From Candidatus Parcubacteria bacterium (GTDB lineage: Bacteria > Patescibacteriota > Minisyncoccia > Phycocordibacterales > Zambryskibacteraceae): a stretch of DNA of 64,000 bases. Made by a program: the position numbers and the translations under genes. The notes beneath the pieces were generated by a model, which did no database searches, was not told where the DNA came from, and saw nothing but the letters and a program-made list of their open reading frames with translations. Where the stretch lies: assembly GCA_019661865.1 (NCBI GenBank), contig JAIFWJ010000001.1, forward strand, positions 110,809-174,808. Reading direction: 5' to 3'. Below are positions 1 through 64,000 of this stretch, piece by piece (the stretch's first letter is position 1; every line of letters starts with the position of its first letter).

Positions 1-1097
1 ATCTCTTCTGCGACCAGCTTGGCCGCATCAGGCTTCTGGAGTGCTCTCTGTCCTTCTTTCATTCTCTCCCCTATCTCAGGGTGATCAATGATTCTTTTTA
101 TCTCACTTAATAATATATGTGGAGTTAGATTTTTCTCTTCTATTACTTCTGCTGCTCCAGCTCGAGCTGCGGCGAATGCATTCTTGGTCTGGTCGTGCGA
201 GACCGGTTCAGGAATGGGTATAAGTATCGCTGGTATCTGCCAGGAAGCAATTTCAAATATGGTCGAGCCAGCACGTGATACTACCACGGCTGCAGCACCG
301 GCTCCCATGCGTAATGCTAAGGGATTGAGATACGGGTAGGGTTTATAGCGTTTTTTATATTGGGTACCAGTTAAGACTGCGTCTGCAGTACGTTTAACTT
401 CATCGAAATTCTTCGCTCCAGTCTGATGAATTATTTGTACATCCTTCACAAATTCTGGTAGAGCCTCGATGATCGCATCATTTATGGTCACTGCTCCTTG
501 TGACCCACCAAGTACTAAGACAATGGGTGTGTCCTCCTCAAGTTCCAGATATTCTCTTGCTCCGCTTGAGACAGCCATGACAATATCTTTACGTACAGGA
601 TTACCGGTCAAAGCCACTTTTCCTTCCGGGAAAAATTGTGCAGCTTCTGGCCAAGAAACAGCAATACGCCGCGCGAACTTCCCTGCCCAGAGACTTACTC
701 TCCCTGGTACAGTATCAGACTCGTGTATAACCACAGGAATAAACAGAAGCCTGGCTGCCATAAGTACTGGAAAGCTAGCATATCCTCCCTTAGAAAAAAC
801 CACATCGGGATAAAGTCGGAAGACGGTAAAAATTGAAACTAGTATTCCCCAAGCCGTCTTAAAGAGATCGAAGAAATTTAAAAGTGAGAAATATCTTCTT
901 ATTTTCCCGGCCCGGATCTTCTTGTACTGAATATTATGCTCGAAGAGCACACCCTCATCGTACGGTGTGGGTGCCATGTAGTAGAGTTCTGGAGGTAAGA
1001 GATGCTTATCTTTAACCACCTGGTCCACAGCTTCTGCCACAGCAATGATTGGATAGAAGTGTCCACCTGTACCGCCTCCGCTAAATAAAATTCTCAT
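1..1097 (-). CDS. murG: UDP-N-acetylglucosamine--N-acetylmuramyl-(pentapeptide) pyrophosphoryl-undecaprenol GlcNAc transferase MurG (partial; C-terminus runs off window start)
   Basis: Not in the ORF track (open-ended). Reverse-complement translation from ATG at 1097 reads MRILFSGGGTGGHFYPIIAVAEAVDQ... with the GGSQGA motif further on (VLVLGGSQGA) and continues to position 1 without a stop. Overlaps the ftsW stop (ATGA). The plus ORFs 88..339 and 469..813 are antisense artifacts. Confidence 0.85.
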   Translation of the reverse strand, partial: MRILFSGGGTGGHFYPIIAVAEAVDQVVKDKHLLPPELYYMAPTPYDEGVLFEHNIQYKKIRAGKIRRYFSLLNFFDLFKTAWGILVSIFTVFRLYPDVVFSKGGYASFPVLMAARLLFIPVVIHESDTVPGRVSLWAGKFARRIAVSWPEAAQFFPEGKVALTGNPVRKDIVMAVSSGAREYLELEEDTPIVLVLGGSQGAVTINDAIIEALPEFVKDVQIIHQTGAKNFDEVKRTADAVLTGTQYKKRYKPYPYLNPLALRMGAGAAAVVVSRAGSTIFEIASWQIPAILIPIPEPVSHDQTKNAFAAARAGAAEVIEEKNLTPHILLSEIKRIIDHPEIGERMKEGQRALQKPDAAKLVAEE

Positions 1098-2203
1098 TTA
1101 ATTGCTCGTGATTTAGAAATTGAGAGGATGATGCCCACCTCGACCAAGGTTATGAAGAGCGAGGTGCCGCCATGGCTAACGAAAGGAAGTGTAATACCCG
1201 AGAGGGGTAAGACACCAAGCATGGCTCCAATATTTACAAACGCCTGGGCAACTATCATTATAACAATCCCTACAGTGAGCAGTCTACCGAAGGTGTCTGA
1301 GGTTTCTGAAGCTATTTTAAGTCCTCTTACGGCGAAGAATACATATAGGAGAATGAGAAGGCTAGCCCCCACGAATCCGAATTCTTCTGCTTCAACAGCA
1401 AAGATTGAGTCTCCGATAGGCTCTGGTAGAAAATTAAATTTCTGAACGCTTTGTCCGAACCCTCTACCGAAGACTCCTCCAGATCCTATGGCTATAAGTG
1501 ATTGCTGAATCTGGTAACTTGATCCTTGGCCATTTGCTTCAGGATGGAAGAAGGTATTTATCCTCTGCATTACATATGGGCGCGACAAGGCTAAGGCCGT
1601 TATTCCAAGTACACCCACAATTGTAAGTAGTACCACGTATCTCCACCTGCCCCCTCCACTCAGATAAATAGCCAGTCCTGCGAATATAATCATGAGAAAG
1701 TTGTCCGTGTCTGGCTGAGCTAGTAGAAGTACCGCCGCAAGTGTAAAGAGTCCGACCAAGGGCACGAAACCTTCTTTAAAATTTTTCATCTTTTCTTTCT
1801 TGGCAGCGGCCCAAGCAGAAAGATATACCACGAAGGCAAGTTTAAGAACTTCACTGGGTTGAAATGAAATTCCGAAGACGACGAACCATCTTCTAGCTCC
1901 CCCATGTTCAAACCCAAGTCCAGGAATAACTACTAAGACATTTAAAATAACCGCAATGATAAGAAACGACAGGGCATATTTCCTTAAATTTTTATAATCT
2001 CGTTTAGCTACGAGATACATGGCAAGAGAGCCAAGACAGAATCCAAGAACGGTTTGTGAAAATGCCACTGAGGAATACTGTGTGCTGTCCTTGGCAAGTA
2101 ATCCAAGTGAAGCAGAACTAAATATAAGCAGTCCTGCCACTATTAGAATTATTACAGACAGGAGAAACTGCTTATCTACTTTGAGTTTAGAAGCCATAAA
2201 CAC
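1094..2203 (-). CDS. ftsW: SEDS-family peptidoglycan glycosyltransferase FtsW/RodA
   Basis: 369-aa polytopic membrane protein with FtsW/RodA-like sequence, positioned between murG and mraY. Confidence 0.85.
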   Translation of the reverse strand: MFMASKLKVDKQFLLSVIILIVAGLLIFSSASLGLLAKDSTQYSSVAFSQTVLGFCLGSLAMYLVAKRDYKNLRKYALSFLIIAVILNVLVVIPGLGFEHGGARRWFVVFGISFQPSEVLKLAFVVYLSAWAAAKKEKMKNFKEGFVPLVGLFTLAAVLLLAQPDTDNFLMIIFAGLAIYLSGGGRWRYVVLLTIVGVLGITALALSRPYVMQRINTFFHPEANGQGSSYQIQQSLIAIGSGGVFGRGFGQSVQKFNFLPEPIGDSIFAVEAEEFGFVGASLLILLYVFFAVRGLKIASETSDTFGRLLTVGIVIMIVAQAFVNIGAMLGVLPLSGITLPFVSHGGTSLFITLVEVGIILSISKSRAIK

Positions 2204-2215
2204 AATTATACACGC

Positions 2216-3301
2216 TTAGATTATCCCCAATACGAGTCCTAAAAGAGCGAAGATCACTCCAATGATCCAATACCGCATCGTCACCTTGTATGGTGGCCAA
2301 CCTAGAGCTTCGAAATGGTGGTGTATGGGAGCGACAAGGAAAACCTTTTTCCCCTTACGAGTTTTTTTCGAGGTCACTTGGATAATGTTAGAAAGTGTAG
2401 TGACCAGAAGCGGGAGAGCAATTACAGGTAAGACCATGATGCCATGACCGTGTCCAAGTGCGTCTGTCATGAAGGCCACAACGGCAAGTGTAATAGTCAG
2501 TCCCATAGTGCCGGTCTCAGACATGTAATAACGCGCCGGTGGAATATTAAACCACAAAAATGCCAAGAGTCCTCCCACTACTACTGCACAGAATGCGGCC
2601 AAGTTTATCTGATTCTGATAGAAGGCGATGCCAGCGTATGCTGCGAACATTGTGGCAAATATTCCACCAGCCAGTCCATCTATGCCATCTATCACTCCAC
2701 CTGAGTAAAGTGCCAAGGTTACAAATATAAAGAATGGTACAAAAGCCCAACCCAAGTAAAGCTCTCCACCACTAAACGTTAACAATCCAAGAGTTCTTAC
2801 TTCAAGCTTTGTATAGAACCACCATGCACATATAAGGGCGATGAAAGTGACTATGAGAAGACGCTTCACTAGTGAGAGTCCCCCGGCTGCATAGTCTCGA
2901 CTACCGCGAGCCTCTAGATAATCATCGATAAGTCCTACTAGGCCACCAGCCACAAGAGTAAAGAGGGGAATCCAGGTTTGATTACGGCTCAGAAGGTCAA
3001 GCTTAGATGTGACATCTCCGGGAAAGTATCTTGCTACCAGGGATCCTACTACTACCGTGACAGCTACGGAGAGCCAGACCACTATACCTCCCATTCGAGG
3101 AGTACCAACTTCTTTATATTTATGAAGCTCGTTAAATATTGGTGTTCCACCGCCGCCCAGGCCGACATCCTTCCCTGCCTTCTTCTTCCACATCTCACGT
3201 TTATATAGGAAGTTAGTAAGTACTGGGGTAATACCTACTCCCAATGCGAAAGCAATGATGGTGGGGATGAAAACTTTAACTACATCAGCGATGATCACCA
3301 T
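2216..3301 (-). CDS. mraY: phospho-N-acetylmuramoyl-pentapeptide transferase MraY
   Basis: 361 aa with 10 TM-like segments and MraY-typical sequence (…PTIIAFALGVGITPVL…, DD loop GLIDDYL). Confidence 0.9.
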   Translation of the reverse strand: MVIIADVVKVFIPTIIAFALGVGITPVLTNFLYKREMWKKKAGKDVGLGGGGTPIFNELHKYKEVGTPRMGGIVVWLSVAVTVVVGSLVARYFPGDVTSKLDLLSRNQTWIPLFTLVAGGLVGLIDDYLEARGSRDYAAGGLSLVKRLLIVTFIALICAWWFYTKLEVRTLGLLTFSGGELYLGWAFVPFFIFVTLALYSGGVIDGIDGLAGGIFATMFAAYAGIAFYQNQINLAAFCAVVVGGLLAFLWFNIPPARYYMSETGTMGLTITLAVVAFMTDALGHGHGIMVLPVIALPLLVTTLSNIIQVTSKKTRKGKKVFLVAPIHHHFEALGWPPYKVTMRYWIIGVIFALLGLVLGII

Positions 3302-3310
3302 ATGAGTATA

Positions 3311-4282
3311 CTAGTTTTGGACTTGAGTAGTTGTTGATATAGAACTACTCTGGATAGTTTCTAGGGCAGCTTTCACAAGCTTCTGTACATCTTGGAAGCG
3401 AGCTTCATCGGTAGAACCTAAAACTGATATAACGATTGGCCGGCCTATTTCTGGATCGAAGGCAATTACTAGGTTACCTCCAGCCAGATCTGTAGAACCA
3501 GTCTTCGAGGCCCGAAGACCTGGGATCTCATTTACTATCACATCAGTATTCTTAGCCGTATGGACTGTATGGTCTAGCGTAGGAGTGGTGATATAAGGCA
3601 GTCTTGTAGCCTCGAACAAATCAGGGTGAGTCCTAAGCACATATGCAAAGAGTACTGACATGTCTCTGGCTGTGCCGTAAGCTCCGCTGCGATGGAAAGA
3701 TTCGTCGAGCCCAGTTTCGTTAAAATAATATGTGTTATCAAGGTTTAACTCCTCGGCTTTCTTATTCATAAGCCTAATGAATTCCTGGCGGGCTGCTTCG
3801 GGCTCCGAGGTAGGATTATCGAGAGATCCCAGAGTCAATGCTACAGCTCTCATGCCGTCGTTTGAAGAAGATGTAAGTGAGAAGTCGAGTAAGTCCTTAA
3901 GTGTCCATCTTTCCCCCACGTGGAGACCTGAGTCTCCGTCAGCAAGTATTGCATCTTGGGTTATGGTCACAGTGGTCCCACTTGGGGCCAAGTCACGCGC
4001 CACCAGTGCTGTCATCACCTTAGTGATAGAGGCAAGTGGTAGTCTCTCGTTTTCTTCCTTAGCGAAGAGAGTGTTACCAGTACGCACATCATATACATAG
4101 GCTGCCTTGGCCTCTAGGGTTATGTGATCGAAGGCGGAGACCACTTGAGTGGGCACAGACACTGCTTGACGCTTAACTCTGTGGCTCAGGACGAAGGATA
4201 GTGCCAAGAGTCCGATAAGGATCACACCTAAGACGCCAAAAAACTTAACCTCACCTTCGCTTGTCAGAAATGGATTATTCAT
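3311..4282 (-). CDS. D-alanyl-D-alanine carboxypeptidase (S11 penicillin-binding protein, DacA-like)
   Basis: N-terminal TM anchor, then SxxK (SITKVMT), SxN (SSSND) and KTG (SKTGST) motifs. Confidence 0.8.
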   Translation of the reverse strand: MNNPFLTSEGEVKFFGVLGVILIGLLALSFVLSHRVKRQAVSVPTQVVSAFDHITLEAKAAYVYDVRTGNTLFAKEENERLPLASITKVMTALVARDLAPSGTTVTITQDAILADGDSGLHVGERWTLKDLLDFSLTSSSNDGMRAVALTLGSLDNPTSEPEAARQEFIRLMNKKAEELNLDNTYYFNETGLDESFHRSGAYGTARDMSVLFAYVLRTHPDLFEATRLPYITTPTLDHTVHTAKNTDVIVNEIPGLRASKTGSTDLAGGNLVIAFDPEIGRPIVISVLGSTDEARFQDVQKLVKAALETIQSSSISTTTQVQN

Positions 4283-4826
4283 CTTGCTCTTTGCCTTCTG
4301 TTTTGGCGAAAGTATTTAATTTTTCGAATGCAGTTTTAAATTCCGGAAGCTCTTCTATCTTAGTTATGCCTAAGAAGCGCAAGAGTTCCGTCGTGGCTTT
4401 ATAACTAAAACTTCTCTCCCCTGTTGTGGAGTCCACTCTCTCTATAAGTCCTCTTATGAGTAAGTTACGCAGAATAAAGTTTGAATTTACTCCTCGGATA
4501 TAATCAATTTCTCTTCTAGAAATCGGACCCTTATAAAGAATGATAGAGAGTGTCTCGAGCCCTGCCCTACCAATGTCACGAGAGAGTTCTTCCTTCTGAA
4601 TTTCTTCAATTAACGAGCTTAGATTTGGGTGAGTACCGAAGCTTATTTCTTCACCATTTGACACGATGACTATGCCACGACCCTCATGACTTCTTTGTAA
4701 TTTGGAAATAGCGGAATCTATATTTTCGCGTGGTACTCCAAGTATCTTAGAGAGAGCTGTAAGTGAGATAGGCTCGTTTTTGAAAAGAAGTATGGCTTCT
4801 ATTTTCTGCTCGAGAGTAATGGACAT
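4275..4826 (-). CDS. scpB: segregation and condensation protein B
   Basis: 183 aa. ScpB winged-helix sequence, located downstream of scpA. Confidence 0.8.
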   Translation of the reverse strand: MSITLEQKIEAILLFKNEPISLTALSKILGVPRENIDSAISKLQRSHEGRGIVIVSNGEEISFGTHPNLSSLIEEIQKEELSRDIGRAGLETLSIILYKGPISRREIDYIRGVNSNFILRNLLIRGLIERVDSTTGERSFSYKATTELLRFLGITKIEELPEFKTAFEKLNTFAKTEGKEQDE

Positions 4827-4829
4827 GAG

Positions 4830-5582
4830 TTATGCGTAATTAGGAATACCTACAGTTTCTGTTTCCATTTCAATATTCTTGCCTTCTTGAGTGACTTTTA
4901 TGGCTCCGCGCTTCACCAACTCTAGCATGGCAAGGAAGCCCACAATAACTGCCACTTTCTTTTCCTGTGTAAGCTTACCTGTAGCACCCAGGTGCTTAGA
5001 TGCAAAGTCATTGAAGCTCATCTTTATTCCGCGTGCAATTCTTTCTGAAAGTTTCTCTATAGTTTCTTCTAGAGTTATCATTTTCCTCACTATTGCTTTA
5101 GGAAGTACTTCTTTCTTTGGCAAGGCTTCTATGAGTGCAAGTAAAGCTTCGGAAAGATCTGATACAGTTGTTTTCTTATCTGGAGAGAAAACAATAACTT
5201 CTTTCTTGGATGGCAACTTTTCGAAAATGATTTGTTTGCCGAATATCTTTCGTATTTCTTGTGAAAGTTCTTTTACTCGAGCATAGATCTTAAGTCGATG
5301 TTCAAGGTCCTCGATACTCCCCTCTTCTTCATCTGTAAGTTCGAGATTCGGAAGTAATGAACGGGACTTCAAGAGCATGAGAGTTGAAGCCACTACGATA
5401 AACTCTGCGCTCTCACTTATGGGAAACTCTTCGTGACTCTCGAGGTACGCTATGAAGTCATCTGTCACTTGGGAGAGTGAGACGTCTGAGACGAAGAGCT
5501 TCCTTTTCTCTATAAGGTCAAGAAGAAGGTCCAGAGGACCTTCGAAGACAGCCGTTTTGACCGAGTATTTAAACGCCTCCAT
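4830..5582 (-). CDS. scpA: segregation and condensation protein A
   Basis: 250 aa. Kleisin ScpA-like N-terminus (FEGPLDLLLDLIEKRKL). Confidence 0.8.
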   Translation of the reverse strand: MEAFKYSVKTAVFEGPLDLLLDLIEKRKLFVSDVSLSQVTDDFIAYLESHEEFPISESAEFIVVASTLMLLKSRSLLPNLELTDEEEGSIEDLEHRLKIYARVKELSQEIRKIFGKQIIFEKLPSKKEVIVFSPDKKTTVSDLSEALLALIEALPKKEVLPKAIVRKMITLEETIEKLSERIARGIKMSFNDFASKHLGATGKLTQEKKVAVIVGFLAMLELVKRGAIKVTQEGKNIEMETETVGIPNYA

Positions 5583-5639
5583 TTCTTAAACCTTATCATT
5601 TCTAGCCCCCAATTCCAATAAATGGTTACAACAAAAACC

Positions 5640-5668
5640 GCCCCTTGCGGAGCGATTTTTGTCAGGCC
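5640..5668 (-). terminator. rho-independent terminator after slt-domain gene
   Basis: On the minus strand: CCGC-AAGGG-GCGG hairpin followed by TTTTTGTTG. Confidence 0.5.
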
Positions 5669-5677
5669 AGTCATCCG

Positions 5678-6481
5678 TTAGGATCCTGCCTGTCTGAAGA
5701 GAGTTGCAGTGGCTACGACCTTGTACGGGTAGCCAGCAGAGTCGTCATGAAGACGTTTGGTGAACTTCTCTACAGATGCATCAGAGAGCAGTTTGTGAAT
5801 AGTCACATTGTGTGATTCCACATATGCTCTAAGTGTAGCTGAGTCGGAGACACCAGGAAGTGTGATTCCGTCATTTGCCTTGGCGTAAATCTGAAGCGCC
5901 TTTGTAACGTTACCCTCACCGGCATGGTATGCCCATGTGGCAAGACCCCAGTCGCCGAAGCGTTCGTAGTTCTCGGCAAGGTATGTAATACCGGCCGTGA
6001 TACTTTTCTCTGGGTCCTTGCGATCATCCTGCTTTTTATTCACAGTTAGACCAAGGTTACGAGCAGTACCTGGCATGAGCTGGTAGACACCAAGTGCTCC
6101 TGCACTAGACTTGGCCGTCTCAGATCCACCATTCTCGAGGAAAGCCACACCTATGGCCACGTCTTCTGGTACACCCTTCTTGGCAGCGACAGCCTTAATG
6201 GTATCGGCATGACGCTCGATCACATCTAGAGAAGCTGCATATGCTGGACGAGTACTCACGAAGTCCATTTGCTTGCCTATGATTGCGTCGCTCACATCTA
6301 CTGAGACATTACCGAAGAATGAGTCGACTATGGCTACTTCTGCCTTAACTACAGAGTTTGTAACATCTGTAAGAGGAGTAGTAACGGGACTTACAGGTAG
6401 TGCTGGGGCGAGTAGAGAGGTGCCCAGTATGGTACCGGACACAATGAGCTTAAAAGCTGCATTAATTTTTGTTGCTAACAT
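5678..6481 (-). CDS. secreted lytic transglycosylase (SLT domain)
   Basis: Signal-peptide-like N-terminus. SLT catalytic region ...GALGVYQLMPGTA.... Confidence 0.75.
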   Translation of the reverse strand: MLATKINAAFKLIVSGTILGTSLLAPALPVSPVTTPLTDVTNSVVKAEVAIVDSFFGNVSVDVSDAIIGKQMDFVSTRPAYAASLDVIERHADTIKAVAAKKGVPEDVAIGVAFLENGGSETAKSSAGALGVYQLMPGTARNLGLTVNKKQDDRKDPEKSITAGITYLAENYERFGDWGLATWAYHAGEGNVTKALQIYAKANDGITLPGVSDSATLRAYVESHNVTIHKLLSDASVEKFTKRLHDDSAGYPYKVVATATLFRQAGS

Positions 6482-6501
6482 AATTTTGGATTAGGACACT
6501 A

Positions 6502-6547
6502 ACGAATGTGCGAACTTCTTACGAACTTGGCCTGGTCGCACATTCGT
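6502..6547. repeat. perfect 12-bp inverted repeat (ACGAATGTGCGA / TCGCACATTCGT) with 22-nt loop, upstream of slt
   Basis: Read directly from the sequence. Loop contains a cgaactt direct repeat. Lies in the 5' region of the slt-domain gene. Confidence 0.6.
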
Positions 6548-6759
6548 CTAAATCCCCAATCTAAGCTCACGAGAAAGTTTGGGCGCAAAAAAACCGCGTT
6601 TCCGTGGTATCTCGTCTACGGTGCCCCTTTCAGTGGCTCTCTATTCAGTTGTACACCACATATTATAGGCTTGGCTTAACCTTGACGTCAACCATATGAC
6701 TTTGTCTAGTTGAGGCTTAAAATAACGATTTATTTCATCAGTACGAAATATATGAGAAA

Positions 6760-6781
6760 GGCCCCAACTTGCGTTGGGGCC
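6760..6781 (-). terminator. rho-independent terminator of the high-GC lipoprotein gene
   Basis: GGCCCCAAC-TTGC-GTTGGGGCC: 9-bp GC stem with 4-nt loop. On the minus strand it is followed by TTTCTCATATATTT. Confidence 0.6.
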
Positions 6782-6805
6782 ATAGTCAAACCTGTACTGT
6801 ACAGC

Positions 6806-7633
6806 CTACTGAACCAGCGTCGCCCAGCCGTTCTTCACCTCGAGGTGAGGCTTAGTGCGACGTGTGAGAGACGTGGAACGGAGGATCTCTGCGCCCAGGG
6901 CCGATTTGGCCGCGGTGACGCTCTCGTAGACGGCGCAATGGACGATCATCCGCCCAGTTTTCATGTCATGGTGGACGATCTCCCTGCGTGTATTGTTGGG
7001 AGTGCTGATGTTGAGGACTACACCCAGGCCAGCGGTGCTAGCGAAGGTCAGACTGTCGGTGCGCGAGCAGCCGAGCTCGTAGAGCTCCACAGGGAAGACG
7101 AAACGCTGGGTCAAGTCTTCGACATGGATCTCCTCGGTGACACTGACACTTCCTGTACGGACCCGACGTTCATGGGAACGCAATGGAAGCATTGTGCCTG
7201 ACCGGTTATCCATACCCCCGTCGCTGAACATAACCCTGGCAGTGTCGTAGGACATTACACCACGGTGATGCTGCGGATCCATCGGCTGCCAGTCAGAGAG
7301 AAACGAGATACTCGTCCTTTCCTGGCTGGTTGGGTAGATCCACCTCGCGCCGTTGACGCCCATGCCGATCGTGGCCCTGGGTCCGTCTTGCTCGAGTATC
7401 GTGGAAAACTTGTTCTCTCCTGTGGATACCCAGTGAAGACCGAAGGATACTTCCTCGAGGTTGAGACTCGACACAACACCGAAGAACGGCATCGTGTTCG
7501 GATCGGCGGACGAGTCCATCGAGATCGAAATGATCGAGACGGAGTTCGGGGCGATCGCGCGAGGAGACGTTGCACCGTCGCTGCACGCGGCCATTAAGGC
7601 TACGAGGCAAAGACCGAGAACGGATCGAGACAT
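6806..7633 (-). CDS. lipoprotein of unknown function (compositionally foreign, likely horizontally acquired)
   Basis: Lipobox MSRSVLGLCLVALMAAC. GC content visibly much higher than flanking DNA. The many overlapping ORFs on both strands in 7255..7650 are typical high-GC artifacts. AGGAG SD 6 nt before the ATG. Confidence 0.65.
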   Translation of the reverse strand: MSRSVLGLCLVALMAACSDGATSPRAIAPNSVSIISISMDSSADPNTMPFFGVVSSLNLEEVSFGLHWVSTGENKFSTILEQDGPRATIGMGVNGARWIYPTSQERTSISFLSDWQPMDPQHHRGVMSYDTARVMFSDGGMDNRSGTMLPLRSHERRVRTGSVSVTEEIHVEDLTQRFVFPVELYELGCSRTDSLTFASTAGLGVVLNISTPNNTRREIVHHDMKTGRMIVHCAVYESVTAAKSALGAEILRSTSLTRRTKPHLEVKNGWATLVQ

Positions 7634-7678
7634 TGAAGCTCCTGTATAGTTGGTTTGACTTAATGAACTTCTGTAGTC

Positions 7679-7707
7679 AGTATAGCACTTATAGCCTATC
7701 TTGTCAA
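7679..7707 (-). promoter_or_regulatory. sigma70-type promoter for the lipoprotein gene (TTGACA-17-TATACT)
   Basis: Minus strand -35 TTGACA (7702..7707) and -10 TATACT (7679..7684) with 17-nt spacer. Overlaps the last codons of the upstream carboxypeptidase gene. Confidence 0.55.
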
Positions 7708-8562
7708 GCTTGTCTGATCAGTTAGGCTTGCCTGTGCAACCAGGGGGAAACTATGGCTTAGAACATAGTCAATTAACTGTTTTTCATCGTGTATTCTGTC
7801 TTCTGATCCTAGGGCTATGAAGACCACCGGGTGGATTCCATCTACGCTTGGGAGGCCTAACACTGTGAGTATTGTCTGGCGAGCTGCAGTTGTTTGTCCA
7901 TTCTTCCCACCTACAAAGTATGGGTTATCTATAAAGTTATTGAAGTCATGCAGGTCGAGCCAAGTTCCCTGCCCTCCCTTACCTGCTGTAATCTTAAATA
8001 TTTCTGGATGCTTTTCATAAATATATTTAGCAAGTGTGTAGAGATCTTCAGCGGTAGAGATGTTGTCCTGGGATATACCAGAAGGGTCGGCATAGCGTGT
8101 ACTATTCATCCCGAGTGAAAGTGCTTTTAGATACATTAGTTTTAAAAAATTTGTCCAACCGACAGAGTGAGTAAATATATTCGCAGCTTCATTCGAGGAT
8201 TCCATAAGCAGTGGATACAAGAGATTCCTGTATCTTACATCGTCACCTATCTTAAAGCGTGTCTTAGAAGTACTTACAAGATCGTCAGGATATACCACTG
8301 TTATGTCATCTAGGTTCACATTCTCGAGTGCTATCACTGCTGTCATGAGTTTCGTTATTGAAGCGATGGGAACTCTCTTAGTATCATCTTTATTCAAGTA
8401 CATTTCTCCAGTCTTTAGATCCTTAACCAGATATACGGGTGCAGAAAATGTGGAAGAGGTACTTAACTCAGCTTTTAACGGATATTTCGTAGCATGGAGA
8501 AATACACTATATAAGATTGTGAGGGCTATTATTGCGACTATGGCTCCAGTTACTTTACGCAT
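7696..8562 (-). CDS. D-alanyl-D-alanine carboxypeptidase paralog (S11 family)
   Basis: SxxK (SITKLMT) and SxN (SSNEA). The third motif reads KNG (GGKNGQT) instead of KTG. N-terminal TM. Confidence 0.7.
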   Translation of the reverse strand: MRKVTGAIVAIIALTILYSVFLHATKYPLKAELSTSSTFSAPVYLVKDLKTGEMYLNKDDTKRVPIASITKLMTAVIALENVNLDDITVVYPDDLVSTSKTRFKIGDDVRYRNLLYPLLMESSNEAANIFTHSVGWTNFLKLMYLKALSLGMNSTRYADPSGISQDNISTAEDLYTLAKYIYEKHPEIFKITAGKGGQGTWLDLHDFNNFIDNPYFVGGKNGQTTAARQTILTVLGLPSVDGIHPVVFIALGSEDRIHDEKQLIDYVLSHSFPLVAQASLTDQTSLTR

Positions 8563-9857
8563 TATGGGTTCAAACGTTTAACGTCTCGAGGTAGGTATGT
8601 GGCTTCGCGGACATTGGGTAGGTCAAGGATCTTCATAATAAAGCGTCCAGGACCTATGCCTGCACCACCGTGTGGAGGGCAGCCGAAGCGGAAGAAGTTT
8701 AGGTAATCCTTGAGAGGTTCAAGGTCCATACCTTTCTCAAGGGCTTGGCTCTCTAGTATCTCTGGTCTGTGCTCACGCTTTGCGAGAGTTGTCACTTCCA
8801 CTCCGCGGAATATAAGGTCTGCACGTTGGGATCTGTCTGGATCTTCCTTTGTGCGCATATGGTAGAAGGCAGACTTGGACTTATGATAATCAGTTATAAA
8901 TACAAAGTCGTGATTATATTTCTCTTTTACATATTCAGAGATTGCTCGTTCTTCTTCGGGAGATAAATCATGCTCTTCTCCTGACTCGATCCCTCTCTCC
9001 CTCAAGATTTTCTTGGCTTCTACAATCTTCACCCGCGGGAATGGCTGAGTAGGTAGAGTGATATCAAGATCAGGGAAGGCAGCAAGTAGAGACTTGAATC
9101 CAGAAATGATCATCCCTTCTTCCATATCCATAACATCATGATGACTCTCTACGTAAGCCATTTCGAAATCCCAACCAGTAAACTCAGTCAGGTGTCTTGT
9201 AGTAAAGGAAGGTTCAGCGCGGAAAACCGGGCTCACCATAAAAACTCTTTCAAAGCCGGATGCAATACCCATCTGCTTGTAGAACTGTGGTGATTGAGCC
9301 AAGTACGCCTTACGGTCGAAATAGTCCACCGAGAAGACCTCTGCACCAGTCTCTGAAGGAGTGGACATAAATGCAGGTGGGTAAAGCTGTATGAAGCCGT
9401 TTTCATCCCAGAATTTTCTCCACCCTTTCTCGAACTCTGTCCAGACCTTGAAGATGCGAGCCTTCTCAGGTTTACGAAGGTCAAGCCATCGGTAGTCGAA
9501 GCGTAGTGGTGCCTCTGTCTCCTCTCCACCCTTCTTAGTAAACACTGGTATAGGAAGTTCGGGTGCTGCTTCAGAGATGATCTCGAGATTACTTACTTGT
9601 ATCTCTACTCCGCCGGGAGCATTCTTCTCTTCCTTCACCTGACCGGTCACTGAGACTACTGACTCGAGATGAATCTCTTTAGCCTTATCGAACATGCCAC
9701 TTTCGGGTAAGATCACAGTTTGTATAACGCCATGTATATCACGAAGGATTAAGAATATAACCTTGGACTGGATTCGGAGTGCATATACGAAGCCGCGGAC
9801 AGTTACCTCCTTGCCGGCGCACTCACAAACTTCCTTAGTATTAAAAGTTTTTTTCAT
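8562..9857 (-). CDS. aspS: aspartyl-tRNA synthetase, archaeal/eukaryotic type (likely non-discriminating)
   Basis: 431 aa class II aaRS. C-terminus GCPPHGGAGIGPGRFIMKILDLPNVREATYLPRDVKRLNP matches type-2 AspRS tails. FRAEP motif 2 region. Confidence 0.85.
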   Translation of the reverse strand: MKKTFNTKEVCECAGKEVTVRGFVYALRIQSKVIFLILRDIHGVIQTVILPESGMFDKAKEIHLESVVSVTGQVKEEKNAPGGVEIQVSNLEIISEAAPELPIPVFTKKGGEETEAPLRFDYRWLDLRKPEKARIFKVWTEFEKGWRKFWDENGFIQLYPPAFMSTPSETGAEVFSVDYFDRKAYLAQSPQFYKQMGIASGFERVFMVSPVFRAEPSFTTRHLTEFTGWDFEMAYVESHHDVMDMEEGMIISGFKSLLAAFPDLDITLPTQPFPRVKIVEAKKILRERGIESGEEHDLSPEEERAISEYVKEKYNHDFVFITDYHKSKSAFYHMRTKEDPDRSQRADLIFRGVEVTTLAKREHRPEILESQALEKGMDLEPLKDYLNFFRFGCPPHGGAGIGPGRFIMKILDLPNVREATYLPRDVKRLNP

Positions 9858-10811
9858 CTACTCGTGATGTATTAGCCCAGTCCTCTTTCTTACTTCCATC
9901 ATCTTACTATGCACTACCTGGCGCATCTTGTGTCCTGCTTCTACCACAATATCTCGTACCTTATCTCCACTCTCTTCCCATTCCTTCCTTCTCTCGCGCA
10001 TTGGGCCGATAAATGATTTAAGATCCTGAATGAGCGCTTCCTTAAGGTCTTTGTACTTGCCCCTATTCTCCTCGTAGAGTTTATCTAAACTTTCTTTGTC
10101 TCGTATCAGTGAGTGTATGGCGTAGACATTTGTCGGTACTCCCGCACTTGAGTCTGTGACGATACTCATGACAGATTCTTCTATCTCTTTGTCTGTGGCG
10201 AAGAGTGGAATGATGTTCCCGTAACTCTTACTCATCTTCTGTCCATCGGTGCCAGGTACGGTGGCTACATCTTCCAGAATAAGGGGCTCAGGGAGCTTAA
10301 ATGTCTCGCCGAATAATCTATTAAACTTCTCTCCAGTATCTCTGGAAATCTCTAAGTGCTGTTTCTGATCCTTCCCTACTGGTACCACGTCTGCGTCATG
10401 TACCAGTATGTCCGCCGACATAAGAAGTGGGTAATTAAATACTCCTGCGTTTATCTCTTTGTTCTTTGTCTCTGCATCCTTAAAGGCATGGGCGCGTTCA
10501 AGATAAGGTACCGTAGTTATACATTCGAAGATCCATGCCAATTCTGTGACATGCGGCACATCAGACTGAAGGTAAATAGTGGCTCTCTTAGGGTCTAGAC
10601 CGATGCCTAAGTAATCGAGAACTAGATCTTTAGTATTCTTCTCAAGCTCGCTCTTGTCTGTGACAGAAGTAAGAGCGTGGAGGTTCGCTACGAAGATTCT
10701 AGAGTCATATTCATTTTGGAGATCTACGAACTGCTTAAGAGCTCCGAAGTAGTTACCCAAGTGCGGCCTTCCTGTCGGTTTAACCCCAGAAACTAGTATC
10801 TTCTTAGCCAT
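9858..10811 (-). CDS. trpS: tryptophanyl-tRNA synthetase
   Basis: 317 aa. N-terminal PTGRPHLGNYFGA (HIGH-like) and KMSKS motif. Confidence 0.9.
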   Translation of the reverse strand: MAKKILVSGVKPTGRPHLGNYFGALKQFVDLQNEYDSRIFVANLHALTSVTDKSELEKNTKDLVLDYLGIGLDPKRATIYLQSDVPHVTELAWIFECITTVPYLERAHAFKDAETKNKEINAGVFNYPLLMSADILVHDADVVPVGKDQKQHLEISRDTGEKFNRLFGETFKLPEPLILEDVATVPGTDGQKMSKSYGNIIPLFATDKEIEESVMSIVTDSSAGVPTNVYAIHSLIRDKESLDKLYEENRGKYKDLKEALIQDLKSFIGPMRERRKEWEESGDKVRDIVVEAGHKMRQVVHSKMMEVRKRTGLIHHE

Positions 10812-10846
10812 GATATGGGTTTATGGTATCAGGATTGACTCTATCT

Positions 10847-10876
10847 GCCAATTAAAAAGCCGCTTGTTACAGCGGC
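10847..10876 (-). terminator. rho-independent terminator of Nudix gene (stop codon in hairpin loop)
   Basis: AAGCCGCT-TGTTAC-AGCGGCTT, an 8-bp stem. On the minus strand it is followed by TTTTTAATT. Confidence 0.55.
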
Positions 10877-11373
10877 TTGTCATCCGGCACAATTTGATAC
10901 TCGAATGGCCTTTCGAGTGAGGCCTTGCCCTTGGTGTAGTAGACGTCGCCTTTAATTCTCTGTCCTCTAAATAGCGGTGTCATCCACTCCCTATCTGCTG
11001 GCATCATCTCCTCAAATGGCAAAAACGCCCACGAGAACCAAGTGCCTGGCCCCATCTCATCTGTTTCGGCCAGTTCGCCATTCCACATGCCGTGGTTATC
11101 CTTGTAGCCGAAGAAGACGTGACACTTGAAGATACGCTCACCAGCCTCGAAGAAGTTGATTACAGCAACTCGCTTGAGCTGGTCACGCCTAAGCACTGCT
11201 CCTTGGGTTTCAGCTTTGAACTCGCGTATGGCTGTGTCGAGAATTGTTCTATCTCGCTTAATTCTCTTCCCTCCCCATCCGTTCCATAAACCTGCACCAA
11301 CCTTTCTTTTCTTTCTTGCGAGCCAAACCAAATCCCATTGTCGTGGTATGACAATCGTACATTGTACACACAT
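10867..11373 (-). CDS. Nudix hydrolase (MutT-like)
   Basis: GLWNGWGGKRIKRDRTILDTAIREFKAETQG resembles the MutT GLWEFPGGK...RELxEExG Nudix box. Confidence 0.6.
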   Translation of the reverse strand: MCVQCTIVIPRQWDLVWLARKKRKVGAGLWNGWGGKRIKRDRTILDTAIREFKAETQGAVLRRDQLKRVAVINFFEAGERIFKCHVFFGYKDNHGMWNGELAETDEMGPGTWFSWAFLPFEEMMPADREWMTPLFRGQRIKGDVYYTKGKASLERPFEYQIVPDDKPL

Positions 11374-11436
11374 AGAAATACCCTTGTTCTAGGTCTAATT
11401 AATGTTAGCACTAAATGAACCTAAGGGTTATCCACA

Positions 11437-13020
11437 CTAGCTTAATGCTAGTTCTAAGTAGAAAGTTGAGCCTTTTCCCTTCCCTTCTGACTCTGCCCAA
11501 ACCTTACCATTATGTGCTTCTATAACTGCCTTTACGAAAGAGAGCCCGTATCCAGTGCTATTCACATTAACCTTGAGAGAGTCTTTACCTCTTCCACCTT
11601 TAGTAAAGAGTCTTGGTTCATCCTCTGGATCTATACCTACTCCAGTATCTTTGATTGTGAGGAGTGCCTTACCATTATGCTTGTTTAAACTCACCTCCAC
11701 TCTTCCTTCTGGTGTATACGCTATGGAGTTTTCGACCAAGTTCCGCACAACTTCTTTAAGTTGCAGTTTATCTCCTCTAAGCTTGTATCCATCGTCCTCA
11801 GCATTAAATTTAAATTCTAGTCCTTTACTCTTAGCATTCTCACTTTGTGTCTTAATCACATCTTCAACTACGTTTCTAAAGTCTATATCTTCGAAGTTAT
11901 AAATCAGTATGCCACTCTCTGCACTCGATCCCTGAAGTACCTGTCGAACGAAGTCCACACCCTCTGTGAGAGACTTGAGACCTTCCTCAAGCATGGGCTT
12001 AGCTTCAGATTGAACAGCACCATAATCACCACTGAGAAGCTCGCTGAAGATACCTTTAGACTTTGAAAGGTACCCTTTAATCTGATGATTCATTATATGT
12101 ATAAGATTCGTCTGTCCCTCATTAGCAATTTGCAACTGTTCAGTCTGTTGTCTTTCATGAATAAGAGATCTAATTAGTTCAATACTTCCAATAAGAATTA
12201 CAATAAATGCTGTTATGTTTACTGCAACGGCACTAGTAGATTTCGAAAAGATAATATTTGCAAAACTAAAGGTAGTAACAAGAAAAGCGATGAATGTAGC
12301 CGCAGCAAGTTTTAGGTTAAACAGCTTATATTTATAGATAGAATAAGAGGTCAAACCGATAAATGGTAATAAGAATAAAGCTGCAAAAGGTATAAATCCG
12401 GTGTTATTAAATGTAACTGGTAAAACGACATTAAATAAAATAATTAAACACGCAGTTAAAAACATACCAAGGAATACAAATATTGCCTGTTTCTTTAAAA
12501 CACCTACTGCTCTGCTTGCCTTAATAGATAACATGGTTACAGCTGCAAAAAGAAGACCGAAGGCCACTATTCCAAATAAAGCAATTCCCGGTCCCCTTTC
12601 TGGGTTAGTGACCTGGCCGATAGGAGCAACATACATAACGCTGGGGAATACTAATGGGCTTAAAGTTAAAAGTGCAACCAAAATTACAGTTGGAACGATT
12701 ATATATCTATACCATCGTGGAAATTCTAAGTCCTGTTTAGGAAAAACATATGCCAGTTGAAAAAAAAGCAGAGCATGTAAAGAGGAAATAAAAAGATGAA
12801 GTCTTAAGGACCAAAGAATAAGATCGGGCGCGCGAAATTGATATTCAAAATAATTTGAAATACCCCAGATTGCAGTTAGTAATGAAAAAGCGAAAAAGGT
12901 TCTAGTTGTAATACTTTTCCTATCATTTAGGTAGACAATAACTCCTAGTAGGGCAATTGCCGCTGTTGCTATACCAACAGTTAAAAGATCAAAATTTATT
13001 AAAGTTGGATCTAAATTCAT
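11437..13020 (-). CDS. sensor histidine kinase with multi-TM N-terminal sensor domain
   Basis: About 9 hydrophobic helices in the N-terminal 300 aa. DHp His region (IHIMNHQIKGYL). HATPase_c N/G boxes (VVRNLVENSIAYT, DTGVGI, GYGLSFVKAVIEAHNGKVWAES). AT-rich. 4-nt overlap with the upstream nitroreductase gene. Confidence 0.8.
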   Translation of the reverse strand: MNLDPTLINFDLLTVGIATAAIALLGVIVYLNDRKSITTRTFFAFSLLTAIWGISNYFEYQFRAPDLILWSLRLHLFISSLHALLFFQLAYVFPKQDLEFPRWYRYIIVPTVILVALLTLSPLVFPSVMYVAPIGQVTNPERGPGIALFGIVAFGLLFAAVTMLSIKASRAVGVLKKQAIFVFLGMFLTACLIILFNVVLPVTFNNTGFIPFAALFLLPFIGLTSYSIYKYKLFNLKLAAATFIAFLVTTFSFANIIFSKSTSAVAVNITAFIVILIGSIELIRSLIHERQQTEQLQIANEGQTNLIHIMNHQIKGYLSKSKGIFSELLSGDYGAVQSEAKPMLEEGLKSLTEGVDFVRQVLQGSSAESGILIYNFEDIDFRNVVEDVIKTQSENAKSKGLEFKFNAEDDGYKLRGDKLQLKEVVRNLVENSIAYTPEGRVEVSLNKHNGKALLTIKDTGVGIDPEDEPRLFTKGGRGKDSLKVNVNSTGYGLSFVKAVIEAHNGKVWAESEGKGKGSTFYLELALS

Positions 13021-14087
13021 TTAATTTCTGCTACTTCGTTTACATTAAACCTGCTCGAATGGGCGGAGGGAGAATCGGCATGTCCAACCCTGAACATAAA
13101 GGTGATAATTTCCTCGGGCTTAATTTTAAATGCCCTACCTATATTTTCATATGCTTCCTCAATCATTGCAATCTGCTTTGAAGAAAACTTCTCAGTATTT
13201 CCTGCTCTGATTTGATACATAAAAAACAATACTCCAGTTAAAGGCTGCAGACTTAATCCAAGTTTGGTTGAAGTAAGCCATAGTCTTTCTAAAATTCGAC
13301 CAACATTAACGAAGGTTTCTGGTGAGGTACTCTTTATTGTCAAACAACCAAAGGCTCCTGTCTTTGAATTTATCTCACCATTTTGTCTACCTACAGTTTT
13401 GTAGAAACCTATCTTATTTAGAACATTTATTACTGGCCAACTTTTAATTATTTTAAAAAAAATCTTTGCAGGAGAAGGAAGTTCTAAAGTCTCAATGTAA
13501 AATCCAATTTTTTTTCTAGCATCTTCTTCTTTTGTCCAATTTAAGTGGGTAAAAAAGAAATTATGTAAATGCTTATTACTGAACATTACTCTTTCATTTG
13601 TACTCCCAGCATGACCCAAAGTTTTCTTATTATTACTATCTATCGTCATATAAAAACCTATATCCTTGTTATTAAAAATGCCTTTTAGAATATCAATTTC
13701 ATGAGAACTCAGAGGGTCGGTTTTATAAGGTTTTCTATTAGTTGATCTCATACTAATATATTGAAAAAGAGAGTCTTTTTGTGGTGAGGCTGGAGTAAGT
13801 TTAATATGTGCTACATGATTTTTGTTTGTATCAGGAAAAGTATTAACTTCAGGGTTAAATCCAAAATGTTTAGCGGCTATAGTGATATTTTCAATTGCTG
13901 CTCCATTAGCCATATATGAGGCGCACTGTTCCCAGTTGTACAATGATCTGTCTCTATCAGGTAAGTTATATACATCAATCTCATTATCAGACACAATAAA
14001 TCTCCAAGGCTGGGCGTTCTCTCCAGATGGTGCTTTTGTTCCAGCCTCAATTATTTTTTTTATATTCTCATCCATTTTATAATCCAA
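13017..14087 (-). CDS. nitroreductase-family protein with two nitroreductase-like halves (SagB/McbC- or Acg-like FMN oxidoreductase)
   Basis: N-terminal APSGENAQPWRF nitroreductase signature. 356 aa, about twice the single-domain size. AT-rich codon usage. Confidence 0.65.
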   Translation of the reverse strand: MDYKMDENIKKIIEAGTKAPSGENAQPWRFIVSDNEIDVYNLPDRDRSLYNWEQCASYMANGAAIENITIAAKHFGFNPEVNTFPDTNKNHVAHIKLTPASPQKDSLFQYISMRSTNRKPYKTDPLSSHEIDILKGIFNNKDIGFYMTIDSNNKKTLGHAGSTNERVMFSNKHLHNFFFTHLNWTKEEDARKKIGFYIETLELPSPAKIFFKIIKSWPVINVLNKIGFYKTVGRQNGEINSKTGAFGCLTIKSTSPETFVNVGRILERLWLTSTKLGLSLQPLTGVLFFMYQIRAGNTEKFSSKQIAMIEEAYENIGRAFKIKPEEIITFMFRVGHADSPSAHSSRFNVNEVAEIK

Positions 14088-15258
14088 ACATTTTTCTAAA
14101 ATTTTCTGTAATTTCTGCTCTTCTAGAAACTTGATCTGAGTTGTGGTATGTAGGATCGAGCATGCTATCCATATTTACAAGAGATCTGTTCGATTCCAGT
14201 GGCTGATTATTTAGTACTTTTCTTACTCCATACGCTACAGCGGCTCCATTGAGTAGGGCTGCACCTCCTAATTGTGGCCAAGAGACGATTGTTTTTCCCG
14301 TCTCAAGTAAAGAGCCTTGCATTCTTTCAGTAACGTTCTCAGGGCCAACTAGTTGTGTGATAGTCTTTCCAATACCAAATTTGTCCAGATTTTTAAACAT
14401 TTCTAAAGTCACTTCTCCCAATCGGCCATGAAAGAAAGGTGTGTTTGGATCTATGTCATATCTTTCAATATCTACCACTCCATTATCACCATTATCAGCA
14501 GCTTGAAGCAGAGCGATTCCATGCTTTTTACATTGTTCGCGAATTAAATATTTTATTGGAAAGCTATCTAACTCATCGATCATAATGTCCAGACCGTCAA
14601 AAAACTTATCAATGTTATTTTCTTGAAGACCCTCTGGAAAAGTTTCAACTTCAGCATAAGGGTTTATTTGGTAAATTAACCTAGATGCCATATCAACCTT
14701 AAGAATTCCTAAATTTTCAGCTCCAGAAAGTATTCTATTAGTATTGGACAAGGCTAATTTATCCATATCAGCTAGCTTCATCCTTTTTGGCCCGCCCTGA
14801 AGTACTAGAGCGTAAGCAATGTTTGAGCCAACACTTAATCCGCCAATGCCAACTGTTGCGTTATAAAAATTCTTTTGTTCCTCTAAGTTTATGAGATTTC
14901 TATTGCGATTTGTTCGAACAAGCCAAAAGTCTTCTTCCGGGAGGATGTGAACCAGTGTGGAGTTCCAAGGGAAATAAACCCATTTGCCATGTTGCCAAGG
15001 AGGAGCTTCTTTTTTTAAACTTTCGAAGTATTTACTGAATTCCTCTTTATATGTGAGAGTATAAACTTGAGATGGGTTTTTAACTCCAAAAAGCTCAAGA
15101 TGTTGTTCCTCAAAATCATCAGATACATGTTGGATTCGCTTTTCAGATAACAATTTTTCAACCTTGTTCTGATCTGATTTATGTGAAAGATCAAAAATTA
15201 TAGGTTTCGAAATAACCTTATCATTTGAAATCGACTCTAGGGCTTTTTCTAAGCTCAT
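14077..15258 (-). CDS. E1-like ThiF/MoeB/MccB-family adenylyltransferase with ~110-aa N-terminal extension
   Basis: RTNRNRNLINLEEQKNFYNATVGIGGLSVGSNIA matches ThiF-family R..R...G.E.Q...VxGxGGxGS nucleotide-binding motif. 393 aa. 11-nt overlap with the downstream nitroreductase gene. Confidence 0.65.
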   Translation of the reverse strand: MSLEKALESISNDKVISKPIIFDLSHKSDQNKVEKLLSEKRIQHVSDDFEEQHLELFGVKNPSQVYTLTYKEEFSKYFESLKKEAPPWQHGKWVYFPWNSTLVHILPEEDFWLVRTNRNRNLINLEEQKNFYNATVGIGGLSVGSNIAYALVLQGGPKRMKLADMDKLALSNTNRILSGAENLGILKVDMASRLIYQINPYAEVETFPEGLQENNIDKFFDGLDIMIDELDSFPIKYLIREQCKKHGIALLQAADNGDNGVVDIERYDIDPNTPFFHGRLGEVTLEMFKNLDKFGIGKTITQLVGPENVTERMQGSLLETGKTIVSWPQLGGAALLNGAAVAYGVRKVLNNQPLESNRSLVNMDSMLDPTYHNSDQVSRRAEITENFRKMFGL

Positions 15259-15312
15259 TTAAGTATTAAAAGTATAGCAAGGTGATGTTGTATAACAATG
15301 GAGATCTATCTA

Positions 15313-15340
15313 TTGACAATATGCAAATTTGGTGTATTAT
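15313..15340 (+). promoter_or_regulatory. near-consensus sigma70 promoter (TTGACA-16-TATTAT) driving the plus-strand gene at 15376
   Basis: TTGACA at 15313..15318 and TATTAT at 15335..15340. GAGGA SD before the ATG at 15376. Confidence 0.55.
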
Positions 15341-15375
15341 TATGTAAGTAACTGACCTTTCAATCGTGAGGAAAT

Positions 15376-15837
15376 ATGCTCAGAATCAATGCGATCTTCG
15401 TCTGCCCGACATTAGCGCTTCGCAATGCCTTGATAAAGGTTATCAGCGAAACTGGGGGTCCAACGCCTGTGCTAAGGAGCGACACTGTCTCGGCACAACG
15501 GGCACACTATCTACCAGTGGAATCTAGTACCATAATCAATCACCCAGAACCAATGATGGTCTCGGCTCTGGGCCAGCACTGTGCGTGTATTGCAATAGAG
15601 ACCGCTGATCGCTGGGCGGCAGCCGAAAAGGCTGCGGCCATTTTCAGATCAGAAGGTATTGAGGCTAGTGCACGTCATGATATTCAACCTGAATTCCCGA
15701 AAGGATTGCTGAGCTTCGTGGTGGTACCAGCACTCGAGGGAATTACACTGATGTACTGGCCCCGGCCAGAAGATCTAACACCGGATGTCATCGCGGCATT
15801 ACCGAGTCGTATTCCTTGGGAACGGCCTAGCGCTTAA
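15376..15837 (+). CDS. hypothetical protein (GC-richer gene embedded in AT-rich island)
   Basis: 153-aa ORF with strong promoter and SD. Composition differs from surrounding AT-rich genes. No recognisable motif. Confidence 0.5.
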   Translation: MLRINAIFVCPTLALRNALIKVISETGGPTPVLRSDTVSAQRAHYLPVESSTIINHPEPMMVSALGQHCACIAIETADRWAAAEKAAAIFRSEGIEASARHDIQPEFPKGLLSFVVVPALEGITLMYWPRPEDLTPDVIAALPSRIPWERPSA

Positions 15838-17336
15838 TTGCGCTGGGCTGTTTTGTTTCTTACCCACTTCTGTTTAGTGCCGGGTTTAAAGTAAGTGGGA
15901 TGTTCATATGGCCAAAAGACTATTTGGGGGGTGATGCGATCTTTAATTGTTGCTGATAGATAATGATATTCTGTACTCTTCTCCATTAATGCATCAAACA
16001 CTGCGCTTGTGACAAGTTTTTTGATATTCGGATCCTGCTCAACTCCAGGTCTTAATTCTATATTTAGCTCTAAATACTCGTTCTGTTCATTGTTGTGTTC
16101 AGTAAATAGAGTAAATTTACCAGTTATGTAATCCTCTAAAACAGGATGCTCTAGTCCAGCCTTAACATATTCAGGATAAATTATTGCACCATATAACTTA
16201 GTGGAAAGATCAGTTCTCTCGTAGATATACACAAATGGAAGTTCAGTTATGGTTTTTCTTATACCGGCTTTCTGAATTTCTTTCTCGAGATCGTAACCAT
16301 TTTGCTTAAAAATTGCCTTTATATCATCGAATGTATGTACTCCACCATTGTCCCCTATCTCATATCTGACAAGAGGTAATGCGCTCATCCCACTGACTAG
16401 AATTTTTTTGTTCTGTGATTCAAAGTTTGTAAAATCAGGGTTAAATTGAGCCAGAGTTGGAAGTCGGGTCGCATCTATGAAGAGATCTTTGTAAAGTTTT
16501 TTATTTTTAAGTGCAATCCTTCTAATTAAAATAGATAGTGGGGTCTCTTCTGCCATAGTTCCCAAATCTGCGCTACCGTATATATTCATTGTATCCCTAT
16601 AAATATTTTTGATGCCAGTCTTCTTGGCTATGTAATCTCGAAATTTCTCGGAGAAAGCTTCCGCAGCAAACACAACTTTTAAATCAAAATCTTTCCAATT
16701 GACTTCATTATTTTTTCCTTCGTCTATTACATCTTTGAGAAATGGTGGGTAACCACAAAGAATGACTTGATCAAATTTTGGAGCAATATTTCTCATTGCT
16801 TCAAAAATTTCTTTTTTATTTACACCTGGAGTAAGGATAGAGAATGGATAGCCAGCATCAGATAGATATCTAAATGCCTGATATGTGATAACTCCACCAA
16901 TCCAAACACCCATTCCGAAGCCAACAATTACTAATGTAGATTTATCTTTTTTAAGCCCGCTCGATTTAATAAATAATTCATGTAAGACTGCAGATTGAAA
17001 ATCCACGTCCTTGCTTCTTGGGAAATAGAACGGTGCACCAGTAGATCCAGAGGTGCTTGTAAAAACCATTGGTTGAGACAGTGTACCTTTGAGACAAAGA
17101 TCCTGAAGCTGGTTTCCTTTTAAATATTCAGATCGAGTAACAGAAGGAAGGTTTTTGAAATCATCAAAATTTCTGATCTTTTTTGGATCAATTCCTTTTT
17201 TGGTCAGAAAATCTTTATAGGCGGGCACCTGCTTGGAACACAGGTTGAAGAGCTCAAGTAGTTTTTTTTCGCTCTCTTTTTTCCAATAATTGCTTTTCTT
17301 ACTTTTTATCGAATTTATTACCTTTCCAGAGTTCAT
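15834..17336 (-). CDS. adenylate-forming enzyme of the PaaK / coenzyme F390 synthetase / CapK family
   Basis: TSTSGSTGAPFYFPRS P-loop-like motif typical of PaaK-type ANL enzymes. YGSADLGTMAEE (YGxTE-like). 500 aa. AT-rich. Confidence 0.6.
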   Translation of the reverse strand: MNSGKVINSIKSKKSNYWKKESEKKLLELFNLCSKQVPAYKDFLTKKGIDPKKIRNFDDFKNLPSVTRSEYLKGNQLQDLCLKGTLSQPMVFTSTSGSTGAPFYFPRSKDVDFQSAVLHELFIKSSGLKKDKSTLVIVGFGMGVWIGGVITYQAFRYLSDAGYPFSILTPGVNKKEIFEAMRNIAPKFDQVILCGYPPFLKDVIDEGKNNEVNWKDFDLKVVFAAEAFSEKFRDYIAKKTGIKNIYRDTMNIYGSADLGTMAEETPLSILIRRIALKNKKLYKDLFIDATRLPTLAQFNPDFTNFESQNKKILVSGMSALPLVRYEIGDNGGVHTFDDIKAIFKQNGYDLEKEIQKAGIRKTITELPFVYIYERTDLSTKLYGAIIYPEYVKAGLEHPVLEDYITGKFTLFTEHNNEQNEYLELNIELRPGVEQDPNIKKLVTSAVFDALMEKSTEYHYLSATIKDRITPQIVFWPYEHPTYFKPGTKQKWVRNKTAQRN

Positions 17337-17416
17337 GTATCCTGCTAAACCTGTGTTTATTAGACGACAATATTATACCAGAAATGTGGGCAAAGCGCTA
17401 GTGGCTGGGGATAACG

Positions 17417-18283
17417 TTAAAACCCTTGGCTTTTGAGCTCCTCGACCGCTTTTTTAGCCTCTCGGGAGAGTTTTTCTGGGAGTTTTACAGTGATGCGGAC
17501 ATATAAGTCCCCTCTCCTGTCCTTGGCACTGCCAGAGAATGGCACACCCTTATTCTTAACGCGTAAGATGGTGCCAGAGTTCGTGCCCTGGGGGACTCTA
17601 AGGAGTATTTCCCCATCGAGGGTAGCAATGTGCTTCTCTACCCCGAGGAGAGCCTCAGAGAGCTTCAGAGTCATATCCATGATGAGGTTGTATCCCTCTT
17701 TTCTGAAGGTTGGATGGCGGCGAACATGTACCTTTATAAAGAGGTCTCCAGGCATACCACCCTCTATAGTCTCACCCATGCCGCTCATACGGATCATCTG
17801 ACCATCATCTATACCCGGCGGCACTTGAATCTTCACTTCCTTCTGCTTCACAAGGCGACTATTTATAACTACCTTGCGCTCTGTGCCGAATATGGATTCT
17901 TGAAATGAGAGCTCAATGTCTACGGCAATATCTCTACCACGACGCACACGTTTTCCGCCGAATATAGATGAGAGTATGTCGCTCAGATCTCCGGGGTCGA
18001 AGCCCTGGCCCGAGAAGTTTGAGAAGTCGAAGCCGAAGTCCGATGGATTGAACCCGCCTTGGAACCCACTGTTTGCATCTGCTGAGCCGAAGGTGTCATA
18101 CTGCTGCCTCTTCTTTTTGTCTCCTAATACTGAGTAGGCCTCATTGACCTCCTTGAACTTAGCTTCGTTCCCAGTCTTCTTGTCTGGGTGATACTCGTGA
18201 GCAAGCTTTCTGAAAGCTTTTTTTATATCGTCCTCACTTGCCCCTTTAGGAACTCCTAGAATTTTGTAATAATCTTTCGCCAT
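17417..18283 (-). CDS. dnaJ: J-domain co-chaperone DnaJ/CbpA-like (no Zn-finger repeat)
   Basis: N-terminal J domain (DYYKILGV…HPD). G/F-rich linker. C-terminal substrate-binding domains. 288 aa. Confidence 0.85.
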
Positions 18284-18308
18284 GTGATTAGCTTATAGGT
18301 TCTTGGTA

Positions 18309-20231
18309 CTAGCTGCTAGCTCCACTAGTATCATTGTTCTCGTCCTTAAAGTCTGCGTCTTTAACATCTGGATTTGTATTTTGTTGTGAATTGTCAGACG
18401 GTTGCTGTTTATTTAGGTATTCACCGATCTTCTGGATTTCTGCAGATAGAGCTTCTGTAGCACTTTTTATAGACTCAAGTGTGCCACTGTCCTTCTTTTT
18501 CCTTAGAGCTTCAATCTTCTGATTCACACCTGATTTGATGTCATCTGGAATGCTGGGAACGCCTGACTGCGCAGGCAGGTCCTTAAGAGCTTTTTCTGAT
18601 GTATATATGAGTTGTTCTGCATTATTCTTCGCATCGACAAGTGCTTTTTTCTTCTCGTCTTCTCCAGCATTCATTGCAGCTTCCTTCTGCATCTTATCAA
18701 TGTCTTCCTTAGAGAGACCAGAGCTCGCCTCTATGCGTATGGACTGCTCCTTGTTGGTGGTCTTGTCCTTGGCCTTCACGTTCAAGATACCGTTCGAGTC
18801 TACGTCGAATGTTACTTCTACTTGTGGCATGCCACGTGGTGCTGGAGGTATGCCGTCTAAGATAAATCTGCCTAAAGACTTATTATCTCCCGCCATGGCT
18901 CGCTCACCTTGGACAATATGGATCTCTACAGAAGTTTGGTTATCTCCTGCAGTAGAAAATGTTTGTGACTTGGCTGTTGGGATTGTGGAGTTCTTTTCAA
19001 TAAGCTTAGTGGCTACTCCACCAAGAGTTTCAATACCAAGTGAGAGAGGTATAACATCAAGAAGTAGAATGTCCTTCACATCACCAGCCAGCACTCCTCC
19101 CTGTACAGCGGCACCAAGAGCCACCACTTCATCAGGGTTAATGGACTTGTTGGGCTCCTTGCCGAAGAACTTCTTCACTGCATCTGCTATAGCTGGCATA
19201 CGTGTCTGACCTCCTACGAGCACTACTTCCTGAATTTCCCCAACTTGGAATGGTGATGCTTCCATGGCCCGCTTGGTGATAGACATAGCACGCTCGATGA
19301 ACTCACTTGAAAGCTCTTCAAGCTTGGCTCGAGAGAGTTTAAGAAGTAAGTGCCTTGGTCCCGATGCGTCGGAAGTTATATATGGAATATTTATTTCAGT
19401 CTCTGTAGCTGTAGAGAGTTCGATCTTGGCCTTCTCTGCAGCTTCATCGAGACGCTGAAGTGCCAGTGCATCACTACGCACATCTATGCCACTTTCTTTT
19501 TTAAACTCTTCTGCGATCCAACCGATAATCTTCTGATCAATATCTTTACCGCCTAAGTGGGAGTCGCCATCTGTGGAACGCACTTCTATGGACTGCTGAC
19601 CATCTACATCAGCAACTTCAAGTATGGAGATGTCGAAGGTACCTCCTCCGAAGTCAAATACTGCTATCTTCTCGTTCTTCTTTTTATTGAAACCATATGC
19701 AAGAGCTGCTGCTGTGGGCTCGTTTATAATACGCTTCACATCGAGACCTGCTATCTGTCCTGCATCCTTGGTGGCCTTTCTCTGCGCATCGTTAAAGTAT
19801 GCTGGCACAGTGATAACAGCCTCAGTGATCTTCTCACCTAGCTTGGCCTCTGCGTCGGTCTTAAGCTTCTGTAAGATCTGCGCCGAAATCTCTTCTGGTC
19901 TATAGTCTCTGTCCCCCATATGGACTAGTACACCTCCATCTGGTCCTGGCTTTACTTGGTATGGTACTGCAATAGTGTCCTTCTGTACTGCTGGATCGGA
20001 GAAACTATGTCCAATAAAACGCTTGATACCGAAGATTGTGTTCCTCGGGTTGGTCACTGCCTGACGCTTGGCTAGGAGTCCCACTAGGCGCTCACCAGTT
20101 TTAGAGACAGCCACAATAGAGGGAGTTGTGCGTGCTCCTTCTGCATTCTCAATGATGCGAGGACTACCCACTTCCATCACTGCCACTGCCGAGAAAGTTG
20201 TACCTAAATCGATACCAATTATTTTGGCCAT
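18309..20231 (-). CDS. dnaK: molecular chaperone DnaK (Hsp70)
   Basis: IGIDLGTT…, DLGGGTFD, and an acidic C-terminal tail. 640 aa. Confidence 0.97.
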
Positions 20232-20237
20232 ATGAGT

Positions 20238-20789
20238 TTAGTTAGAGTTAATAAATTCCCCAATCCTTACCTTGGCAGGTCGGATTATTTTCCCAGATAG
20301 TATATAACCTTTACTTAGAACTTCAAGAACCTTGTGATCGTCATTCTTATTTTCTGTCGGAGTGGATCCAATTGCTTCATGCCTAGAGGGGTCAAATTTT
20401 TCGCCCTTCGGATCGAACTCTTCTAGTCCATGTTCTCTTAGCACTTTAATAAATTGATTATAAATTGGAAGTATATCTTTATGTCCATGTGTGAGTGCCA
20501 TATCGAAGCTGTCCAAGACTGGTACCAAGTCTTCTACTAAGCCTTCCACAGCATACTTCATGAAGTGGGCTCGGTCAGCCTCGTCGCGCCTACGAGCATT
20601 TATGAAGTCTGCTTGAGCTCGCTCATGTGATTCCCGGACTTCCTTGGCTGCCTTCTCCGCTTCCTTTACTCTCGCCCGGAGCTTCTTTATAGCCTCTAGC
20701 TGGTTCTCTTCTGCCACTACTGAGTCATCGAGATCGGCATGAGAGCTGTCGAATACAATGTCGTCTTCCTCTGCCATAGACCCATACAA
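20238..20789 (-). CDS. grpE: nucleotide exchange factor GrpE
   Basis: 183 aa. GrpE-like coiled-coil plus C-terminal domain. Sits immediately upstream of dnaK. Confidence 0.85.
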   Translation of the reverse strand: MYGSMAEEDDIVFDSSHADLDDSVVAEENQLEAIKKLRARVKEAEKAAKEVRESHERAQADFINARRRDEADRAHFMKYAVEGLVEDLVPVLDSFDMALTHGHKDILPIYNQFIKVLREHGLEEFDPKGEKFDPSRHEAIGSTPTENKNDDHKVLEVLSKGYILSGKIIRPAKVRIGEFINSN

Positions 20790-20874
20790 TAATGAAAATT
20801 AGGGCTTAAATCAAGAGCAGGATAACTTAACGTATTGACTTTATATATAAACCGTGCTAGGGTAGAAGTTAGAT

Positions 20875-21153
20875 ATGTTCACCCCAACCCGAGAGACAAT
20901 GACTTTCGAGGAAATCAAAAAGAAGGATGCGGAGCTACGTACAGAGTGGCACTGCGAGTACCCAGTACCACGAAAGAAGATCGAGGAAGCTCAAACTCTA
21001 GTGGCATTGGCGAAGTCCATGAAGCAGAACCTCACGGACAAGTCCGAGCTCTCTCTGCTCAGCCACATGGTCGCCAGATGGAACGTACGGCTCAAGAATC
21101 TTACGACTTCAGAGAGTTCACCGAGTTCCACCTTCATGCAAGTAGCAGGCTAA
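20875..21153 (+). CDS. hypothetical small protein (plus-strand orphan)
   Basis: 92-aa ORF followed by two tandem hairpin terminators. The alternative-frame ORF 20835..21212 looks less protein-like. Confidence 0.35.
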   Translation: MFTPTRETMTFEEIKKKDAELRTEWHCEYPVPRKKIEEAQTLVALAKSMKQNLTDKSELSLLSHMVARWNVRLKNLTTSESSPSSTFMQVAG

Positions 21154-21174
21154 CAAGCCTTCTACTTCTACACC

Positions 21175-21200
21175 GACCGCGCTACACACCAGTGTGCGCG
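21175..21200 (+). terminator. rho-independent terminator (CCGCGC…GCGCGG + TTTT)
   Basis: Hairpin followed by a T-run, downstream of the plus-strand orphan ORF. Confidence 0.5.
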
Positions 21201-21212
21201 GTTTTAGTTTGA

Positions 21213-21238
21213 AAAATCGGCCTCGGCCGATTTTTTTA
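21213..21238. terminator. bidirectional terminator (AAAAATCGGCC-TC-GGCCGATTTTT)
   Basis: Perfect 11-bp stem flanked by A-runs and T-runs on both sides. Sits just after the rpsI stop on the minus strand. Confidence 0.65.
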
Positions 21239-21634
21239 TCTCTTGCTCCACTGTGGAGCCTTGCGGGCTTTCTTCAGACCGAACTTGCGACGTTCCTTAG
21301 CGCGGGGGTCACGCTTTAAGAGACCCTTAACCTTAAGTTTCCTACGGAGTTCGCTATCATACTCGACGAGTGCACGTGCAATACCGTGACGAACTGCACC
21401 TGCTTGAGATGAGATACCACCTCCCTCTGCTTTAACTGTTACTGAGAACTTCTGAGTAAGTTCGGCTGTATCAAATGCTGAAGTGACTGAACGACGGAGT
21501 TCAGGAGTTGGGAAATAAGTGTCGAAGTCTTTCTCATTTATGGAAATGTGGAGTTTAGAAGCAGGAGTAATACGCACGCGCGCTATGCTGGTCTTTCTTC
21601 TTCCTGTTGCTTCGATGTATTTAGTCTCTGCCAT
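21236..21634 (-). CDS. rpsI: 30S ribosomal protein S9
   Basis: 132 aa. C-terminal …RKFGLKKARKAPQWSKR. Confidence 0.95.
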   Translation of the reverse strand: MAETKYIEATGRRKTSIARVRITPASKLHISINEKDFDTYFPTPELRRSVTSAFDTAELTQKFSVTVKAEGGGISSQAGAVRHGIARALVEYDSELRRKLKVKGLLKRDPRAKERRKFGLKKARKAPQWSKR

Positions 21635-21638
21635 GAAT

Positions 21639-21986
21639 TTAATCTTTAATAGTTAAATTCTTTATCATTCTGGCACGGAGTTTATTCTTCGGAAGCATGC
21701 CCATGACAGCTTTCCTTAGTACTTCCTTGGCTCCCTTCTTCTCGACCACTTGTTCTACCGAAAGGGTCTTAAGAGAGCCTGGGTAGCCTGAGTGACGAGA
21801 GTAGGTCTTACCGGTTCGCTTTTTCTCACTGATAGAAAGCTTGGATGCATTGGTAACCTCGACAGAGATGTCAGGTATATCATTACGTACATAATCAGTG
21901 CGGTTCTTACCCATAAGAAGCACGGCCACCTCTGTGGCGAGGCGTCCTGGTCTCTTATTCGTAGCGTCTAAAGTAACTTTTTGCAT
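21639..21986 (-). CDS. rplM: 50S ribosomal protein L13
   Basis: 115 aa. L13-like sequence immediately upstream of rpsI. Confidence 0.9.
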   Translation of the reverse strand: MQKVTLDATNKRPGRLATEVAVLLMGKNRTDYVRNDIPDISVEVTNASKLSISEKKRTGKTYSRHSGYPGSLKTLSVEQVVEKKGAKEVLRKAVMGMLPKNKLRARMIKNLTIKD

Positions 21987-21990
21987 AATT

Positions 21991-22338
21991 TTATACGAAC
22001 TCTATTACGGCCATAGGAGCGCCGTCTGATGCTCTGCGTACAAGCTTGGTGATGCGTGTGTATCCACCAGCTCTCTCCTTGTAGGTGGGAGCTATATTAA
22101 CATAAGCGCGTTTAGCTGCCATCTTACCCACACGTGCTTCCAGTAAACGGCGAGCTGCTGGCGTCTGCTTCTTGGCAAGGGTAACTAACTTCTCGGTGTA
22201 AGGACGGAGTTCCTTGGCCTTGGCCTCAGTAGTCTTAATCTTACCTTTAGTGATGAGTGAGTGCGCCAAGGACTTCAAGAGAGCTTTTCTCTGGCTTCTT
22301 TCACGACCGAACTTTCTGTTAGCGTTATGATGGCGCAT
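21991..22338 (-). CDS. rplQ: 50S ribosomal protein L17
   Basis: Starts at internal MRHHNANRKFGR. The longer ORF start at 22407 would overlap rpoA. Confidence 0.9.
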   Translation of the reverse strand: MRHHNANRKFGRERSQRKALLKSLAHSLITKGKIKTTEAKAKELRPYTEKLVTLAKKQTPAARRLLEARVGKMAAKRAYVNIAPTYKERAGGYTRITKLVRRASDGAPMAVIEFV

Positions 22339-22342
22339 AAGT

Positions 22343-23302
22343 TTATTTAAGAGTAATGCCGAACTCTCCAAGAGCTTTCTTGATCTCCTGGATACCCTTG
22401 GCACCAAGACCTTCTATAGTGAGAAGATCCTTCTCCTTCTTCCTAGCTAGACCTCCGACAGTGCGGATGTTCGCATTAGCTAAAGCATTTTGAGTTCTAG
22501 CTGAGATATCAAGCGACTCAACACGGGTCTTAAGAACTTCAGGATCAATCTCTGTTCTTGAGTTGTTGGATTCCTCTGTGTGAGACTCTTCTACTACTGG
22601 AGCCTCTTCCTCCTTGAAGCCCACGATTGCCTTAAGCTGGTTAATCATGATCTCTATCGACTGAGTTAAAGCTTCAGTAGGAGTGATGGTGCCGTCGGTC
22701 TCTATAGCAATCTTAAGTTTGTTGAAGTCTGTTCTGTCACCTACGCGCATGTTTTCTACTTCGTAACTTGCACGACGGATAGGGGTGAAGCTTGCATCGA
22801 GTGCATATGTTCCAACTTCTACTCTGTCTTTCTGAAGAGCCTCCTTAGATACAAGACCAATACCTCGCTCAGCCTTTATCTCCATCTCAAGCGTAGTGTT
22901 CTTACCAGTAATAGTAGCAATATGCTGCTCTGGGTTAGCGATGGTAACCTGGCCTGGGATTTCTAAGTCTGAAGCTTTAACCTCTCTTTCTCCTTTAATC
23001 TTGAGAGTTAGTATCTGAGGCTCATCTGTGGTGAAGCGCATACGAATTTTCTTCAAGTTCAAGAGAATAGTGATGACGTCCTCCTTAATACCATCAATGG
23101 TCGAAAACTCGTGAGTAACTCCTGGGATCTTCACAGAAGTAATAGCTACACCAGGAAGTGAGGAAAGAATGATTCGACGAAGAGAGTTACCTAGAGTGTG
23201 TCCGTAACCGGGGTAAAGTCCCTCGATCTCGTAGACACCGCTCGTAGCCTCGTCTGTGACGATCTTTGGCTTCGAAGGAAGGATGATTGTGTAATCTGCC
23301 AT
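22343..23302 (-). CDS. rpoA: DNA-directed RNA polymerase subunit alpha
   Basis: 319 aa. N-terminal dimerisation domain and C-terminal HhH domain. Lies between rpsD and rplQ. Confidence 0.95.
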   Translation of the reverse strand: MADYTIILPSKPKIVTDEATSGVYEIEGLYPGYGHTLGNSLRRIILSSLPGVAITSVKIPGVTHEFSTIDGIKEDVITILLNLKKIRMRFTTDEPQILTLKIKGEREVKASDLEIPGQVTIANPEQHIATITGKNTTLEMEIKAERGIGLVSKEALQKDRVEVGTYALDASFTPIRRASYEVENMRVGDRTDFNKLKIAIETDGTITPTEALTQSIEIMINQLKAIVGFKEEEAPVVEESHTEESNNSRTEIDPEVLKTRVESLDISARTQNALANANIRTVGGLARKKEKDLLTIEGLGAKGIQEIKKALGEFGITLK

Positions 23303-23322
23303 AAAAATTAAATTATTTTTTG

Positions 23323-23925
23323 TTATCTACTATAAAATTCGAGCACTGCTCCCAGATCGAATACGTGCTCTGACTGCACGTAGGCTGGCAATCCCACCAC
23401 ACGTACACGCTTACCGGGCTCTACCTGAAGCCAGGCAGGAACAGTAACTTGGTTCTGTCTCTCCACGACTTCAGCGAACAAAGGACTGGCTTGGCTTCCC
23501 TCTCGCACCGAGACTTCATCTCCAATGCGAAGGTGCATTGAAGGTATGGTCACGCGGCGGCCATTCACCACTCCATGACCGTGGGCGGCCATCTGGCGAG
23601 CAGCAGCACGAGTCTTGGCGAAACCAGAGCGGTAGAGAATGTTATCAAGGCGAAGTTCAAGTGCACGGAAGAGTTTCTGAGTAGGCTCAGGAGAGTTTAC
23701 TGTTGACTTCACATAAGTTTTAAACTGTCTTTCGGCAAGACCGTAAGTGAGACGAGCCTTCTGCTTTTCTATAAGTTGCTTACCGAACTCTGACTTGGGT
23801 CTCTGTGGAACCATGCCGTTCTTTTCCTTGCGAGAATATGAAAGTGCGTATTTCTGAGTTTGAGTTTTCTCAAATATTGGAGCACCGAGTCTGCGAGCAA
23901 TTTTATATTTTGGTCCGATTTTCAT
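23323..23925 (-). CDS. rpsD: 30S ribosomal protein S4
   Basis: 200 aa. S4 N-terminus with S4 RNA-binding domain. Confidence 0.95.
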   Translation of the reverse strand: MKIGPKYKIARRLGAPIFEKTQTQKYALSYSRKEKNGMVPQRPKSEFGKQLIEKQKARLTYGLAERQFKTYVKSTVNSPEPTQKLFRALELRLDNILYRSGFAKTRAAARQMAAHGHGVVNGRRVTIPSMHLRIGDEVSVREGSQASPLFAEVVERQNQVTVPAWLQVEPGKRVRVVGLPAYVQSEHVFDLGAVLEFYSR

Positions 23926-23942
23926 AAGTTATTATATTTAAA

Positions 23943-24377
23943 TTATGCACGACGAGGCTTAGGTGCTTTGGTTCCGTTGTGAGGAACTGGAGTTCTGTCT
24001 TGGATAGAGACAAGGTTAATGCCTTTAGATATAAATCCTCTGATAGCTGATTCTCTACCAGACCCTACGCCCTTCACCACTACCTTCACTTCCTTAACAC
24101 CGAACTGTTGGGCTTTCTCACCTATGACTTCTCCGATCTTGGCAGCTGCAAATGGAGTTCCCTTCTTAGCGCCCTTAAAGCCGAGTGCTCCTGAGGTAGA
24201 CCAGGCCAGTACGCCACCCTTGGAGTCAGCTAAGACAAGCTTAGTATTATTGTATGTGGATTCAACATTTAAAATACCTGACTCAACGCGCTTCTTAGAG
24301 CTTGATCTTGAAGTAGCCTCAGCCGGCTTCTGAGTCTCGTTTTCTCCCTCTGTCTTTACTATGCGTTTCTTACCCAT
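23943..24377 (-). CDS. rpsK: 30S ribosomal protein S11
   Basis: 144 aa. S11 core …AKKGTPFAAA…. Confidence 0.95.
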   Translation of the reverse strand: MGKKRIVKTEGENETQKPAEATSRSSSKKRVESGILNVESTYNNTKLVLADSKGGVLAWSTSGALGFKGAKKGTPFAAAKIGEVIGEKAQQFGVKEVKVVVKGVGSGRESAIRGFISKGINLVSIQDRTPVPHNGTKAPKPRRA

Positions 24378-24406
24378 TGTTTATATTGTTTATATAAGGT
24401 CATGAA

Positions 24407-24787
24407 CTATGTCTTCTCAACTATCTTGCGGCCGGTACCCATGGTCTTACGGACGTTACCGCGACGAGTGCGAGAATTGGTCTTGGTTCTCTGACCTCTG
24501 ACTGGAAGCCCTCTCTGGTGTCTTATCCCTCGGTAGGCCTTAATATCCTTGAGACGTTTAACATTGGCAGCTACCTCACGCTTGAGGTCACCCTCGAGAG
24601 TTAGAGACTCAATAATAGAGCGGATCTTGTTCTCAGACTCTACGCTGATGCTCTTAGGGCGGAGAGAGGGGTCAATCTTGGCTTCCTTAAGGATACTTGT
24701 TGCGCGGGAACGACCAATACCATAAATGACGGTTAGGCCGATATCAATACGCTTCTCCTCTGGGATAGTTATACCTAGTATTCTCAT
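24407..24787 (-). CDS. rpsM: 30S ribosomal protein S13
   Basis: 126 aa. MRILGITIP… start. Confidence 0.95.
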   Translation of the reverse strand: MRILGITIPEEKRIDIGLTVIYGIGRSRATSILKEAKIDPSLRPKSISVESENKIRSIIESLTLEGDLKREVAANVKRLKDIKAYRGIRHQRGLPVRGQRTKTNSRTRRGNVRKTMGTGRKIVEKT

Positions 24788-24789
24788 TA

Positions 24790-24906
24790 TTAACCTTGCC
24801 TCTGTTTATGGCGTGGATTAGCGCTACAGACCACATATACATACCCCTTGCGCCTTACAATTTGGCACTTGGAGCACATCTTTTTTACCGACGCCTTTAC
24901 TTTCAT
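24790..24906 (-). CDS. rpmJ: 50S ribosomal protein L36
   Basis: Not in the ORF track (38 aa). Reverse-complement translation gives [38 protein letters not shown]. Confidence 0.9.
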
Positions 24907-24917
24907 AGAGAGATAAT

Positions 24918-24945
24918 ATTGTAACCGAGCTTCAAATTTTGTCAA
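24918..24945 (-). promoter_or_regulatory. internal sigma70-like promoter (TTGACA-16-TACAAT) immediately upstream of rpmJ
   Basis: Minus strand -35 at 24940..24945 and -10 at 24918..24923. The ATG of rpmJ is only ~11 nt downstream of the -10, giving a very short leader. Confidence 0.45.
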
Positions 24946-24978
24946 CACGAGACTATCCAAGACCCCTTATTCTGGGGC

Positions 24979-25194
24979 CTATAGGCGCTTCACTATTCTG
25001 GCCTTCCCTCCGTAGGGCTCGAGCTCGAGTTGTACTCTATCTCCCACCAGAACTCTTATGCGGTGGAGTCTCATCTTACCAGAAAGGTACGACAAAAGCT
25101 CACCCTCTTCATTGTCGAGTCTTACTTTGAACATAATATTAGGTAGCGCTTCAGTAACTACCCCGGTGCGCTCCAGGTCTTTATTCTGTGGCAT
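24979..25194 (-). CDS. infA: translation initiation factor IF-1
   Basis: 71 aa. S1-like OB fold (…GKMRLHRIRVLVGDRV…). Confidence 0.9.
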   Translation of the reverse strand: MPQNKDLERTGVVTEALPNIMFKVRLDNEEGELLSYLSGKMRLHRIRVLVGDRVQLELEPYGGKARIVKRL

Positions 25195-26596
25195 TCGTCT
25201 CTACAATCTTAATCTTTGTTGGATCACTTGGGAAGGTGTTACGCCAGAAAGGCTTAATACTTGCGCTTCCAGTCACAACGCTAGGATAATTTTTTAGGAT
25301 AGTTACAAAATCAGTTTTAGGCTTGCCAGCCAAGTCAGAAGCAAGTGCCGACTCATCGGTCTTCCACTCTACCTTAGCAGAACCAGAAACTTGGAAACTA
25401 ATATTTTCTGTCGTTTGGAGATTGGCTTGTGATGAACTAGCCAGAGTAAATGTAAGTGAAGTGTAGTCTGGGATCACCACGGTCTGTCCAGCTTGACTGC
25501 CCAGCTTCTTCTCTGTGAGACTTCTGTCCAAGTCAGTTTTCTTAAATGCCACTCCATATAAATCTCCTTTTTCTGTAATTAAGGCCTGTGAACTTGAACC
25601 TGCTTGAGTAGGCACGACTTCGAAACTCATTTTAGCTAGACTCGGGATAAGTACATAGTCCTCTGGCACTTGAGCCTTAGCTTGAGTTGAGAGATCATTC
25701 TTAATCTGAGCTTCTAGAGTAGTTTTAGCACGCTGTACATCTGCTGCACTGGCTTTCTTTATCGTACCGACGAAACCGCCTGTAATCGGAGTCTTCGACC
25801 TGCCATACATAGCAGTGAACCTAGGATCGCCCTTAAGTCCAGGAATAGTAAAGTCTGTCGGAGAAATATTGTATGTATCACCTGGTTGATCTGCTACTAC
25901 GGTTACTTCAAGTGAGCCAGGTTCACTGCCGTTCGGAGTTTGCTTCTTCCCTGGGACAGTTATATCTGATTGAATTCTATAAATCTTACCATCGGTTGTC
26001 TCGAAGCGAGTGTTGGTGATAAGTTTTTGAGGATCAGCACTGAAGTCATTGTAGACAACGAGAATGCCTGAAGCCTTTTGAGATACTTGTTCTTCTCCAG
26101 AAGCTGGAGCAGTAGTATTCTTTTGTGAACTGAGTTTAACGATACTAAATAATAGATTTCCTTGAGTCTTAGAAGCAGAGAATGAGTCGTTCGAGAGTGT
26201 TAACACCGATGTCTTCGGCACGTATGTGAGTGTCGCACCTGAAAGCAGGGTGAAGATAACCCCAAGAGCGATGAAAATAGCTATAACTCCTAAAGAAATC
26301 CAGACACCCCTTCGAGATTTCTTGCGAGACTCTCGAGGTTCTACATATTCTGTCTCACGCGAGGTTGGCACACTCGACCCATAGGCTTGATCTGAGCGAT
26401 ACTCAGGTATAGCTGTGCTTCGAGGTCCTTCATTTACTCTCACAGACTCACGAGGTGGTAGATCCATCCTCTGTGGCGGAGCGATGTCTCGAGGGCCGTT
26501 TAATATATTTATATTTTTTCTTCTGCTTTCTGGTATGGGTATATCTCTTATAGAGCGACGTTCTGGAGGGGTAATATCTTCAATGTTCTTTGCCAT
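25181..26596 (-). CDS. hypothetical single-pass membrane protein with large extracytoplasmic S/T/Q-rich domain
   Basis: About 95-aa basic, proline-rich cytoplasmic N-terminus, one TM (WISLGVIAIFIALGVIFTLL), ~350-aa outside domain. No family motif recognised. Confidence 0.5.
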   Translation of the reverse strand: MAKNIEDITPPERRSIRDIPIPESRRKNINILNGPRDIAPPQRMDLPPRESVRVNEGPRSTAIPEYRSDQAYGSSVPTSRETEYVEPRESRKKSRRGVWISLGVIAIFIALGVIFTLLSGATLTYVPKTSVLTLSNDSFSASKTQGNLLFSIVKLSSQKNTTAPASGEEQVSQKASGILVVYNDFSADPQKLITNTRFETTDGKIYRIQSDITVPGKKQTPNGSEPGSLEVTVVADQPGDTYNISPTDFTIPGLKGDPRFTAMYGRSKTPITGGFVGTIKKASAADVQRAKTTLEAQIKNDLSTQAKAQVPEDYVLIPSLAKMSFEVVPTQAGSSSQALITEKGDLYGVAFKKTDLDRSLTEKKLGSQAGQTVVIPDYTSLTFTLASSSQANLQTTENISFQVSGSAKVEWKTDESALASDLAGKPKTDFVTILKNYPSVVTGSASIKPFWRNTFPSDPTKIKIVETNATE

Positions 26597-26648
26597 TTGA
26601 TAATTTTACTAGACTTTTCCCTTAAGGCAATGTGGAAACTGGGTCTAG

Positions 26649-27818
26649 TTAGAATATTGACTTTAAATAAGCGATTATTATGTTAAGTGCATCGTCTCTC
26701 CTGCCGCCGCTAGCCGTCTTTACCAGCTCATCAGTAAATTTGTTATCCTCACCTATAAGTGTTACTCCTCCAGGTACCACTGACTCAAGAAGCACTTTAC
26801 CAAGCTCTGTGTGGGATCTTCCAGAAACTAGGAATACGTTCTGGGGCAAGTTACCGAGCTTAGTAGCCTTCACTACACTTGCCTCCCACATTTTCTTCCA
26901 CTCATCCTCTCCACTTTGTAATATTTTATTCAGAGCCTCTCTGGTTGCATCATCCAGGCTATTAGATGCAAAGAGGGCTAGGTATGAGTACGCTAGAGTC
27001 AGAGGGATGTTCATCTTATCCTTTATTAGACGGGCCACTGTGGTCGATCCGAATGGCAAGATAAAATTTTCTGCTGGAAAATCTTTATGGATTAAGAACA
27101 CGTCCGTAGTCTCGTGGCTCATGTCTACCAGGAGTGCAGTATGAGTATTCTTGAAGCTCCTGGTCAAGACATTCCAGAACGTAAACATGAATCCTTGAAT
27201 ATGAAAACCACGCCTTATGCCGAAGGATCTTATGACCTCCTCCTCAACTCTCTTTATCAAGTGTCTCTCCGCAGCCGACATATGGATGCTAACTTCTGCA
27301 GATTTAGTGTACTTAGAAATGGGAAGGGATGCCTCGTAGCCATTTAATCTTATGTTGGCTACTTGAGATTCGAACACTTCACACTCGGACTGATATGCGT
27401 TCTTAAGATCTTTCTTAAACTGCTCCTCTTCTTTACTTATGACCTCATCCACCATGCGTTTATCGAGAAGAAATTCTTTATCCTTACTTACAGTTACAGG
27501 TTTAAGTCTCGAGAGTATCCAAGGTGAAGAAAGTATGACACTTACATACTCGAAGTGTGGAGAGAGCTTCCTTCTACTCAGGGTAGTTAAACCATCTTTC
27601 GACACCAGAGAGAAAACGTCTCTTATAGTGCGAAGCATCTTAGCTTCTAAATTTTCAAAGGCGGGTTCTTCTTCTAGAAAGAATGCCAGACGAGCGTTAG
27701 AAATAATTTCTGGAAGGCTCCCGTGCCTGAAGTGGACAATAGCCGCTCCCACACTTCCGGAGGTTAAGTGAAGAACAAGAACAGTTCGATCATTCTGTTT
27801 CGAAGATCCAAACAACAT
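26649..27818 (-). CDS. actin-fold (ASKHA) ATPase-like protein, FtsA/PilM/MreB-type, with degenerate phosphate-2 loop
   Basis: N-terminal phosphate-1-like VLVLHLTSGSVGAAIV. VDMSHETTDVFLI aligns to the DIGGGTTD motif but has lost the glycines. Confidence 0.4.
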   Translation of the reverse strand: MLFGSSKQNDRTVLVLHLTSGSVGAAIVHFRHGSLPEIISNARLAFFLEEEPAFENLEAKMLRTIRDVFSLVSKDGLTTLSRRKLSPHFEYVSVILSSPWILSRLKPVTVSKDKEFLLDKRMVDEVISKEEEQFKKDLKNAYQSECEVFESQVANIRLNGYEASLPISKYTKSAEVSIHMSAAERHLIKRVEEEVIRSFGIRRGFHIQGFMFTFWNVLTRSFKNTHTALLVDMSHETTDVFLIHKDFPAENFILPFGSTTVARLIKDKMNIPLTLAYSYLALFASNSLDDATREALNKILQSGEDEWKKMWEASVVKATKLGNLPQNVFLVSGRSHTELGKVLLESVVPGGVTLIGEDNKFTDELVKTASGGRRDDALNIIIAYLKSIF

Positions 27819-27832
27819 ACATTCATTGTACC

Positions 27833-28315
27833 CTAACTATTGGTTGAGTTAAGTATATACTTCGGGACAATTCCAAGAGCCATGTACTCTTCTTGGAGTT
27901 CTTTGGGCAAGATGAAGAAATTCCTCACTACCTTTCTACAGTTCTTACTTCCACAGTTACATTTCATCTTCCAAATATCATCTTTACCAATTATGGTTGA
28001 GTAATCCATGACCAGTTCTTGGCCAATTTGAATTGGTGTAATTGCAAACAGCTCTAAATTACTCCCCGTCTTCCTTACTCCACAGTTTGGACTGCATGAA
28101 TGATTCAAGAAGTCTCCTATTTCTCCTTCGGGACTTAAGTACATTTCTGGGCCAAATCTAAAAGCATTATCTCCAATTTTTCCACCAATTTTAAATAACT
28201 TAGACCAGTGGTAGACCTTACCTTTAATTATAAAAAGCTTTTGTTTCGACCTAAATTCTCGTAAAGCAAAAATGCCTCTACCACTCCTGGCATCTCTTAC
28301 CTCTAAGCCCCTCAT
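27833..28315 (-). CDS. SET-domain protein (putative lysine methyltransferase)
   Basis: NHSCSPNC, ELVMDY and post-SET Cys cluster CNCGSKNC. 4-nt overlap (ATGA) with the alaS stop. Confidence 0.8.
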   Translation of the reverse strand: MRGLEVRDARSGRGIFALREFRSKQKLFIIKGKVYHWSKLFKIGGKIGDNAFRFGPEMYLSPEGEIGDFLNHSCSPNCGVRKTGSNLELFAITPIQIGQELVMDYSTIIGKDDIWKMKCNCGSKNCRKVVRNFFILPKELQEEYMALGIVPKYILNSTNS

Positions 28316-29934
28316 TCCAAGACTGCTTTAATGCGTCTCACTCCAGCTGACACGGCTTCTTCTTTCTGAATTTTAAATTTCCCAAGCTCGCTTGTATTAG
28401 ATACATGTGGACCACCGCAGAATTCCTTCGAATAAGCATGTTCCATGGAGTCTCCTATATAGTAGACACTGATCTCATCACCATACTTGTCGCCGAAGAA
28501 GTGCAGGGCACCTGTCTTCTCCGCCTCTGCCTTAGGTAGTATTACTCTATTTACTGGCAATGCTTCACTTATTTTCTCGTTTACAATTTCTTCTACTCTT
28601 TTCTTCTCCTCATCTGTCATCTTACGAGGGAAGGCGAAGTCGAAGCGCAGTCTCTCTGGAGTAATATTACTCCCCTTCTGACTCACATCATGCCCCAACA
28701 CATCGCGTAGAGCCTGATGGAGCAAATGTGTAACCGTGTGATACTGAACTTCCTTATCCGAGTGCCCGGCAAGACCACCTTTGAACTTGGCCTCCATGCC
28801 TCTGCGAGACATTTCTTGATGTTTTTTAAATCTTTCTTCGAAATCTTTTTCGTTAATCTCGATCCCCTTTTCTTTAGCAAGTTCCTTGGTGAGCTCAAGA
28901 GGGAATCCGTAAGAAGTGAAAAGTACAAAAGGGTCGCGACCCTTCTCAAACTCTTTAAGTCCCGCGTCCAGTGTCTCCTTAAATTTATTTGTCTCTGTTT
29001 CAAATACAGACCAGACTTCGTTTAAATTAAATTCATAAAAATCTTTATAACTTAAGTGATTTACCACTGCTTCTACAACCGGCTTCAAATCCCTTTGGTA
29101 CACAAATGCGCGTCTTATGAGTCGTCTTAGAACATATCCTCGTTCAGAATTTGACGGTCTGACTCCGTCAGAAATCATAAATACTGCACTTCGTACATGG
29201 TCAGCCACTATTCTAGATTTAGCTACGCTTAAAATTGAGACGAATAAATCTGTATCGAAAACTGTCTGTACTTCTTGTGAGACCATGGCGAGCCTTTCAA
29301 GCCCCATGCCAGTATCTATGCCTTTTATATCAAGTGGACGGAGAGTCTTGTCAGCGCTCTGATAAAATTCGTTGAAGACAATGTTCCAGATCTCGATACC
29401 GTCCACATATATTTCTGTCGTGGGACCACAAGGTCCCTCAGTACCTGTTGGTCCCCAGAAGTTATCTGCACGACCGAAAGCTCGAACACGAATACTTGGG
29501 TCAATAGATTTCCAAATTCTCTCAGACTCTTCATCCTTAGGCACTCCTTCTTCTCCCTCAAATATTGTGACGTAGTCAATCTTAAGACCCATTACTTCTG
29601 TGACGAACTCGTGTGCGTACTCTATAGCCTCCTTCTTCCAATATCCGCCGAAGCTGAAGTTACCGAGCATTTCAAAAAAAGTTAAGTGTCTCTCGTCTCC
29701 TACTTCTTCTATGTCAGAAGTTCGAACTGACTTCTGCACAGATACAGTGTTCTTAGAACCGAAATCTGACATAGGATCCTTCACTCCTAAGTAGTACGGC
29801 TTGAACTGCTGCATGCCGGCCGTGGTGAAGAGTACTGACGGGTCGTCGGTGACAAGCGGAGACGAAGGCACAACCTTGTGTCCCTTACCCTCGAAAAATT
29901 CTAAAAATTTCTGTCGTATTTCTCGTGATTCCAT
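28312..29934 (-). CDS. alaS: alanyl-tRNA synthetase, short form lacking C-Ala domain
   Basis: N-terminal catalytic domain (…FTTAGMQQFKPYY…). Editing-domain HxxxH (HLLHQALRDVLGH) and CGGPHV motifs. Ends after the editing domain at 540 aa. Confidence 0.85.
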   Translation of the reverse strand: MESREIRQKFLEFFEGKGHKVVPSSPLVTDDPSVLFTTAGMQQFKPYYLGVKDPMSDFGSKNTVSVQKSVRTSDIEEVGDERHLTFFEMLGNFSFGGYWKKEAIEYAHEFVTEVMGLKIDYVTIFEGEEGVPKDEESERIWKSIDPSIRVRAFGRADNFWGPTGTEGPCGPTTEIYVDGIEIWNIVFNEFYQSADKTLRPLDIKGIDTGMGLERLAMVSQEVQTVFDTDLFVSILSVAKSRIVADHVRSAVFMISDGVRPSNSERGYVLRRLIRRAFVYQRDLKPVVEAVVNHLSYKDFYEFNLNEVWSVFETETNKFKETLDAGLKEFEKGRDPFVLFTSYGFPLELTKELAKEKGIEINEKDFEERFKKHQEMSRRGMEAKFKGGLAGHSDKEVQYHTVTHLLHQALRDVLGHDVSQKGSNITPERLRFDFAFPRKMTDEEKKRVEEIVNEKISEALPVNRVILPKAEAEKTGALHFFGDKYGDEISVYYIGDSMEHAYSKEFCGGPHVSNTSELGKFKIQKEEAVSAGVRRIKAVLE

Positions 29935-29955
29935 GTGTGAAAATATATCAGAAAG

Positions 29956-29983
29956 TAAACAAAAAAGCCTGCCCCGGCAGGCT
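29956..29983 (-). terminator. rho-independent terminator between hypothetical gene and alaS
   Basis: Minus strand AGCCTGC-CGGG-GCAGGCT followed by TTTTTTGTTT. Confidence 0.6.
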
Positions 29984-29995
29984 GACCAGAATCGT

Positions 29996-30304
29996 TTATG
30001 ATCCTCCTTGAGTCTTAGGCACCTTACGGGGGCTCACAGCAGTCTCTAGAACCTTGAAGGCTTGAAGTGGAGTGTTTTTCAGTAGAACATCGTTCAGGTC
30101 ATTCATGTGTTCTTCATCCATGATCTCCTGAAGACGAGTGCTGGCTCGAGAGATCTGATCAATTCTTTTTTTAGCTCTCTCGGCGATCTCCTTGTCTGGC
30201 CTGACTAACATTATTCTCAAGTTACCCAAGTCTTTTCTTGCCTTTTCAAGTAATTTCCGAGCCTTTCCCACTGTGATAGGTACTTCTGACTTCTTTTGAG
30301 TCAT
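29996..30304 (-). CDS. hypothetical coiled-coil protein
   Basis: Start placed at internal MTQKKSEV… preceded by a GGGGGA SD-like sequence. No motif recognised. Confidence 0.4.
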   Translation of the reverse strand: MTQKKSEVPITVGKARKLLEKARKDLGNLRIMLVRPDKEIAERAKKRIDQISRASTRLQEIMDEEHMNDLNDVLLKNTPLQAFKVLETAVSPRKVPKTQGGS

Positions 30305-30355
30305 ATATCCCCCAGGTTTGTCTAACCTCAAATTAACACAAAAATTGACCTAAGT

Positions 30356-30946
30356 CTATACCAATGTTTTTAAAATTTTGAAATCCTCTTTCAGAAGCTC
30401 CCGAGTACTTCCGTTATAAAGTGCCACAGCTGGGTGGTAGAGGGGAACGACCTTCACACTTTGTCCTTCTACTTCTGTATCGAAAACTGTTCCATGTAGC
30501 TTACTTATAGGTCCAAGTTCGAAGTCGAGTCCGTATCTATTCATAATGTACTGCATGGAGAAGCGACCAAGAGTAGCTATGACCTTCGGCTTTATAATAC
30601 CAATCTGTCTGTCTAAATAAGGTGCGTACTCTGCTATCTCGTCTGGTTGTGGGTCTCTATTCTTGGGCGGCCTGTCCTTCACAATATTAGTTATATACAC
30701 ATCCTCACGCTTGATTCCCACTCCCTCTAGTAACTCATTTAAAAATTGTCCTGCACGGCCCACGAAGGGTCTCCCGGTCTTAGCTTCATTCTCTCCTGGT
30801 GCCTCACCGATAAATATTATTTCTGCATCATGCGACCCTTCTCCAAGTACTGGAAAGTACTTGCCCTCTCGCCTCATATCTGCAAGTCTCCCCTTCATCG
30901 CCACCACTTCATCCTTAATCTTTCTAAGTTCATCAGTCTTAGACAT
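30356..30946 (-). CDS. uracil-DNA glycosylase, family 4
   Basis: GEAPGENEAKTGRPFVGRAGQFL matches the family-4 UDG motif GEAPGxxExxxGxPFVGxAGxLL. Confidence 0.85.
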   Translation of the reverse strand: MSKTDELRKIKDEVVAMKGRLADMRREGKYFPVLGEGSHDAEIIFIGEAPGENEAKTGRPFVGRAGQFLNELLEGVGIKREDVYITNIVKDRPPKNRDPQPDEIAEYAPYLDRQIGIIKPKVIATLGRFSMQYIMNRYGLDFELGPISKLHGTVFDTEVEGQSVKVVPLYHPAVALYNGSTRELLKEDFKILKTLV

Positions 30947-30969
30947 AGACCAATTCTATCAAAATGATG

Positions 30970-31686
30970 CTAGAACGGGAGCGTTTCAGTCTCTGGCACA
31001 CTTTCAAATATCATGCGCTTATATACGGCTCGGACAGTCTCTACGTCTCGTTTGCAGTAATTACAAATATCTTCTAACTTCCCCGCTTTGAAAAATTCAT
31101 TTACCTGGCTACCATCTATCCCTTCCTTTGGTGTCGGTATGCCGAGAGCAAGTGCAATGTGCTCGATGCTTTTATTGTTCCACTTGTCTACCCAGTGTGA
31201 CCATTCCCACATGGTGTCGTAGACTGGACAACTTGTGTACCTGGCAAAGTCTAGAAACTTAACACCCGGTGGAAGCCTAAACTTACTTTCTCCCGGTTCT
31301 ATGGTGATCTTCCATGTGGGCTTCACTCCTAATATAACTGAGCGTTGCATGATGAAAGGAAGATCGAAGTCGCGGATGTTATGTCCCACAAGTAAGTCTG
31401 CCTTCGCTGCAATGTCCCAGAACTGTATTAGCATTTTTCTCTCGTTCTCAGGCCCTGAGATAGCTTCTACCCTATCATCATTCATGGCGAATCCGATGCA
31501 ACAGATTCTTCCGTAGGTACCGTCCGTCCCCGTGCCATCCCAGAATTCTTCAAATGTCTGCGCTTCCACAGCTGGATCTCTCTTCTGTTTCTTTGTCACT
31601 TTCTTCTCGTGTAAAAGACGGAGCGTCTTTTCATGTACCCCATCTGCTGGGAGTGTTTCTATATCAAAATAAAGTTTATTGACCAT
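30970..31686 (-). CDS. DEDD-family 3'-5' exonuclease (RNase H-like fold)
   Basis: Exo I-like YFDIETLP, Exo II-like VGHNIRDFDLPF, and Exo III-like …YCKRDVE. Confidence 0.6.
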   Translation of the reverse strand: MVNKLYFDIETLPADGVHEKTLRLLHEKKVTKKQKRDPAVEAQTFEEFWDGTGTDGTYGRICCIGFAMNDDRVEAISGPENERKMLIQFWDIAAKADLLVGHNIRDFDLPFIMQRSVILGVKPTWKITIEPGESKFRLPPGVKFLDFARYTSCPVYDTMWEWSHWVDKWNNKSIEHIALALGIPTPKEGIDGSQVNEFFKAGKLEDICNYCKRDVETVRAVYKRMIFESVPETETLPF

Positions 31687-31696
31687 TGGTCAGAAT

Positions 31697-32111
31697 CTAG
31701 TCCTGCTTCTTGTACTCCTCAATCTTTATCATCATGTGCTCAATAAGAAGGAGGATGCTAAATACGAAGAGCGTAGCAATTGTAGCAAATATAGCCAGTA
31801 TTGATAAACGTGGTGAGACCAGAGAGCCTGGAGTCCTTGAAGACTATTACTCCACCGCAAAGGAAACCTATGCCCATGATAACTCCCGCTGCAGTACGCA
31901 TAGGGTCAAATGTGTATCCGCCTGTCTCTGGTATGACTATACGGGAAATAAGTATAAAGAGGCAGGATCCCATGGAGACCAGAGCGTAAGTTCTCATGCC
32001 AGCGGTCTTACCTGCAAATGTGCGCTCGATCCCAAGACACGCTCCCAAGATAAGAGCCAGGAGTAAATTTGTAAACGGTACCAAGTTACTGGTTGTATCT
32101 AAAATATTCAT
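31697..32111 (-). pseudogene. MgtC/SapB-family membrane protein, apparently frameshifted near its 3' end
   Basis: MgtC N-domain signature (…LGACLGIERTFAGKTAGMRTYALVSMGSCLF…GLTT). The annotated frame ends at 31758 in …CYNCYALRI. The adjacent frame continues as LAIFATIATLFVFSILLLIEHMMIKIEEYKKQD to a TAG at 31697, a plausible final TM helix. Confidence 0.45.
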
Positions 32112-32116
32112 GAGTC

Positions 32117-32950
32117 TTAAAGTTCACTGATTTCTTGTAAAACTTTCTCCACTCTATCTTTACCCAGAACTGTTTCAAGTATTACTGGATTTTCTACAAG
32201 TGAGGAACAGAGGACTGTACCAGAAGTTAAGATTTCTTTCTTCTCTACTGATGTAAGAGAACTCAAGCATGTGAGTGGATGCAGATGCTCTTCCACAATC
32301 ATATCCTGGAGATTACCCTTCTCCGGATAGTTCCATCCTATCATGGTTAAGTTCATGCAGACTCCGTAATGTATAGCGGTTGAGGAAAACTTGGTGTTAG
32401 TGATGAGCCAACTTTCATTTACCGGTCTGTTCATACCACCGTAGTTATAAACATTTTCTTTAAGGTCATCGAAGCGAGCCTTCACATATAGTGCTACCTT
32501 GAGGTCCGACTTGCTGCCGAGCTCATTGTGGAACTTGGCTTCAGCCATGAGGAGCTTCTTATCGTTCCATGCCACCACATCAATCTCATGAGGCACGCAG
32601 CCGCCAAGTACATTTTGCCGAGTTAAGGTCTGGTAGCCCTTGGCCTTGAGAATTTCTGCTACGAAGTCCTCGAATGGGAAACCAGATGGACCAAGGTCTA
32701 GGAGAGCGCGGCGGATAGAATATCTGTAAGCAACTGGCTTCTCATGCTCATGGAGGAGCCTAAAGGCCTTGGAGTATATCTCCGCCGTAGGCATGTCATT
32801 GTGGAGACTCTCTAAAATGTTCTGCATCACTGATTCCACCGACTCTGTATCAGCACCAGAACGCATGAGTGATGAGCGCAACTTCTCCGGCTCGAAGACC
32901 TCTCTTTTACCTGTAGCCTTGATAACAGTAAACTGCACTCCGTTTGTCAT
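32117..32950 (-). CDS. ATP-cone domain fused to PD-(D/E)xK (Mrr-like restriction endonuclease fold) nuclease
   Basis: N-terminal VIKATGKREVFEPEKLRSSL (ATP-cone). Central …PHEIDVVAWNDKKLLMAEAKF (D…E-x-K nuclease core). Confidence 0.55.
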   Translation of the reverse strand: MTNGVQFTVIKATGKREVFEPEKLRSSLMRSGADTESVESVMQNILESLHNDMPTAEIYSKAFRLLHEHEKPVAYRYSIRRALLDLGPSGFPFEDFVAEILKAKGYQTLTRQNVLGGCVPHEIDVVAWNDKKLLMAEAKFHNELGSKSDLKVALYVKARFDDLKENVYNYGGMNRPVNESWLITNTKFSSTAIHYGVCMNLTMIGWNYPEKGNLQDMIVEEHLHPLTCLSSLTSVEKKEILTSGTVLCSSLVENPVILETVLGKDRVEKVLQEISEL

Positions 32951-33007
32951 CAGACTAGTATAACAGTGTTCATTTATAAAAATATCCCCAACAAACTGTT
33001 GAGGACA

Positions 33008-33961
33008 TTACTTGGCATCTAACTTCCGACGGATATCGAGAACAGCTGTTTCTAGCTTGTTATCAGAGCCAATTTTTTCTGCCTTGGCAATGATCTCGTT
33101 CACGGCACTGGGCCCTTCAATCTGGCCGAGAGCACGGAGTTCGAGCCGTTGTTTGACTAGCTCAAGTGGCACAAGCCTTTCGAAGACTGGTCGTAGAGCT
33201 TCAAGAAGAATACTTCGCGACTCTTCTCTGACCAGATCAACTCGACCTTGGAGCTTACGTAAGCGAGTCTCGTATTCTATGTCGGAAAAATGAGCTTCTG
33301 CCTTCGGGATGAATGTTTCAACCTCCCGAAAGAATCTCAAAGCAGCCTGCTGATCACCTTCAAGCTCAGCGTAGAGCTTCTTATACTTCTCTACCTCAAG
33401 TTGTGCCTCATCTGCTAAACTACGGGCACCTGGGTCATACGTCTGATCAAAACGCTCCTGCCAGTATCTTAGAATCGTGCGTGCTTCATTGAGCTCCAGC
33501 TTGATCTTGTTCATCTGGCGCACCACTTGTGACCTTTCACCTTCGACACTGTCCTTGGCCGCCATAATTACGCTCTTCTGTTTTTCAAGAATGAGCTTTA
33601 GGATAGCGGCTGTGTCAGGTTCTGGTACTGGGTCCTGAACAAAGTTTTGAATTTTCTTCCTGCGGATTTTCATCAAAAGAAAGGCACGCAACGTCCAAGT
33701 TGTAAGGATTCCGGCAACAGTTCCTACTAAAGCCAGCAATAAACTGTTTTTACTGTAATCAACCCCTGGCAAAAGTAGAAAGGTAATACCTATTCCTAGC
33801 AAGCATGATGCAAGAAGGGCTCTAATTGAGTCACCTAACGCTTGAACAAAGCTGAGTGGTTGAGGTTGTATTCTGACAAAGACAGACTTGGGAGTCACGT
33901 CTTTGATTACTTCTTGAATCCGTTTATCGAGTTCTCGATCATCAAGCTCAAATAACCACAT
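33008..33961 (-). CDS. hypothetical membrane protein with two TM helices and long coiled-coil
   Basis: Hydrophobic hairpin around residues 50-100, then a K/E-rich helical region. No motif recognised. Confidence 0.45.
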   Translation of the reverse strand: MWLFELDDRELDKRIQEVIKDVTPKSVFVRIQPQPLSFVQALGDSIRALLASCLLGIGITFLLLPGVDYSKNSLLLALVGTVAGILTTWTLRAFLLMKIRRKKIQNFVQDPVPEPDTAAILKLILEKQKSVIMAAKDSVEGERSQVVRQMNKIKLELNEARTILRYWQERFDQTYDPGARSLADEAQLEVEKYKKLYAELEGDQQAALRFFREVETFIPKAEAHFSDIEYETRLRKLQGRVDLVREESRSILLEALRPVFERLVPLELVKQRLELRALGQIEGPSAVNEIIAKAEKIGSDNKLETAVLDIRRKLDAK

Positions 33962-34028
33962 GTTGTAGCTCCTAGCGAATGTGAACTAATGTGAAGGTTC
34001 GTCTTGACTATTTATATAACTAATTATG

Positions 34029-35117
34029 CTAGTTGTCAATCACACCTCCACCTAGACATTCTTCACCCGCGTAAAATACTAGTGACTGTCCAGGAGCGGC
34101 TGTGTGTGGATCTTTGAAAATTACTTTGTCTCCTTTAACTTGGATCGGAAATCTCTCTTGTCTGTAGCGGATTCTAGCTTCGAGGTCCTTAGTATCAGGT
34201 TCTAGCTTACTTACCCAATTCAACTTCTCTAGTCTCACAGATGTCGGAGATGCTGAATTTATTTCTTCTGGATTATCCGAGACAGTTATAGTGTTTCTCT
34301 CTATGTCCTTAGAAATTATATAATGTGGTTTCCTCTTAGAATTCTTCTCGAATATTTCAAAGCCGTGCCTCTCACCGAGTGTGTAGAGTAATGCGCCATT
34401 GTGCGTTCCTATAACTTCACCAAGTGTATTTAGAACTTGTCCATGTTTAGTACTTATATAGTGAGATAGAAATACTTCAAGATCCACTTGGCCTAAGAAA
34501 CATATTCCCTGACTGTCCTTCTTCTCTGCTACAGGCAGATCGAACTTATGGGCAAGCTTCCTCACCTCGCTCTTCTCATATCCACCAACGGGGAAAAGTG
34601 TATGTGATAAGTCCTCCTGTGTGAGGGTCCATAGGAAGTAACTCTGATCCTTTTCCTTATCATCACTCTCATGAAGCGAGAATTGATCAGAAGTTTTTCT
34701 GACAATTTTCGCGTAATGACCTGTCGCAATATAATCTGCGCCCATCTCGCGGGCCTTCTTCCAGAATGCACCGAACTTAATCTCGCGATTACACATCACA
34801 TCCGGGTTCGGAGTTCTGCCACGCTTGTATTCTTCAATCATATAATCCGCCACACCCTTCTTATACTCCTCTTCGAAATCGAAAAAGAGAAATGGAATCT
34901 TCAAATGTGCTGCCACACGCATGGCGTCTCTTCTCTCTTCTCTCCATGTGCACGGTAAGAAGTCCGGCTGCCAGACCTTTATAAATACTCCTGTGACATC
35001 GTAACCCTGTGTCTTAAGAAGCGCAGCGGAGACTGCACTATCTACTCCACCAGAAAGACCCACAAAGACTTTTTTCGGGCTAGAGATACTTCTGGATATT
35101 TGCGACATGTTCTTCAT
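34029..35117 (-). CDS. mnmA: tRNA-specific 2-thiouridylase MnmA
   Basis: PP-loop VFVGLSGGVDSAV. NPDVMCNREIKFGAFW. Confidence 0.9.
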   Translation of the reverse strand: MKNMSQISRSISSPKKVFVGLSGGVDSAVSAALLKTQGYDVTGVFIKVWQPDFLPCTWREERRDAMRVAAHLKIPFLFFDFEEEYKKGVADYMIEEYKRGRTPNPDVMCNREIKFGAFWKKAREMGADYIATGHYAKIVRKTSDQFSLHESDDKEKDQSYFLWTLTQEDLSHTLFPVGGYEKSEVRKLAHKFDLPVAEKKDSQGICFLGQVDLEVFLSHYISTKHGQVLNTLGEVIGTHNGALLYTLGERHGFEIFEKNSKRKPHYIISKDIERNTITVSDNPEEINSASPTSVRLEKLNWVSKLEPDTKDLEARIRYRQERFPIQVKGDKVIFKDPHTAAPGQSLVFYAGEECLGGGVIDN

Positions 35118-36081
35118 GAGTTTTGGCGTAGTGCATATTACCCTTTTTGTCGCTTAAAAAGTAGAGATACGAGGTGCTAGTTGGATTAATAGCCGCATCG
35201 AGTGCAACTAGGCCTGGGTTTCCTATGGGGGTTGGTGGTAATCCTCTGTATTTATACGTGTTATACGGAGTGTCGAGTTCCAGATCAGACTGAGTAAGTT
35301 CACTACTTGCTTTATAAACAATGTATCCAAGTGTGGCATCAACCTGAAGTGGCATACCCAGGTTAATCCTCTTCCATAAGATCCCTGAAACAATTTTCAT
35401 ATCAGTCTCAGTCTTGGCTTCTGCTTCTAGTATTGATGCCATGGTTACTAAGTCACTCTTGGTGTGTCCCGAGGCAAGAATCTTACTTTCAAGTGGTTTA
35501 ATCTTTTTATCGAATGTTTCTTGGAAGAATTTTGAGGTGGAGGAAGCGGTGGTATTTACTCCGACGAAGTATGTGTCAGGAAATAAGTAACCTTCTGGTG
35601 AGTGTCTCTCGAAGTATGAGTGATCGAAGAAGACAAACTTTTTATCAAAAAGATTTGAGATTTCTTTCACGGTTAGTCCTTCAGGAATTGTAATCTTTAT
35701 CGTCTCAATGTCGTGCTTACCGTTTACCATCCTCCAAGCTAGGTGCCAGACACTCTCTGGACCTCCAAGGTAGTAGTCTCCTGCCTTAATGCTTTTCTCC
35801 CCGCCTAACGCGATAACCACACTTCTAAACCAGACTGCGGAGCGTATGGCATGACTTTCTTTAAGTGTGTTAGAAAGTTCTAGGAGTCCTGCGCCTTCAC
35901 GCAGGGTGACGATAGAATTCTTGGGGAAATTTCTCGGTGCAGTAGCTGTAAATGTATAAACAACAGCTATAACGATTATCAAGATAGAAATATAGAGCCT
36001 CGGATCACGCCTGAACTTCTGCCAAGACGCATGAATATGATCGAGTGCAAGGCTCGCACCGTTAAATATAGGGTTCTGCAT
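35080..36081 (-). CDS. mltG: endolytic murein transglycosylase MltG (YceG family)
   Basis: N-terminal TM. YNTYKYRGLPPTPIGNPG signature. Confidence 0.85.
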   Translation of the reverse strand: MQNPIFNGASLALDHIHASWQKFRRDPRLYISILIIVIAVVYTFTATAPRNFPKNSIVTLREGAGLLELSNTLKESHAIRSAVWFRSVVIALGGEKSIKAGDYYLGGPESVWHLAWRMVNGKHDIETIKITIPEGLTVKEISNLFDKKFVFFDHSYFERHSPEGYLFPDTYFVGVNTTASSTSKFFQETFDKKIKPLESKILASGHTKSDLVTMASILEAEAKTETDMKIVSGILWKRINLGMPLQVDATLGYIVYKASSELTQSDLELDTPYNTYKYRGLPPTPIGNPGLVALDAAINPTSTSYLYFLSDKKGNMHYAKTHEEHVANIQKYL

Positions 36082-37323
36082 TTATATAGGTAAGTTTGAA
36101 GGTGCTTCAGCTTTCTTCGAAGGTATGCGAGAGAGCGTAGGGGTAGCTGCCACCTCGCCTGGGAAGTGGTAGATAGTTGCGAGCTCTTCTACAGACATGA
36201 CGAAAGGTTTACTCTTATAATTTTTAAATGGTCGTTCGAAAAAGGCTCTTCGTTTATAAGCTTCCAAGTATTTAAGCTCTGACTCCTTCCTATCTCTTCC
36301 GAATGGATCTTGCCATGGATATTCAGAAGCGATATTTCCTTGTGGTCTGAAGCCATTTAAGCTTGGGGATCCGAACTGGCTAATGCTTCCAATCAGCCCT
36401 CCAATGTTTGTCGGATTAAATGCTTCCTTCTCAGCGAAGTAAGTAGCCCGGATCATAGTATCAAATGCTGTCTTACCTGCATTTCTTTCTATAGCCACAA
36501 TGACATCTCTTTGTCCTTGACTCAGATGTTTGGTTGAGTCTAAGGTTTTATCCTCGGCAGGTTTAAGAAGTCCTTTCTTTAAAATTTCTTTTATCTCTTT
36601 CTCTACACCTCCTTTCCAGTCCGGCTTTACGAATATTCTGCCGAGTTTGAGCCCCTCCTTAGCATGAGCACGGATAAGTATCTGAATCCAAACTTGCTCC
36701 CCTCTCTTTAAAGAACCCAGAAATTCTAATACAGAAACTATAGGATCAATTTTAAACTCCTCATCAGGATTCTTATCGAGGCCATAATCAATGTAAGTCT
36801 TTATGGGATATGCTTCTGCTTTAGTGGGAATGAAGTTACTAAACCAGCCGAAGGTCAGTTTTTCTGGATTACGCTCTACTCCGAGTGAGTAGTCAGCCAC
36901 TTCATGTACTTCTACATTGGGAAACTGTGCATAGAGCTGGGCCTCAGTCCTGTTTCTCAATCCCTTGTGACACCACAAGAAGAAATGGACATTTCCATCT
37001 ATAGATACAAGTTCGAGCGAGTACCACACACGTACCTGACCCTTGATATAGACGTTTATAAGACTGCCCGCTGCTGAGTTATATAAGTTACTTAAGAAAA
37101 GTTCCATGGCTGCCGGAGACTTGGTCATCTCACGCGGCAGGCGGATCTCCAACAAGACTGAACCTTGAGTCTTGATCCATTCTCTGCGCTTCCAAGTAAG
37201 CCAAACGTCGAAGGCAATCATAACGAAGAGCATTGGAATCCAGAAAGGACTTGAAACCTTGGCCGCATGCAGAACTGTATGTACTGCTCCAGTATTAAAT
37301 GCAGCCAGAAACGCTTCTTTCAT
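36082..37323 (-). CDS. hypothetical membrane-anchored protein
   Basis: 413 aa with an N-terminal TM. No family motif recognised. Confidence 0.45.
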   Translation of the reverse strand: MKEAFLAAFNTGAVHTVLHAAKVSSPFWIPMLFVMIAFDVWLTWKRREWIKTQGSVLLEIRLPREMTKSPAAMELFLSNLYNSAAGSLINVYIKGQVRVWYSLELVSIDGNVHFFLWCHKGLRNRTEAQLYAQFPNVEVHEVADYSLGVERNPEKLTFGWFSNFIPTKAEAYPIKTYIDYGLDKNPDEEFKIDPIVSVLEFLGSLKRGEQVWIQILIRAHAKEGLKLGRIFVKPDWKGGVEKEIKEILKKGLLKPAEDKTLDSTKHLSQGQRDVIVAIERNAGKTAFDTMIRATYFAEKEAFNPTNIGGLIGSISQFGSPSLNGFRPQGNIASEYPWQDPFGRDRKESELKYLEAYKRRAFFERPFKNYKSKPFVMSVEELATIYHFPGEVAATPTLSRIPSKKAEAPSNLPI

Positions 37324-37343
37324 AATTTAATTGTACAGCCTAT

Positions 37344-37886
37344 TTACAGAAACTTGAAGGAGTCGCTCATCTGACTGTCTGAGTCACCAAACGTAGTACC
37401 TTCGCCAAGGTCCCACTCTGCAAGTCTATGTGTAGTAGGAGAATATTTCAAAACTGTACCAGAGCCTACTTCACAAGCTGGACTAGATGCAATCTCCACA
37501 TCGAAGGTGCCCTCCTGAGCTCCGGGCTTCAAGCTGTCGAAACTACAATCCTTGCCAAACTGAGTTTTTATAAATGCGTCTATGCCACCGGTATATACAT
37601 TATCTACTTCTTGAATATTCCAAGATTTGGAAGGGTTATTAGCTGGAGTGATGGTTAAGACGTTCCAGTTTTTACTGACAGTGGCATCCTTTGGAACTTG
37701 AATGCTGAAACCAAGCATGTCGTTACTGTAGGTAGTCCAGTCAAGAGAGTTGAGGACATTCGCAGAATTGGATTTAGAGGTTGGACGAACTCTAGTCATG
37801 TAAAAAGCTCCACCGAGTATCACCACCAGAGCCGCTACCCCGGCTAGGAATTTATAATCTCTAAGATAGTTTAAATATTTTTGCAT
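37344..37886 (-). CDS. hypothetical secreted or membrane-anchored protein
   Basis: N-terminal TM or signal anchor, then a 150-aa S/T/N-rich domain. Confidence 0.45.
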   Translation of the reverse strand: MQKYLNYLRDYKFLAGVAALVVILGGAFYMTRVRPTSKSNSANVLNSLDWTTYSNDMLGFSIQVPKDATVSKNWNVLTITPANNPSKSWNIQEVDNVYTGGIDAFIKTQFGKDCSFDSLKPGAQEGTFDVEIASSPACEVGSGTVLKYSPTTHRLAEWDLGEGTTFGDSDSQMSDSFKFL

Positions 37887-37901
37887 TATTTTAATATTGC
37901 T

Positions 37902-38963
37902 TTATACCGTGTGGTACTTACTCTCTTTGTCCTTCTTGAAGAACTTGGTGTTCTGAAGATTCACCATTATGGTGTTCTCCTTCACATAGCGCTCCTTCAA
38001 GACTTTCTTCACAATCTCCTCACGGGTCAAAGGTCCTTCCTTTTCAATTATTTTCCTAATAACATCCTTCACCACACCGGACATGTAACCCCACTCAGCA
38101 AGTGCATAAAGACCACGACCCACCAGGACGAAGCGTGGATCCTTAATGAGCTCATTATGAGTAGTAGCTACATGAGCCTTCTTGTTGAAATACTGTGAGA
38201 TAGCCTTGGCCACTTCCTTGAAGTGTATAGGCGAGCCGTGCTTACGGATAACGAGGAAGGCATAGTCACGCATGCCCTTGGCATTTACATTCGGAGAATC
38301 AGTCTTACCCCATTCACCGAGAGGGTTCTTACCAATTTTCTGAGAGATTGAGAGCCAGCGGCGAATCACTTCCTCATTCTTGTATTTCTCATTAATATCC
38401 TTAACTTCCTCTAGGAAAGTGTTTATAAGATCACCTTCAACTACGAGCTCATCATCAGAAAGTCTACTATAGAGCTTCCTTAATGCATTCTGGATCTTTT
38501 TAGCCAACTCTGGATCAGCGTGCCAACGATGAGTAAACTCGTCGTCTTCCCTCTCACGTATAAATTCCTCACCGACTACAAGTAAGAAGTTAACCTGGTT
38601 CTGTGTAGCTTGATCTTTAGCAAGGTGCTTCAAGAGATCTTTCTCAGAGACGATGCCTCCAAGACTTACGACAACGGCTTTAAGTTCATCAAATGCACTC
38701 TGAACATCCTTATACTCTTTAGATTTTCTGACGAGAGCCAGAGAGTGGTTCTCAATCTGACGTACACGCTCACGAGTGATGTCATACTTCTTACCTATAG
38801 CATCGAGGGTCATGCGTGTACCCTTGGCACCGAGGCCGTAGCGGTTCTCGATGACGTCTTGACCGCGTTTTGTGAGGACAGAAAGGAGGCGTTTAACTAT
38901 TGTCTTAGGCTTGAAACTTAATTGGATTTTCTCTGCCATAACTTTACCCAGTCTTTTTATCAT
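37902..38963 (-). CDS. sigma-70 region-4 HTH plus HARE-HTH domain protein
   Basis: N-terminal DVIENRYGL…TLDAIGKKYDITRERVRQIENHSLALVRK (sigma region 4.2-like). C-terminal …FVLVGRGLYALAEWGY (HARE-HTH-like). Confidence 0.55.
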   Translation of the reverse strand: MIKRLGKVMAEKIQLSFKPKTIVKRLLSVLTKRGQDVIENRYGLGAKGTRMTLDAIGKKYDITRERVRQIENHSLALVRKSKEYKDVQSAFDELKAVVVSLGGIVSEKDLLKHLAKDQATQNQVNFLLVVGEEFIREREDDEFTHRWHADPELAKKIQNALRKLYSRLSDDELVVEGDLINTFLEEVKDINEKYKNEEVIRRWLSISQKIGKNPLGEWGKTDSPNVNAKGMRDYAFLVIRKHGSPIHFKEVAKAISQYFNKKAHVATTHNELIKDPRFVLVGRGLYALAEWGYMSGVVKDVIRKIIEKEGPLTREEIVKKVLKERYVKENTIMVNLQNTKFFKKDKESKYHTV

Positions 38964-39011
38964 CTGCCAGAGCTAGTGTCAAGCATATGATCATTTTCTT
39001 TTATTATCTTA

Positions 39012-41831
39012 TTATAACACAATATTGACAAGCCTGCCAGGGACTACCACTATGCGCTGTGGAGTGGCTCCGTTAAGCCATTTTTTCACTTCTGGGATAT
39101 CTAATGCAAGGGTCTTGACCTGACTTTCGTCTGTGCTCTTATCCAGAACGATAGTTGCTCGAGTTTTACCATTTACTTGCACAACGATGGTTACATCCTT
39201 CCCCTCGAGCTTCTTTTCATCGAATTCTGGCCAACTCTCAGTATGAATTGAATTTTTCTCCCCGATGCTCGACCAGAGTTCCTCTGTCACATGTGGTGCA
39301 AAGGTCGCTAACAACTTAAGAATAACCTTATACTCCATGGAGGATATAAAACTTTGTTTCTCTACACTATTAACATGAATCATAAGCGTAGAAATTGCCG
39401 TATTGAAGTTCATGGTCTCAATGTCATCCGAGACTTTTTTAATCGTTTGGTTTAGATGAATAATACTCTCCTCCGAGATCCGAACCTTGTCCGTCGAAAC
39501 CTTATCCTTCAATTTCCAAACTCTCTCAATAAACCTATATGGTCCCACAAGTGCATCCTCACTCCAGGCTATAGCTTGATCGAAGGGTCCCATAAACATT
39601 TCATACAGGCGCAATGTATCTGCACCGAAGCGCTTCACTATAGTGTCCGGATTTATGACATTCCCTTTGGACTTACTCATCTTCTCTCCCCCTTCGGCGA
39701 GTATTAGCCCATGAGACGTGCGCTTCTTGTACGGCTCATCTGTGGGTACGAGCTTAAGATCATATAAAAACTTATTCCAGAATCTGGAGTAGAGGAGATG
39801 GAGAGTAGTATGTTCCATGCCACCGTTGTACCAGTCCACAGGCATCCAATACTTGAGAGCCTTTTTCGATGCGAACTCCTTATCATTCTCTGGATCTGCA
39901 TATCTTAAGAAGTACCAAGAAGAGCCCGCCCAGTTCGGCATAACATCTGTCTCTCGCTTGGCGGGACTCTCACACTTGGGACACTTCACATTTACCCAAG
40001 TTTCTACATTAGCAAGTGGTGACTCGCCATCTGGACCTGGTTCGTACTTCTCCACTACTGGAAGCTCCACTGGTAAGTCGCTCTCTGGTACTGGTACAAC
40101 ACCACACTTCTCACAGAGGATGACGGGTATGGGCTCGCCCCAATATCTCTGGCGTGAGAAGACCCAATCGCGGAGTTTAAACTTAGTGACGAGTGTGCCA
40201 CCTGCGAATTTAATAATGTCTTTATAAACTTCTTTAGAAGTTTTACCATCGAACTTTCCAGAATTAGTAAGTATGCCAGTACCAGTGTATGGTTTATTCC
40301 GGATAAATTTCTGAAACAAAAGCGCATGATTCTCATCCACCACCTTCTGTTCTGCTTCATCTTTCGATAACCAGTGAACAGTAAAAAGATTCTTCTCATT
40401 CTCCTCCAACTTCTGATCATCCTTCTCTTCGTCTATAAGCTTAAAGTGGACTCCTGTGACTTCAATATTACGAGCAACATTTTTAGAAAAAGCGAAGTAA
40501 TGATGGTGACTCTTACCAGCAACCTGAACCACTTTCAAATTTTTATATCCTGTCTCTTCTTTAATCTCGCGAATTGCAGCTTCGACTGGATCTTCATCAC
40601 CTTCTAATCCTCCACCGATAAACAGAATTCCTCCATACTTCGGAGTCCAATCAAGTGCAAGAATCTTTCCGGTTTTCGGATTCTCGACTATTGCCACAAT
40701 GCTGTTTCTTAACTGCTCATCAGGTAGCACTTCTCCAGTAACAGGCTCAATAACCTCTCGTATAGGCAGTTTAAATTTAGTGGCAAATTCAAAATCACGC
40801 TCATCGTGTGCAGGTACGGCCATGATGGCACCTGTTCCGTAATTCGGCAGTACATAATCTGCAATCCATACAGGAATCTTTTCCTTAGTGGCAGGATTTA
40901 TGGCTTCGAAACCTTGGATCTCTACACCAGTCTTCTCCTTACCTTCTGACACGCGGTCAATCTCGGCCTTGTTCTTGGTTTTACTTATATAATCTTCAAC
41001 CTCACCATAATTCTTTATGGCAAGGTTACTAAGGATGAGTGGGTGTTCTGGTGCCAGTACAAGGTATGTGGCGCCGAAGATAGTATCTGGTCTGGTGGTG
41101 AAAATTTTCACCGACTTCCCGGTAGTGAGGTCAAATTCAATTTCCGCACCTTCGCTTCTCCCAATCCAGTTCTTCTGGCTTAACTTAATGCGTTCAGAAT
41201 AATCCAATCCTTCGAGATCTTTCTCCAGTCTGTCGGCATACTTAGTTATGGCAAGCATCCATTGCTCCTTCTCGCGCTTCTCCACAGTAGTACCGCAGCG
41301 CTCACACTTACCGTTTATCACTTCTTCGTTAGCAAGACCAATCTTGTCTTTCGGGCACCAATTTATAAATTGTTTATCCTTATATGCTAGACCTTTTTCT
41401 AGAAATTTAAGAAATATCCACTGAGTCCACTTGTAGTACTTCGGATCTGTAGTATTAATCTCCCGCGACCAGTCGAAGGAAAGTCCGAGGGACTTGAACT
41501 GCTCACGGAAGTTATCGGTATTCTCCTTAGTTACTACTCTCGGATCCTTACCAGTCTTAAGAGCGTAGTTTTCTGTTGGGAGTCCGAAGGCGTCCCAGCC
41601 TATAGGAAACATTACATTGAAACCCTGCATCCTACGTTTCCTAGAGATAATATCCATGGCCGTGTAGCCGCGCACATGCCCAGTATGAAGACCATCACCG
41701 GATGGATACGGGAATTCCATAAGTGAGTAGTACTTTTCTCTCTTATCTCCTGTTTTGGATTCGTAGAGTTTTTCTTCCTCCCACTTTTTCTGCCATCTGG
41801 ACTCTATTTCTTGATAGTTATACTCCGACAT
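39012..41831 (-). CDS. leuS: leucyl-tRNA synthetase with inserted Nudix-like domain
   Basis: HTGHVRGY (HIGH), KMSKSKGN, and CP1 editing region (TTRPDTIFGATY…GTGAIMAVPAHDERDFEFA). Residues ~377-505 (nt 40317..40703) contain a canonical Nudix box GGGLEGDEDPVEAAIREIKEETGY. Confidence 0.9.
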   Translation of the reverse strand: MSEYNYQEIESRWQKKWEEEKLYESKTGDKREKYYSLMEFPYPSGDGLHTGHVRGYTAMDIISRKRRMQGFNVMFPIGWDAFGLPTENYALKTGKDPRVVTKENTDNFREQFKSLGLSFDWSREINTTDPKYYKWTQWIFLKFLEKGLAYKDKQFINWCPKDKIGLANEEVINGKCERCGTTVEKREKEQWMLAITKYADRLEKDLEGLDYSERIKLSQKNWIGRSEGAEIEFDLTTGKSVKIFTTRPDTIFGATYLVLAPEHPLILSNLAIKNYGEVEDYISKTKNKAEIDRVSEGKEKTGVEIQGFEAINPATKEKIPVWIADYVLPNYGTGAIMAVPAHDERDFEFATKFKLPIREVIEPVTGEVLPDEQLRNSIVAIVENPKTGKILALDWTPKYGGILFIGGGLEGDEDPVEAAIREIKEETGYKNLKVVQVAGKSHHHYFAFSKNVARNIEVTGVHFKLIDEEKDDQKLEENEKNLFTVHWLSKDEAEQKVVDENHALLFQKFIRNKPYTGTGILTNSGKFDGKTSKEVYKDIIKFAGGTLVTKFKLRDWVFSRQRYWGEPIPVILCEKCGVVPVPESDLPVELPVVEKYEPGPDGESPLANVETWVNVKCPKCESPAKRETDVMPNWAGSSWYFLRYADPENDKEFASKKALKYWMPVDWYNGGMEHTTLHLLYSRFWNKFLYDLKLVPTDEPYKKRTSHGLILAEGGEKMSKSKGNVINPDTIVKRFGADTLRLYEMFMGPFDQAIAWSEDALVGPYRFIERVWKLKDKVSTDKVRISEESIIHLNQTIKKVSDDIETMNFNTAISTLMIHVNSVEKQSFISSMEYKVILKLLATFAPHVTEELWSSIGEKNSIHTESWPEFDEKKLEGKDVTIVVQVNGKTRATIVLDKSTDESQVKTLALDIPEVKKWLNGATPQRIVVVPGRLVNIVL

Positions 41832-42363
41832 TTCTAAACTTTTTCATTGCTACCCAGAAGAGGAGCGCCAGGGCAATGAGAAGAATCACGACGCGGATGA
41901 GATCGTTGGCCGCACTCCAGTAACGCAAAGATGCAATGACAAAGGAGAGCACTCCGGCAAGAGCTAAACCTTGTGATATGACATCATTACCCTTGAAGAA
42001 GTTACCAGCAAACACTATCAGTGCACCGAGAAGTACGAGAATGACGAAGACGTTTCTATTATATGAATTGTTAGAGGTTTCGAACTGTTGTCTGCACGTG
42101 AACTGCAGATCACAGTATCCGGCTGGCTCTGTGAATCCAGCTGGAGTGGGCTTCGTATAGTATGCGTTTTCTGTCCACTGGCCACCCTTGGTAGTACATT
42201 CATTCTGAGTCTTGGGCTGCGTCACTATTTGCTCCGCTGGACAGAAGTTGTTGTACTCGGGTGACTTATAGACAAGTGAGAGTGCGTAATTAAAGAAAAG
42301 ATTAGTAACGATGATAATGCCTAATATAACTGACCACTTGAGGATTCTGGGTTGTGTATTCAT
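41818..42363 (-). CDS. hypothetical membrane protein with Cys-containing extracytoplasmic loop
   Basis: Three TM helices. Loop carries 4 Cys. Confidence 0.45.
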   Translation of the reverse strand: MNTQPRILKWSVILGIIIVTNLFFNYALSLVYKSPEYNNFCPAEQIVTQPKTQNECTTKGGQWTENAYYTKPTPAGFTEPAGYCDLQFTCRQQFETSNNSYNRNVFVILVLLGALIVFAGNFFKGNDVISQGLALAGVLSFVIASLRYWSAANDLIRVVILLIALALLFWVAMKKFRNVGV

Positions 42364-42425
42364 ACATCTAGCTTATAGCCTGGGAGATAAAAAGCAAAGA
42401 GCTTTAACAAAAAGACTAGCTTACG

Positions 42426-42731
42426 CTAGTCTCGAGACTTGAGCTCACGAAACCTCTCCAGAGCTTCCGAAATGACTATTCTCCTTGGCGTTCTGGGCCA
42501 ACGACCAGCCCGTTTCAAAACTAGAAGAAGTAGCTCCAGATCATGACTGACACACGTGCATGAGTTGGGAAGAGGTTCTCTTCCGTCGCCGCGTCCGATC
42601 CACGGACATTCTGCAGATGCCTCTCCATGCTTCATCAGAAGCTTATATAACCTATCGAATGCGGCCTTGATTTCTTTGGGCTTCTTTGCACGCTGAAGAA
42701 TGAAGTCAGGATGATGTCTGTTCCGAGTCAT
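42426..42731 (-). CDS. hypothetical small protein
   Basis: 101-aa ORF, divergent from the plus-strand small gene at 42867. Confidence 0.35.
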   Translation of the reverse strand: MTRNRHHPDFILQRAKKPKEIKAAFDRLYKLLMKHGEASAECPWIGRGDGREPLPNSCTCVSHDLELLLLVLKRAGRWPRTPRRIVISEALERFRELKSRD

Positions 42732-42866
42732 TTATCCCCCATGATGTTCTTCGGACACTATACGCAGTTATATCTTAAACTCTATGACACTACTATCTTC
42801 ACATTACCAAATATTTATGGTAACGTGAAGCTAGTTTTGAACCACTAACAACAGAGGAGATTTACC

Positions 42867-43139
42867 ATGAATGCTCCGGGAGCAATTACGAAATTGATTC
42901 CGTACGCCTATGGTTGGTCACAACCACGATTTGCATTCATCAAGCAGGGTTCAGTTTTCTACGAAACCTGCGCGTCTAGTAATGCGGGCGGAAGCTCACA
43001 CACTATCTCTTTCCCCGTTAATATCGACGGAAAAACCTTGTCTGTTGTGGACCAATGGGAGAACTTGGCAGATGATGCAGTACAAGCTGTGAAGAATAAA
43101 ACAATTCGTTATAGCGAGTTCACCAGCAGCCACTGGTAA
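42867..43139 (+). CDS. hypothetical small protein
   Basis: 90 aa. AGGAG SD 8 nt upstream. Followed by the hairpin terminator at 43157. Confidence 0.45.
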   Translation: MNAPGAITKLIPYAYGWSQPRFAFIKQGSVFYETCASSNAGGSSHTISFPVNIDGKTLSVVDQWENLADDAVQAVKNKTIRYSEFTSSHW

Positions 43140-43156
43140 CACTTCAAACCATTAGA

Positions 43157-43180
43157 TAGACCTCATCTGAGGTCTATTTT
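43157..43180 (+). terminator. rho-independent terminator (TAGACCTCA-TC-TGAGGTCTA + TTTT)
   Basis: Perfect 9-bp stem followed by a T-run. Convergent with the ychF 3' end. Confidence 0.6.
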
Positions 43181-43185
43181 CATGT

Positions 43186-44007
43186 TTAAATTAAGAACTC
43201 AATGACGTCACCATCTTTCACAATGTATTCCTTACCCTCGGTGCGTACCCAGCCCTTGGCACGTGCAGCGGCGTAGGATCCGGCTTCCATGAGCTTGTCG
43301 TAGGATATAACTTCAGCACGGATAAACTTATCTTGAAAGTCAGTGTGGATGGACTTGCCTGCCTCTGGTGCAGTGGCGTTTCTCTTAGTAGTCCAGGCGC
43401 GGCTCTCCTTCTCTCCAGTAGTGAAGAATGTAATGAGATCGAGAAGCTCGTACGATTTCTTAATAAGATTCTCTAAACCAGTTCCGAAGATCGGATCAAC
43501 TTCCACATATGGCCCTGGGAGTTTAGGAATTACCTCTCTTACATTTTTCTCACTTGCTTCTGAAGTATTAAGTACATACAGAGTAGGTTTATTGATACCG
43601 CCTAATTCAAGTTCAAGATTTATAACTTCAATATCAAATAATGGATCAACCTTCCCCGCTACATGGATGATGGCATCATCCTCGAAGATTCTTACTACTT
43701 CTGCCACGGCATCCACCTCGCGTATATGTGAAAGAAATTTATTACCTAGCCCCTCGCCTTGACTCGCTCCCTTCACAAGTCCTGCAATGTCCACGAACTC
43801 CACCACAGCGGGTATCTGCTTTTTCGACTTACTCATCTCGGCCAAATTATCCAGACGCGTATCTGGCACAGGTACGATGCCTACTGATGGGTCTATGGTG
43901 CAGAAAGGGTAGTTCTCTGCCGGTACAGACTTCTTGGTAAGTGCATTAAAAAGTGTGGACTTCCCCACATTCGGCAGACCCACAATTCCTACAGAAAGCT
44001 TCGACAT
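43186..44007 (-). CDS. ychF: ribosome-binding ATPase YchF (Obg-like GTPase family), short form
   Basis: [24 protein letters not shown] (G1), then G4/G5 motifs. C-terminal TGS-like …[14 protein letters not shown]. The start at internal MSKL avoids overlap with the divergent gene at 44069. Confidence 0.8.
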
Positions 44008-44068
44008 TGACAGTATGTAATTAAGCTCGTATTGTAACTGAAGACACCAAACCTCACAAGGAGACCCC

Positions 44069-44476
44069 ATGTGTTCTCGAGACCTCATGAGTCATGCGGA
44101 GATTATGGCTGAACGCGTTAGTGACATCAGGCGCTTCACTCTAGAGACTCGCCCTGCTTACAAGGGAGTCCAGGTTCGCATCGACACTCATCACGGGAGA
44201 AGATACTTTCGTAAAAGAACTTTTCAGACCCTTGCTGGTCCGATAGATACTACTGAGATTACCTTGCCCAGGGGTGCTAAAGTTGCCTTCACTGAACTCC
44301 CTGACAATGTGCGTCGACAGTTCCGCCTTCGGGCTCGAGAACCTGTAGCCAAGGTGATCAAACGTGGACTGGAGACTGGATTTCTCTTCGGAGCTGCGGG
44401 CATGGGATACTTCTTTCCTCTTCGCCAAGATGTGCAGATAGCTTTTGAAGTCAGAACTTTGCCTCGCGGATATTAA
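44069..44476 (+). CDS. hypothetical protein
   Basis: 135 aa. AGGAG SD 7 nt upstream. Stop codon lies in the loop of the terminator hairpin. Confidence 0.45.
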
Positions 44477-44491
44477 TCCGCGTTTTTATTT
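44465..44491 (+). terminator. rho-independent terminator (CGCGGAT-ATTA-ATCCGCG + TTTTTATTT)
   Basis: 7-bp stem followed by a T-run. Confidence 0.6.
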
Positions 44492-44546
44492 GACAATAAT
44501 TCCATCCGGGCTAAGGTTATGTATGGAAGCTCATTCAGGAGGTAAT

Positions 44547-44930
44547 ATGCCAAGGTACAGAGGTCTGTCCATATCAAGCAAACTCACCATTCTGGTAGTT
44601 ATCGGAGTCGTTCTGGTGACGGCCTTCTCAAGACGGGTCCGGCATGAGATAGAGGCCACAGCTGTACCGCAGATGAAGGATCTCCTCGCGCAGATGGTTC
44701 CGCTCGAACAAGATTATGCCCAACAGTACGGAGCATTTACCAAGAACCTTAGGTTCCTTGGTAAGCTTGACTCTATCTCTCGTGCACAAGGCATCACTCT
44801 TGTAGTCGACTCCCTCAACTTCGACGGATGGCGAGGTTACGCGACCAGCACAAACATTAATCTAAGATGTCGCGTGGAGGTAGGTAGTTACGCCGTGAAT
44901 GGTACTCCCACCATACCAGTTTGTTTCTAG
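44547..44930 (+). CDS. hypothetical membrane-anchored small protein
   Basis: Starts at MPRYRGLS… after an AGGAGG SD. One N-terminal TM (LTILVVIGVVLVTAF). Followed by a hairpin (ACCGC…GCGGT) and T-run at ~44938..44965. Confidence 0.5.
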   Translation: MPRYRGLSISSKLTILVVIGVVLVTAFSRRVRHEIEATAVPQMKDLLAQMVPLEQDYAQQYGAFTKNLRFLGKLDSISRAQGITLVVDSLNFDGWRGYATSTNINLRCRVEVGSYAVNGTPTIPVCF

Positions 44931-44965
44931 GTTTTATAACCGCCAGTAACATGTGCGGTTTTTAT

Positions 44966-45667
44966 TTATCCTTTCATGCCTACTGTACCGGGGGGTATAT
45001 CTTTCGAAGTGCCTTTAGAAACTTCTGGCATGGGATGTGACTTTAAGAGCCTAGCAAAATAATTTAAGTTATAACTCATGACTTCAGCCATGTTCTTAAT
45101 AGGCTTGGACTTTTCTAACTGCTCCATAAGTTCTTCCTTATTCTTCGGATAATTACCAAGATAAGAAAGAGAGGGTGCAGGCGGAACAGTCAGCCCATTC
45201 CATGAAAAGAAGCCTGCGATCTGTCCGATAATATGCTCTGCACCATCTTCAGCTCCACTTATGACCATACCTCCAATTTTATTGGCTAACTCTGACTTGC
45301 CTGTCTCTAGAAGCTCATCATTGAGAGCATCCATACGTTCTATCACTCTCTGGATCAAGGAAGAGTATGTCCCCCACCATATAGGAGTAGCGAAGATTAA
45401 AATATCAGCAGCCAAAACTTTCTTTAAAACTTCTGGCCATTCGTCGCCCTCTCCCTCGTCGCTCTCGACCCCAGGTTTTAAATTATATTCAACTAGATCG
45501 ACGATTTCACATTTACAGTCATGTGTTTCAAAATGCTTCTCCAGAAACTCACACATTGTACGAGTATGAGAAAACTGATTACTTCTTTTAAGTGTTCCGC
45601 ACAGCATTATGACCTTGATCTCACCTTCGGCGATCATGAAGCTTAAGACGAGGTTCACTACCTCCAC
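44966..45667 (-). CDS. NADPH-dependent FMN reductase-like flavoprotein
   Basis: Flavodoxin-like fold motifs (…IVDLVEYNL…, ILIFATPIWWGTYSSLIQ). Confidence 0.6.
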   Translation of the reverse strand: MEVVNLVLSFMIAEGEIKVIMLCGTLKRSNQFSHTRTMCEFLEKHFETHDCKCEIVDLVEYNLKPGVESDEGEGDEWPEVLKKVLAADILIFATPIWWGTYSSLIQRVIERMDALNDELLETGKSELANKIGGMVISGAEDGAEHIIGQIAGFFSWNGLTVPPAPSLSYLGNYPKNKEELMEQLEKSKPIKNMAEVMSYNLNYFARLLKSHPMPEVSKGTSKDIPPGTVGMKG

Positions 45668-45673
45668 TTACTC

Positions 45674-46273
45674 TTAGACTGCTCTTCGTCCGTAGTTGTA
45701 GACAATACGTTTGATCCGATTTCTCCACCACATACCCAAGCTTAGCCACCCACTGTGCTTGAAGTATCCAAACTGCTTTTTACTAACCTTAAAACCAGCG
45801 AAGCCCAATATACCCTTGCGCAATTCGTTGGTCGTGTCTCCGAAGATGATTCTCTGAGCTAGAGGGATGGAGTCGGAGGTAATGATGATCCGAGCTGTCT
45901 TACCTTTCAGTAGCTTCTCCCATGTGAAGTCGCCAGTGAAGTGGAATGCGAAGCGCGGCATCCAAGAGCGATCGAAGAGACCCTTGAGTAAGGCAGGCAT
46001 AGTAGACCACCAGGAAGGATAGATAATAACGAAATGATCAGCCCATTTAATATTTTCCTGGAAAGCAAGTATGTCAGGCTCGTACTCTTGTATGACTTTG
46101 TAGCCCTTATGGAGTATGGGATCGAACTTCATATCACCTATATTCATCCTTCGCACCTCGTGACCTGCCTCAGTTGCCCCTCTTTCATACTCTCCTGCCA
46201 AGGTATTATTAAATGAATCAGTGTCTGGATGGCCTAGAAGGATAAAAACTTTTTTCTTCTTTGTACCGAACAT
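45674..46273 (-). CDS. NAD(P)H dehydrogenase (quinone)-like flavodoxin-fold protein (Flavodoxin_2/MdaB-like)
   Basis: KVFILLGHPDTDSFNNTLAGEY N-terminus typical of the NAD(P)H:quinone oxidoreductase family. Confidence 0.6.
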   Translation of the reverse strand: MFGTKKKKVFILLGHPDTDSFNNTLAGEYERGATEAGHEVRRMNIGDMKFDPILHKGYKVIQEYEPDILAFQENIKWADHFVIIYPSWWSTMPALLKGLFDRSWMPRFAFHFTGDFTWEKLLKGKTARIIITSDSIPLAQRIIFGDTTNELRKGILGFAGFKVSKKQFGYFKHSGWLSLGMWWRNRIKRIVYNYGRRAV

Positions 46274-46303
46274 ATACTTATATACTACAACAGGCGGCTG
46301 AAT

Positions 46304-46534
46304 TTATTGCATCAACCTTTGGAACTCACTCTGGTGAGAACGCATCACCTCCATAGCAGCTTCCATTTCCCCCTTGCCTTGCTTCTTCTTGGCCTCGATC
46401 TCCTCCCCAATTTTTTTAAAGAAGTCTGGATTCTTCTCCATCATCTCCATGATCATCTTCTGCTGTGCGGGAGGCATGCCCTTGAGCTTACTCTTGAGCA
46501 TCTGCTTCATGAAGAAATTTTGTATCTTTCCCAT
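46304..46534 (-). CDS. hypothetical small K/E/M-rich protein
   Basis: 76-aa ORF. No motif recognised. Confidence 0.35.
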   Translation of the reverse strand: MGKIQNFFMKQMLKSKLKGMPPAQQKMIMEMMEKNPDFFKKIGEEIEAKKKQGKGEMEAAMEVMRSHQSEFQRLMQ

Positions 46535-46602
46535 ACGAAAAGTATTAGTAGAAGTACTATTATAAGCTGGCTATTGAATTTTTCAAACGCTTAGGCTTGA
46601 GC

Positions 46603-46755
46603 CTTAGGGAGAATTTTGTACATTCCTGTACCGCAGACAGTGCAGATACCCTTAGCAGCTGGACGTCCAGGCTTGATCTCAACCTTCTGAACATCCTTCA
46701 TTTCACGCTTAGTCTTGCACTTAACACAGTAACCTATGATTTTGTTGTCATCCAT
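46603..46755 (-). CDS. small zinc-ribbon protein (CxxC…CxxC)
   Basis: Not in the ORF track (50 aa). Reverse-complement translation gives MDDNKIIGYCVKCKTKREMKDVQKVEIKPGRPAAKGICTVCGTGMVQNSP. The plus ORF 46597..46833 is its antisense. Confidence 0.5.
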
Positions 46756-46895
46756 AATGTTTATATTTTAACCCTTGAAGTATACACAAATAATGGTCTT
46801 GTGGGAATCCACACCATATCCCCTGTGGATTAGTCAAATTTTATCAATTTTTCACTCCTGTGATACTCTAGTCTCAGACCCTTTCCTGGAGCCGT

Positions 46896-47207
46896 ATGTC
46901 TGACAACTTAAATCGCATAAGCATTGGAGATAGGATCAGCGGAGTAGTAGTATCGGTTGCCGAGGTTAGCTGGCTTAACCGGCCGTGGATTGATTACGAC
47001 AAACGCAGGTCTTGTTCGTACTATCTAGACAAAGAGAAGGGGCGACAACTTGTACGTGAGAAAAACTCTGATCACAAGCAACGAGCGTTAATTGCTGATT
47101 GGCTTGCAATCCGTCTCGATTACGGGAGATACCTGCTTCTGGACTATCACCACCGACATATTATTGAAATTTCAGATCTACCTGAGATTAGCGCCATACA
47201 AGACTAG
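46896..47207 (+). CDS. hypothetical protein
   Basis: 103-aa ORF followed by a hairpin and TTTTTTT at ~47203..47228. Confidence 0.4.
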   Translation: MSDNLNRISIGDRISGVVVSVAEVSWLNRPWIDYDKRRSCSYYLDKEKGRQLVREKNSDHKQRALIADWLAIRLDYGRYLLLDYHHRHIIEISDLPEISAIQD

Positions 47208-47226
47208 ACACTGTCTAGTTTTTTTG

Positions 47227-47299
47227 TGGACCCTAGCGGATTCGAACCGCTGACCTCCTCATTGCAAATGAGGCGCTCTACCAACTAAGCTAAGGGCCC
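47227..47299 (-). tRNA. tRNA-Ala (anticodon UGC)
   Basis: Reverse complement is GGGCCCTTAGCTTAGTTGGTAGAGCGCCTCATTTGCAATGAGGAGGTCAGCGGTTCGAATCCGCTAGGGTCCA. G3:U70 pair, anticodon loop TTTGCAA, A73. No encoded CCA. Confidence 0.9.
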
Positions 47300-47357
47300 G
47301 TAGTACACCACATTACTGGACAAATGGCTCAAAATCAAGAAAAATATGGGCCTTAGG

Positions 47358-47428
47358 GGGCCTATAGTATAGCGGTAGAACGGTTCCATGGCATGGAACA
47401 GGTCGGGGTTCAACTCCCCGTAGGTCCA
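47358..47428 (+). tRNA. tRNA-Ala (anticodon GGC), D-stem with one mismatch
   Basis: GGGCCTA acceptor with G3:U70 and A73. Anticodon arm GTTCC-ATGGCAT-GGAAC. T-arm CGGGG-TTCAACT-CCCCG. The D-stem (GTAT/GAAC) has an A·A mismatch and a U·G pair. No CCA. Confidence 0.6.
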
Positions 47429-47439
47429 CAGGGCATATT

Positions 47440-47513
47440 GGGCGATTAGCTCAGCTGGTTAGAGCGTACGATTCACATTCGTAAGGTCACAGGTCCGATT
47501 CCTGTATCGCCCA
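47440..47513 (+). tRNA. tRNA-Val (anticodon CAC)
   Basis: GGGCGAT acceptor. D-arm GCTC-AGCTGGTTA-GAGC. Anticodon arm TACGA-TTCACAT-TCGTA. T-arm ACAGG-TCCGATT-CCTGT. A73. No CCA. Confidence 0.85.
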
Positions 47514-47582
47514 CAAATTGTAATTTTCTACACACTCTTCTGCCAGAAGATATCCTGCTCCTCCTTTCGAATGATCTATTAG

Positions 47583-48485
47583 TTAGTGTGCGAGGGAGAT
47601 AATATGATGTATATAATTCTGCATTGGTACACCGACATGAGCGAGGGAATGCACAAGTGGGGACTCTTCATGGAACTTTGGGGATGAGTTGGTTTCTAAT
47701 ATATAAATATGCCCTCGTGGAGTAACGACAAAGTCTGACTCAGAGTAATGTCTAAGCCCGAGAGCCTTATGTGCTATGCGAGACATGTCCTCAATGCTCT
47801 TATGTATATGTGTGCTGAAAGAGGTTGGGTGTGGCATAAATGCATAAAGCTTTTCTCCTCTGAAGTTCTCAAGGATTCCACAACTCGCATCTTTACCCAT
47901 TACCTTTTCTTCAACTAGAACTTTATTTGAATGAGTTAAAGCATGTTTTATTCCCTCTTTCAGTTCATGAAATGTATGAGCGACCTTCATACCTATTGAA
48001 GATCCAGCTGTTGCAGGTTTTATAATTACTGGATGCAGATAATTTCTAAATATATATATAAGATGATCGTCATTTACATCACCCCTAATAAGTTCGTGCG
48101 AAGGAGTGAGGAGTCCATGACTTTTATAAACTTCTTTAGCCATGTCTTTATTCATAGCTAGTGCTGATGCTACAGCACGAGAACCCGTATACGGAATGTT
48201 AAGAGAGCTAAGAAGTCTTTGCACTTGACCATCTTCACCATAAGCACCATGCAGAGCATTAAAGACCACATCTATCCCATGTAGTGCTCTGTATGGAAGA
48301 GCTTCTGCCCCACGCAGGTGCCACTGACCATCGTGAGAGATAAATATATCTACCGGCTCGTATTTATCTGGCATGTCTCGGAGTATAGAAAGTACATGAC
48401 CACCAGTCTTAAGAGAGACATCGTACTCTGGTGATGGTCCACCACGCAGTACTGCTACACGGAGTTTAGGAGCGAACTCTGACAT
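47583..48485 (-). CDS. ddl: D-alanine--D-alanine ligase
   Basis: 300 aa. ATP-grasp with Ddl-like N-terminus (LRVAVLRGGPSPEYDVSL). Confidence 0.85.
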   Translation of the reverse strand: MSEFAPKLRVAVLRGGPSPEYDVSLKTGGHVLSILRDMPDKYEPVDIFISHDGQWHLRGAEALPYRALHGIDVVFNALHGAYGEDGQVQRLLSSLNIPYTGSRAVASALAMNKDMAKEVYKSHGLLTPSHELIRGDVNDDHLIYIFRNYLHPVIIKPATAGSSIGMKVAHTFHELKEGIKHALTHSNKVLVEEKVMGKDASCGILENFRGEKLYAFMPHPTSFSTHIHKSIEDMSRIAHKALGLRHYSESDFVVTPRGHIYILETNSSPKFHEESPLVHSLAHVGVPMQNYIHHIISLAH

Positions 48486-48497
48486 GCAAAAATTATA

Positions 48498-49757
48498 CTA
48501 TATCCTGAAGCCTTTGCTCCTCAACTTTCTATGATATGTAATGGCGAAGCGGTGTGCCTCAACGTTCGCAAGAAGTATGGATCTGTTCCAAGTCAGAGCA
48601 AGTTCTGGATTACCCAGCACCTCACGAGCCTTATGTGATTTATCTTTCACCACTGCGACTATGGGCACTGTCATATCGAGCTCACGCAATACTTCTTCTG
48701 CGGCATTCTTCTGTGCTATTCCACCATCTATGACTATAAGACTTGGTCCTTGCCATTCTGGGTGAGTGAACCTTCTACGTAGCATTTCTTTAAGATTGTT
48801 TGTGTCATCTACCTTTACTTTGCCGCGAGTACCTCGTATACGAAACTTTCTGTACTGACTCTTATTGAGTTCTCCATCTTCGACCACAGTCATTACACCC
48901 ACAGTTTCATTGCCCGCCAAGTGTGCAATATCATAAGCCTCAATGCGAAAAATCTCATCGTTATTTGTGCGCTCCATGTCTCGCTTTATAAGTGCGATGT
49001 CGTGGATATGCTCTAAAGCATAAAGAGTGCGCTTAAGTCGAGCTGCTTCCTCGAACTTCTCTTCCTTGGCACATTTATGCATGTCACGTTCTATGCTTCT
49101 TAGAAGTTGTTCCTTCTTACCTTCGAAAAACATTTCAATGCGCTTAATGGTCCTCTTGTATTCCTGACTAGGAATCTTCCCGATACATGTACCAGGACAC
49201 AGTCCTATCTGATAGTTCCAACAAGCTCTTGGGTGCATAGGATCCATCTGCTCATCTCGTGGAATACACTTCTCATCTCTGTAAGGGAAAATCCTTCTAA
49301 TAATCTTAAGAGCCTCTCTGAGTTCCCCTCCGTGTGGGAAAGGACCGGCCACGAACCTGGCATTAAGTTCAGGATCAGAACCGTAACTTATCTCACGACC
49401 TCGTACTACCCAAATCGCAGGAAATTCTTCATCAGTTATAACTACATAATTAAAACTTTTATTGTCCTTACCTAGAGTATTGTACGGAGGCTGACGCTTC
49501 TGAATCTCGTGAGCTTCTACCATAAGTGCCTCAAGCACGGAGTCTGTGGTGTGATGCTGAATGGTCAAGGCACGCTCGACCATTTCCACGAACCTCTCAC
49601 CACGAGTTTCCTCTAAATCTGAAGCGAAGTAGCTCTTTACCCGATCTTTGAGCGAGGTGGCCTTACCGACGTAGAGAATTTCCTTCTTTGGACCCACAAA
49701 GAAGTAAACTCCCGGAGAATCGGGTAAATTTAAAGCTAAAAGCTCTTGACTATTCAT
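48498..49757 (-). CDS. uvrC: excinuclease ABC subunit C, short form lacking C-terminal (HhH)2
   Basis: GIY-YIG (GVYFFVGPKKEILYVGKA…). UvrBC-interaction helix (EEKFEEAARLKRTLYAL). Endonuclease domain (…NVEAHRFAITYHR). Ends at 419 aa. Confidence 0.85.
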   Translation of the reverse strand: MNSQELLALNLPDSPGVYFFVGPKKEILYVGKATSLKDRVKSYFASDLEETRGERFVEMVERALTIQHHTTDSVLEALMVEAHEIQKRQPPYNTLGKDNKSFNYVVITDEEFPAIWVVRGREISYGSDPELNARFVAGPFPHGGELREALKIIRRIFPYRDEKCIPRDEQMDPMHPRACWNYQIGLCPGTCIGKIPSQEYKRTIKRIEMFFEGKKEQLLRSIERDMHKCAKEEKFEEAARLKRTLYALEHIHDIALIKRDMERTNNDEIFRIEAYDIAHLAGNETVGVMTVVEDGELNKSQYRKFRIRGTRGKVKVDDTNNLKEMLRRRFTHPEWQGPSLIVIDGGIAQKNAAEEVLRELDMTVPIVAVVKDKSHKAREVLGNPELALTWNRSILLANVEAHRFAITYHRKLRSKGFRI

Positions 49758-49807
49758 GCATACTATTTTACTATATAAGTAGACACACGGACAACCATTG
49801 GAGGCTT

Positions 49808-50089
49808 ATGTCCATAACCGAAAGCGGAAGAACTTCGCTCGAGGACATCAAGACCTCGATTGGAGAAATCCTAAGCGAAGTTGACCCAAGTAACGAACGA
49901 GTGGCTGAGTGGATGGGAACAGTGTTTCTTCCTTTAGTAGAGATAGCTCGAGTAAGACTGCTTGCAGTAGACGAGCACTTAGCTGAAAAGGAGAGAGACT
50001 CTGGTCCTCATCCCAAGCTACAGGATTCAGTGAAAGAAGGTCCGAGCACGTACATTCTACCCAATACTCTCACCGGAGAGAAAACCTGA
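49808..50089 (+). CDS. hypothetical protein
   Basis: Start at internal MSITESGR… preceded by a GGAGG SD. The longer ORF from 49688 would overlap uvrC. Confidence 0.4.
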   Translation: MSITESGRTSLEDIKTSIGEILSEVDPSNERVAEWMGTVFLPLVEIARVRLLAVDEHLAEKERDSGPHPKLQDSVKEGPSTYILPNTLTGEKT

Positions 50090-50281
50090 TGCTTCTCGAC
50101 GGATCTAAACGATCTGAAGGAAGGAAGCAGAGAGGTGCGATCGAGAGAAATCCTTCACCGGAACGAAACATCATCATGTTTCGAGCCGAGAAGATTGATC
50201 TGCCGCTCCCTCGCTTGCCAAGAAAAGGTTCATGCGGATGCCTACATGGTTCCGAAGCCGCTGATTAAATTCAGTGGCTTT

Positions 50282-52903
50282 TTATTTCTTTTTATCTGCC
50301 TGGGCAGCCAGGTCCTTTCTAAGAATTTTCCTTAAGTAGACACCTGTGTGCGAGTCGGTATTCGCAACTTCTTCCGGAGTGCCATGTGCAACTAACTTCC
50401 CTCCTCCTTCTCCACCTTCTGGTCCAATATCTAGGACATAGTCGGCATTTTTTATTAGGTCCAAGTTATGCTCAATAACTACGACAGTGTTACCTTTATC
50501 TACAAGTTTCTGAAGAATTTCAATTAAGAGCTTCACATCAGCATAATGAAGTCCAATTGTAGGCTCATCAAGGATATAAATAGTTTTCTGTAAGTGTGGA
50601 CGATAAAGCTCTGAGGCAATCTTCACACGCTGTGCCTCGCCACCAGAAAGAGTCGTAGCAGACTGACCAAGCTTAAGATAACCAAGTCCCACATCATTTA
50701 AAACTTTTATCCTGTCATAGATAGCTGGAATATCCTCAAAGAAAGTTAGAGCTTCTTCTATAGTCATCTCGAGCACATCAAATATAGACTTCTTCTTGTA
50801 TCTTACCTCCAAGGTCTCCTTCATAAACCTCTTACCCTGACAGACATCGCAAGGTACATAGACAGTGGGAAGGAAGTGCATCTCCACCTCGATCATGCCG
50901 TTTCCTTGGCATGTTTCGCATCTACCTCCCTTCACATTGAATGAGAACCTATTCGACTTCCAACCCCGAGCTCGTGCTTCACTAGTCTCAGCGAAAAGTT
51001 CTCGAATAAATGTGAATGCTCCTGTGTATGTAGCAGGATTCGAACGTGGAGTTCTGCCTATGGCAGATTGATCAATGAGAATAGCGCGACCCAAGTACTC
51101 TGCTCCACTCACGCTCTGTGCATTGTATGTTTCTGCGCTTCTATACTTCTTCTCAAGCCGAGCTTGTAAATTCTTATAAAGAATTTCATATATGAAAGAA
51201 GATTTACCCGAACCGGAGACTCCAGTCACTGCTATAAGCTTACCGAGTGGTATATCTACATTTAAATTTTTAATGTTAAATATTTTCCCGCCTCGTATTT
51301 GTATTTCACCTTTCTCTGACTCTCTGCGCTTTTCTGGTATAGGTACTCTCTCTTCACCACGCAGATATGCGAGTGTAAGTGACTTCGAGTCATTCTTCTT
51401 GGCAGTTAGGAGTGGTTCTAGATAATCTGCTACTACTACCTTACCACCATGTGTGCCTGCACCTGGGCCAATATCCACTATGTAGTCTGAAGAGTATATA
51501 GTATCTTCATCGTGCTCAACTATGAGTATGGTGTTACCAAGATCGCGCAAGTTAATAAGAGTTTGGATCAACCTGTCGTTGTCTCTGGCGTGAAGACCGA
51601 TGGTGGGCTCATCGAGGACATAGAGTGCTCCCACAAGACCAGAGCCGAGCTGACTAGCTAAGCGTATCCGCTGCGCTTCACCGCCGGAGAGAGTGTGAGC
51701 ACGTCTGTCGAGTGAGAGATACTCTATACCTACGTTTAGCATGAAGTCGAGTCTGGACTCGATCTCCTTAGTTACTACTTTAGAAATATTTTTCTCACGC
51801 TGAGTTATTTTTAACTTCTTGAAGAATTCATCACTGTCCTTAATGGACATCTTTGTAAGGTCCACAATATTCTTACCACCCACAAGTACATGTAGAGATT
51901 CTTCACGGAGCCTGGAGCCCTTGCATCTTGGACATGGCTGATTGCCGAAGAAGTACTTAGTACCCAGGCCATTACACTCCGGACATGCACCGTATGGTGA
52001 GTTGAAGGAGAAGAGACGCGGCTCTATCTCAGGGAACGAGAAGCCGTCGTTCGGACATGACCACTTGGCAGACATAAGAAATTCATCTGGCTTCTCACCT
52101 TCCTTGGCTGTGTCACGGAAGCGTATAACAAGAAGTCCATCAGACTCTTCAACTGCTTTCTCTATGGCTTCTGAAAGACGTTCATGGGCAGCTTTCTCAT
52201 CCGTTTTAAATTCGCTCACACTTATGGAATCCACAAGGACTGAAATGTTGTGAGCCTTGGTCTTAGTAAGCTCTATGCGCTCACGGAGTTTCTTCCTATT
52301 ACCATCCACAAGTACTTCCGTGTATCCCTTACCTAGGAGATCATAAAGAAGTTGGTAATACTCGCCCTTCCTACCGCGCACCAGTGGAGCATAGATCTCT
52401 ACATACACTGGCATGGGAATCTTTTTGTCTTTAGGAAGGCTTGCTACCTTCTCATCTACTCTCTCCAGGACAAAGTTCTTTATTTCTTCATTAGAAAGTT
52501 TCTTAATCTCTTCTCCACAGACGAGACAGTGCGGACGACCAATGCGCGCATAGAGAATACGCAAGTAATCGTAAATCTCTGTAATGGTAGCTACGGTGGA
52601 GCGAGGATTGTTCGAGCGTGACTTCTGGTCAATAGATATGGCTGGGGAAAGGCCACTGATTTCATCTACATCTGGCTTCTGCATCTGGCGTAAGAACTGG
52701 CGCGCATAAGAAGAGAGCGATTCTACGTATCGCCTCTGTCCTTCTGCGAAGATGGTGTCGAACGCAAGTGAGGACTTACCAGAGCCCGAGAGTCCGGTAA
52801 ATACAATCATCTTGCCTCTCGGCATTTCCACCGTGATGTTCTTAAGGTTATGAGTGCGAGCACCCTTAACTACAATAAGATCTCCTGGTTTGTCTTTTGC
52901 CAT
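50282..52903 (-). CDS. uvrA: excinuclease ABC subunit A
   Basis: 873 aa. Two ABC ATPase modules ([14 protein letters not shown]…, [10 protein letters not shown]…) and Zn-finger Cys clusters. Confidence 0.95.
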
Positions 52904-53001
52904 AGCATAGTGTCCCAGGGCGTGGCCCTAGGGTTACCCTATGAGTTTATCACATATCCACCATTGACGAAACTTGGAGGAGTTATATCGTTAATGCCAG
53001 A

Positions 53002-53343
53002 ATGTTCTCATCTCTGGAGAGTACAATGTCACACTCACCGGTGACCATAGAATTAGTCGACGTGAAAAATGTGTGTCGCATTGCCCAGATCACTCCACTG
53101 CGTCTTACCGACGCTCTCAGATCATCAGACGGAGCTCCATCTTCGCTTGATATGCTCGACAGGAGGATGCGGGCACGAGCAGATCTGAATCGTATCCGTC
53201 AAAAGCCAGATAAAGTGAAACTCGGAGCTGCCACACTTCTCTTTCAGTACCGCCGAGAATGTGAGCTAGGCAATAAGGAAATCGACTCTGAAGTCGAGAA
53301 CATCTTCATCCGCCGAATTGCTGATGTCACTCACTGGCCCTGA
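53002..53343 (+). CDS. hypothetical protein
   Basis: 113-aa ORF divergent from uvrA, followed by a hairpin (AAGCTG…CAGCTT) and TTTTTT. Confidence 0.35.
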   Translation: MFSSLESTMSHSPVTIELVDVKNVCRIAQITPLRLTDALRSSDGAPSSLDMLDRRMRARADLNRIRQKPDKVKLGAATLLFQYRRECELGNKEIDSEVENIFIRRIADVTHWP

Positions 53344-53365
53344 TCACACCAAGCTGCCTGAGACT

Positions 53366-55411
53366 TTAGACAGCTTTTTTCTTTTTAGATTTATTCACTT
53401 TACCTAACTTTGTCTCTAGTGCTTTTATTTCATCTCGTAATATAGCTGCTGATTCGAAGTCGAGGTCGTGGACGGCTGTTTCCATCTCCTTCTCCTTCTG
53501 CTTAATGAGCTTCTCTGGATTCTTTTCAAAGAGCTTGGCATCTGTCTCAAGCAAGAGATCCACAGCTTGATGATGCTCGCGTTCAAGTGTGTCTGTAATA
53601 TCCTTAATCTTCTTAAGAATTGTTTTCGGGGTTATATTGTGTTCCTTGTTGTACGCCGTCTGTATGGTGCGTCTACGGTTGGTCTCGCCAATGGCTCTCT
53701 CCATGGATCCTGTTACTTTGTCAGCATAGAGGACTACATGTCCTTCCACATTCCTCGCTGCGCGACCAATGATCTGTATAAGAGAAGTTTCCGATCTTAA
53801 AAATCCTTCTTTATCTGCATCAAGTATTCCTATAAACATTACTTCAGGAAGATCTAGTCCTTCTCGAAGGAGGTTCACTCCCACAAGTACATCGAAGTCT
53901 CCTCTTCTAAATTGAGTTAATATTTCAATACGCTCTATGGTTTTAATGTCACTGTGAAGATATTCTGTTTTTATCTTTCTCTCCTTTAGATACTCTGCGA
54001 GATCCTCTGCCATCTTCTTGGTAAGTGTGGTGGCCATGGCACGTCCGCCCTTCTTGATTACTTTCTCTGCTTCGTCTATGAAATCCATGATCTGACCTTT
54101 GTAGGTAGATTTTTCTTGTATAGGTCTTACTTCTACAATAGGGTCAACAAGTCCTGTGGGACGTATGACTTGCTCAACTACTTTCTTGCTATTTTCTTTT
54201 TCGAACTTGCTTGGTGTGGCAGAAGTAAATATCACTTGTCCGACACGCTTCTCGAATTCATCGAACTTGAGAGGTCTATTGTCTCGCGCTGACGGCAGTC
54301 TGAAACCGTGCTCGACCAGTGTGTCCTTCCTCGACTTGTCTCCGGCATACATACCGCCAACTTGAGGTATGGTCACGTGCGACTCATCGATTATAGTTAA
54401 GAAATCCGGAGATCCATCTGCTTTGTGAGGAAAGTACGAGAGCAGAGTATCTGGTGGCTCGCCAGGTTTTTTACCAGAGAAGTGACGAGAATAGTTCTCT
54501 ATACCATTACAGTATCCAACTTCTCGGATGAGTGCCAAGTCATAAGAAGTTCTGCGTTTAAGCCTGTCTGCCTCAAGGATCTTGCCTTCTTTCTTAAATA
54601 ATTCTAGTTGATCCTCTAACTCACTCTTAATACTCTCTAGTGCACGCTTCAACTGGTCATCAGCCGTTATAAAGTGCTTGGCCGGGAAGAGATAGAAAAA
54701 ATCTAGTTCGTTTATGATACTTCTTGTCACTCCGTCTATACGTTTGATAGCCTCAATCATCCCTTCTTCTATTTCTATACGATAAATATTTCTCTCTGAT
54801 GTGGGCATTACCTCGACGGCATTCCCCAATGCTCTGAACTGTCCAGGAGTTAAATCTCCGTTTGTACGTGTGAAGTGAATACGAATAAGTTCACGAATGA
54901 AATCTGCTCGCGAGACTGGACTTCCTTTCACAATCTTCATATTCACCTTCTCGTATTCCTCAGGACTTCCTAGTCCGTATATACATGAGACAGATGCGAC
55001 GATGATTACATCCTTACGAGTCAAGAGTGCCTGAGTAGATGCGTGACGGAGTCTCTCAATCTCTTCATTTATCATTGCTTCTTTCTCTATATACGTATCA
55101 GTAACAGGAAGATATGCCTCTGGCTGATAGTAGTCATAGTAAGAGACAAAGTAATGCACAGCATTGTCTGGGAAGAACTCTCTGTACTCTTGTGCGAGTT
55201 GCGCTGCTAGAGTCTTATTATGAGCTATGACAAGGGTGGGCTTACCGATGTTCGCGATGACGTTCGCTGCTGTAAAGGTCTTACCTGAGCCAGTGACACC
55301 AAGAAGCGTCTGGTAGCGCAGACCATCTTGAACACCTTTTGTGAGCTCGTCTATGGCCTTAGGCTGGTCTCCTGCAGGCTGAAACTCATTGTTAATCTTA
55401 AAAATTGACAT
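53366..55411 (-). CDS. uvrB: excinuclease ABC subunit B
   Basis: Walker A GVTGSGKTFT. Helicase motifs. C-terminal UVR domain. Start placed at MSIFKINN…. The TTG start at 55456 coincides with the -35 hexamer of the predicted promoter. Confidence 0.93.
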   Translation of the reverse strand: MSIFKINNEFQPAGDQPKAIDELTKGVQDGLRYQTLLGVTGSGKTFTAANVIANIGKPTLVIAHNKTLAAQLAQEYREFFPDNAVHYFVSYYDYYQPEAYLPVTDTYIEKEAMINEEIERLRHASTQALLTRKDVIIVASVSCIYGLGSPEEYEKVNMKIVKGSPVSRADFIRELIRIHFTRTNGDLTPGQFRALGNAVEVMPTSERNIYRIEIEEGMIEAIKRIDGVTRSIINELDFFYLFPAKHFITADDQLKRALESIKSELEDQLELFKKEGKILEADRLKRRTSYDLALIREVGYCNGIENYSRHFSGKKPGEPPDTLLSYFPHKADGSPDFLTIIDESHVTIPQVGGMYAGDKSRKDTLVEHGFRLPSARDNRPLKFDEFEKRVGQVIFTSATPSKFEKENSKKVVEQVIRPTGLVDPIVEVRPIQEKSTYKGQIMDFIDEAEKVIKKGGRAMATTLTKKMAEDLAEYLKERKIKTEYLHSDIKTIERIEILTQFRRGDFDVLVGVNLLREGLDLPEVMFIGILDADKEGFLRSETSLIQIIGRAARNVEGHVVLYADKVTGSMERAIGETNRRRTIQTAYNKEHNITPKTILKKIKDITDTLEREHHQAVDLLLETDAKLFEKNPEKLIKQKEKEMETAVHDLDFESAAILRDEIKALETKLGKVNKSKKKKAV

Positions 55412-55427
55412 TATCTGTATTATTGAC

Positions 55428-55456
55428 AGTATAAACTTTTCGATACTTAAAAACAA
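55428..55456 (-). promoter_or_regulatory. putative uvrB promoter (TTGTTT-17-TATACT)
   Basis: Minus strand hexamers with 17-nt spacer. The ATG of uvrB is ~16 nt downstream of the -10. Confidence 0.4.
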
Positions 55457-55460
55457 AAAT

Positions 55461-55480
55461 GCCGGACTTTAGGTCCGGCG
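55461..55480 (-). terminator. rho-independent terminator (GCCGGAC-CTAAA-GTCCGGC + ATTTTTGTTTTT on minus strand)
   Basis: Terminates the tgt / small basic ORF transcript, upstream of the uvrB promoter. Confidence 0.6.
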
Positions 55481-55490
55481 AGATCATCTG

Positions 55491-55655
55491 CTATCTGTTT
55501 CTTTGGAAAACTACGCTTCTCAGTCGGCAGCCAATATGAGGAGAGAGTCTGGGTACAGGGCCTTTGTATCGTCTCATCCGGGGAATTCGGACAAGATAAC
55601 CATGCACCTTGTTCTTGGCAGCGCGAACTTTAACGCGAAGCGCGGATGCAGACAT
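55491..55655 (-). CDS. hypothetical small highly basic protein (54 aa; alternatively part of an ncRNA)
   Basis: MSASALRVKVRAAKNKVHGYLVRIPRMRRYKG… is r-protein-like in composition, but no family recognised. The track ORF starts with TTG at 55682. GC-rich and structured on the minus strand. Confidence 0.3.
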   Translation of the reverse strand: MSASALRVKVRAAKNKVHGYLVRIPRMRRYKGPVPRLSPHIGCRLRSVVFQRNR

Positions 55656-55740
55656 GGATCTCCGGACTGAGGTAACGAACAAAACCCAAATTTAAAACTA
55701 TCAATTTAGGGTTTAAGTGTCAAAGAAGAGGTGGGGATTC

Positions 55741-56946
55741 CTAGTGTAAATACCGAGCGAGAAACTCTTTCTTAAATTTTTCAAAGTTGTCTTCGAGTAT
55801 TGACTGCCTCATCCTCTTAACTAGGTTCACAATGAAATATAAGTTATGTATAGAACCAAGAGTCCCTCCAAGCATCTCATGTGCTCGCATAAGATGACAG
55901 ACATAAGCACGCGAGTAATTCTTGCACACATAACACTGACATTCTGAATCTATAGAAGTTGGATCATCTCTGAACTCGGCATTACGAATATTAATCTTGC
56001 CTTTATGAGTATAGAGTGTGCCACCTCTACCGTTTCTGGTGGGAGCCACACAGTCGAAGAGATCCACTCCATTCTCTACCCCCATGAAGAGATCTTCCGG
56101 CTCTCCTATACCAAGCAAGTGTCTAGGTTTATCCTCTGGTAGTACTTCATTTACCCAACGAACAGCAGTGGACATATCCTCCTTGGCGAATGATCCACCG
56201 ATACCGAAGCCGTCGAAGTCGAGTGAGGAAATATATTTTGCAGACTTCTTGCGTAGACCTTCGTCTCTGCCACCTTGTACAATACCGAAGAGTGCTTGCC
56301 GCTCAGAATTACCTTTCGACTTGTGATACTCCAGACTTCTCTTGGCCCATATGTGAGTTCTTTCTAATGCCTCTTCTTGGTACTTCAGAGTTTCTGTAGG
56401 AGATGTACATTCATCAAATGCGAATATTATATCTGCACCCAAGTCGTGCTGGATCTCTACTGACTTCTCTGGAGTTATGTAATGAAGAGATCCATCATGA
56501 TGTGATCTGAAGGACACTCCATCTTGTCCGATCTTAGCAAGTCTCGGTATTTCATCTTCACTTGACCTTTCGGCTATCATTAAAGAGGGGTCAGTGATTT
56601 GAGTAACTTTCGAAATCCCTTTCCCGTAAGCAGCACCCAAAGAGAAAACTTGGAACCCTCCTGAGTCAGTCATGATGGGCAGAGGCCAGTTCATAAACTT
56701 GTGGAGTCCTCCAAGATTTTTCACCCTACCGGGACCTGGGTCAAGATAAAGATGATATGTATTTGCAAGTACTACTTCCGCTCCAAGATCTCTAACCTCT
56801 TCTGGAGTCAGAGCTTTCACTGCTGCCTTGGTACCGACACTTACGAATGCTGGAGTATGGATAGCTCCGTGTGGTGTTAGAAGTATACCAGCACGACCGA
56901 GTTTCTGCTGTAACTTCTTTTCTATAGAGAATTTTAGAGAAGACAT
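55741..56946 (-). CDS. tgt: queuine tRNA-ribosyltransferase
   Basis: …VLANTYHLYLDPG…, DSGGFQV. C-terminal Zn site CQCYVCKNY…CHLMRAHE. Confidence 0.9.
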   Translation of the reverse strand: MSSLKFSIEKKLQQKLGRAGILLTPHGAIHTPAFVSVGTKAAVKALTPEEVRDLGAEVVLANTYHLYLDPGPGRVKNLGGLHKFMNWPLPIMTDSGGFQVFSLGAAYGKGISKVTQITDPSLMIAERSSEDEIPRLAKIGQDGVSFRSHHDGSLHYITPEKSVEIQHDLGADIIFAFDECTSPTETLKYQEEALERTHIWAKRSLEYHKSKGNSERQALFGIVQGGRDEGLRKKSAKYISSLDFDGFGIGGSFAKEDMSTAVRWVNEVLPEDKPRHLLGIGEPEDLFMGVENGVDLFDCVAPTRNGRGGTLYTHKGKINIRNAEFRDDPTSIDSECQCYVCKNYSRAYVCHLMRAHEMLGGTLGSIHNLYFIVNLVKRMRQSILEDNFEKFKKEFLARYLH

Positions 56947-57043
56947 TACAGTACCATATCAAATTGTGTTCTAATTTGTAATAGAAAGTAAGACTCCCCG
57001 TCTTTCTACGTCGACAGCTCTTTCTCCTTCCCTTAGGTGAGCC

Positions 57044-57241
57044 ATGCTACGTTCCAGCCCAAGTATAGAGGTGAGTCGCTCTCATCTCCTAAACTCTAGG
57101 CCCTGCTTGCCAGACCCGCTACCAGATGACGAAGTTGAGCTTCAGACTCTGTATGATACCTTCCTCGCCTATCATCAGATAGTCCCGAAGTTTACTACAG
57201 AGCTGGATATAATTAACCGCAAGCAACGCAGAGTTGATTGA
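57044..57241 (+). CDS. hypothetical small protein
   Basis: 65-aa ORF followed by terminator ACCGGGA-CACA-TTCCCGGT + TTTTTTG at 57242..57268. Confidence 0.3.
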   Translation: MLRSSPSIEVSRSHLLNSRPCLPDPLPDDEVELQTLYDTFLAYHQIVPKFTTELDIINRKQRRVD

Positions 57242-57341
57242 ACCGGGACACATTCCCGGTTTTTTGTATGGTAGAACTAGATCCTCCAAAGTGGTATAAA
57301 TACCGGCAGACTAGCACCTTAAACTCTCGCCCGGAGAAGAG

Positions 57342-58121
57342 ATGTCCACGTCTCAATGGGTACTCCTGTGCCTGGCATCAGTATTTTTAGGAATTTTTAT
57401 TACCTACAGACTGATGCGAAAGAGATACTGGTTCAAGAAGTCGGTCGAAGAAGTTCTGGAAAGTAGAGATCTCGAATGGTTGGTAGACCACACTGAAAGA
57501 GTACTTCAGCCATGGAGTGTGAGAGACCCGTTCCTACTGCGTATCGCTCGCGCTCACATTTTCTCAATCTGTAAGACAAGCGCTGAGTGCAAGTTCGTTT
57601 TAAAAAATCTGTCTCTACCAGATAGCGGCCGCGACTCGGATATCGTCAAGGACCTCAAACGTAAGTGGCAAGATTTTTCATCTCGAGATTTCGCCAGACC
57701 TCAGAACTTCTCAGGCTTAGTAAGAGCCTGCGAGAACTGTGGGGAAGATCATCCTGAGCGAAGTCCAAACCTCATGAGGCTTGTGCTCTTAGCCGATAAC
57801 TCAGACGAGTGTATGATCGCTGCCCGTCTGGCTCTAAGGGAAAGTGAGGTGAGAATCGAAGCACTTCTCAAGGCTTTGGCGCTCGAGGCTACCTCTCACG
57901 AAAGGAGAGAGATGCTCGACAAGTATATGCGGAGAGTGCCATACGACTCTAAGCTCTGGCGACGCTTCATGAGAACAGAATTCAATGAAGACCGGTTAAT
58001 AGAGGCCATGAAGATGGTCCCCGGAGACTCGTTGGCACGTCGTCTGGCCAAGTCGAGACTAAAGCATCTCAGCCATGTACCACGACAGCGATCACCTAAA
58101 CCAGAGATTGCTATCGTTTAG
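57342..58121 (+). CDS. hypothetical membrane-anchored protein
   Basis: GGAGAAG SD. N-terminal TM (WVLLCLASVFLGIFITY). Followed by terminator GCCTGGG-CACAGA-CCCAGGC + TTTTTATTT at 58122..58150. Confidence 0.45.
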   Translation: MSTSQWVLLCLASVFLGIFITYRLMRKRYWFKKSVEEVLESRDLEWLVDHTERVLQPWSVRDPFLLRIARAHIFSICKTSAECKFVLKNLSLPDSGRDSDIVKDLKRKWQDFSSRDFARPQNFSGLVRACENCGEDHPERSPNLMRLVLLADNSDECMIAARLALRESEVRIEALLKALALEATSHERREMLDKYMRRVPYDSKLWRRFMRTEFNEDRLIEAMKMVPGDSLARRLAKSRLKHLSHVPRQRSPKPEIAIV

Positions 58122-58151
58122 CCTGGGCACAGACCCAGGCTTTTTATTTAA

Positions 58152-59165
58152 TTATCTTTTAGAAATTATCGACTTTTTGTACATGTCGAGGTGTTCCAGT
58201 GCTATACCCGTACCCTTGGCCACACAGAAGTATGCATCCTTAGCAAGCTCAGCCTTCACTCCAGTTCTACGGAAGACAAGTTCAGGAAGATTACGAAGTT
58301 GTGATGATCCTCCAGTCATGATAATCCCTCTGTCGATAATATCTGACGAAAGCTCTGGTGGAGTTTCTTGCAAAACATCTTTTATAGCTTTCACCATTTC
58401 GCGCAGTTCTCGAGCGATAGCCTTCACCACTTCATTTGTCTTTATATCTATAGTACGTGGAAGACCGACTACCGAATCTCTTCCTTTCACAGATAAAGAA
58501 AGTTCTTCCTCCAGGGGTATTGCAGAACCAATTTCAATCTTTATGTCCTCGGCAGTCTTATCTCCAATGGTAAGGTTGTAAGTCTTCTTCATGTAGTCAA
58601 CTATGGCCGCATCAATTTTATTACCCGCTACTTTCACCGAGGTTGAGGCCACAATACCGCCTAGAGAGATCACCGCCACATCTATAGTTCCACCACCAAT
58701 GTCTACTATCATATTGCCTGCCGCTTCATGTATGGGCACCCCAGCTCCAATAGCCGCAAGTATGGGCTCCTTCACCACATAAGCATTCTTCGCACCAGCC
58801 TTGGTAGCAGCTTCCATCACTGCTCTACGCTCTGTAGAGGTCACTCCTGCTGGTACCGAGATGAGCACATCTGGTTTAAAAAGATTCCAACGACCCAGTG
58901 ACTTATTTATATAATGCTTGAGCATGGCCTCAGTCACTCGGTAGTCTGCGATGACTCCATCTTTCATGGGCCTGTAAGCTACGATGTCATCTGGAGTTCG
59001 TCCAACCATGGTCTTAGCCTCTGCTCCTATGGCTAGGATTTTATTATTTTCTGCAATGGCAACAACTGAGGGTTCATTCAGAATAATTCCTTTCCCTGGC
59101 ACGAAGACAAGAATATTTGTAGTACCAAGATCTATACCGAGCTTCTTAGCGAGTGGCATGGGCAA
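58152..59165 (-). CDS. mreB: rod shape-determining protein MreB
   Basis: LGIDLGTTNILV. Actin-fold motifs (…VDIGGGTIDVAVISLGG…). Confidence 0.93.
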   Translation of the reverse strand: MPMPLAKKLGIDLGTTNILVFVPGKGIILNEPSVVAIAENNKILAIGAEAKTMVGRTPDDIVAYRPMKDGVIADYRVTEAMLKHYINKSLGRWNLFKPDVLISVPAGVTSTERRAVMEAATKAGAKNAYVVKEPILAAIGAGVPIHEAAGNMIVDIGGGTIDVAVISLGGIVASTSVKVAGNKIDAAIVDYMKKTYNLTIGDKTAEDIKIEIGSAIPLEEELSLSVKGRDSVVGLPRTIDIKTNEVVKAIARELREMVKAIKDVLQETPPELSSDIIDRGIIMTGGSSQLRNLPELVFRRTGVKAELAKDAYFCVAKGTGIALEHLDMYKKSIISKR

Positions 59166-59177
59166 TATGATACTCCT

Positions 59178-61094
59178 GTGTCATATAATGTGGCAATGCG
59201 AGTTGTAGAAGTAGTGCCATTTGCCCGGGGTATAACACGGGATAAACTTTCTTACTTTACTAAGGAAGATTTACCGTTAGGCACTCTAGTGCGCATACCT
59301 ATCAGGAAAAGCTCGTATTTAGGCCTTATCATAGGATCTAGAGAGGTCGAGGAAGCTAAACTTGAGCTTAGGTCAGCTGACTTTACCCTAAGAAAGCTTG
59401 AAGAAATAGAACGAGTAGGCAGTGTTCCTGAAAGTCTAGTAAAAGCTTCTCTCAGGACTGGTGTCTATTTCGCCGCCACCACGGGGTCGGTTTTGGGCGC
59501 AATTCTACCGAAGATCTTTCTCGATATTCCCTCTCTTATGGGAGAAGGCCCAGAGATTCAAAAAGTGGGCAAGAAGGAAGCTCTACTCATCCAACTTCCG
59601 ACCAATGAACGGATGCAAGAGTATAACTCCATAGTGAGATCAAGCTTCGCCCGCAAGGAATCAGTACTCTTGATAGTTCCCACTCGCGAGGATGCGCTCA
59701 GACTTGAATTCCTACTTTCTAAAGGTATAGAGAAATTTACCTTCACCCTCTCAGGTAAGAGCGTCAATATTCAAAAAGAAATTCTGGCTAAAGCTCGTGA
59801 TGAAAAGCATCCAATCTTATTTATAACTACACCTGGATTTCTTTCTTTCACCAGGCGAGATTTATGCACCATCATAATCGAAAGAGAAAATTCTAGATCT
59901 TATAAGACTCTCAAGCGTCCATATCTAAATTATAAAATTTTCATCCAGTATCTCGCAGAAGAAACTGGAGCCACGCTTATACTCGGGGACACGGTACTCT
60001 CTCTCGAGTCGCTTAAAAAGGCCAAGGAAGATGTCTATAGTGAGTACACACCTTTGAGTTGGAATGTTAAAAGTAACTCTCAGATTAGGGTAATGAACAT
60101 GCGTGAGTCTCGTACCGAACGTGAGAGTCCGAGGGACTTCGAAATATTTTCTAAAAAAGCTACTAACCTTATCTCTAAAGCCCTAGAGGAAAAAAAGAAA
60201 ATTTTCCTCTTCGGTGCACGTAAAGGACTTGCTCACACCACTGTCTGTGGTCACTGTGGTGCACTCCTACTTTGTAAAAATTGTGGAGCTCCTGTGGTCC
60301 TACATAAGTTGAAGGACTCTAAAGAGCCCACTCAAGATCGGATTTATATCTGTCATCATTGCGGTGCAAGGCGCGATGCACTAACTACATGTGACAAATG
60401 TGGTAGTTGGAAGTTAATACCACTTGGTATCGGTACCGACAGGATTATAGAAGAACTTAAGTTGCAGTTTCCTAAAGCACCTATATTTATTTTGGATAAA
60501 GAACATACACCCACAGGAGCTAAGGCGAGTAAGGTTGCCAAGGAGTTCGCTTCTACTCGCGGTGGTATCCTGGTTGGCACAGAACTTGCTCTTCTCTATC
60601 TTGAGAAAGTTCCTTACTCCATAGTTGTCTCTCTGGACTCTCTCTTCTCCATACCGGACTTTACTATTAACGAACGCATCTTTTATTTATTGACTCATCT
60701 TAAGGAAGTTACAGAAGTCGATATGCTCATTCAGACACGTAACCGGGGAGAAGTTATACTCGACTACGCTACAGAGGGCACTATTTTAGAATTTTATAGG
60801 TTCGAGATGAAGGAGCGTGAGGAACTGTATTACCCACCTCTCTCACTCTTTATAAAAGTCTCTATTGAAGATGAAAGATCTTCTCTTAAAACTCATGCCT
60901 CTCTTCTGGAAAATCTTTTCAGACCATGGAACCCTGAGTTTATAGAAGAACGAGGCTTGGGAAGCCATAGAAGTATCCTGTCCATGATCATGCGCGTCGG
61001 TAGAAGTAACTGGCCTGTTAAGGAACTCTCCGAGAAACTTCTTTTGCTTCCGCCATCATTTTCCATTAAAGTGGATCCTGAGAGTATTCTATAA
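59178..61094 (+). CDS. priA: primosomal protein N' (PriA) homolog with degenerate Walker A/B motifs
   Basis: N-terminal 3'-DNA-binding domain (MRVVEVVPFARGITRDKLSYFTKEDLPLGTLVRIPI). Cys-rich Zn-binding region (CGHCGALLLCKNCGAP…CHHCGARR…CDKCGS). Helicase C-terminal region. The Walker A position reads LLIQLPTNERMQEY and Walker B reads IIIERENSRSYK. Confidence 0.8.
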   Translation: MSYNVAMRVVEVVPFARGITRDKLSYFTKEDLPLGTLVRIPIRKSSYLGLIIGSREVEEAKLELRSADFTLRKLEEIERVGSVPESLVKASLRTGVYFAATTGSVLGAILPKIFLDIPSLMGEGPEIQKVGKKEALLIQLPTNERMQEYNSIVRSSFARKESVLLIVPTREDALRLEFLLSKGIEKFTFTLSGKSVNIQKEILAKARDEKHPILFITTPGFLSFTRRDLCTIIIERENSRSYKTLKRPYLNYKIFIQYLAEETGATLILGDTVLSLESLKKAKEDVYSEYTPLSWNVKSNSQIRVMNMRESRTERESPRDFEIFSKKATNLISKALEEKKKIFLFGARKGLAHTTVCGHCGALLLCKNCGAPVVLHKLKDSKEPTQDRIYICHHCGARRDALTTCDKCGSWKLIPLGIGTDRIIEELKLQFPKAPIFILDKEHTPTGAKASKVAKEFASTRGGILVGTELALLYLEKVPYSIVVSLDSLFSIPDFTINERIFYLLTHLKEVTEVDMLIQTRNRGEVILDYATEGTILEFYRFEMKEREELYYPPLSLFIKVSIEDERSSLKTHASLLENLFRPWNPEFIEERGLGSHRSILSMIMRVGRSNWPVKELSEKLLLLPPSFSIKVDPESIL

Positions 61095-61095
61095 A

Positions 61096-61650
61096 ATGCC
61101 CAACCCAGAAATAGTCCAGAAAGACGCGGCAGTCTTACGTGAGATGGCACACCCTGTCGAGGTTAAAGAAATAACTTCTAAGAAAATTCAGAGTGTCCTC
61201 TCACGGATGAAGAAGGCCCTGAAGTCCCAAGATGATGGGGTAGCTATTGCTGCACCACAGATAAGCGAGAGTTTACGCATTTTTATAGTTAGCGGTAGAA
61301 CTCTTCTTCTTATGCGGAAGGACGAGTCCACTCCGAAAGAATTGGAAAATGCTCCGGAAGATTTAGTATTTATAAATCCCACCATAACTAAACTCTCCAA
61401 GAAGAAACTTATGATGGAGGAAGGATGCCTCTCTATCCGTTGGCTGTACGGACATGTTGAGAGAAGTGAGAAGGCCACCATTACAGCCTATGATGAGAAT
61501 GGTAAGAAGTTCCAGAAAGGAGCTTCGGGCCTTATGGCTCAGATCTTCCAACATGAGGTAGATCACTTAAATGGTATTCTATTTATAGATAAGGCAGAAG
61601 GCTTACACGAACTTCCTCCAGAAGAAACCCATAATAAGATTAGTGAATAA
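61096..61650 (+). CDS. def: peptide deformylase
   Basis: EGCLS and QHEVDHLNG motifs. Confidence 0.9.
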   Translation: MPNPEIVQKDAAVLREMAHPVEVKEITSKKIQSVLSRMKKALKSQDDGVAIAAPQISESLRIFIVSGRTLLLMRKDESTPKELENAPEDLVFINPTITKLSKKKLMMEEGCLSIRWLYGHVERSEKATITAYDENGKKFQKGASGLMAQIFQHEVDHLNGILFIDKAEGLHELPPEETHNKISE

Positions 61651-61652
61651 CA

Positions 61653-62390
61653 GTGTCGATCAAATTTGTATATTTCGGTTCCTCACAATTCTCTAAATAT
61701 GTTTTAGAGGAGTTAGAGAAGGAAGGACTTACCCCTGTTCTTAATATTACTTCAGCTCAGGAACCATTAGATATAAAGAAGCTGCAAGAAGCAAAAGCAG
61801 ATGTATTTATCGTGGCATCATTCGGGAAAATTTTACCCAAAGAAGTAATTTATATGCCGCCTTATAAGACTCTCAATGTCCATCCGTCACGACTGCCCAG
61901 ACTTCGAGGTCCTTCCCCCATACAATCTTCCATAATTAGTGAACCAGAACCGCATTTAACCATTATGAGAATGGACGAAGAGATGGATACAGGTCCTGTG
62001 GTAGTCACAACCACTCAATTCATTACCCCCTGGCCAGATTATTATTCGATAATTGAAGAGAAGCTTGGACATAGTGGAGGACAAGTCCTAGCTCAGATTC
62101 TTCCCCTATGGATAGATGGAAAGATAGATGAAGTTCCCCAAGATAATTCAAAAGCCACTTATACAAAGAAAATAAAAAAAGAGGATGCGGATATTACAAA
62201 CGACTCGCCAGAGCTAGCATTACGAAAGATCATGGCCTATGAGACTTGGCCCAGAGCACGTAAGGGAGATTTGATAATAACCAAAGCACATTTAGAGAGT
62301 GGAGAACTCGTTTTAGACAAAGTCATCCCTCCCGGTAAGAAAGAGATGAGTTACAAGGACTACGAAAACGGTTTGAAAGGAAAAAGATAA
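61653..62390 (+). CDS. fmt: methionyl-tRNA formyltransferase, short form
   Basis: N-terminal formyltransferase domain with HPSRLPRLRGPSPIQ. 245 aa. Immediately downstream of def. Confidence 0.85.
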   Translation: MSIKFVYFGSSQFSKYVLEELEKEGLTPVLNITSAQEPLDIKKLQEAKADVFIVASFGKILPKEVIYMPPYKTLNVHPSRLPRLRGPSPIQSSIISEPEPHLTIMRMDEEMDTGPVVVTTTQFITPWPDYYSIIEEKLGHSGGQVLAQILPLWIDGKIDEVPQDNSKATYTKKIKKEDADITNDSPELALRKIMAYETWPRARKGDLIITKAHLESGELVLDKVIPPGKKEMSYKDYENGLKGKR

Positions 62391-62408
62391 ACAAATAGAA
62401 ATAAAGAG

Positions 62409-62440
62409 AAAGCGCCCAACCGAAGTTGAGCGCTTATTTA
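62409..62440 (+). terminator. hairpin terminator after fmt (AGCGC…GCGCT, inner CAAC-CGAA-GTTG)
   Basis: Compound hairpin followed by the T-rich TATTTATGG. Confidence 0.45.
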
Positions 62441-62745
62441 TGGATACAGTGACCGAAGTCACGGAAAGAACTTCTTCAGCCGGACAGAGCCCGCTTGGGA
62501 TGTCCGGCCGCGCCTTTTAAGTCGCTTCCAAGACCGGCGAACCAAGGAAGTCTATCCTCCTTTATATTGCTGTCACCGAATGCTAGGCGGAGGCCTCTTT
62601 ATACCATTGCAATCGGGCCGATTTAACAGATACGGGCCCGTACCTGTTAGAGCGGAAAACGGCATTTCAAACAAACCACTCTATGTATATTATACACCCC
62701 CATCTGCTTTTGTCAAGCAGAGATTGATATTAAAGCTTAGGCTGG
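62441..62745. other. GC-rich, highly structured convergent intergenic region: candidate unassigned ncRNA
   Basis: Multiple strong hairpins, including GTGAC-CGAA-GTCAC, GCCGGACA…TGTCCGGC with inner CCC-GCTT-GGG, a 24-nt palindrome AACAGATACGGGCCCGTACCTGTT, and TCTGCTT…AGCAGA. No credible ORF. Lies between the 3' ends of fmt (+) and a small minus-strand gene. Confidence 0.35.
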
Positions 62746-62749
62746 AGAA

Positions 62750-62932
62750 TTATGGCTTAGTATAGCGCTGAACTTGAGAAACTGTGGGAGCGAAGTCCAC
62801 AAATGCATCCAGCTTGCTCTCGATGCGCACAAGCATAAAGAGGATAAGTCCGCTTACCAATCCACCCATAAGCACCGCACCTGATACAAAGGGATTAGCT
62901 GTCTGTCTCCAATAATTTTGCCAATAATTCAT
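62750..62932 (-). CDS. hypothetical small membrane protein
   Basis: 60 aa with one TM. Downstream of hpf. Confidence 0.4.
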   Translation of the reverse strand: MNYWQNYWRQTANPFVSGAVLMGGLVSGLILFMLVRIESKLDAFVDFAPTVSQVQRYTKP

Positions 62933-62944
62933 GTCTTATGTTAT

Positions 62945-63358
62945 TTATATTGTATCAATGTCTTCACCGCGGCGAAATCTCTTGGGCAATCTCACCCACG
63001 GGAAACCCCGCACAATATCCTTCACCATCCTTCCGCCCTTACGCATCATGTGGAGACGTTTGGACTTGTCTCTGGTGATCTCTTGTACTACTTCATCGCG
63101 CACCATGTCTATGGCAGCATACAAGTCCTCTGCTTCACATACAGCATAGACATCTTTACCAAGACCGACTATCTTCACTTCCGCTCTAAAGAAAGGTCCT
63201 TCCTTATGATGCTTAGTGTTCTTCCCCACCTCCATCTGCACAACTGGAGATTTACCCTTTTCAATGTACTTTTCTATGGAAGAAATTTTCTTTTCTGCAT
63301 ATGAAGAAATAGCGGGTGTCATCTCGATACCCGTGGCTTTAATATTTATATTCATCAT
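62945..63358 (-). CDS. hpf: ribosome hibernation promoting factor / ribosome-associated inhibitor (HPF/RaiA family)
   Basis: MNINIKATGIEMTPAISSYAEKKI… S30AE-family N-domain with a basic C-terminal tail. Confidence 0.85.
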   Translation of the reverse strand: MMNINIKATGIEMTPAISSYAEKKISSIEKYIEKGKSPVVQMEVGKNTKHHKEGPFFRAEVKIVGLGKDVYAVCEAEDLYAAIDMVRDEVVQEITRDKSKRLHMMRKGGRMVKDIVRGFPWVRLPKRFRRGEDIDTI

Positions 63359-63376
63359 GGAATTTATTATATCAAC

Positions 63377-63547
63377 TTAGCTTTCAGCATGCTCCCTCTT
63401 CTGATCTGCCTCCTTCTGCGAAGCATCTGCGGCATCACGCTCGGCATCCGCCTTCCTTTGAGCAGCGTCGGCTTGCGCTTTCTCGGCTTCAGACTCATCA
63501 TCCTCAGCCTCCTTGGCTCTGTTCTCTGCATCTTCTTTTTCTCCCAT
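63377..63547 (-). CDS. hypothetical acidic low-complexity protein
   Basis: MGEKEDAENRAKEAEDDESEAEKAQADAAQRKADAERDAADASQKEADQKREHAES. The Arg-rich track ORF 63367..63609 is the same DNA in another frame. No SD. Confidence 0.25.
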   Translation of the reverse strand: MGEKEDAENRAKEAEDDESEAEKAQADAAQRKADAERDAADASQKEADQKREHAES

Positions 63548-63609
63548 AATAGTAAATTAGCTACTAACACAATGTTAGACGTAGATAGAAGAACAATGAT
63601 TACAAGCAA

Positions 63610-63774
63610 CTAAGCGGAAAGTTTAAATCCGAGCCATATACCAAGGATGGAGAAAACAGCTTGTGAGACTACACCAGAAAATGAGAAATAGTCCGCACCC
63701 CAGAGGTTCGGGACCAATCCGCCAATGAAAGATCCGATGAAGAGCCCTCCCCAGATGGCAGACTTACGACTCAT
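63610..63774 (-). CDS. hypothetical small membrane protein
   Basis: Not in the track (~54 aa). Reverse complement reads MSRKSAIWGGLFIGSFIGGLVPNLWGADYFSFSGVVSQAVFSILGIWLGFKLSA. Confidence 0.35.
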   Translation of the reverse strand: MSRKSAIWGGLFIGSFIGGLVPNLWGADYFSFSGVVSQAVFSILGIWLGFKLSA

Positions 63775-63786
63775 TAAATTAGAAAA

Positions 63787-63975
63787 TTATTTCTTCTTGA
63801 GAAGAGCTGTATAGGCGAGATACCCTGCGACGATAACTGCTGCCCAACTGAGCCAAGTAGGTACCATATATGTACCGAACTTCACAGTAAGACCATTGAT
63901 CAGTCTCCAGAGATGAAGAACTGCAACTAATAAGAAAATAAAACCAGAAACCTTGTAGTAATTGTGTGTGTTCAT
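63787..63975 (-). CDS. hypothetical small membrane protein
   Basis: 62 aa with two TM-like segments. Confidence 0.35.
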   Translation of the reverse strand: MNTHNYYKVSGFIFLLVAVLHLWRLINGLTVKFGTYMVPTWLSWAAVIVAGYLAYTALLKKK

Positions 63976-64000
63976 TTAAATTTTAAAAGCTAGTACATAT

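Follow-up and report, generated by a model that had tools for sequence, protein, structure and literature searches.

The helicase motifs of PriA are usually described as conserved except in Deinococcus-Thermus (PMC5778457, PMC4504706), where the lysine of GKT is replaced by arginine (PMC4504706). The PriA of D. radiodurans shows neither ATPase nor helicase activity, yet it binds DnaB as well as ssDNA and forks (Lopper, Boone & Morrow 2015, PMC4504706). Work on the priA300 allele of E. coli (K230R), which carries one engineered substitution in a helicase that is otherwise intact, showed that PriA-PriB primosome assembly and restart need neither ATPase nor helicase activity; the defects of this allele concern the PriA-PriC pathway and Mu transposition (PMC5778457). 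[quoted passage not shown] In contrast to them, our protein lacks motifs I, II, III, and VI and the winged-helix (WH) domain, and it is 638 instead of 732 aa long.

The gene lies in a 64-kb stretch of DNA from a Candidatus Parcubacteria bacterium, the whole of which is referred to as the window, and the following genes make up the locus:
58152..59165, minus strand: mreB (PF06723, E=1.5e-131), divergent, with its start 12-30 bp from the priA start
59178..61094, plus strand: priA, gene of the candidate pseudohelicase, with a GTG start at 59178 and 638 aa in the ORF list
61096..61650, plus strand: def, peptide deformylase (PF01327, E=9e-42), 1 nt after the priA stop
61653..62390, plus strand: fmt, methionyl-tRNA formyltransferase in a short 245-aa form (PF00551, E=3e-22), after a 2-nt gap behind def

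The 100%-identical protein at NCBI starts at M7 (ATG 59196), which gives 632 aa, and is annotated as 'hypothetical protein KW790_01050 [Candidatus Parcubacteria bacterium]'. This name is probably due to the score against the curated equivalog model TIGR00595, which at 177.7 bits (E=3.4e-52) stays under the cut-off of 230.35. A TATAAT was observed at 59183-59188, 7 nt ahead of ATG 59196 and with no -35 partner, hinting at a leaderless transcript, and a promoter and terminator scan of the divergent mreB/priA junction returned generic consensus matches only. The sequence-only reading had placed the gene in an operon with def and fmt, and the gaps of 1 and 2 nt agree with this. Among 80 related loci, def was found downstream of priA in 77, fmt in 73, and mreB upstream in 72, and the priA-def-fmt arrangement was recorded in 77/80.

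The assignment to PriA was supported at several levels. Identity to the canonical E. coli and Klebsiella proteins amounts to 18-23%, and the match to PriA in the PDB has E=4e-22 with the single sequence and E=7e-48 with a family profile. When the AF2 model (pLDDT 82.5) was searched with Foldseek, the fork-bound E. coli PriA 8fak_H came out as the best match (E=3e-36, TM 0.76); ranks 1-9 were all PriA chains (E from 3e-36 to 9e-26), with Mfd, DEAD-box, and RecQ helicases coming next. According to the model, two RecA-like SF2 helicase lobes are predicted to be present as a fold. The domains were delimited as follows:
59196..59540, plus strand: 3'-DNA-binding domain, aa 7-121 (PF17764, residue conservation, secondary structure of the model)
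59541..59579, plus strand: short variable linker, aa 122-134 (13 aa), replacing the winged-helix domain (conservation, offset)
59580..60077, plus strand: RecA-like lobe 1, aa 135-300, catalytically degenerate and highly conserved (conservation, PriA fold match)
60153..60827, plus strand: RecA-like lobe 2, aa 326-550, with the Cys-rich insert (motifs IV and V, conservation of 2.2-2.4 bits/column)
60237..60413, plus strand: Cys-rich region, aa 354-412, with two predicted zinc sites (weak PF18319 match, cysteine pattern)
60828..61094, plus strand: C-terminal domain, aa 551-638, ending in a conserved IKVDPESIL (alignment with the E. coli domain)

The N-terminal 3'-DNA-binding domain claimed from the sequence alone could be identified, although the protein's own PF17764 match (aa 24-111, E=0.0022) remains below the gathering score. 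Its identification is based on the precomputed PF17764 carried by most relatives, on the superposition of the model on E. coli PriA, and on Y26 and K73, which are conserved in at least 90% of sequences and fall at or near the positions of Tyr18 and Lys61 of E. coli (Y26 was taken as the equivalent of Tyr18; PMC5778457). In the model, the domain consists of beta strands at 8-56 and then helices at 85-121. Likewise, the zinc-binding insert was recovered as described (CxxC…CxxC…CHxC…CxxC), with the pairs C357xxC360, C366xxC369, C392HHC395, and C405xxC408 matching the fourfold CXXC pattern of E. coli PriA (PMC5778457); these eight predicted zinc-ligand cysteines are invariant among the aligned relatives, and all of them are kept in 80/80 named genomes. 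Lobe 2 keeps motif IV (IFLFGARKGL) and motif V (ILVGTE), in which L344, F345, R348, G350, G467, and T468 are invariant, E. coli PriA included. The C-terminal domain aligns with E. coli PriA up to the terminal VDVDP, and some relatives carry a precomputed PF18074 in this region.

Regarding the catalytic core, four motifs are degenerate or deleted:
59592..59624, plus strand: degenerate motif I/Walker A, aa 139-149, QLPTNERMQEY, without glycines (E. coli and profile-to-PDB alignments)
59871..59894, plus strand: degenerate motif II/Walker B, aa 232-239, IIIERENS versus VIDEEHD (alignment)
59982..59996, plus strand: degenerate motif III, aa 269-273, LGDTV versus LGSAT, i.e., SAT changed to DTV (E. 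coli alignment)
60690..60722, plus strand: site of the deleted motif VI, aa 505-515, with the arginine finger absent (alignments)

Both the alignment with E. coli PriA and the profile-to-PDB alignment with Klebsiella PriA put LLIQLPTNERMQEY (residues 136-149) opposite Walker A, and direct alignment with the K-12 protein shows GVTGSGKT turned into QLPTNERM, with R145 at the position of the catalytic lysine (E. coli K230) at an offset of 85 residues. Similarly, IIIERENSR (residues 232-240) stands opposite DEEH, which has become E235-R236-E237-N238. The two motif losses first noticed in the sequence are thus correctly located, and the comparison added others that had escaped attention, namely those of motif III, motif VI, four residues of motif Ia, and the WH domain. 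In motif VI, E. coli QVAGRAGRAGKQGEV is opposed by HL-----KEVTEVDM, where a 5-residue deletion takes out GRAGR. The WH domain, which in E. coli PriA spans residues 109-181 or about 73 aa (PMC5778457), is absent, as indicated by the 85-residue offset and by the linker in its place, the least conserved segment of the protein (0.78 bits/column); the second-best Foldseek match was the WH-deletion construct 6dcr. The aromatic-rich loop (ARL) is partly conserved, with Y242 and K/R243 kept and the Trp lost, and it was left out of the evidence because the role of this loop is to link ATPase activity with DNA binding, not to supply affinity (PMC5175346). The UvrB encoded in the same window retains GVTGSGKT, which makes the loss specific to PriA. 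Combining PriA ancestry, degenerate Walker A and B motifs, and the change of lysine to arginine, the protein would, as judged from its sequence, qualify as a pseudohelicase.

When compared to Deinococcus-Thermus PriA, the protein shares the poor Walker A and B motifs, the arginine in place of the catalytic lysine, and the lineage-wide conservation of this state, and the arginine recalls priA300 as well. As far as the published description of Deinococcus-Thermus PriA goes, however, our protein differs in the replacement of the whole glycine-rich loop (Q-x-x-x-E-R), in its altered motif III and shortened motif Ia, in the deletion of motif VI, and in the lack of a WH domain; the hosts are also different, Patescibacteria in our case and Deinococcota for D. 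radiodurans. Weak matches were also obtained with the actinobacterial NCBIfam group PRK14873 ('primosome assembly protein PriA', E=2.7e-16 to 2e-5), a different and distantly related subgroup of PriA. Mycobacterial PriA is flagged in UniProt as lacking detectable helicase domains and would be another natural helicase-less PriA. No direct statement on motif loss in mycobacterial PriA was found in the literature.

The loss turned out to be a trait of the lineage and not a peculiarity of one genome. About 460 Patescibacteria relatives were checked, and it is common to 386 database relatives, with identities down to 31%, and to 78/78 named Patescibacteria genomes. The pattern [AG]xxxxGK[ST] was found at the Walker A position in 0/386 relatives and a P-loop in 0/78 named genomes, while GRxGR of motif VI was found in none of the 386 relatives and in 0/80 named genomes. 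The idea that intact motifs might simply be shifted was rejected: regular expressions for [AG]xxxxGK[ST] and DE.[HD] gave scattered chance matches in 268 relatives, none of them at Walker A. A search for transitional forms, run outward from P0221 (32% identical, DEEH kept), returned 118 new matches, all of them motif-less, and every one of the top 150 clusters at 50% identity fell within the family. The replacements are themselves conserved among 268 relatives, in motif I (Q139 in 95%, R145 in 98%, Y149 in 96%; the replacement state also in 78/78 named genomes), in Walker B (E235 in 84%, R/K236 in 77%, E237 in 95%, N/S238 in 85%), and in motif III (G270 in 82%, D271 in 95%). Conservation reaches 2.2-2.4 bits/column in the lobes, compared with 2.1 in the 3'BD and about 0.8 in the linker, and lobe 1 (2.23 bits/column) contains 20 positions conserved at 90% or more. 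Purifying selection is strong on the whole protein, the dead lobes included.

These data bear on two other explanations. The sequence comes from a metagenome-assembled genome and is labelled a hypothetical protein, as would be expected if it were a decaying pseudogene or the product of a frameshift or assembly artefact, but the 638-aa ORF is uninterrupted, 70 positions of the family are conserved at 90% or more, and the same architecture and substitutions recur, at identities down to 31%, across 386 independent sequences and in 78 named genomes that stem from many studies. This family-wide conservation rules out such an origin, to which we assign practically no probability. The second explanation is that of a cryptic enzyme that binds or hydrolyzes a nucleotide or another phosphorylated ligand at a non-canonical site composed of R145, E237, D271, R348, and R521. 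The replacement residues are indeed near-invariant and not drifting, Arg, Glu, and Asp are among them at the cleft between the lobes, and about five relatives have DEEH in the Walker B position or close to it. Nevertheless, we consider this very improbable, since the glycine-rich loop is absent and the first helix of the model starts at residue 142, about 3 residues before R145 and inside the former P-loop, an Arg or Lys takes the place of the catalytic Glu of DExH in 77% of relatives, motif VI has been deleted along with its arginine finger, and the K-to-R change alone abolishes the ATPase of E. coli PriA (PMC4504706, PMC5778457).

A second priA copy was sought in the window by scanning all six-frame ORFs with the family HMM, and only this gene was found (next-best E=0.87). 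In the 80 related loci, covering 1.3 Mb of flanks, scans with E. coli PriA and the family HMM detected no extra priA; the sole secondary matches (E of about 1e-4) were minus-strand ORFs of about 2 kb at the position of the upstream uvrB. These results are relevant to a third explanation, in which the protein is a neofunctionalized, PriA-derived DNA- or zinc-binding protein that has left replication restart for another role, such as that of a regulator, a structural nucleoid protein, or a repair factor, with restart carried out by another factor or a second PriA. The disappearance of the catalytic motifs and the WH domain together with the appearance of new invariant residues at the old active site would fit this view, pseudoenzymes that gain new roles show a similar pattern, and the curated NCBI model of PriA rejects the protein. 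We nevertheless regard it as distinctly unlikely, because the non-catalytic modules (3'BD, CRR, CTD, motifs IV and V) are all kept, in order and conserved, the ancestral position ahead of def and fmt is kept in 77/80 loci, no second priA was found in the window or in 1.3 Mb of related flanks, and helicase-dead PriA supports restart elsewhere (PMC4504706, PMC5778457).

Taken together, the protein is probably a PriA pseudohelicase, which identifies forks that have been abandoned and brings the replicative helicase to them without itself unwinding DNA. It would be a true descendant of PriA whose site for ATP binding and hydrolysis was taken apart and then became fixed in a different form that is conserved, and ATP hydrolysis, translocation, and unwinding should all be impossible for it. 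[quoted passage not shown] Most likely, Q139, E144, R145, Y149, E237, and D271 form a putative nucleotide-independent network that fixes the lobes in one conformation. PriA would then offer a docking site for DnaB, recruited either directly or together with SSB and a factor of the DciA type, leading to replication restart. This loader step is argued from analogy, as DnaB, DciA, and SSB were not found in the window, and D. radiodurans PriA is most likely the model for how the protein works. E. coli has PriB, PriC, DnaT, and DnaC, whereas none of these was seen in the window. Fork recognition may also differ from that in E. coli, because the WH domain, four motif Ia residues, and the ARL Trp are missing. 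The proposal of an ATPase-dead, fork-binding, structure-specific loader, already made from the sequence, matches the conclusion drawn experimentally for D. radiodurans PriA (PMC4504706) and priA300 (PMC5778457), and this precedent makes it less novel than that proposal implied.

A more specific version of this pseudohelicase reading can be offered tentatively, and we find it rather doubtful in its entirety: Paceibacteria (Parcubacteria), which make up a very large share of the CPR, would depend for the initiation of restart on nothing but a single WH-less, fully ATPase-dead PriA, its former ATP site rebuilt into a conserved latch (Q139/E144/R145/Y149/E237/D271) that works without nucleotide, and the system would have arisen independently of the one in Deinococcus. 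If true, the latch would hold PriA permanently in a fork-bound, loader-competent conformation, and DnaB would be loaded directly, without PriB, DnaT, or DnaC, in a minimal restart system.

Searches of the literature for PriA of CPR, Patescibacteria, Saccharibacteria, or Parcubacteria retrieved nothing relevant. A PriA pseudohelicase is apparently undescribed for CPR bacteria; it is of a known kind and more radically degenerate than its precedents. In terms of annotation, the labels 'hypothetical protein' (NCBI) and 'superfamily II helicase' (IMG) are both misleading. Among bacterial replication-restart proteins, none is as widely conserved as PriA, and a second, far larger, and very diverse lineage retains it under strong selection without a trace of the ATPase site. 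This strengthens the view that the conserved core task of PriA lies in recognizing forks and recruiting the helicase rather than in unwinding, and a naturally minimal PriA of 638 aa, without the WH domain and without a predicted ATPase, may help structural and mechanistic studies of how helicases are loaded.

The priA open reading frame, which the ORF listing places at 59178-61094 on the + strand in agreement with the sequence-only reading, opens with a GTG start and encodes 638 aa. The database entry identical to it (100%) derives from a 188.5-kb contig and is listed as 'hypothetical protein KW790_01050 [Candidatus Parcubacteria bacterium]'; at 632 aa, its length implies an NCBI start at M7 (ATG 59196). 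The NCBIfam model TIGR00595 (priA) matched residues 150-569 (E=3.4e-52, 177.7 bits), under its curated cut-off of 230.35 bits, which probably explains the 'hypothetical' label. When the PDB was searched by sequence, all matches were PriA chains (4nl4, 6dgd, 6dcr, 8fak, 9zbu), at E=4e-22 with the single query sequence and E=7e-48 with a 22-member family profile. The AlphaFold2 model, obtained from the 22-member family alignment, was confident (pLDDT 82.5, pTM 0.82), and the nine top-ranking PDB structures in a Foldseek search with it were all PriA, led by E. coli PriA bound to a replication fork (8fak_H, E=3e-36, TM 0.76) and followed by 6dcr, a winged-helix-deletion construct of PriA. Other SF2 helicases (Mfd, DbpA, RecQ) trailed PriA by more than 17 orders of magnitude. 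By sequence and predicted fold, the protein is PriA, as had been proposed, with the following organization.

Domain architecture of the protein encoded at 59178-61094 (+), numbered on the 638-aa form
aa 7-121, 3'-DNA-binding domain (3'BD)
aa 122-134, linker
aa 135-300, RecA-like lobe 1
aa 326-550, RecA-like lobe 2, with the Cys-rich region inserted
aa 354-412, Cys-rich region (CRR): C357xxC360, C366xxC369, C392HHC395, C405xxC408
aa 551-638, C-terminal domain (CTD)

The N-terminal domain and the Cys-rich insert recognized in the sequence-only reading were both located, the former with a sub-threshold Pfam match (E=0.0022), as was that of the PriA Cys-rich zinc ribbon (E=0.0083). The insert shares with E. 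coli PriA the fourfold CXXC pattern, which binds two zinc ions there (PMC5778457), and all eight cysteines were kept in 80/80 related loci. Regarding the 3'-end pocket, formed in E. coli by Asp17, Tyr18, Gly37, and Lys61, the invariant Y26 is taken from the alignment as the counterpart of Tyr18, and Lys61 is matched by a basic position (K/R72, along with the invariant K73), while the positions of Asp17 and Gly37 read as Ser/Thr and Arg. Past motif II, the aromatic-rich loop is retained only in part. No winged-helix domain (residues 109-181 in E. coli) is present: K230 aligns with R145 at an 85-residue offset, and the model has no fold separating lobe 1 from the helices of the 3'BD.

Direct alignment with E. 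coli K-12 PriA indicated that most helicase motifs are lost. Motif I changes from GVTGSGKT to QLPTNERM, with every glycine gone and R145 aligned with K230, the Walker A lysine; motif Ia from VPEIGLTPQ to VP----TRE; motif II from IDEEHDSSYK to IERENSRSYK, with Arg at the catalytic Glu position; motif III from LGSATPAL to LGDTVLSL; and motif VI from QVAGRAGRAGKQGEV to HL-----KEVTEVDM, a gap that deletes the arginine finger. Motifs IV (ILFLNRRGF in E. coli, IFLFGARKGL in the query) and V (ILIGTQ, ILVGTE) are kept, and L344, F345, R348, G350, G467, and T468 are invariant, E. coli PriA included. In the model, a strand at 135-139 is followed by a helix from residue 142, approximately three residues ahead of R145, so the phosphate-binding loop is predicted to be gone. 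Independent HMMER alignments to Klebsiella PriA matched this motif placement, bearing out the reported absence of Walker A and Walker B and ruling out intact motifs at a shifted position. UvrB in the window carries an ordinary GVTGSGKT, and the loss is therefore specific to PriA. With the glycine loop, the catalytic Glu, and the arginine finger all absent, a cryptic NTPase activity is very improbable. The protein descends from PriA but lacks its catalytic motifs and winged-helix domain and scores below the curated PriA threshold.

When relatives were considered, a word-indexed search with the query returned 575 homologs, the best 120 of which were full-length, 44-54% identical, and derived from Parcubacteria, Zambryskibacteria, Minisyncoccia, and Patescibacteria. 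A profile search run exhaustively over 1.84 billion cluster representatives gave top 150 matches from 150 separate 50%-identity clusters, each scoring more than 570 bits across its full length. Among the 268 sequences pooled from both searches, no P-loop occurs at the Walker A position (0/268); 95% have Q where the first P-loop Gly would stand, 98% have R in place of the Lys, and 96% retain Y149. The Walker B consensus is [E/D]-[R/K]-E-[N/S]-S and that of motif III G-D-[S/T], with DEEH at or near Walker B in approximately 5/268. The same signature was found in members just 31-34% identical to the query, and a search seeded with P0221, one of these divergent members, contributed a further 118 sequences, every one motif-less, some of them named 'primosomal protein N'' by NCBI. 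Relatives P0062, P0065, P0072, P0116, P0221, and P0255 carry DEEH or EEEH at or near Walker B and lack motifs I and VI; they may be relics of a decay in which motif II followed motif I.

According to a scan of GTDB species representatives, 173 genomes encode relatives, and 80 loci were retained, with Patescibacteria-type MAG labels save for generic 'bacterium' and one 'Nitrospira'. Q139, R145, and Y149 are present together in 78/78 complete genes, and neither a P-loop nor GRxGR was found in the retained loci. The loss, common to all relatives tested, is no defect peculiar to the source genome. Furthermore, 70 positions are at least 90% conserved (268 sequences), and the degenerate RecA lobes carry 2.2-2.4 bits per column, compared with 2.3 for the CRR, 2.1 for the 3'BD, 2.0 for the CTD, and 0.8 for the nearly free 13-residue linker between 3'BD and lobe 1. 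These levels rule out a decaying gene and imply that the dead core retains some role depending on its exact shape; conservation across relatives likewise excludes a frameshift or assembly artefact, and a pseudogene or artefact, refuted by the family-wide data, has practically no probability left. Separately, many TPA MAGs with a Parcubacteria-type priA (L006, L009, L012, L016, and others) bear the title 'uncultured Candidatus Saccharibacteria bacterium', and L037 is titled 'Nitrospira sp.'; these titles seem to reflect misassigned taxonomy or faulty binning and not a true presence in those groups, because the priA genes are 35-50% identical to the Parcubacteria query and lie in loci with its gene order.

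The reported adjacency to def and fmt was also found: def starts 1 nt past the priA stop and fmt 2 nt past def, and among the 80 related loci def (77/80), fmt (73/80), and hpf (69/80) lie downstream and a divergent mreB upstream (72/80). The priA-def-fmt order is known in other bacteria, e.g., Bacillus subtilis, and so marks an orthologous position, not a new functional link. Neofunctionalization of this PriA descendant away from restart is unlikely, as every non-catalytic PriA module and the ancestral locus are retained. As for a second priA copy, a check proposed in the sequence-only reading, none was detected in the window of 64 kb, where the next-best ORF had E=0.87, or in the flanking DNA of 80 related loci (1.3 Mb), where secondary matches to E. 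coli PriA were only ORFs of approximately 2 kb at the upstream uvrB position (E~1e-4). Nor does the 64-kb window contain DnaB, SSB, a helicase loader, or an additional helicase, its remaining genes being housekeeping ones (uvrC, uvrA, uvrB, tgt, ddl, aaRS, dnaK-dnaJ-grpE, rpoA, scpAB, and cell-wall genes).

Only 12-30 bp separate the divergent starts of mreB and priA (59159-59196). A perfect TATAAT at 59183-59188, 7 nt upstream of ATG 59196, hints at a leaderless priA-def-fmt transcript and supports the NCBI start, and the other strand carries TTGCCA-18-TATCAT, whose end at 59167 immediately precedes the mreB start; both are consensus matches only. The fmt gene (61653-62390, +) encodes only 245 aa, matching only the C-terminal two-thirds of the Formyl_trans_N profile, with no match to the formyltransferase C-terminal domain; a counterpart is present in 73/80 related loci. 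Between tgt and mreB lies a 259-aa ORF (57342-58121, +) without a Pfam match or a detectable counterpart in the 80 loci. Elsewhere, leucyl-tRNA synthetase (39012-41831, -; 939 aa) bears a NUDIX hydrolase domain (PF00293, E=9.5e-15, aa 375-505) directly after its editing domain (aa 220-367), an arrangement, by insertion or fusion, that is unusual among aaRSs. In the region 11437-15258 (-), GC falls to 0.34 at 12001-14000 versus approximately 0.44 elsewhere; this stretch encodes a histidine kinase of 7TM type, a ThiF-family protein, and an ORF whose N-terminal nitroreductase match is weak. It may represent an island, acquired or accessory, with a possible role in peptide modification. A 160-aa SET-domain protein (27833-28315, -; PF00856, E=1.3e-12) adjoins a truncated 540-aa alanyl-tRNA synthetase (28312-29934), and at 30356-31686 (-) a PolB-like 3'-5' exonuclease domain protein (PF10108, 238 aa) beside a uracil-DNA glycosylase family protein may form a small repair module. 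Sizeable ORFs without a Pfam match lie at 25181-27818, 32117-33961, 36082-37886, and 15834-17336 (all -).

A precedent exists in the Deinococcus-Thermus PriAs, in which the match to motifs I and II is poor and Arg replaces the GKT lysine (PMC4504706, Lopper et al. 2015). D. radiodurans PriA neither hydrolyzes ATP nor unwinds DNA, yet it binds ssDNA (Kd ~215 nM) and fork DNA (~109 nM) and interacts with DnaB, for which 'pseudohelicase' was coined (PMC4504706). In E. coli, K230R PriA is restart-proficient via PriA-PriB and not via PriA-PriC, according to a review of restart that also describes PriA helicase activity as conserved 'except in Deinococcus' (PMC5778457). Nothing relevant on PriA in CPR, Patescibacteria, Saccharibacteria, or Parcubacteria was found in the literature searched, which to that extent leaves the case in Parcubacteria undescribed. 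Although the concept of a helicase-dead PriA already exists, the loss is more extreme and the variant far more widespread here than in Deinococcus; its value to specialists lies in the breadth and completeness of the motif loss and in its use as a minimal PriA model. By analogy, the protein most likely works like the Deinococcus pseudohelicase, and the earlier interpretation of an ATPase-dead, fork-binding loader is supported. It would most likely recognize abandoned forks or D-loops via the 3'BD and a static helicase-core/CRR clamp, in which the near-invariant replacement residues at the catalytic motifs are predicted to tie the two lobes together, probably without nucleotide. DnaB would then be recruited, possibly with DciA and SSB, leaving the lagging-strand arm unremodelled, and a different enzyme would be required at forks that offer no single-stranded landing site.
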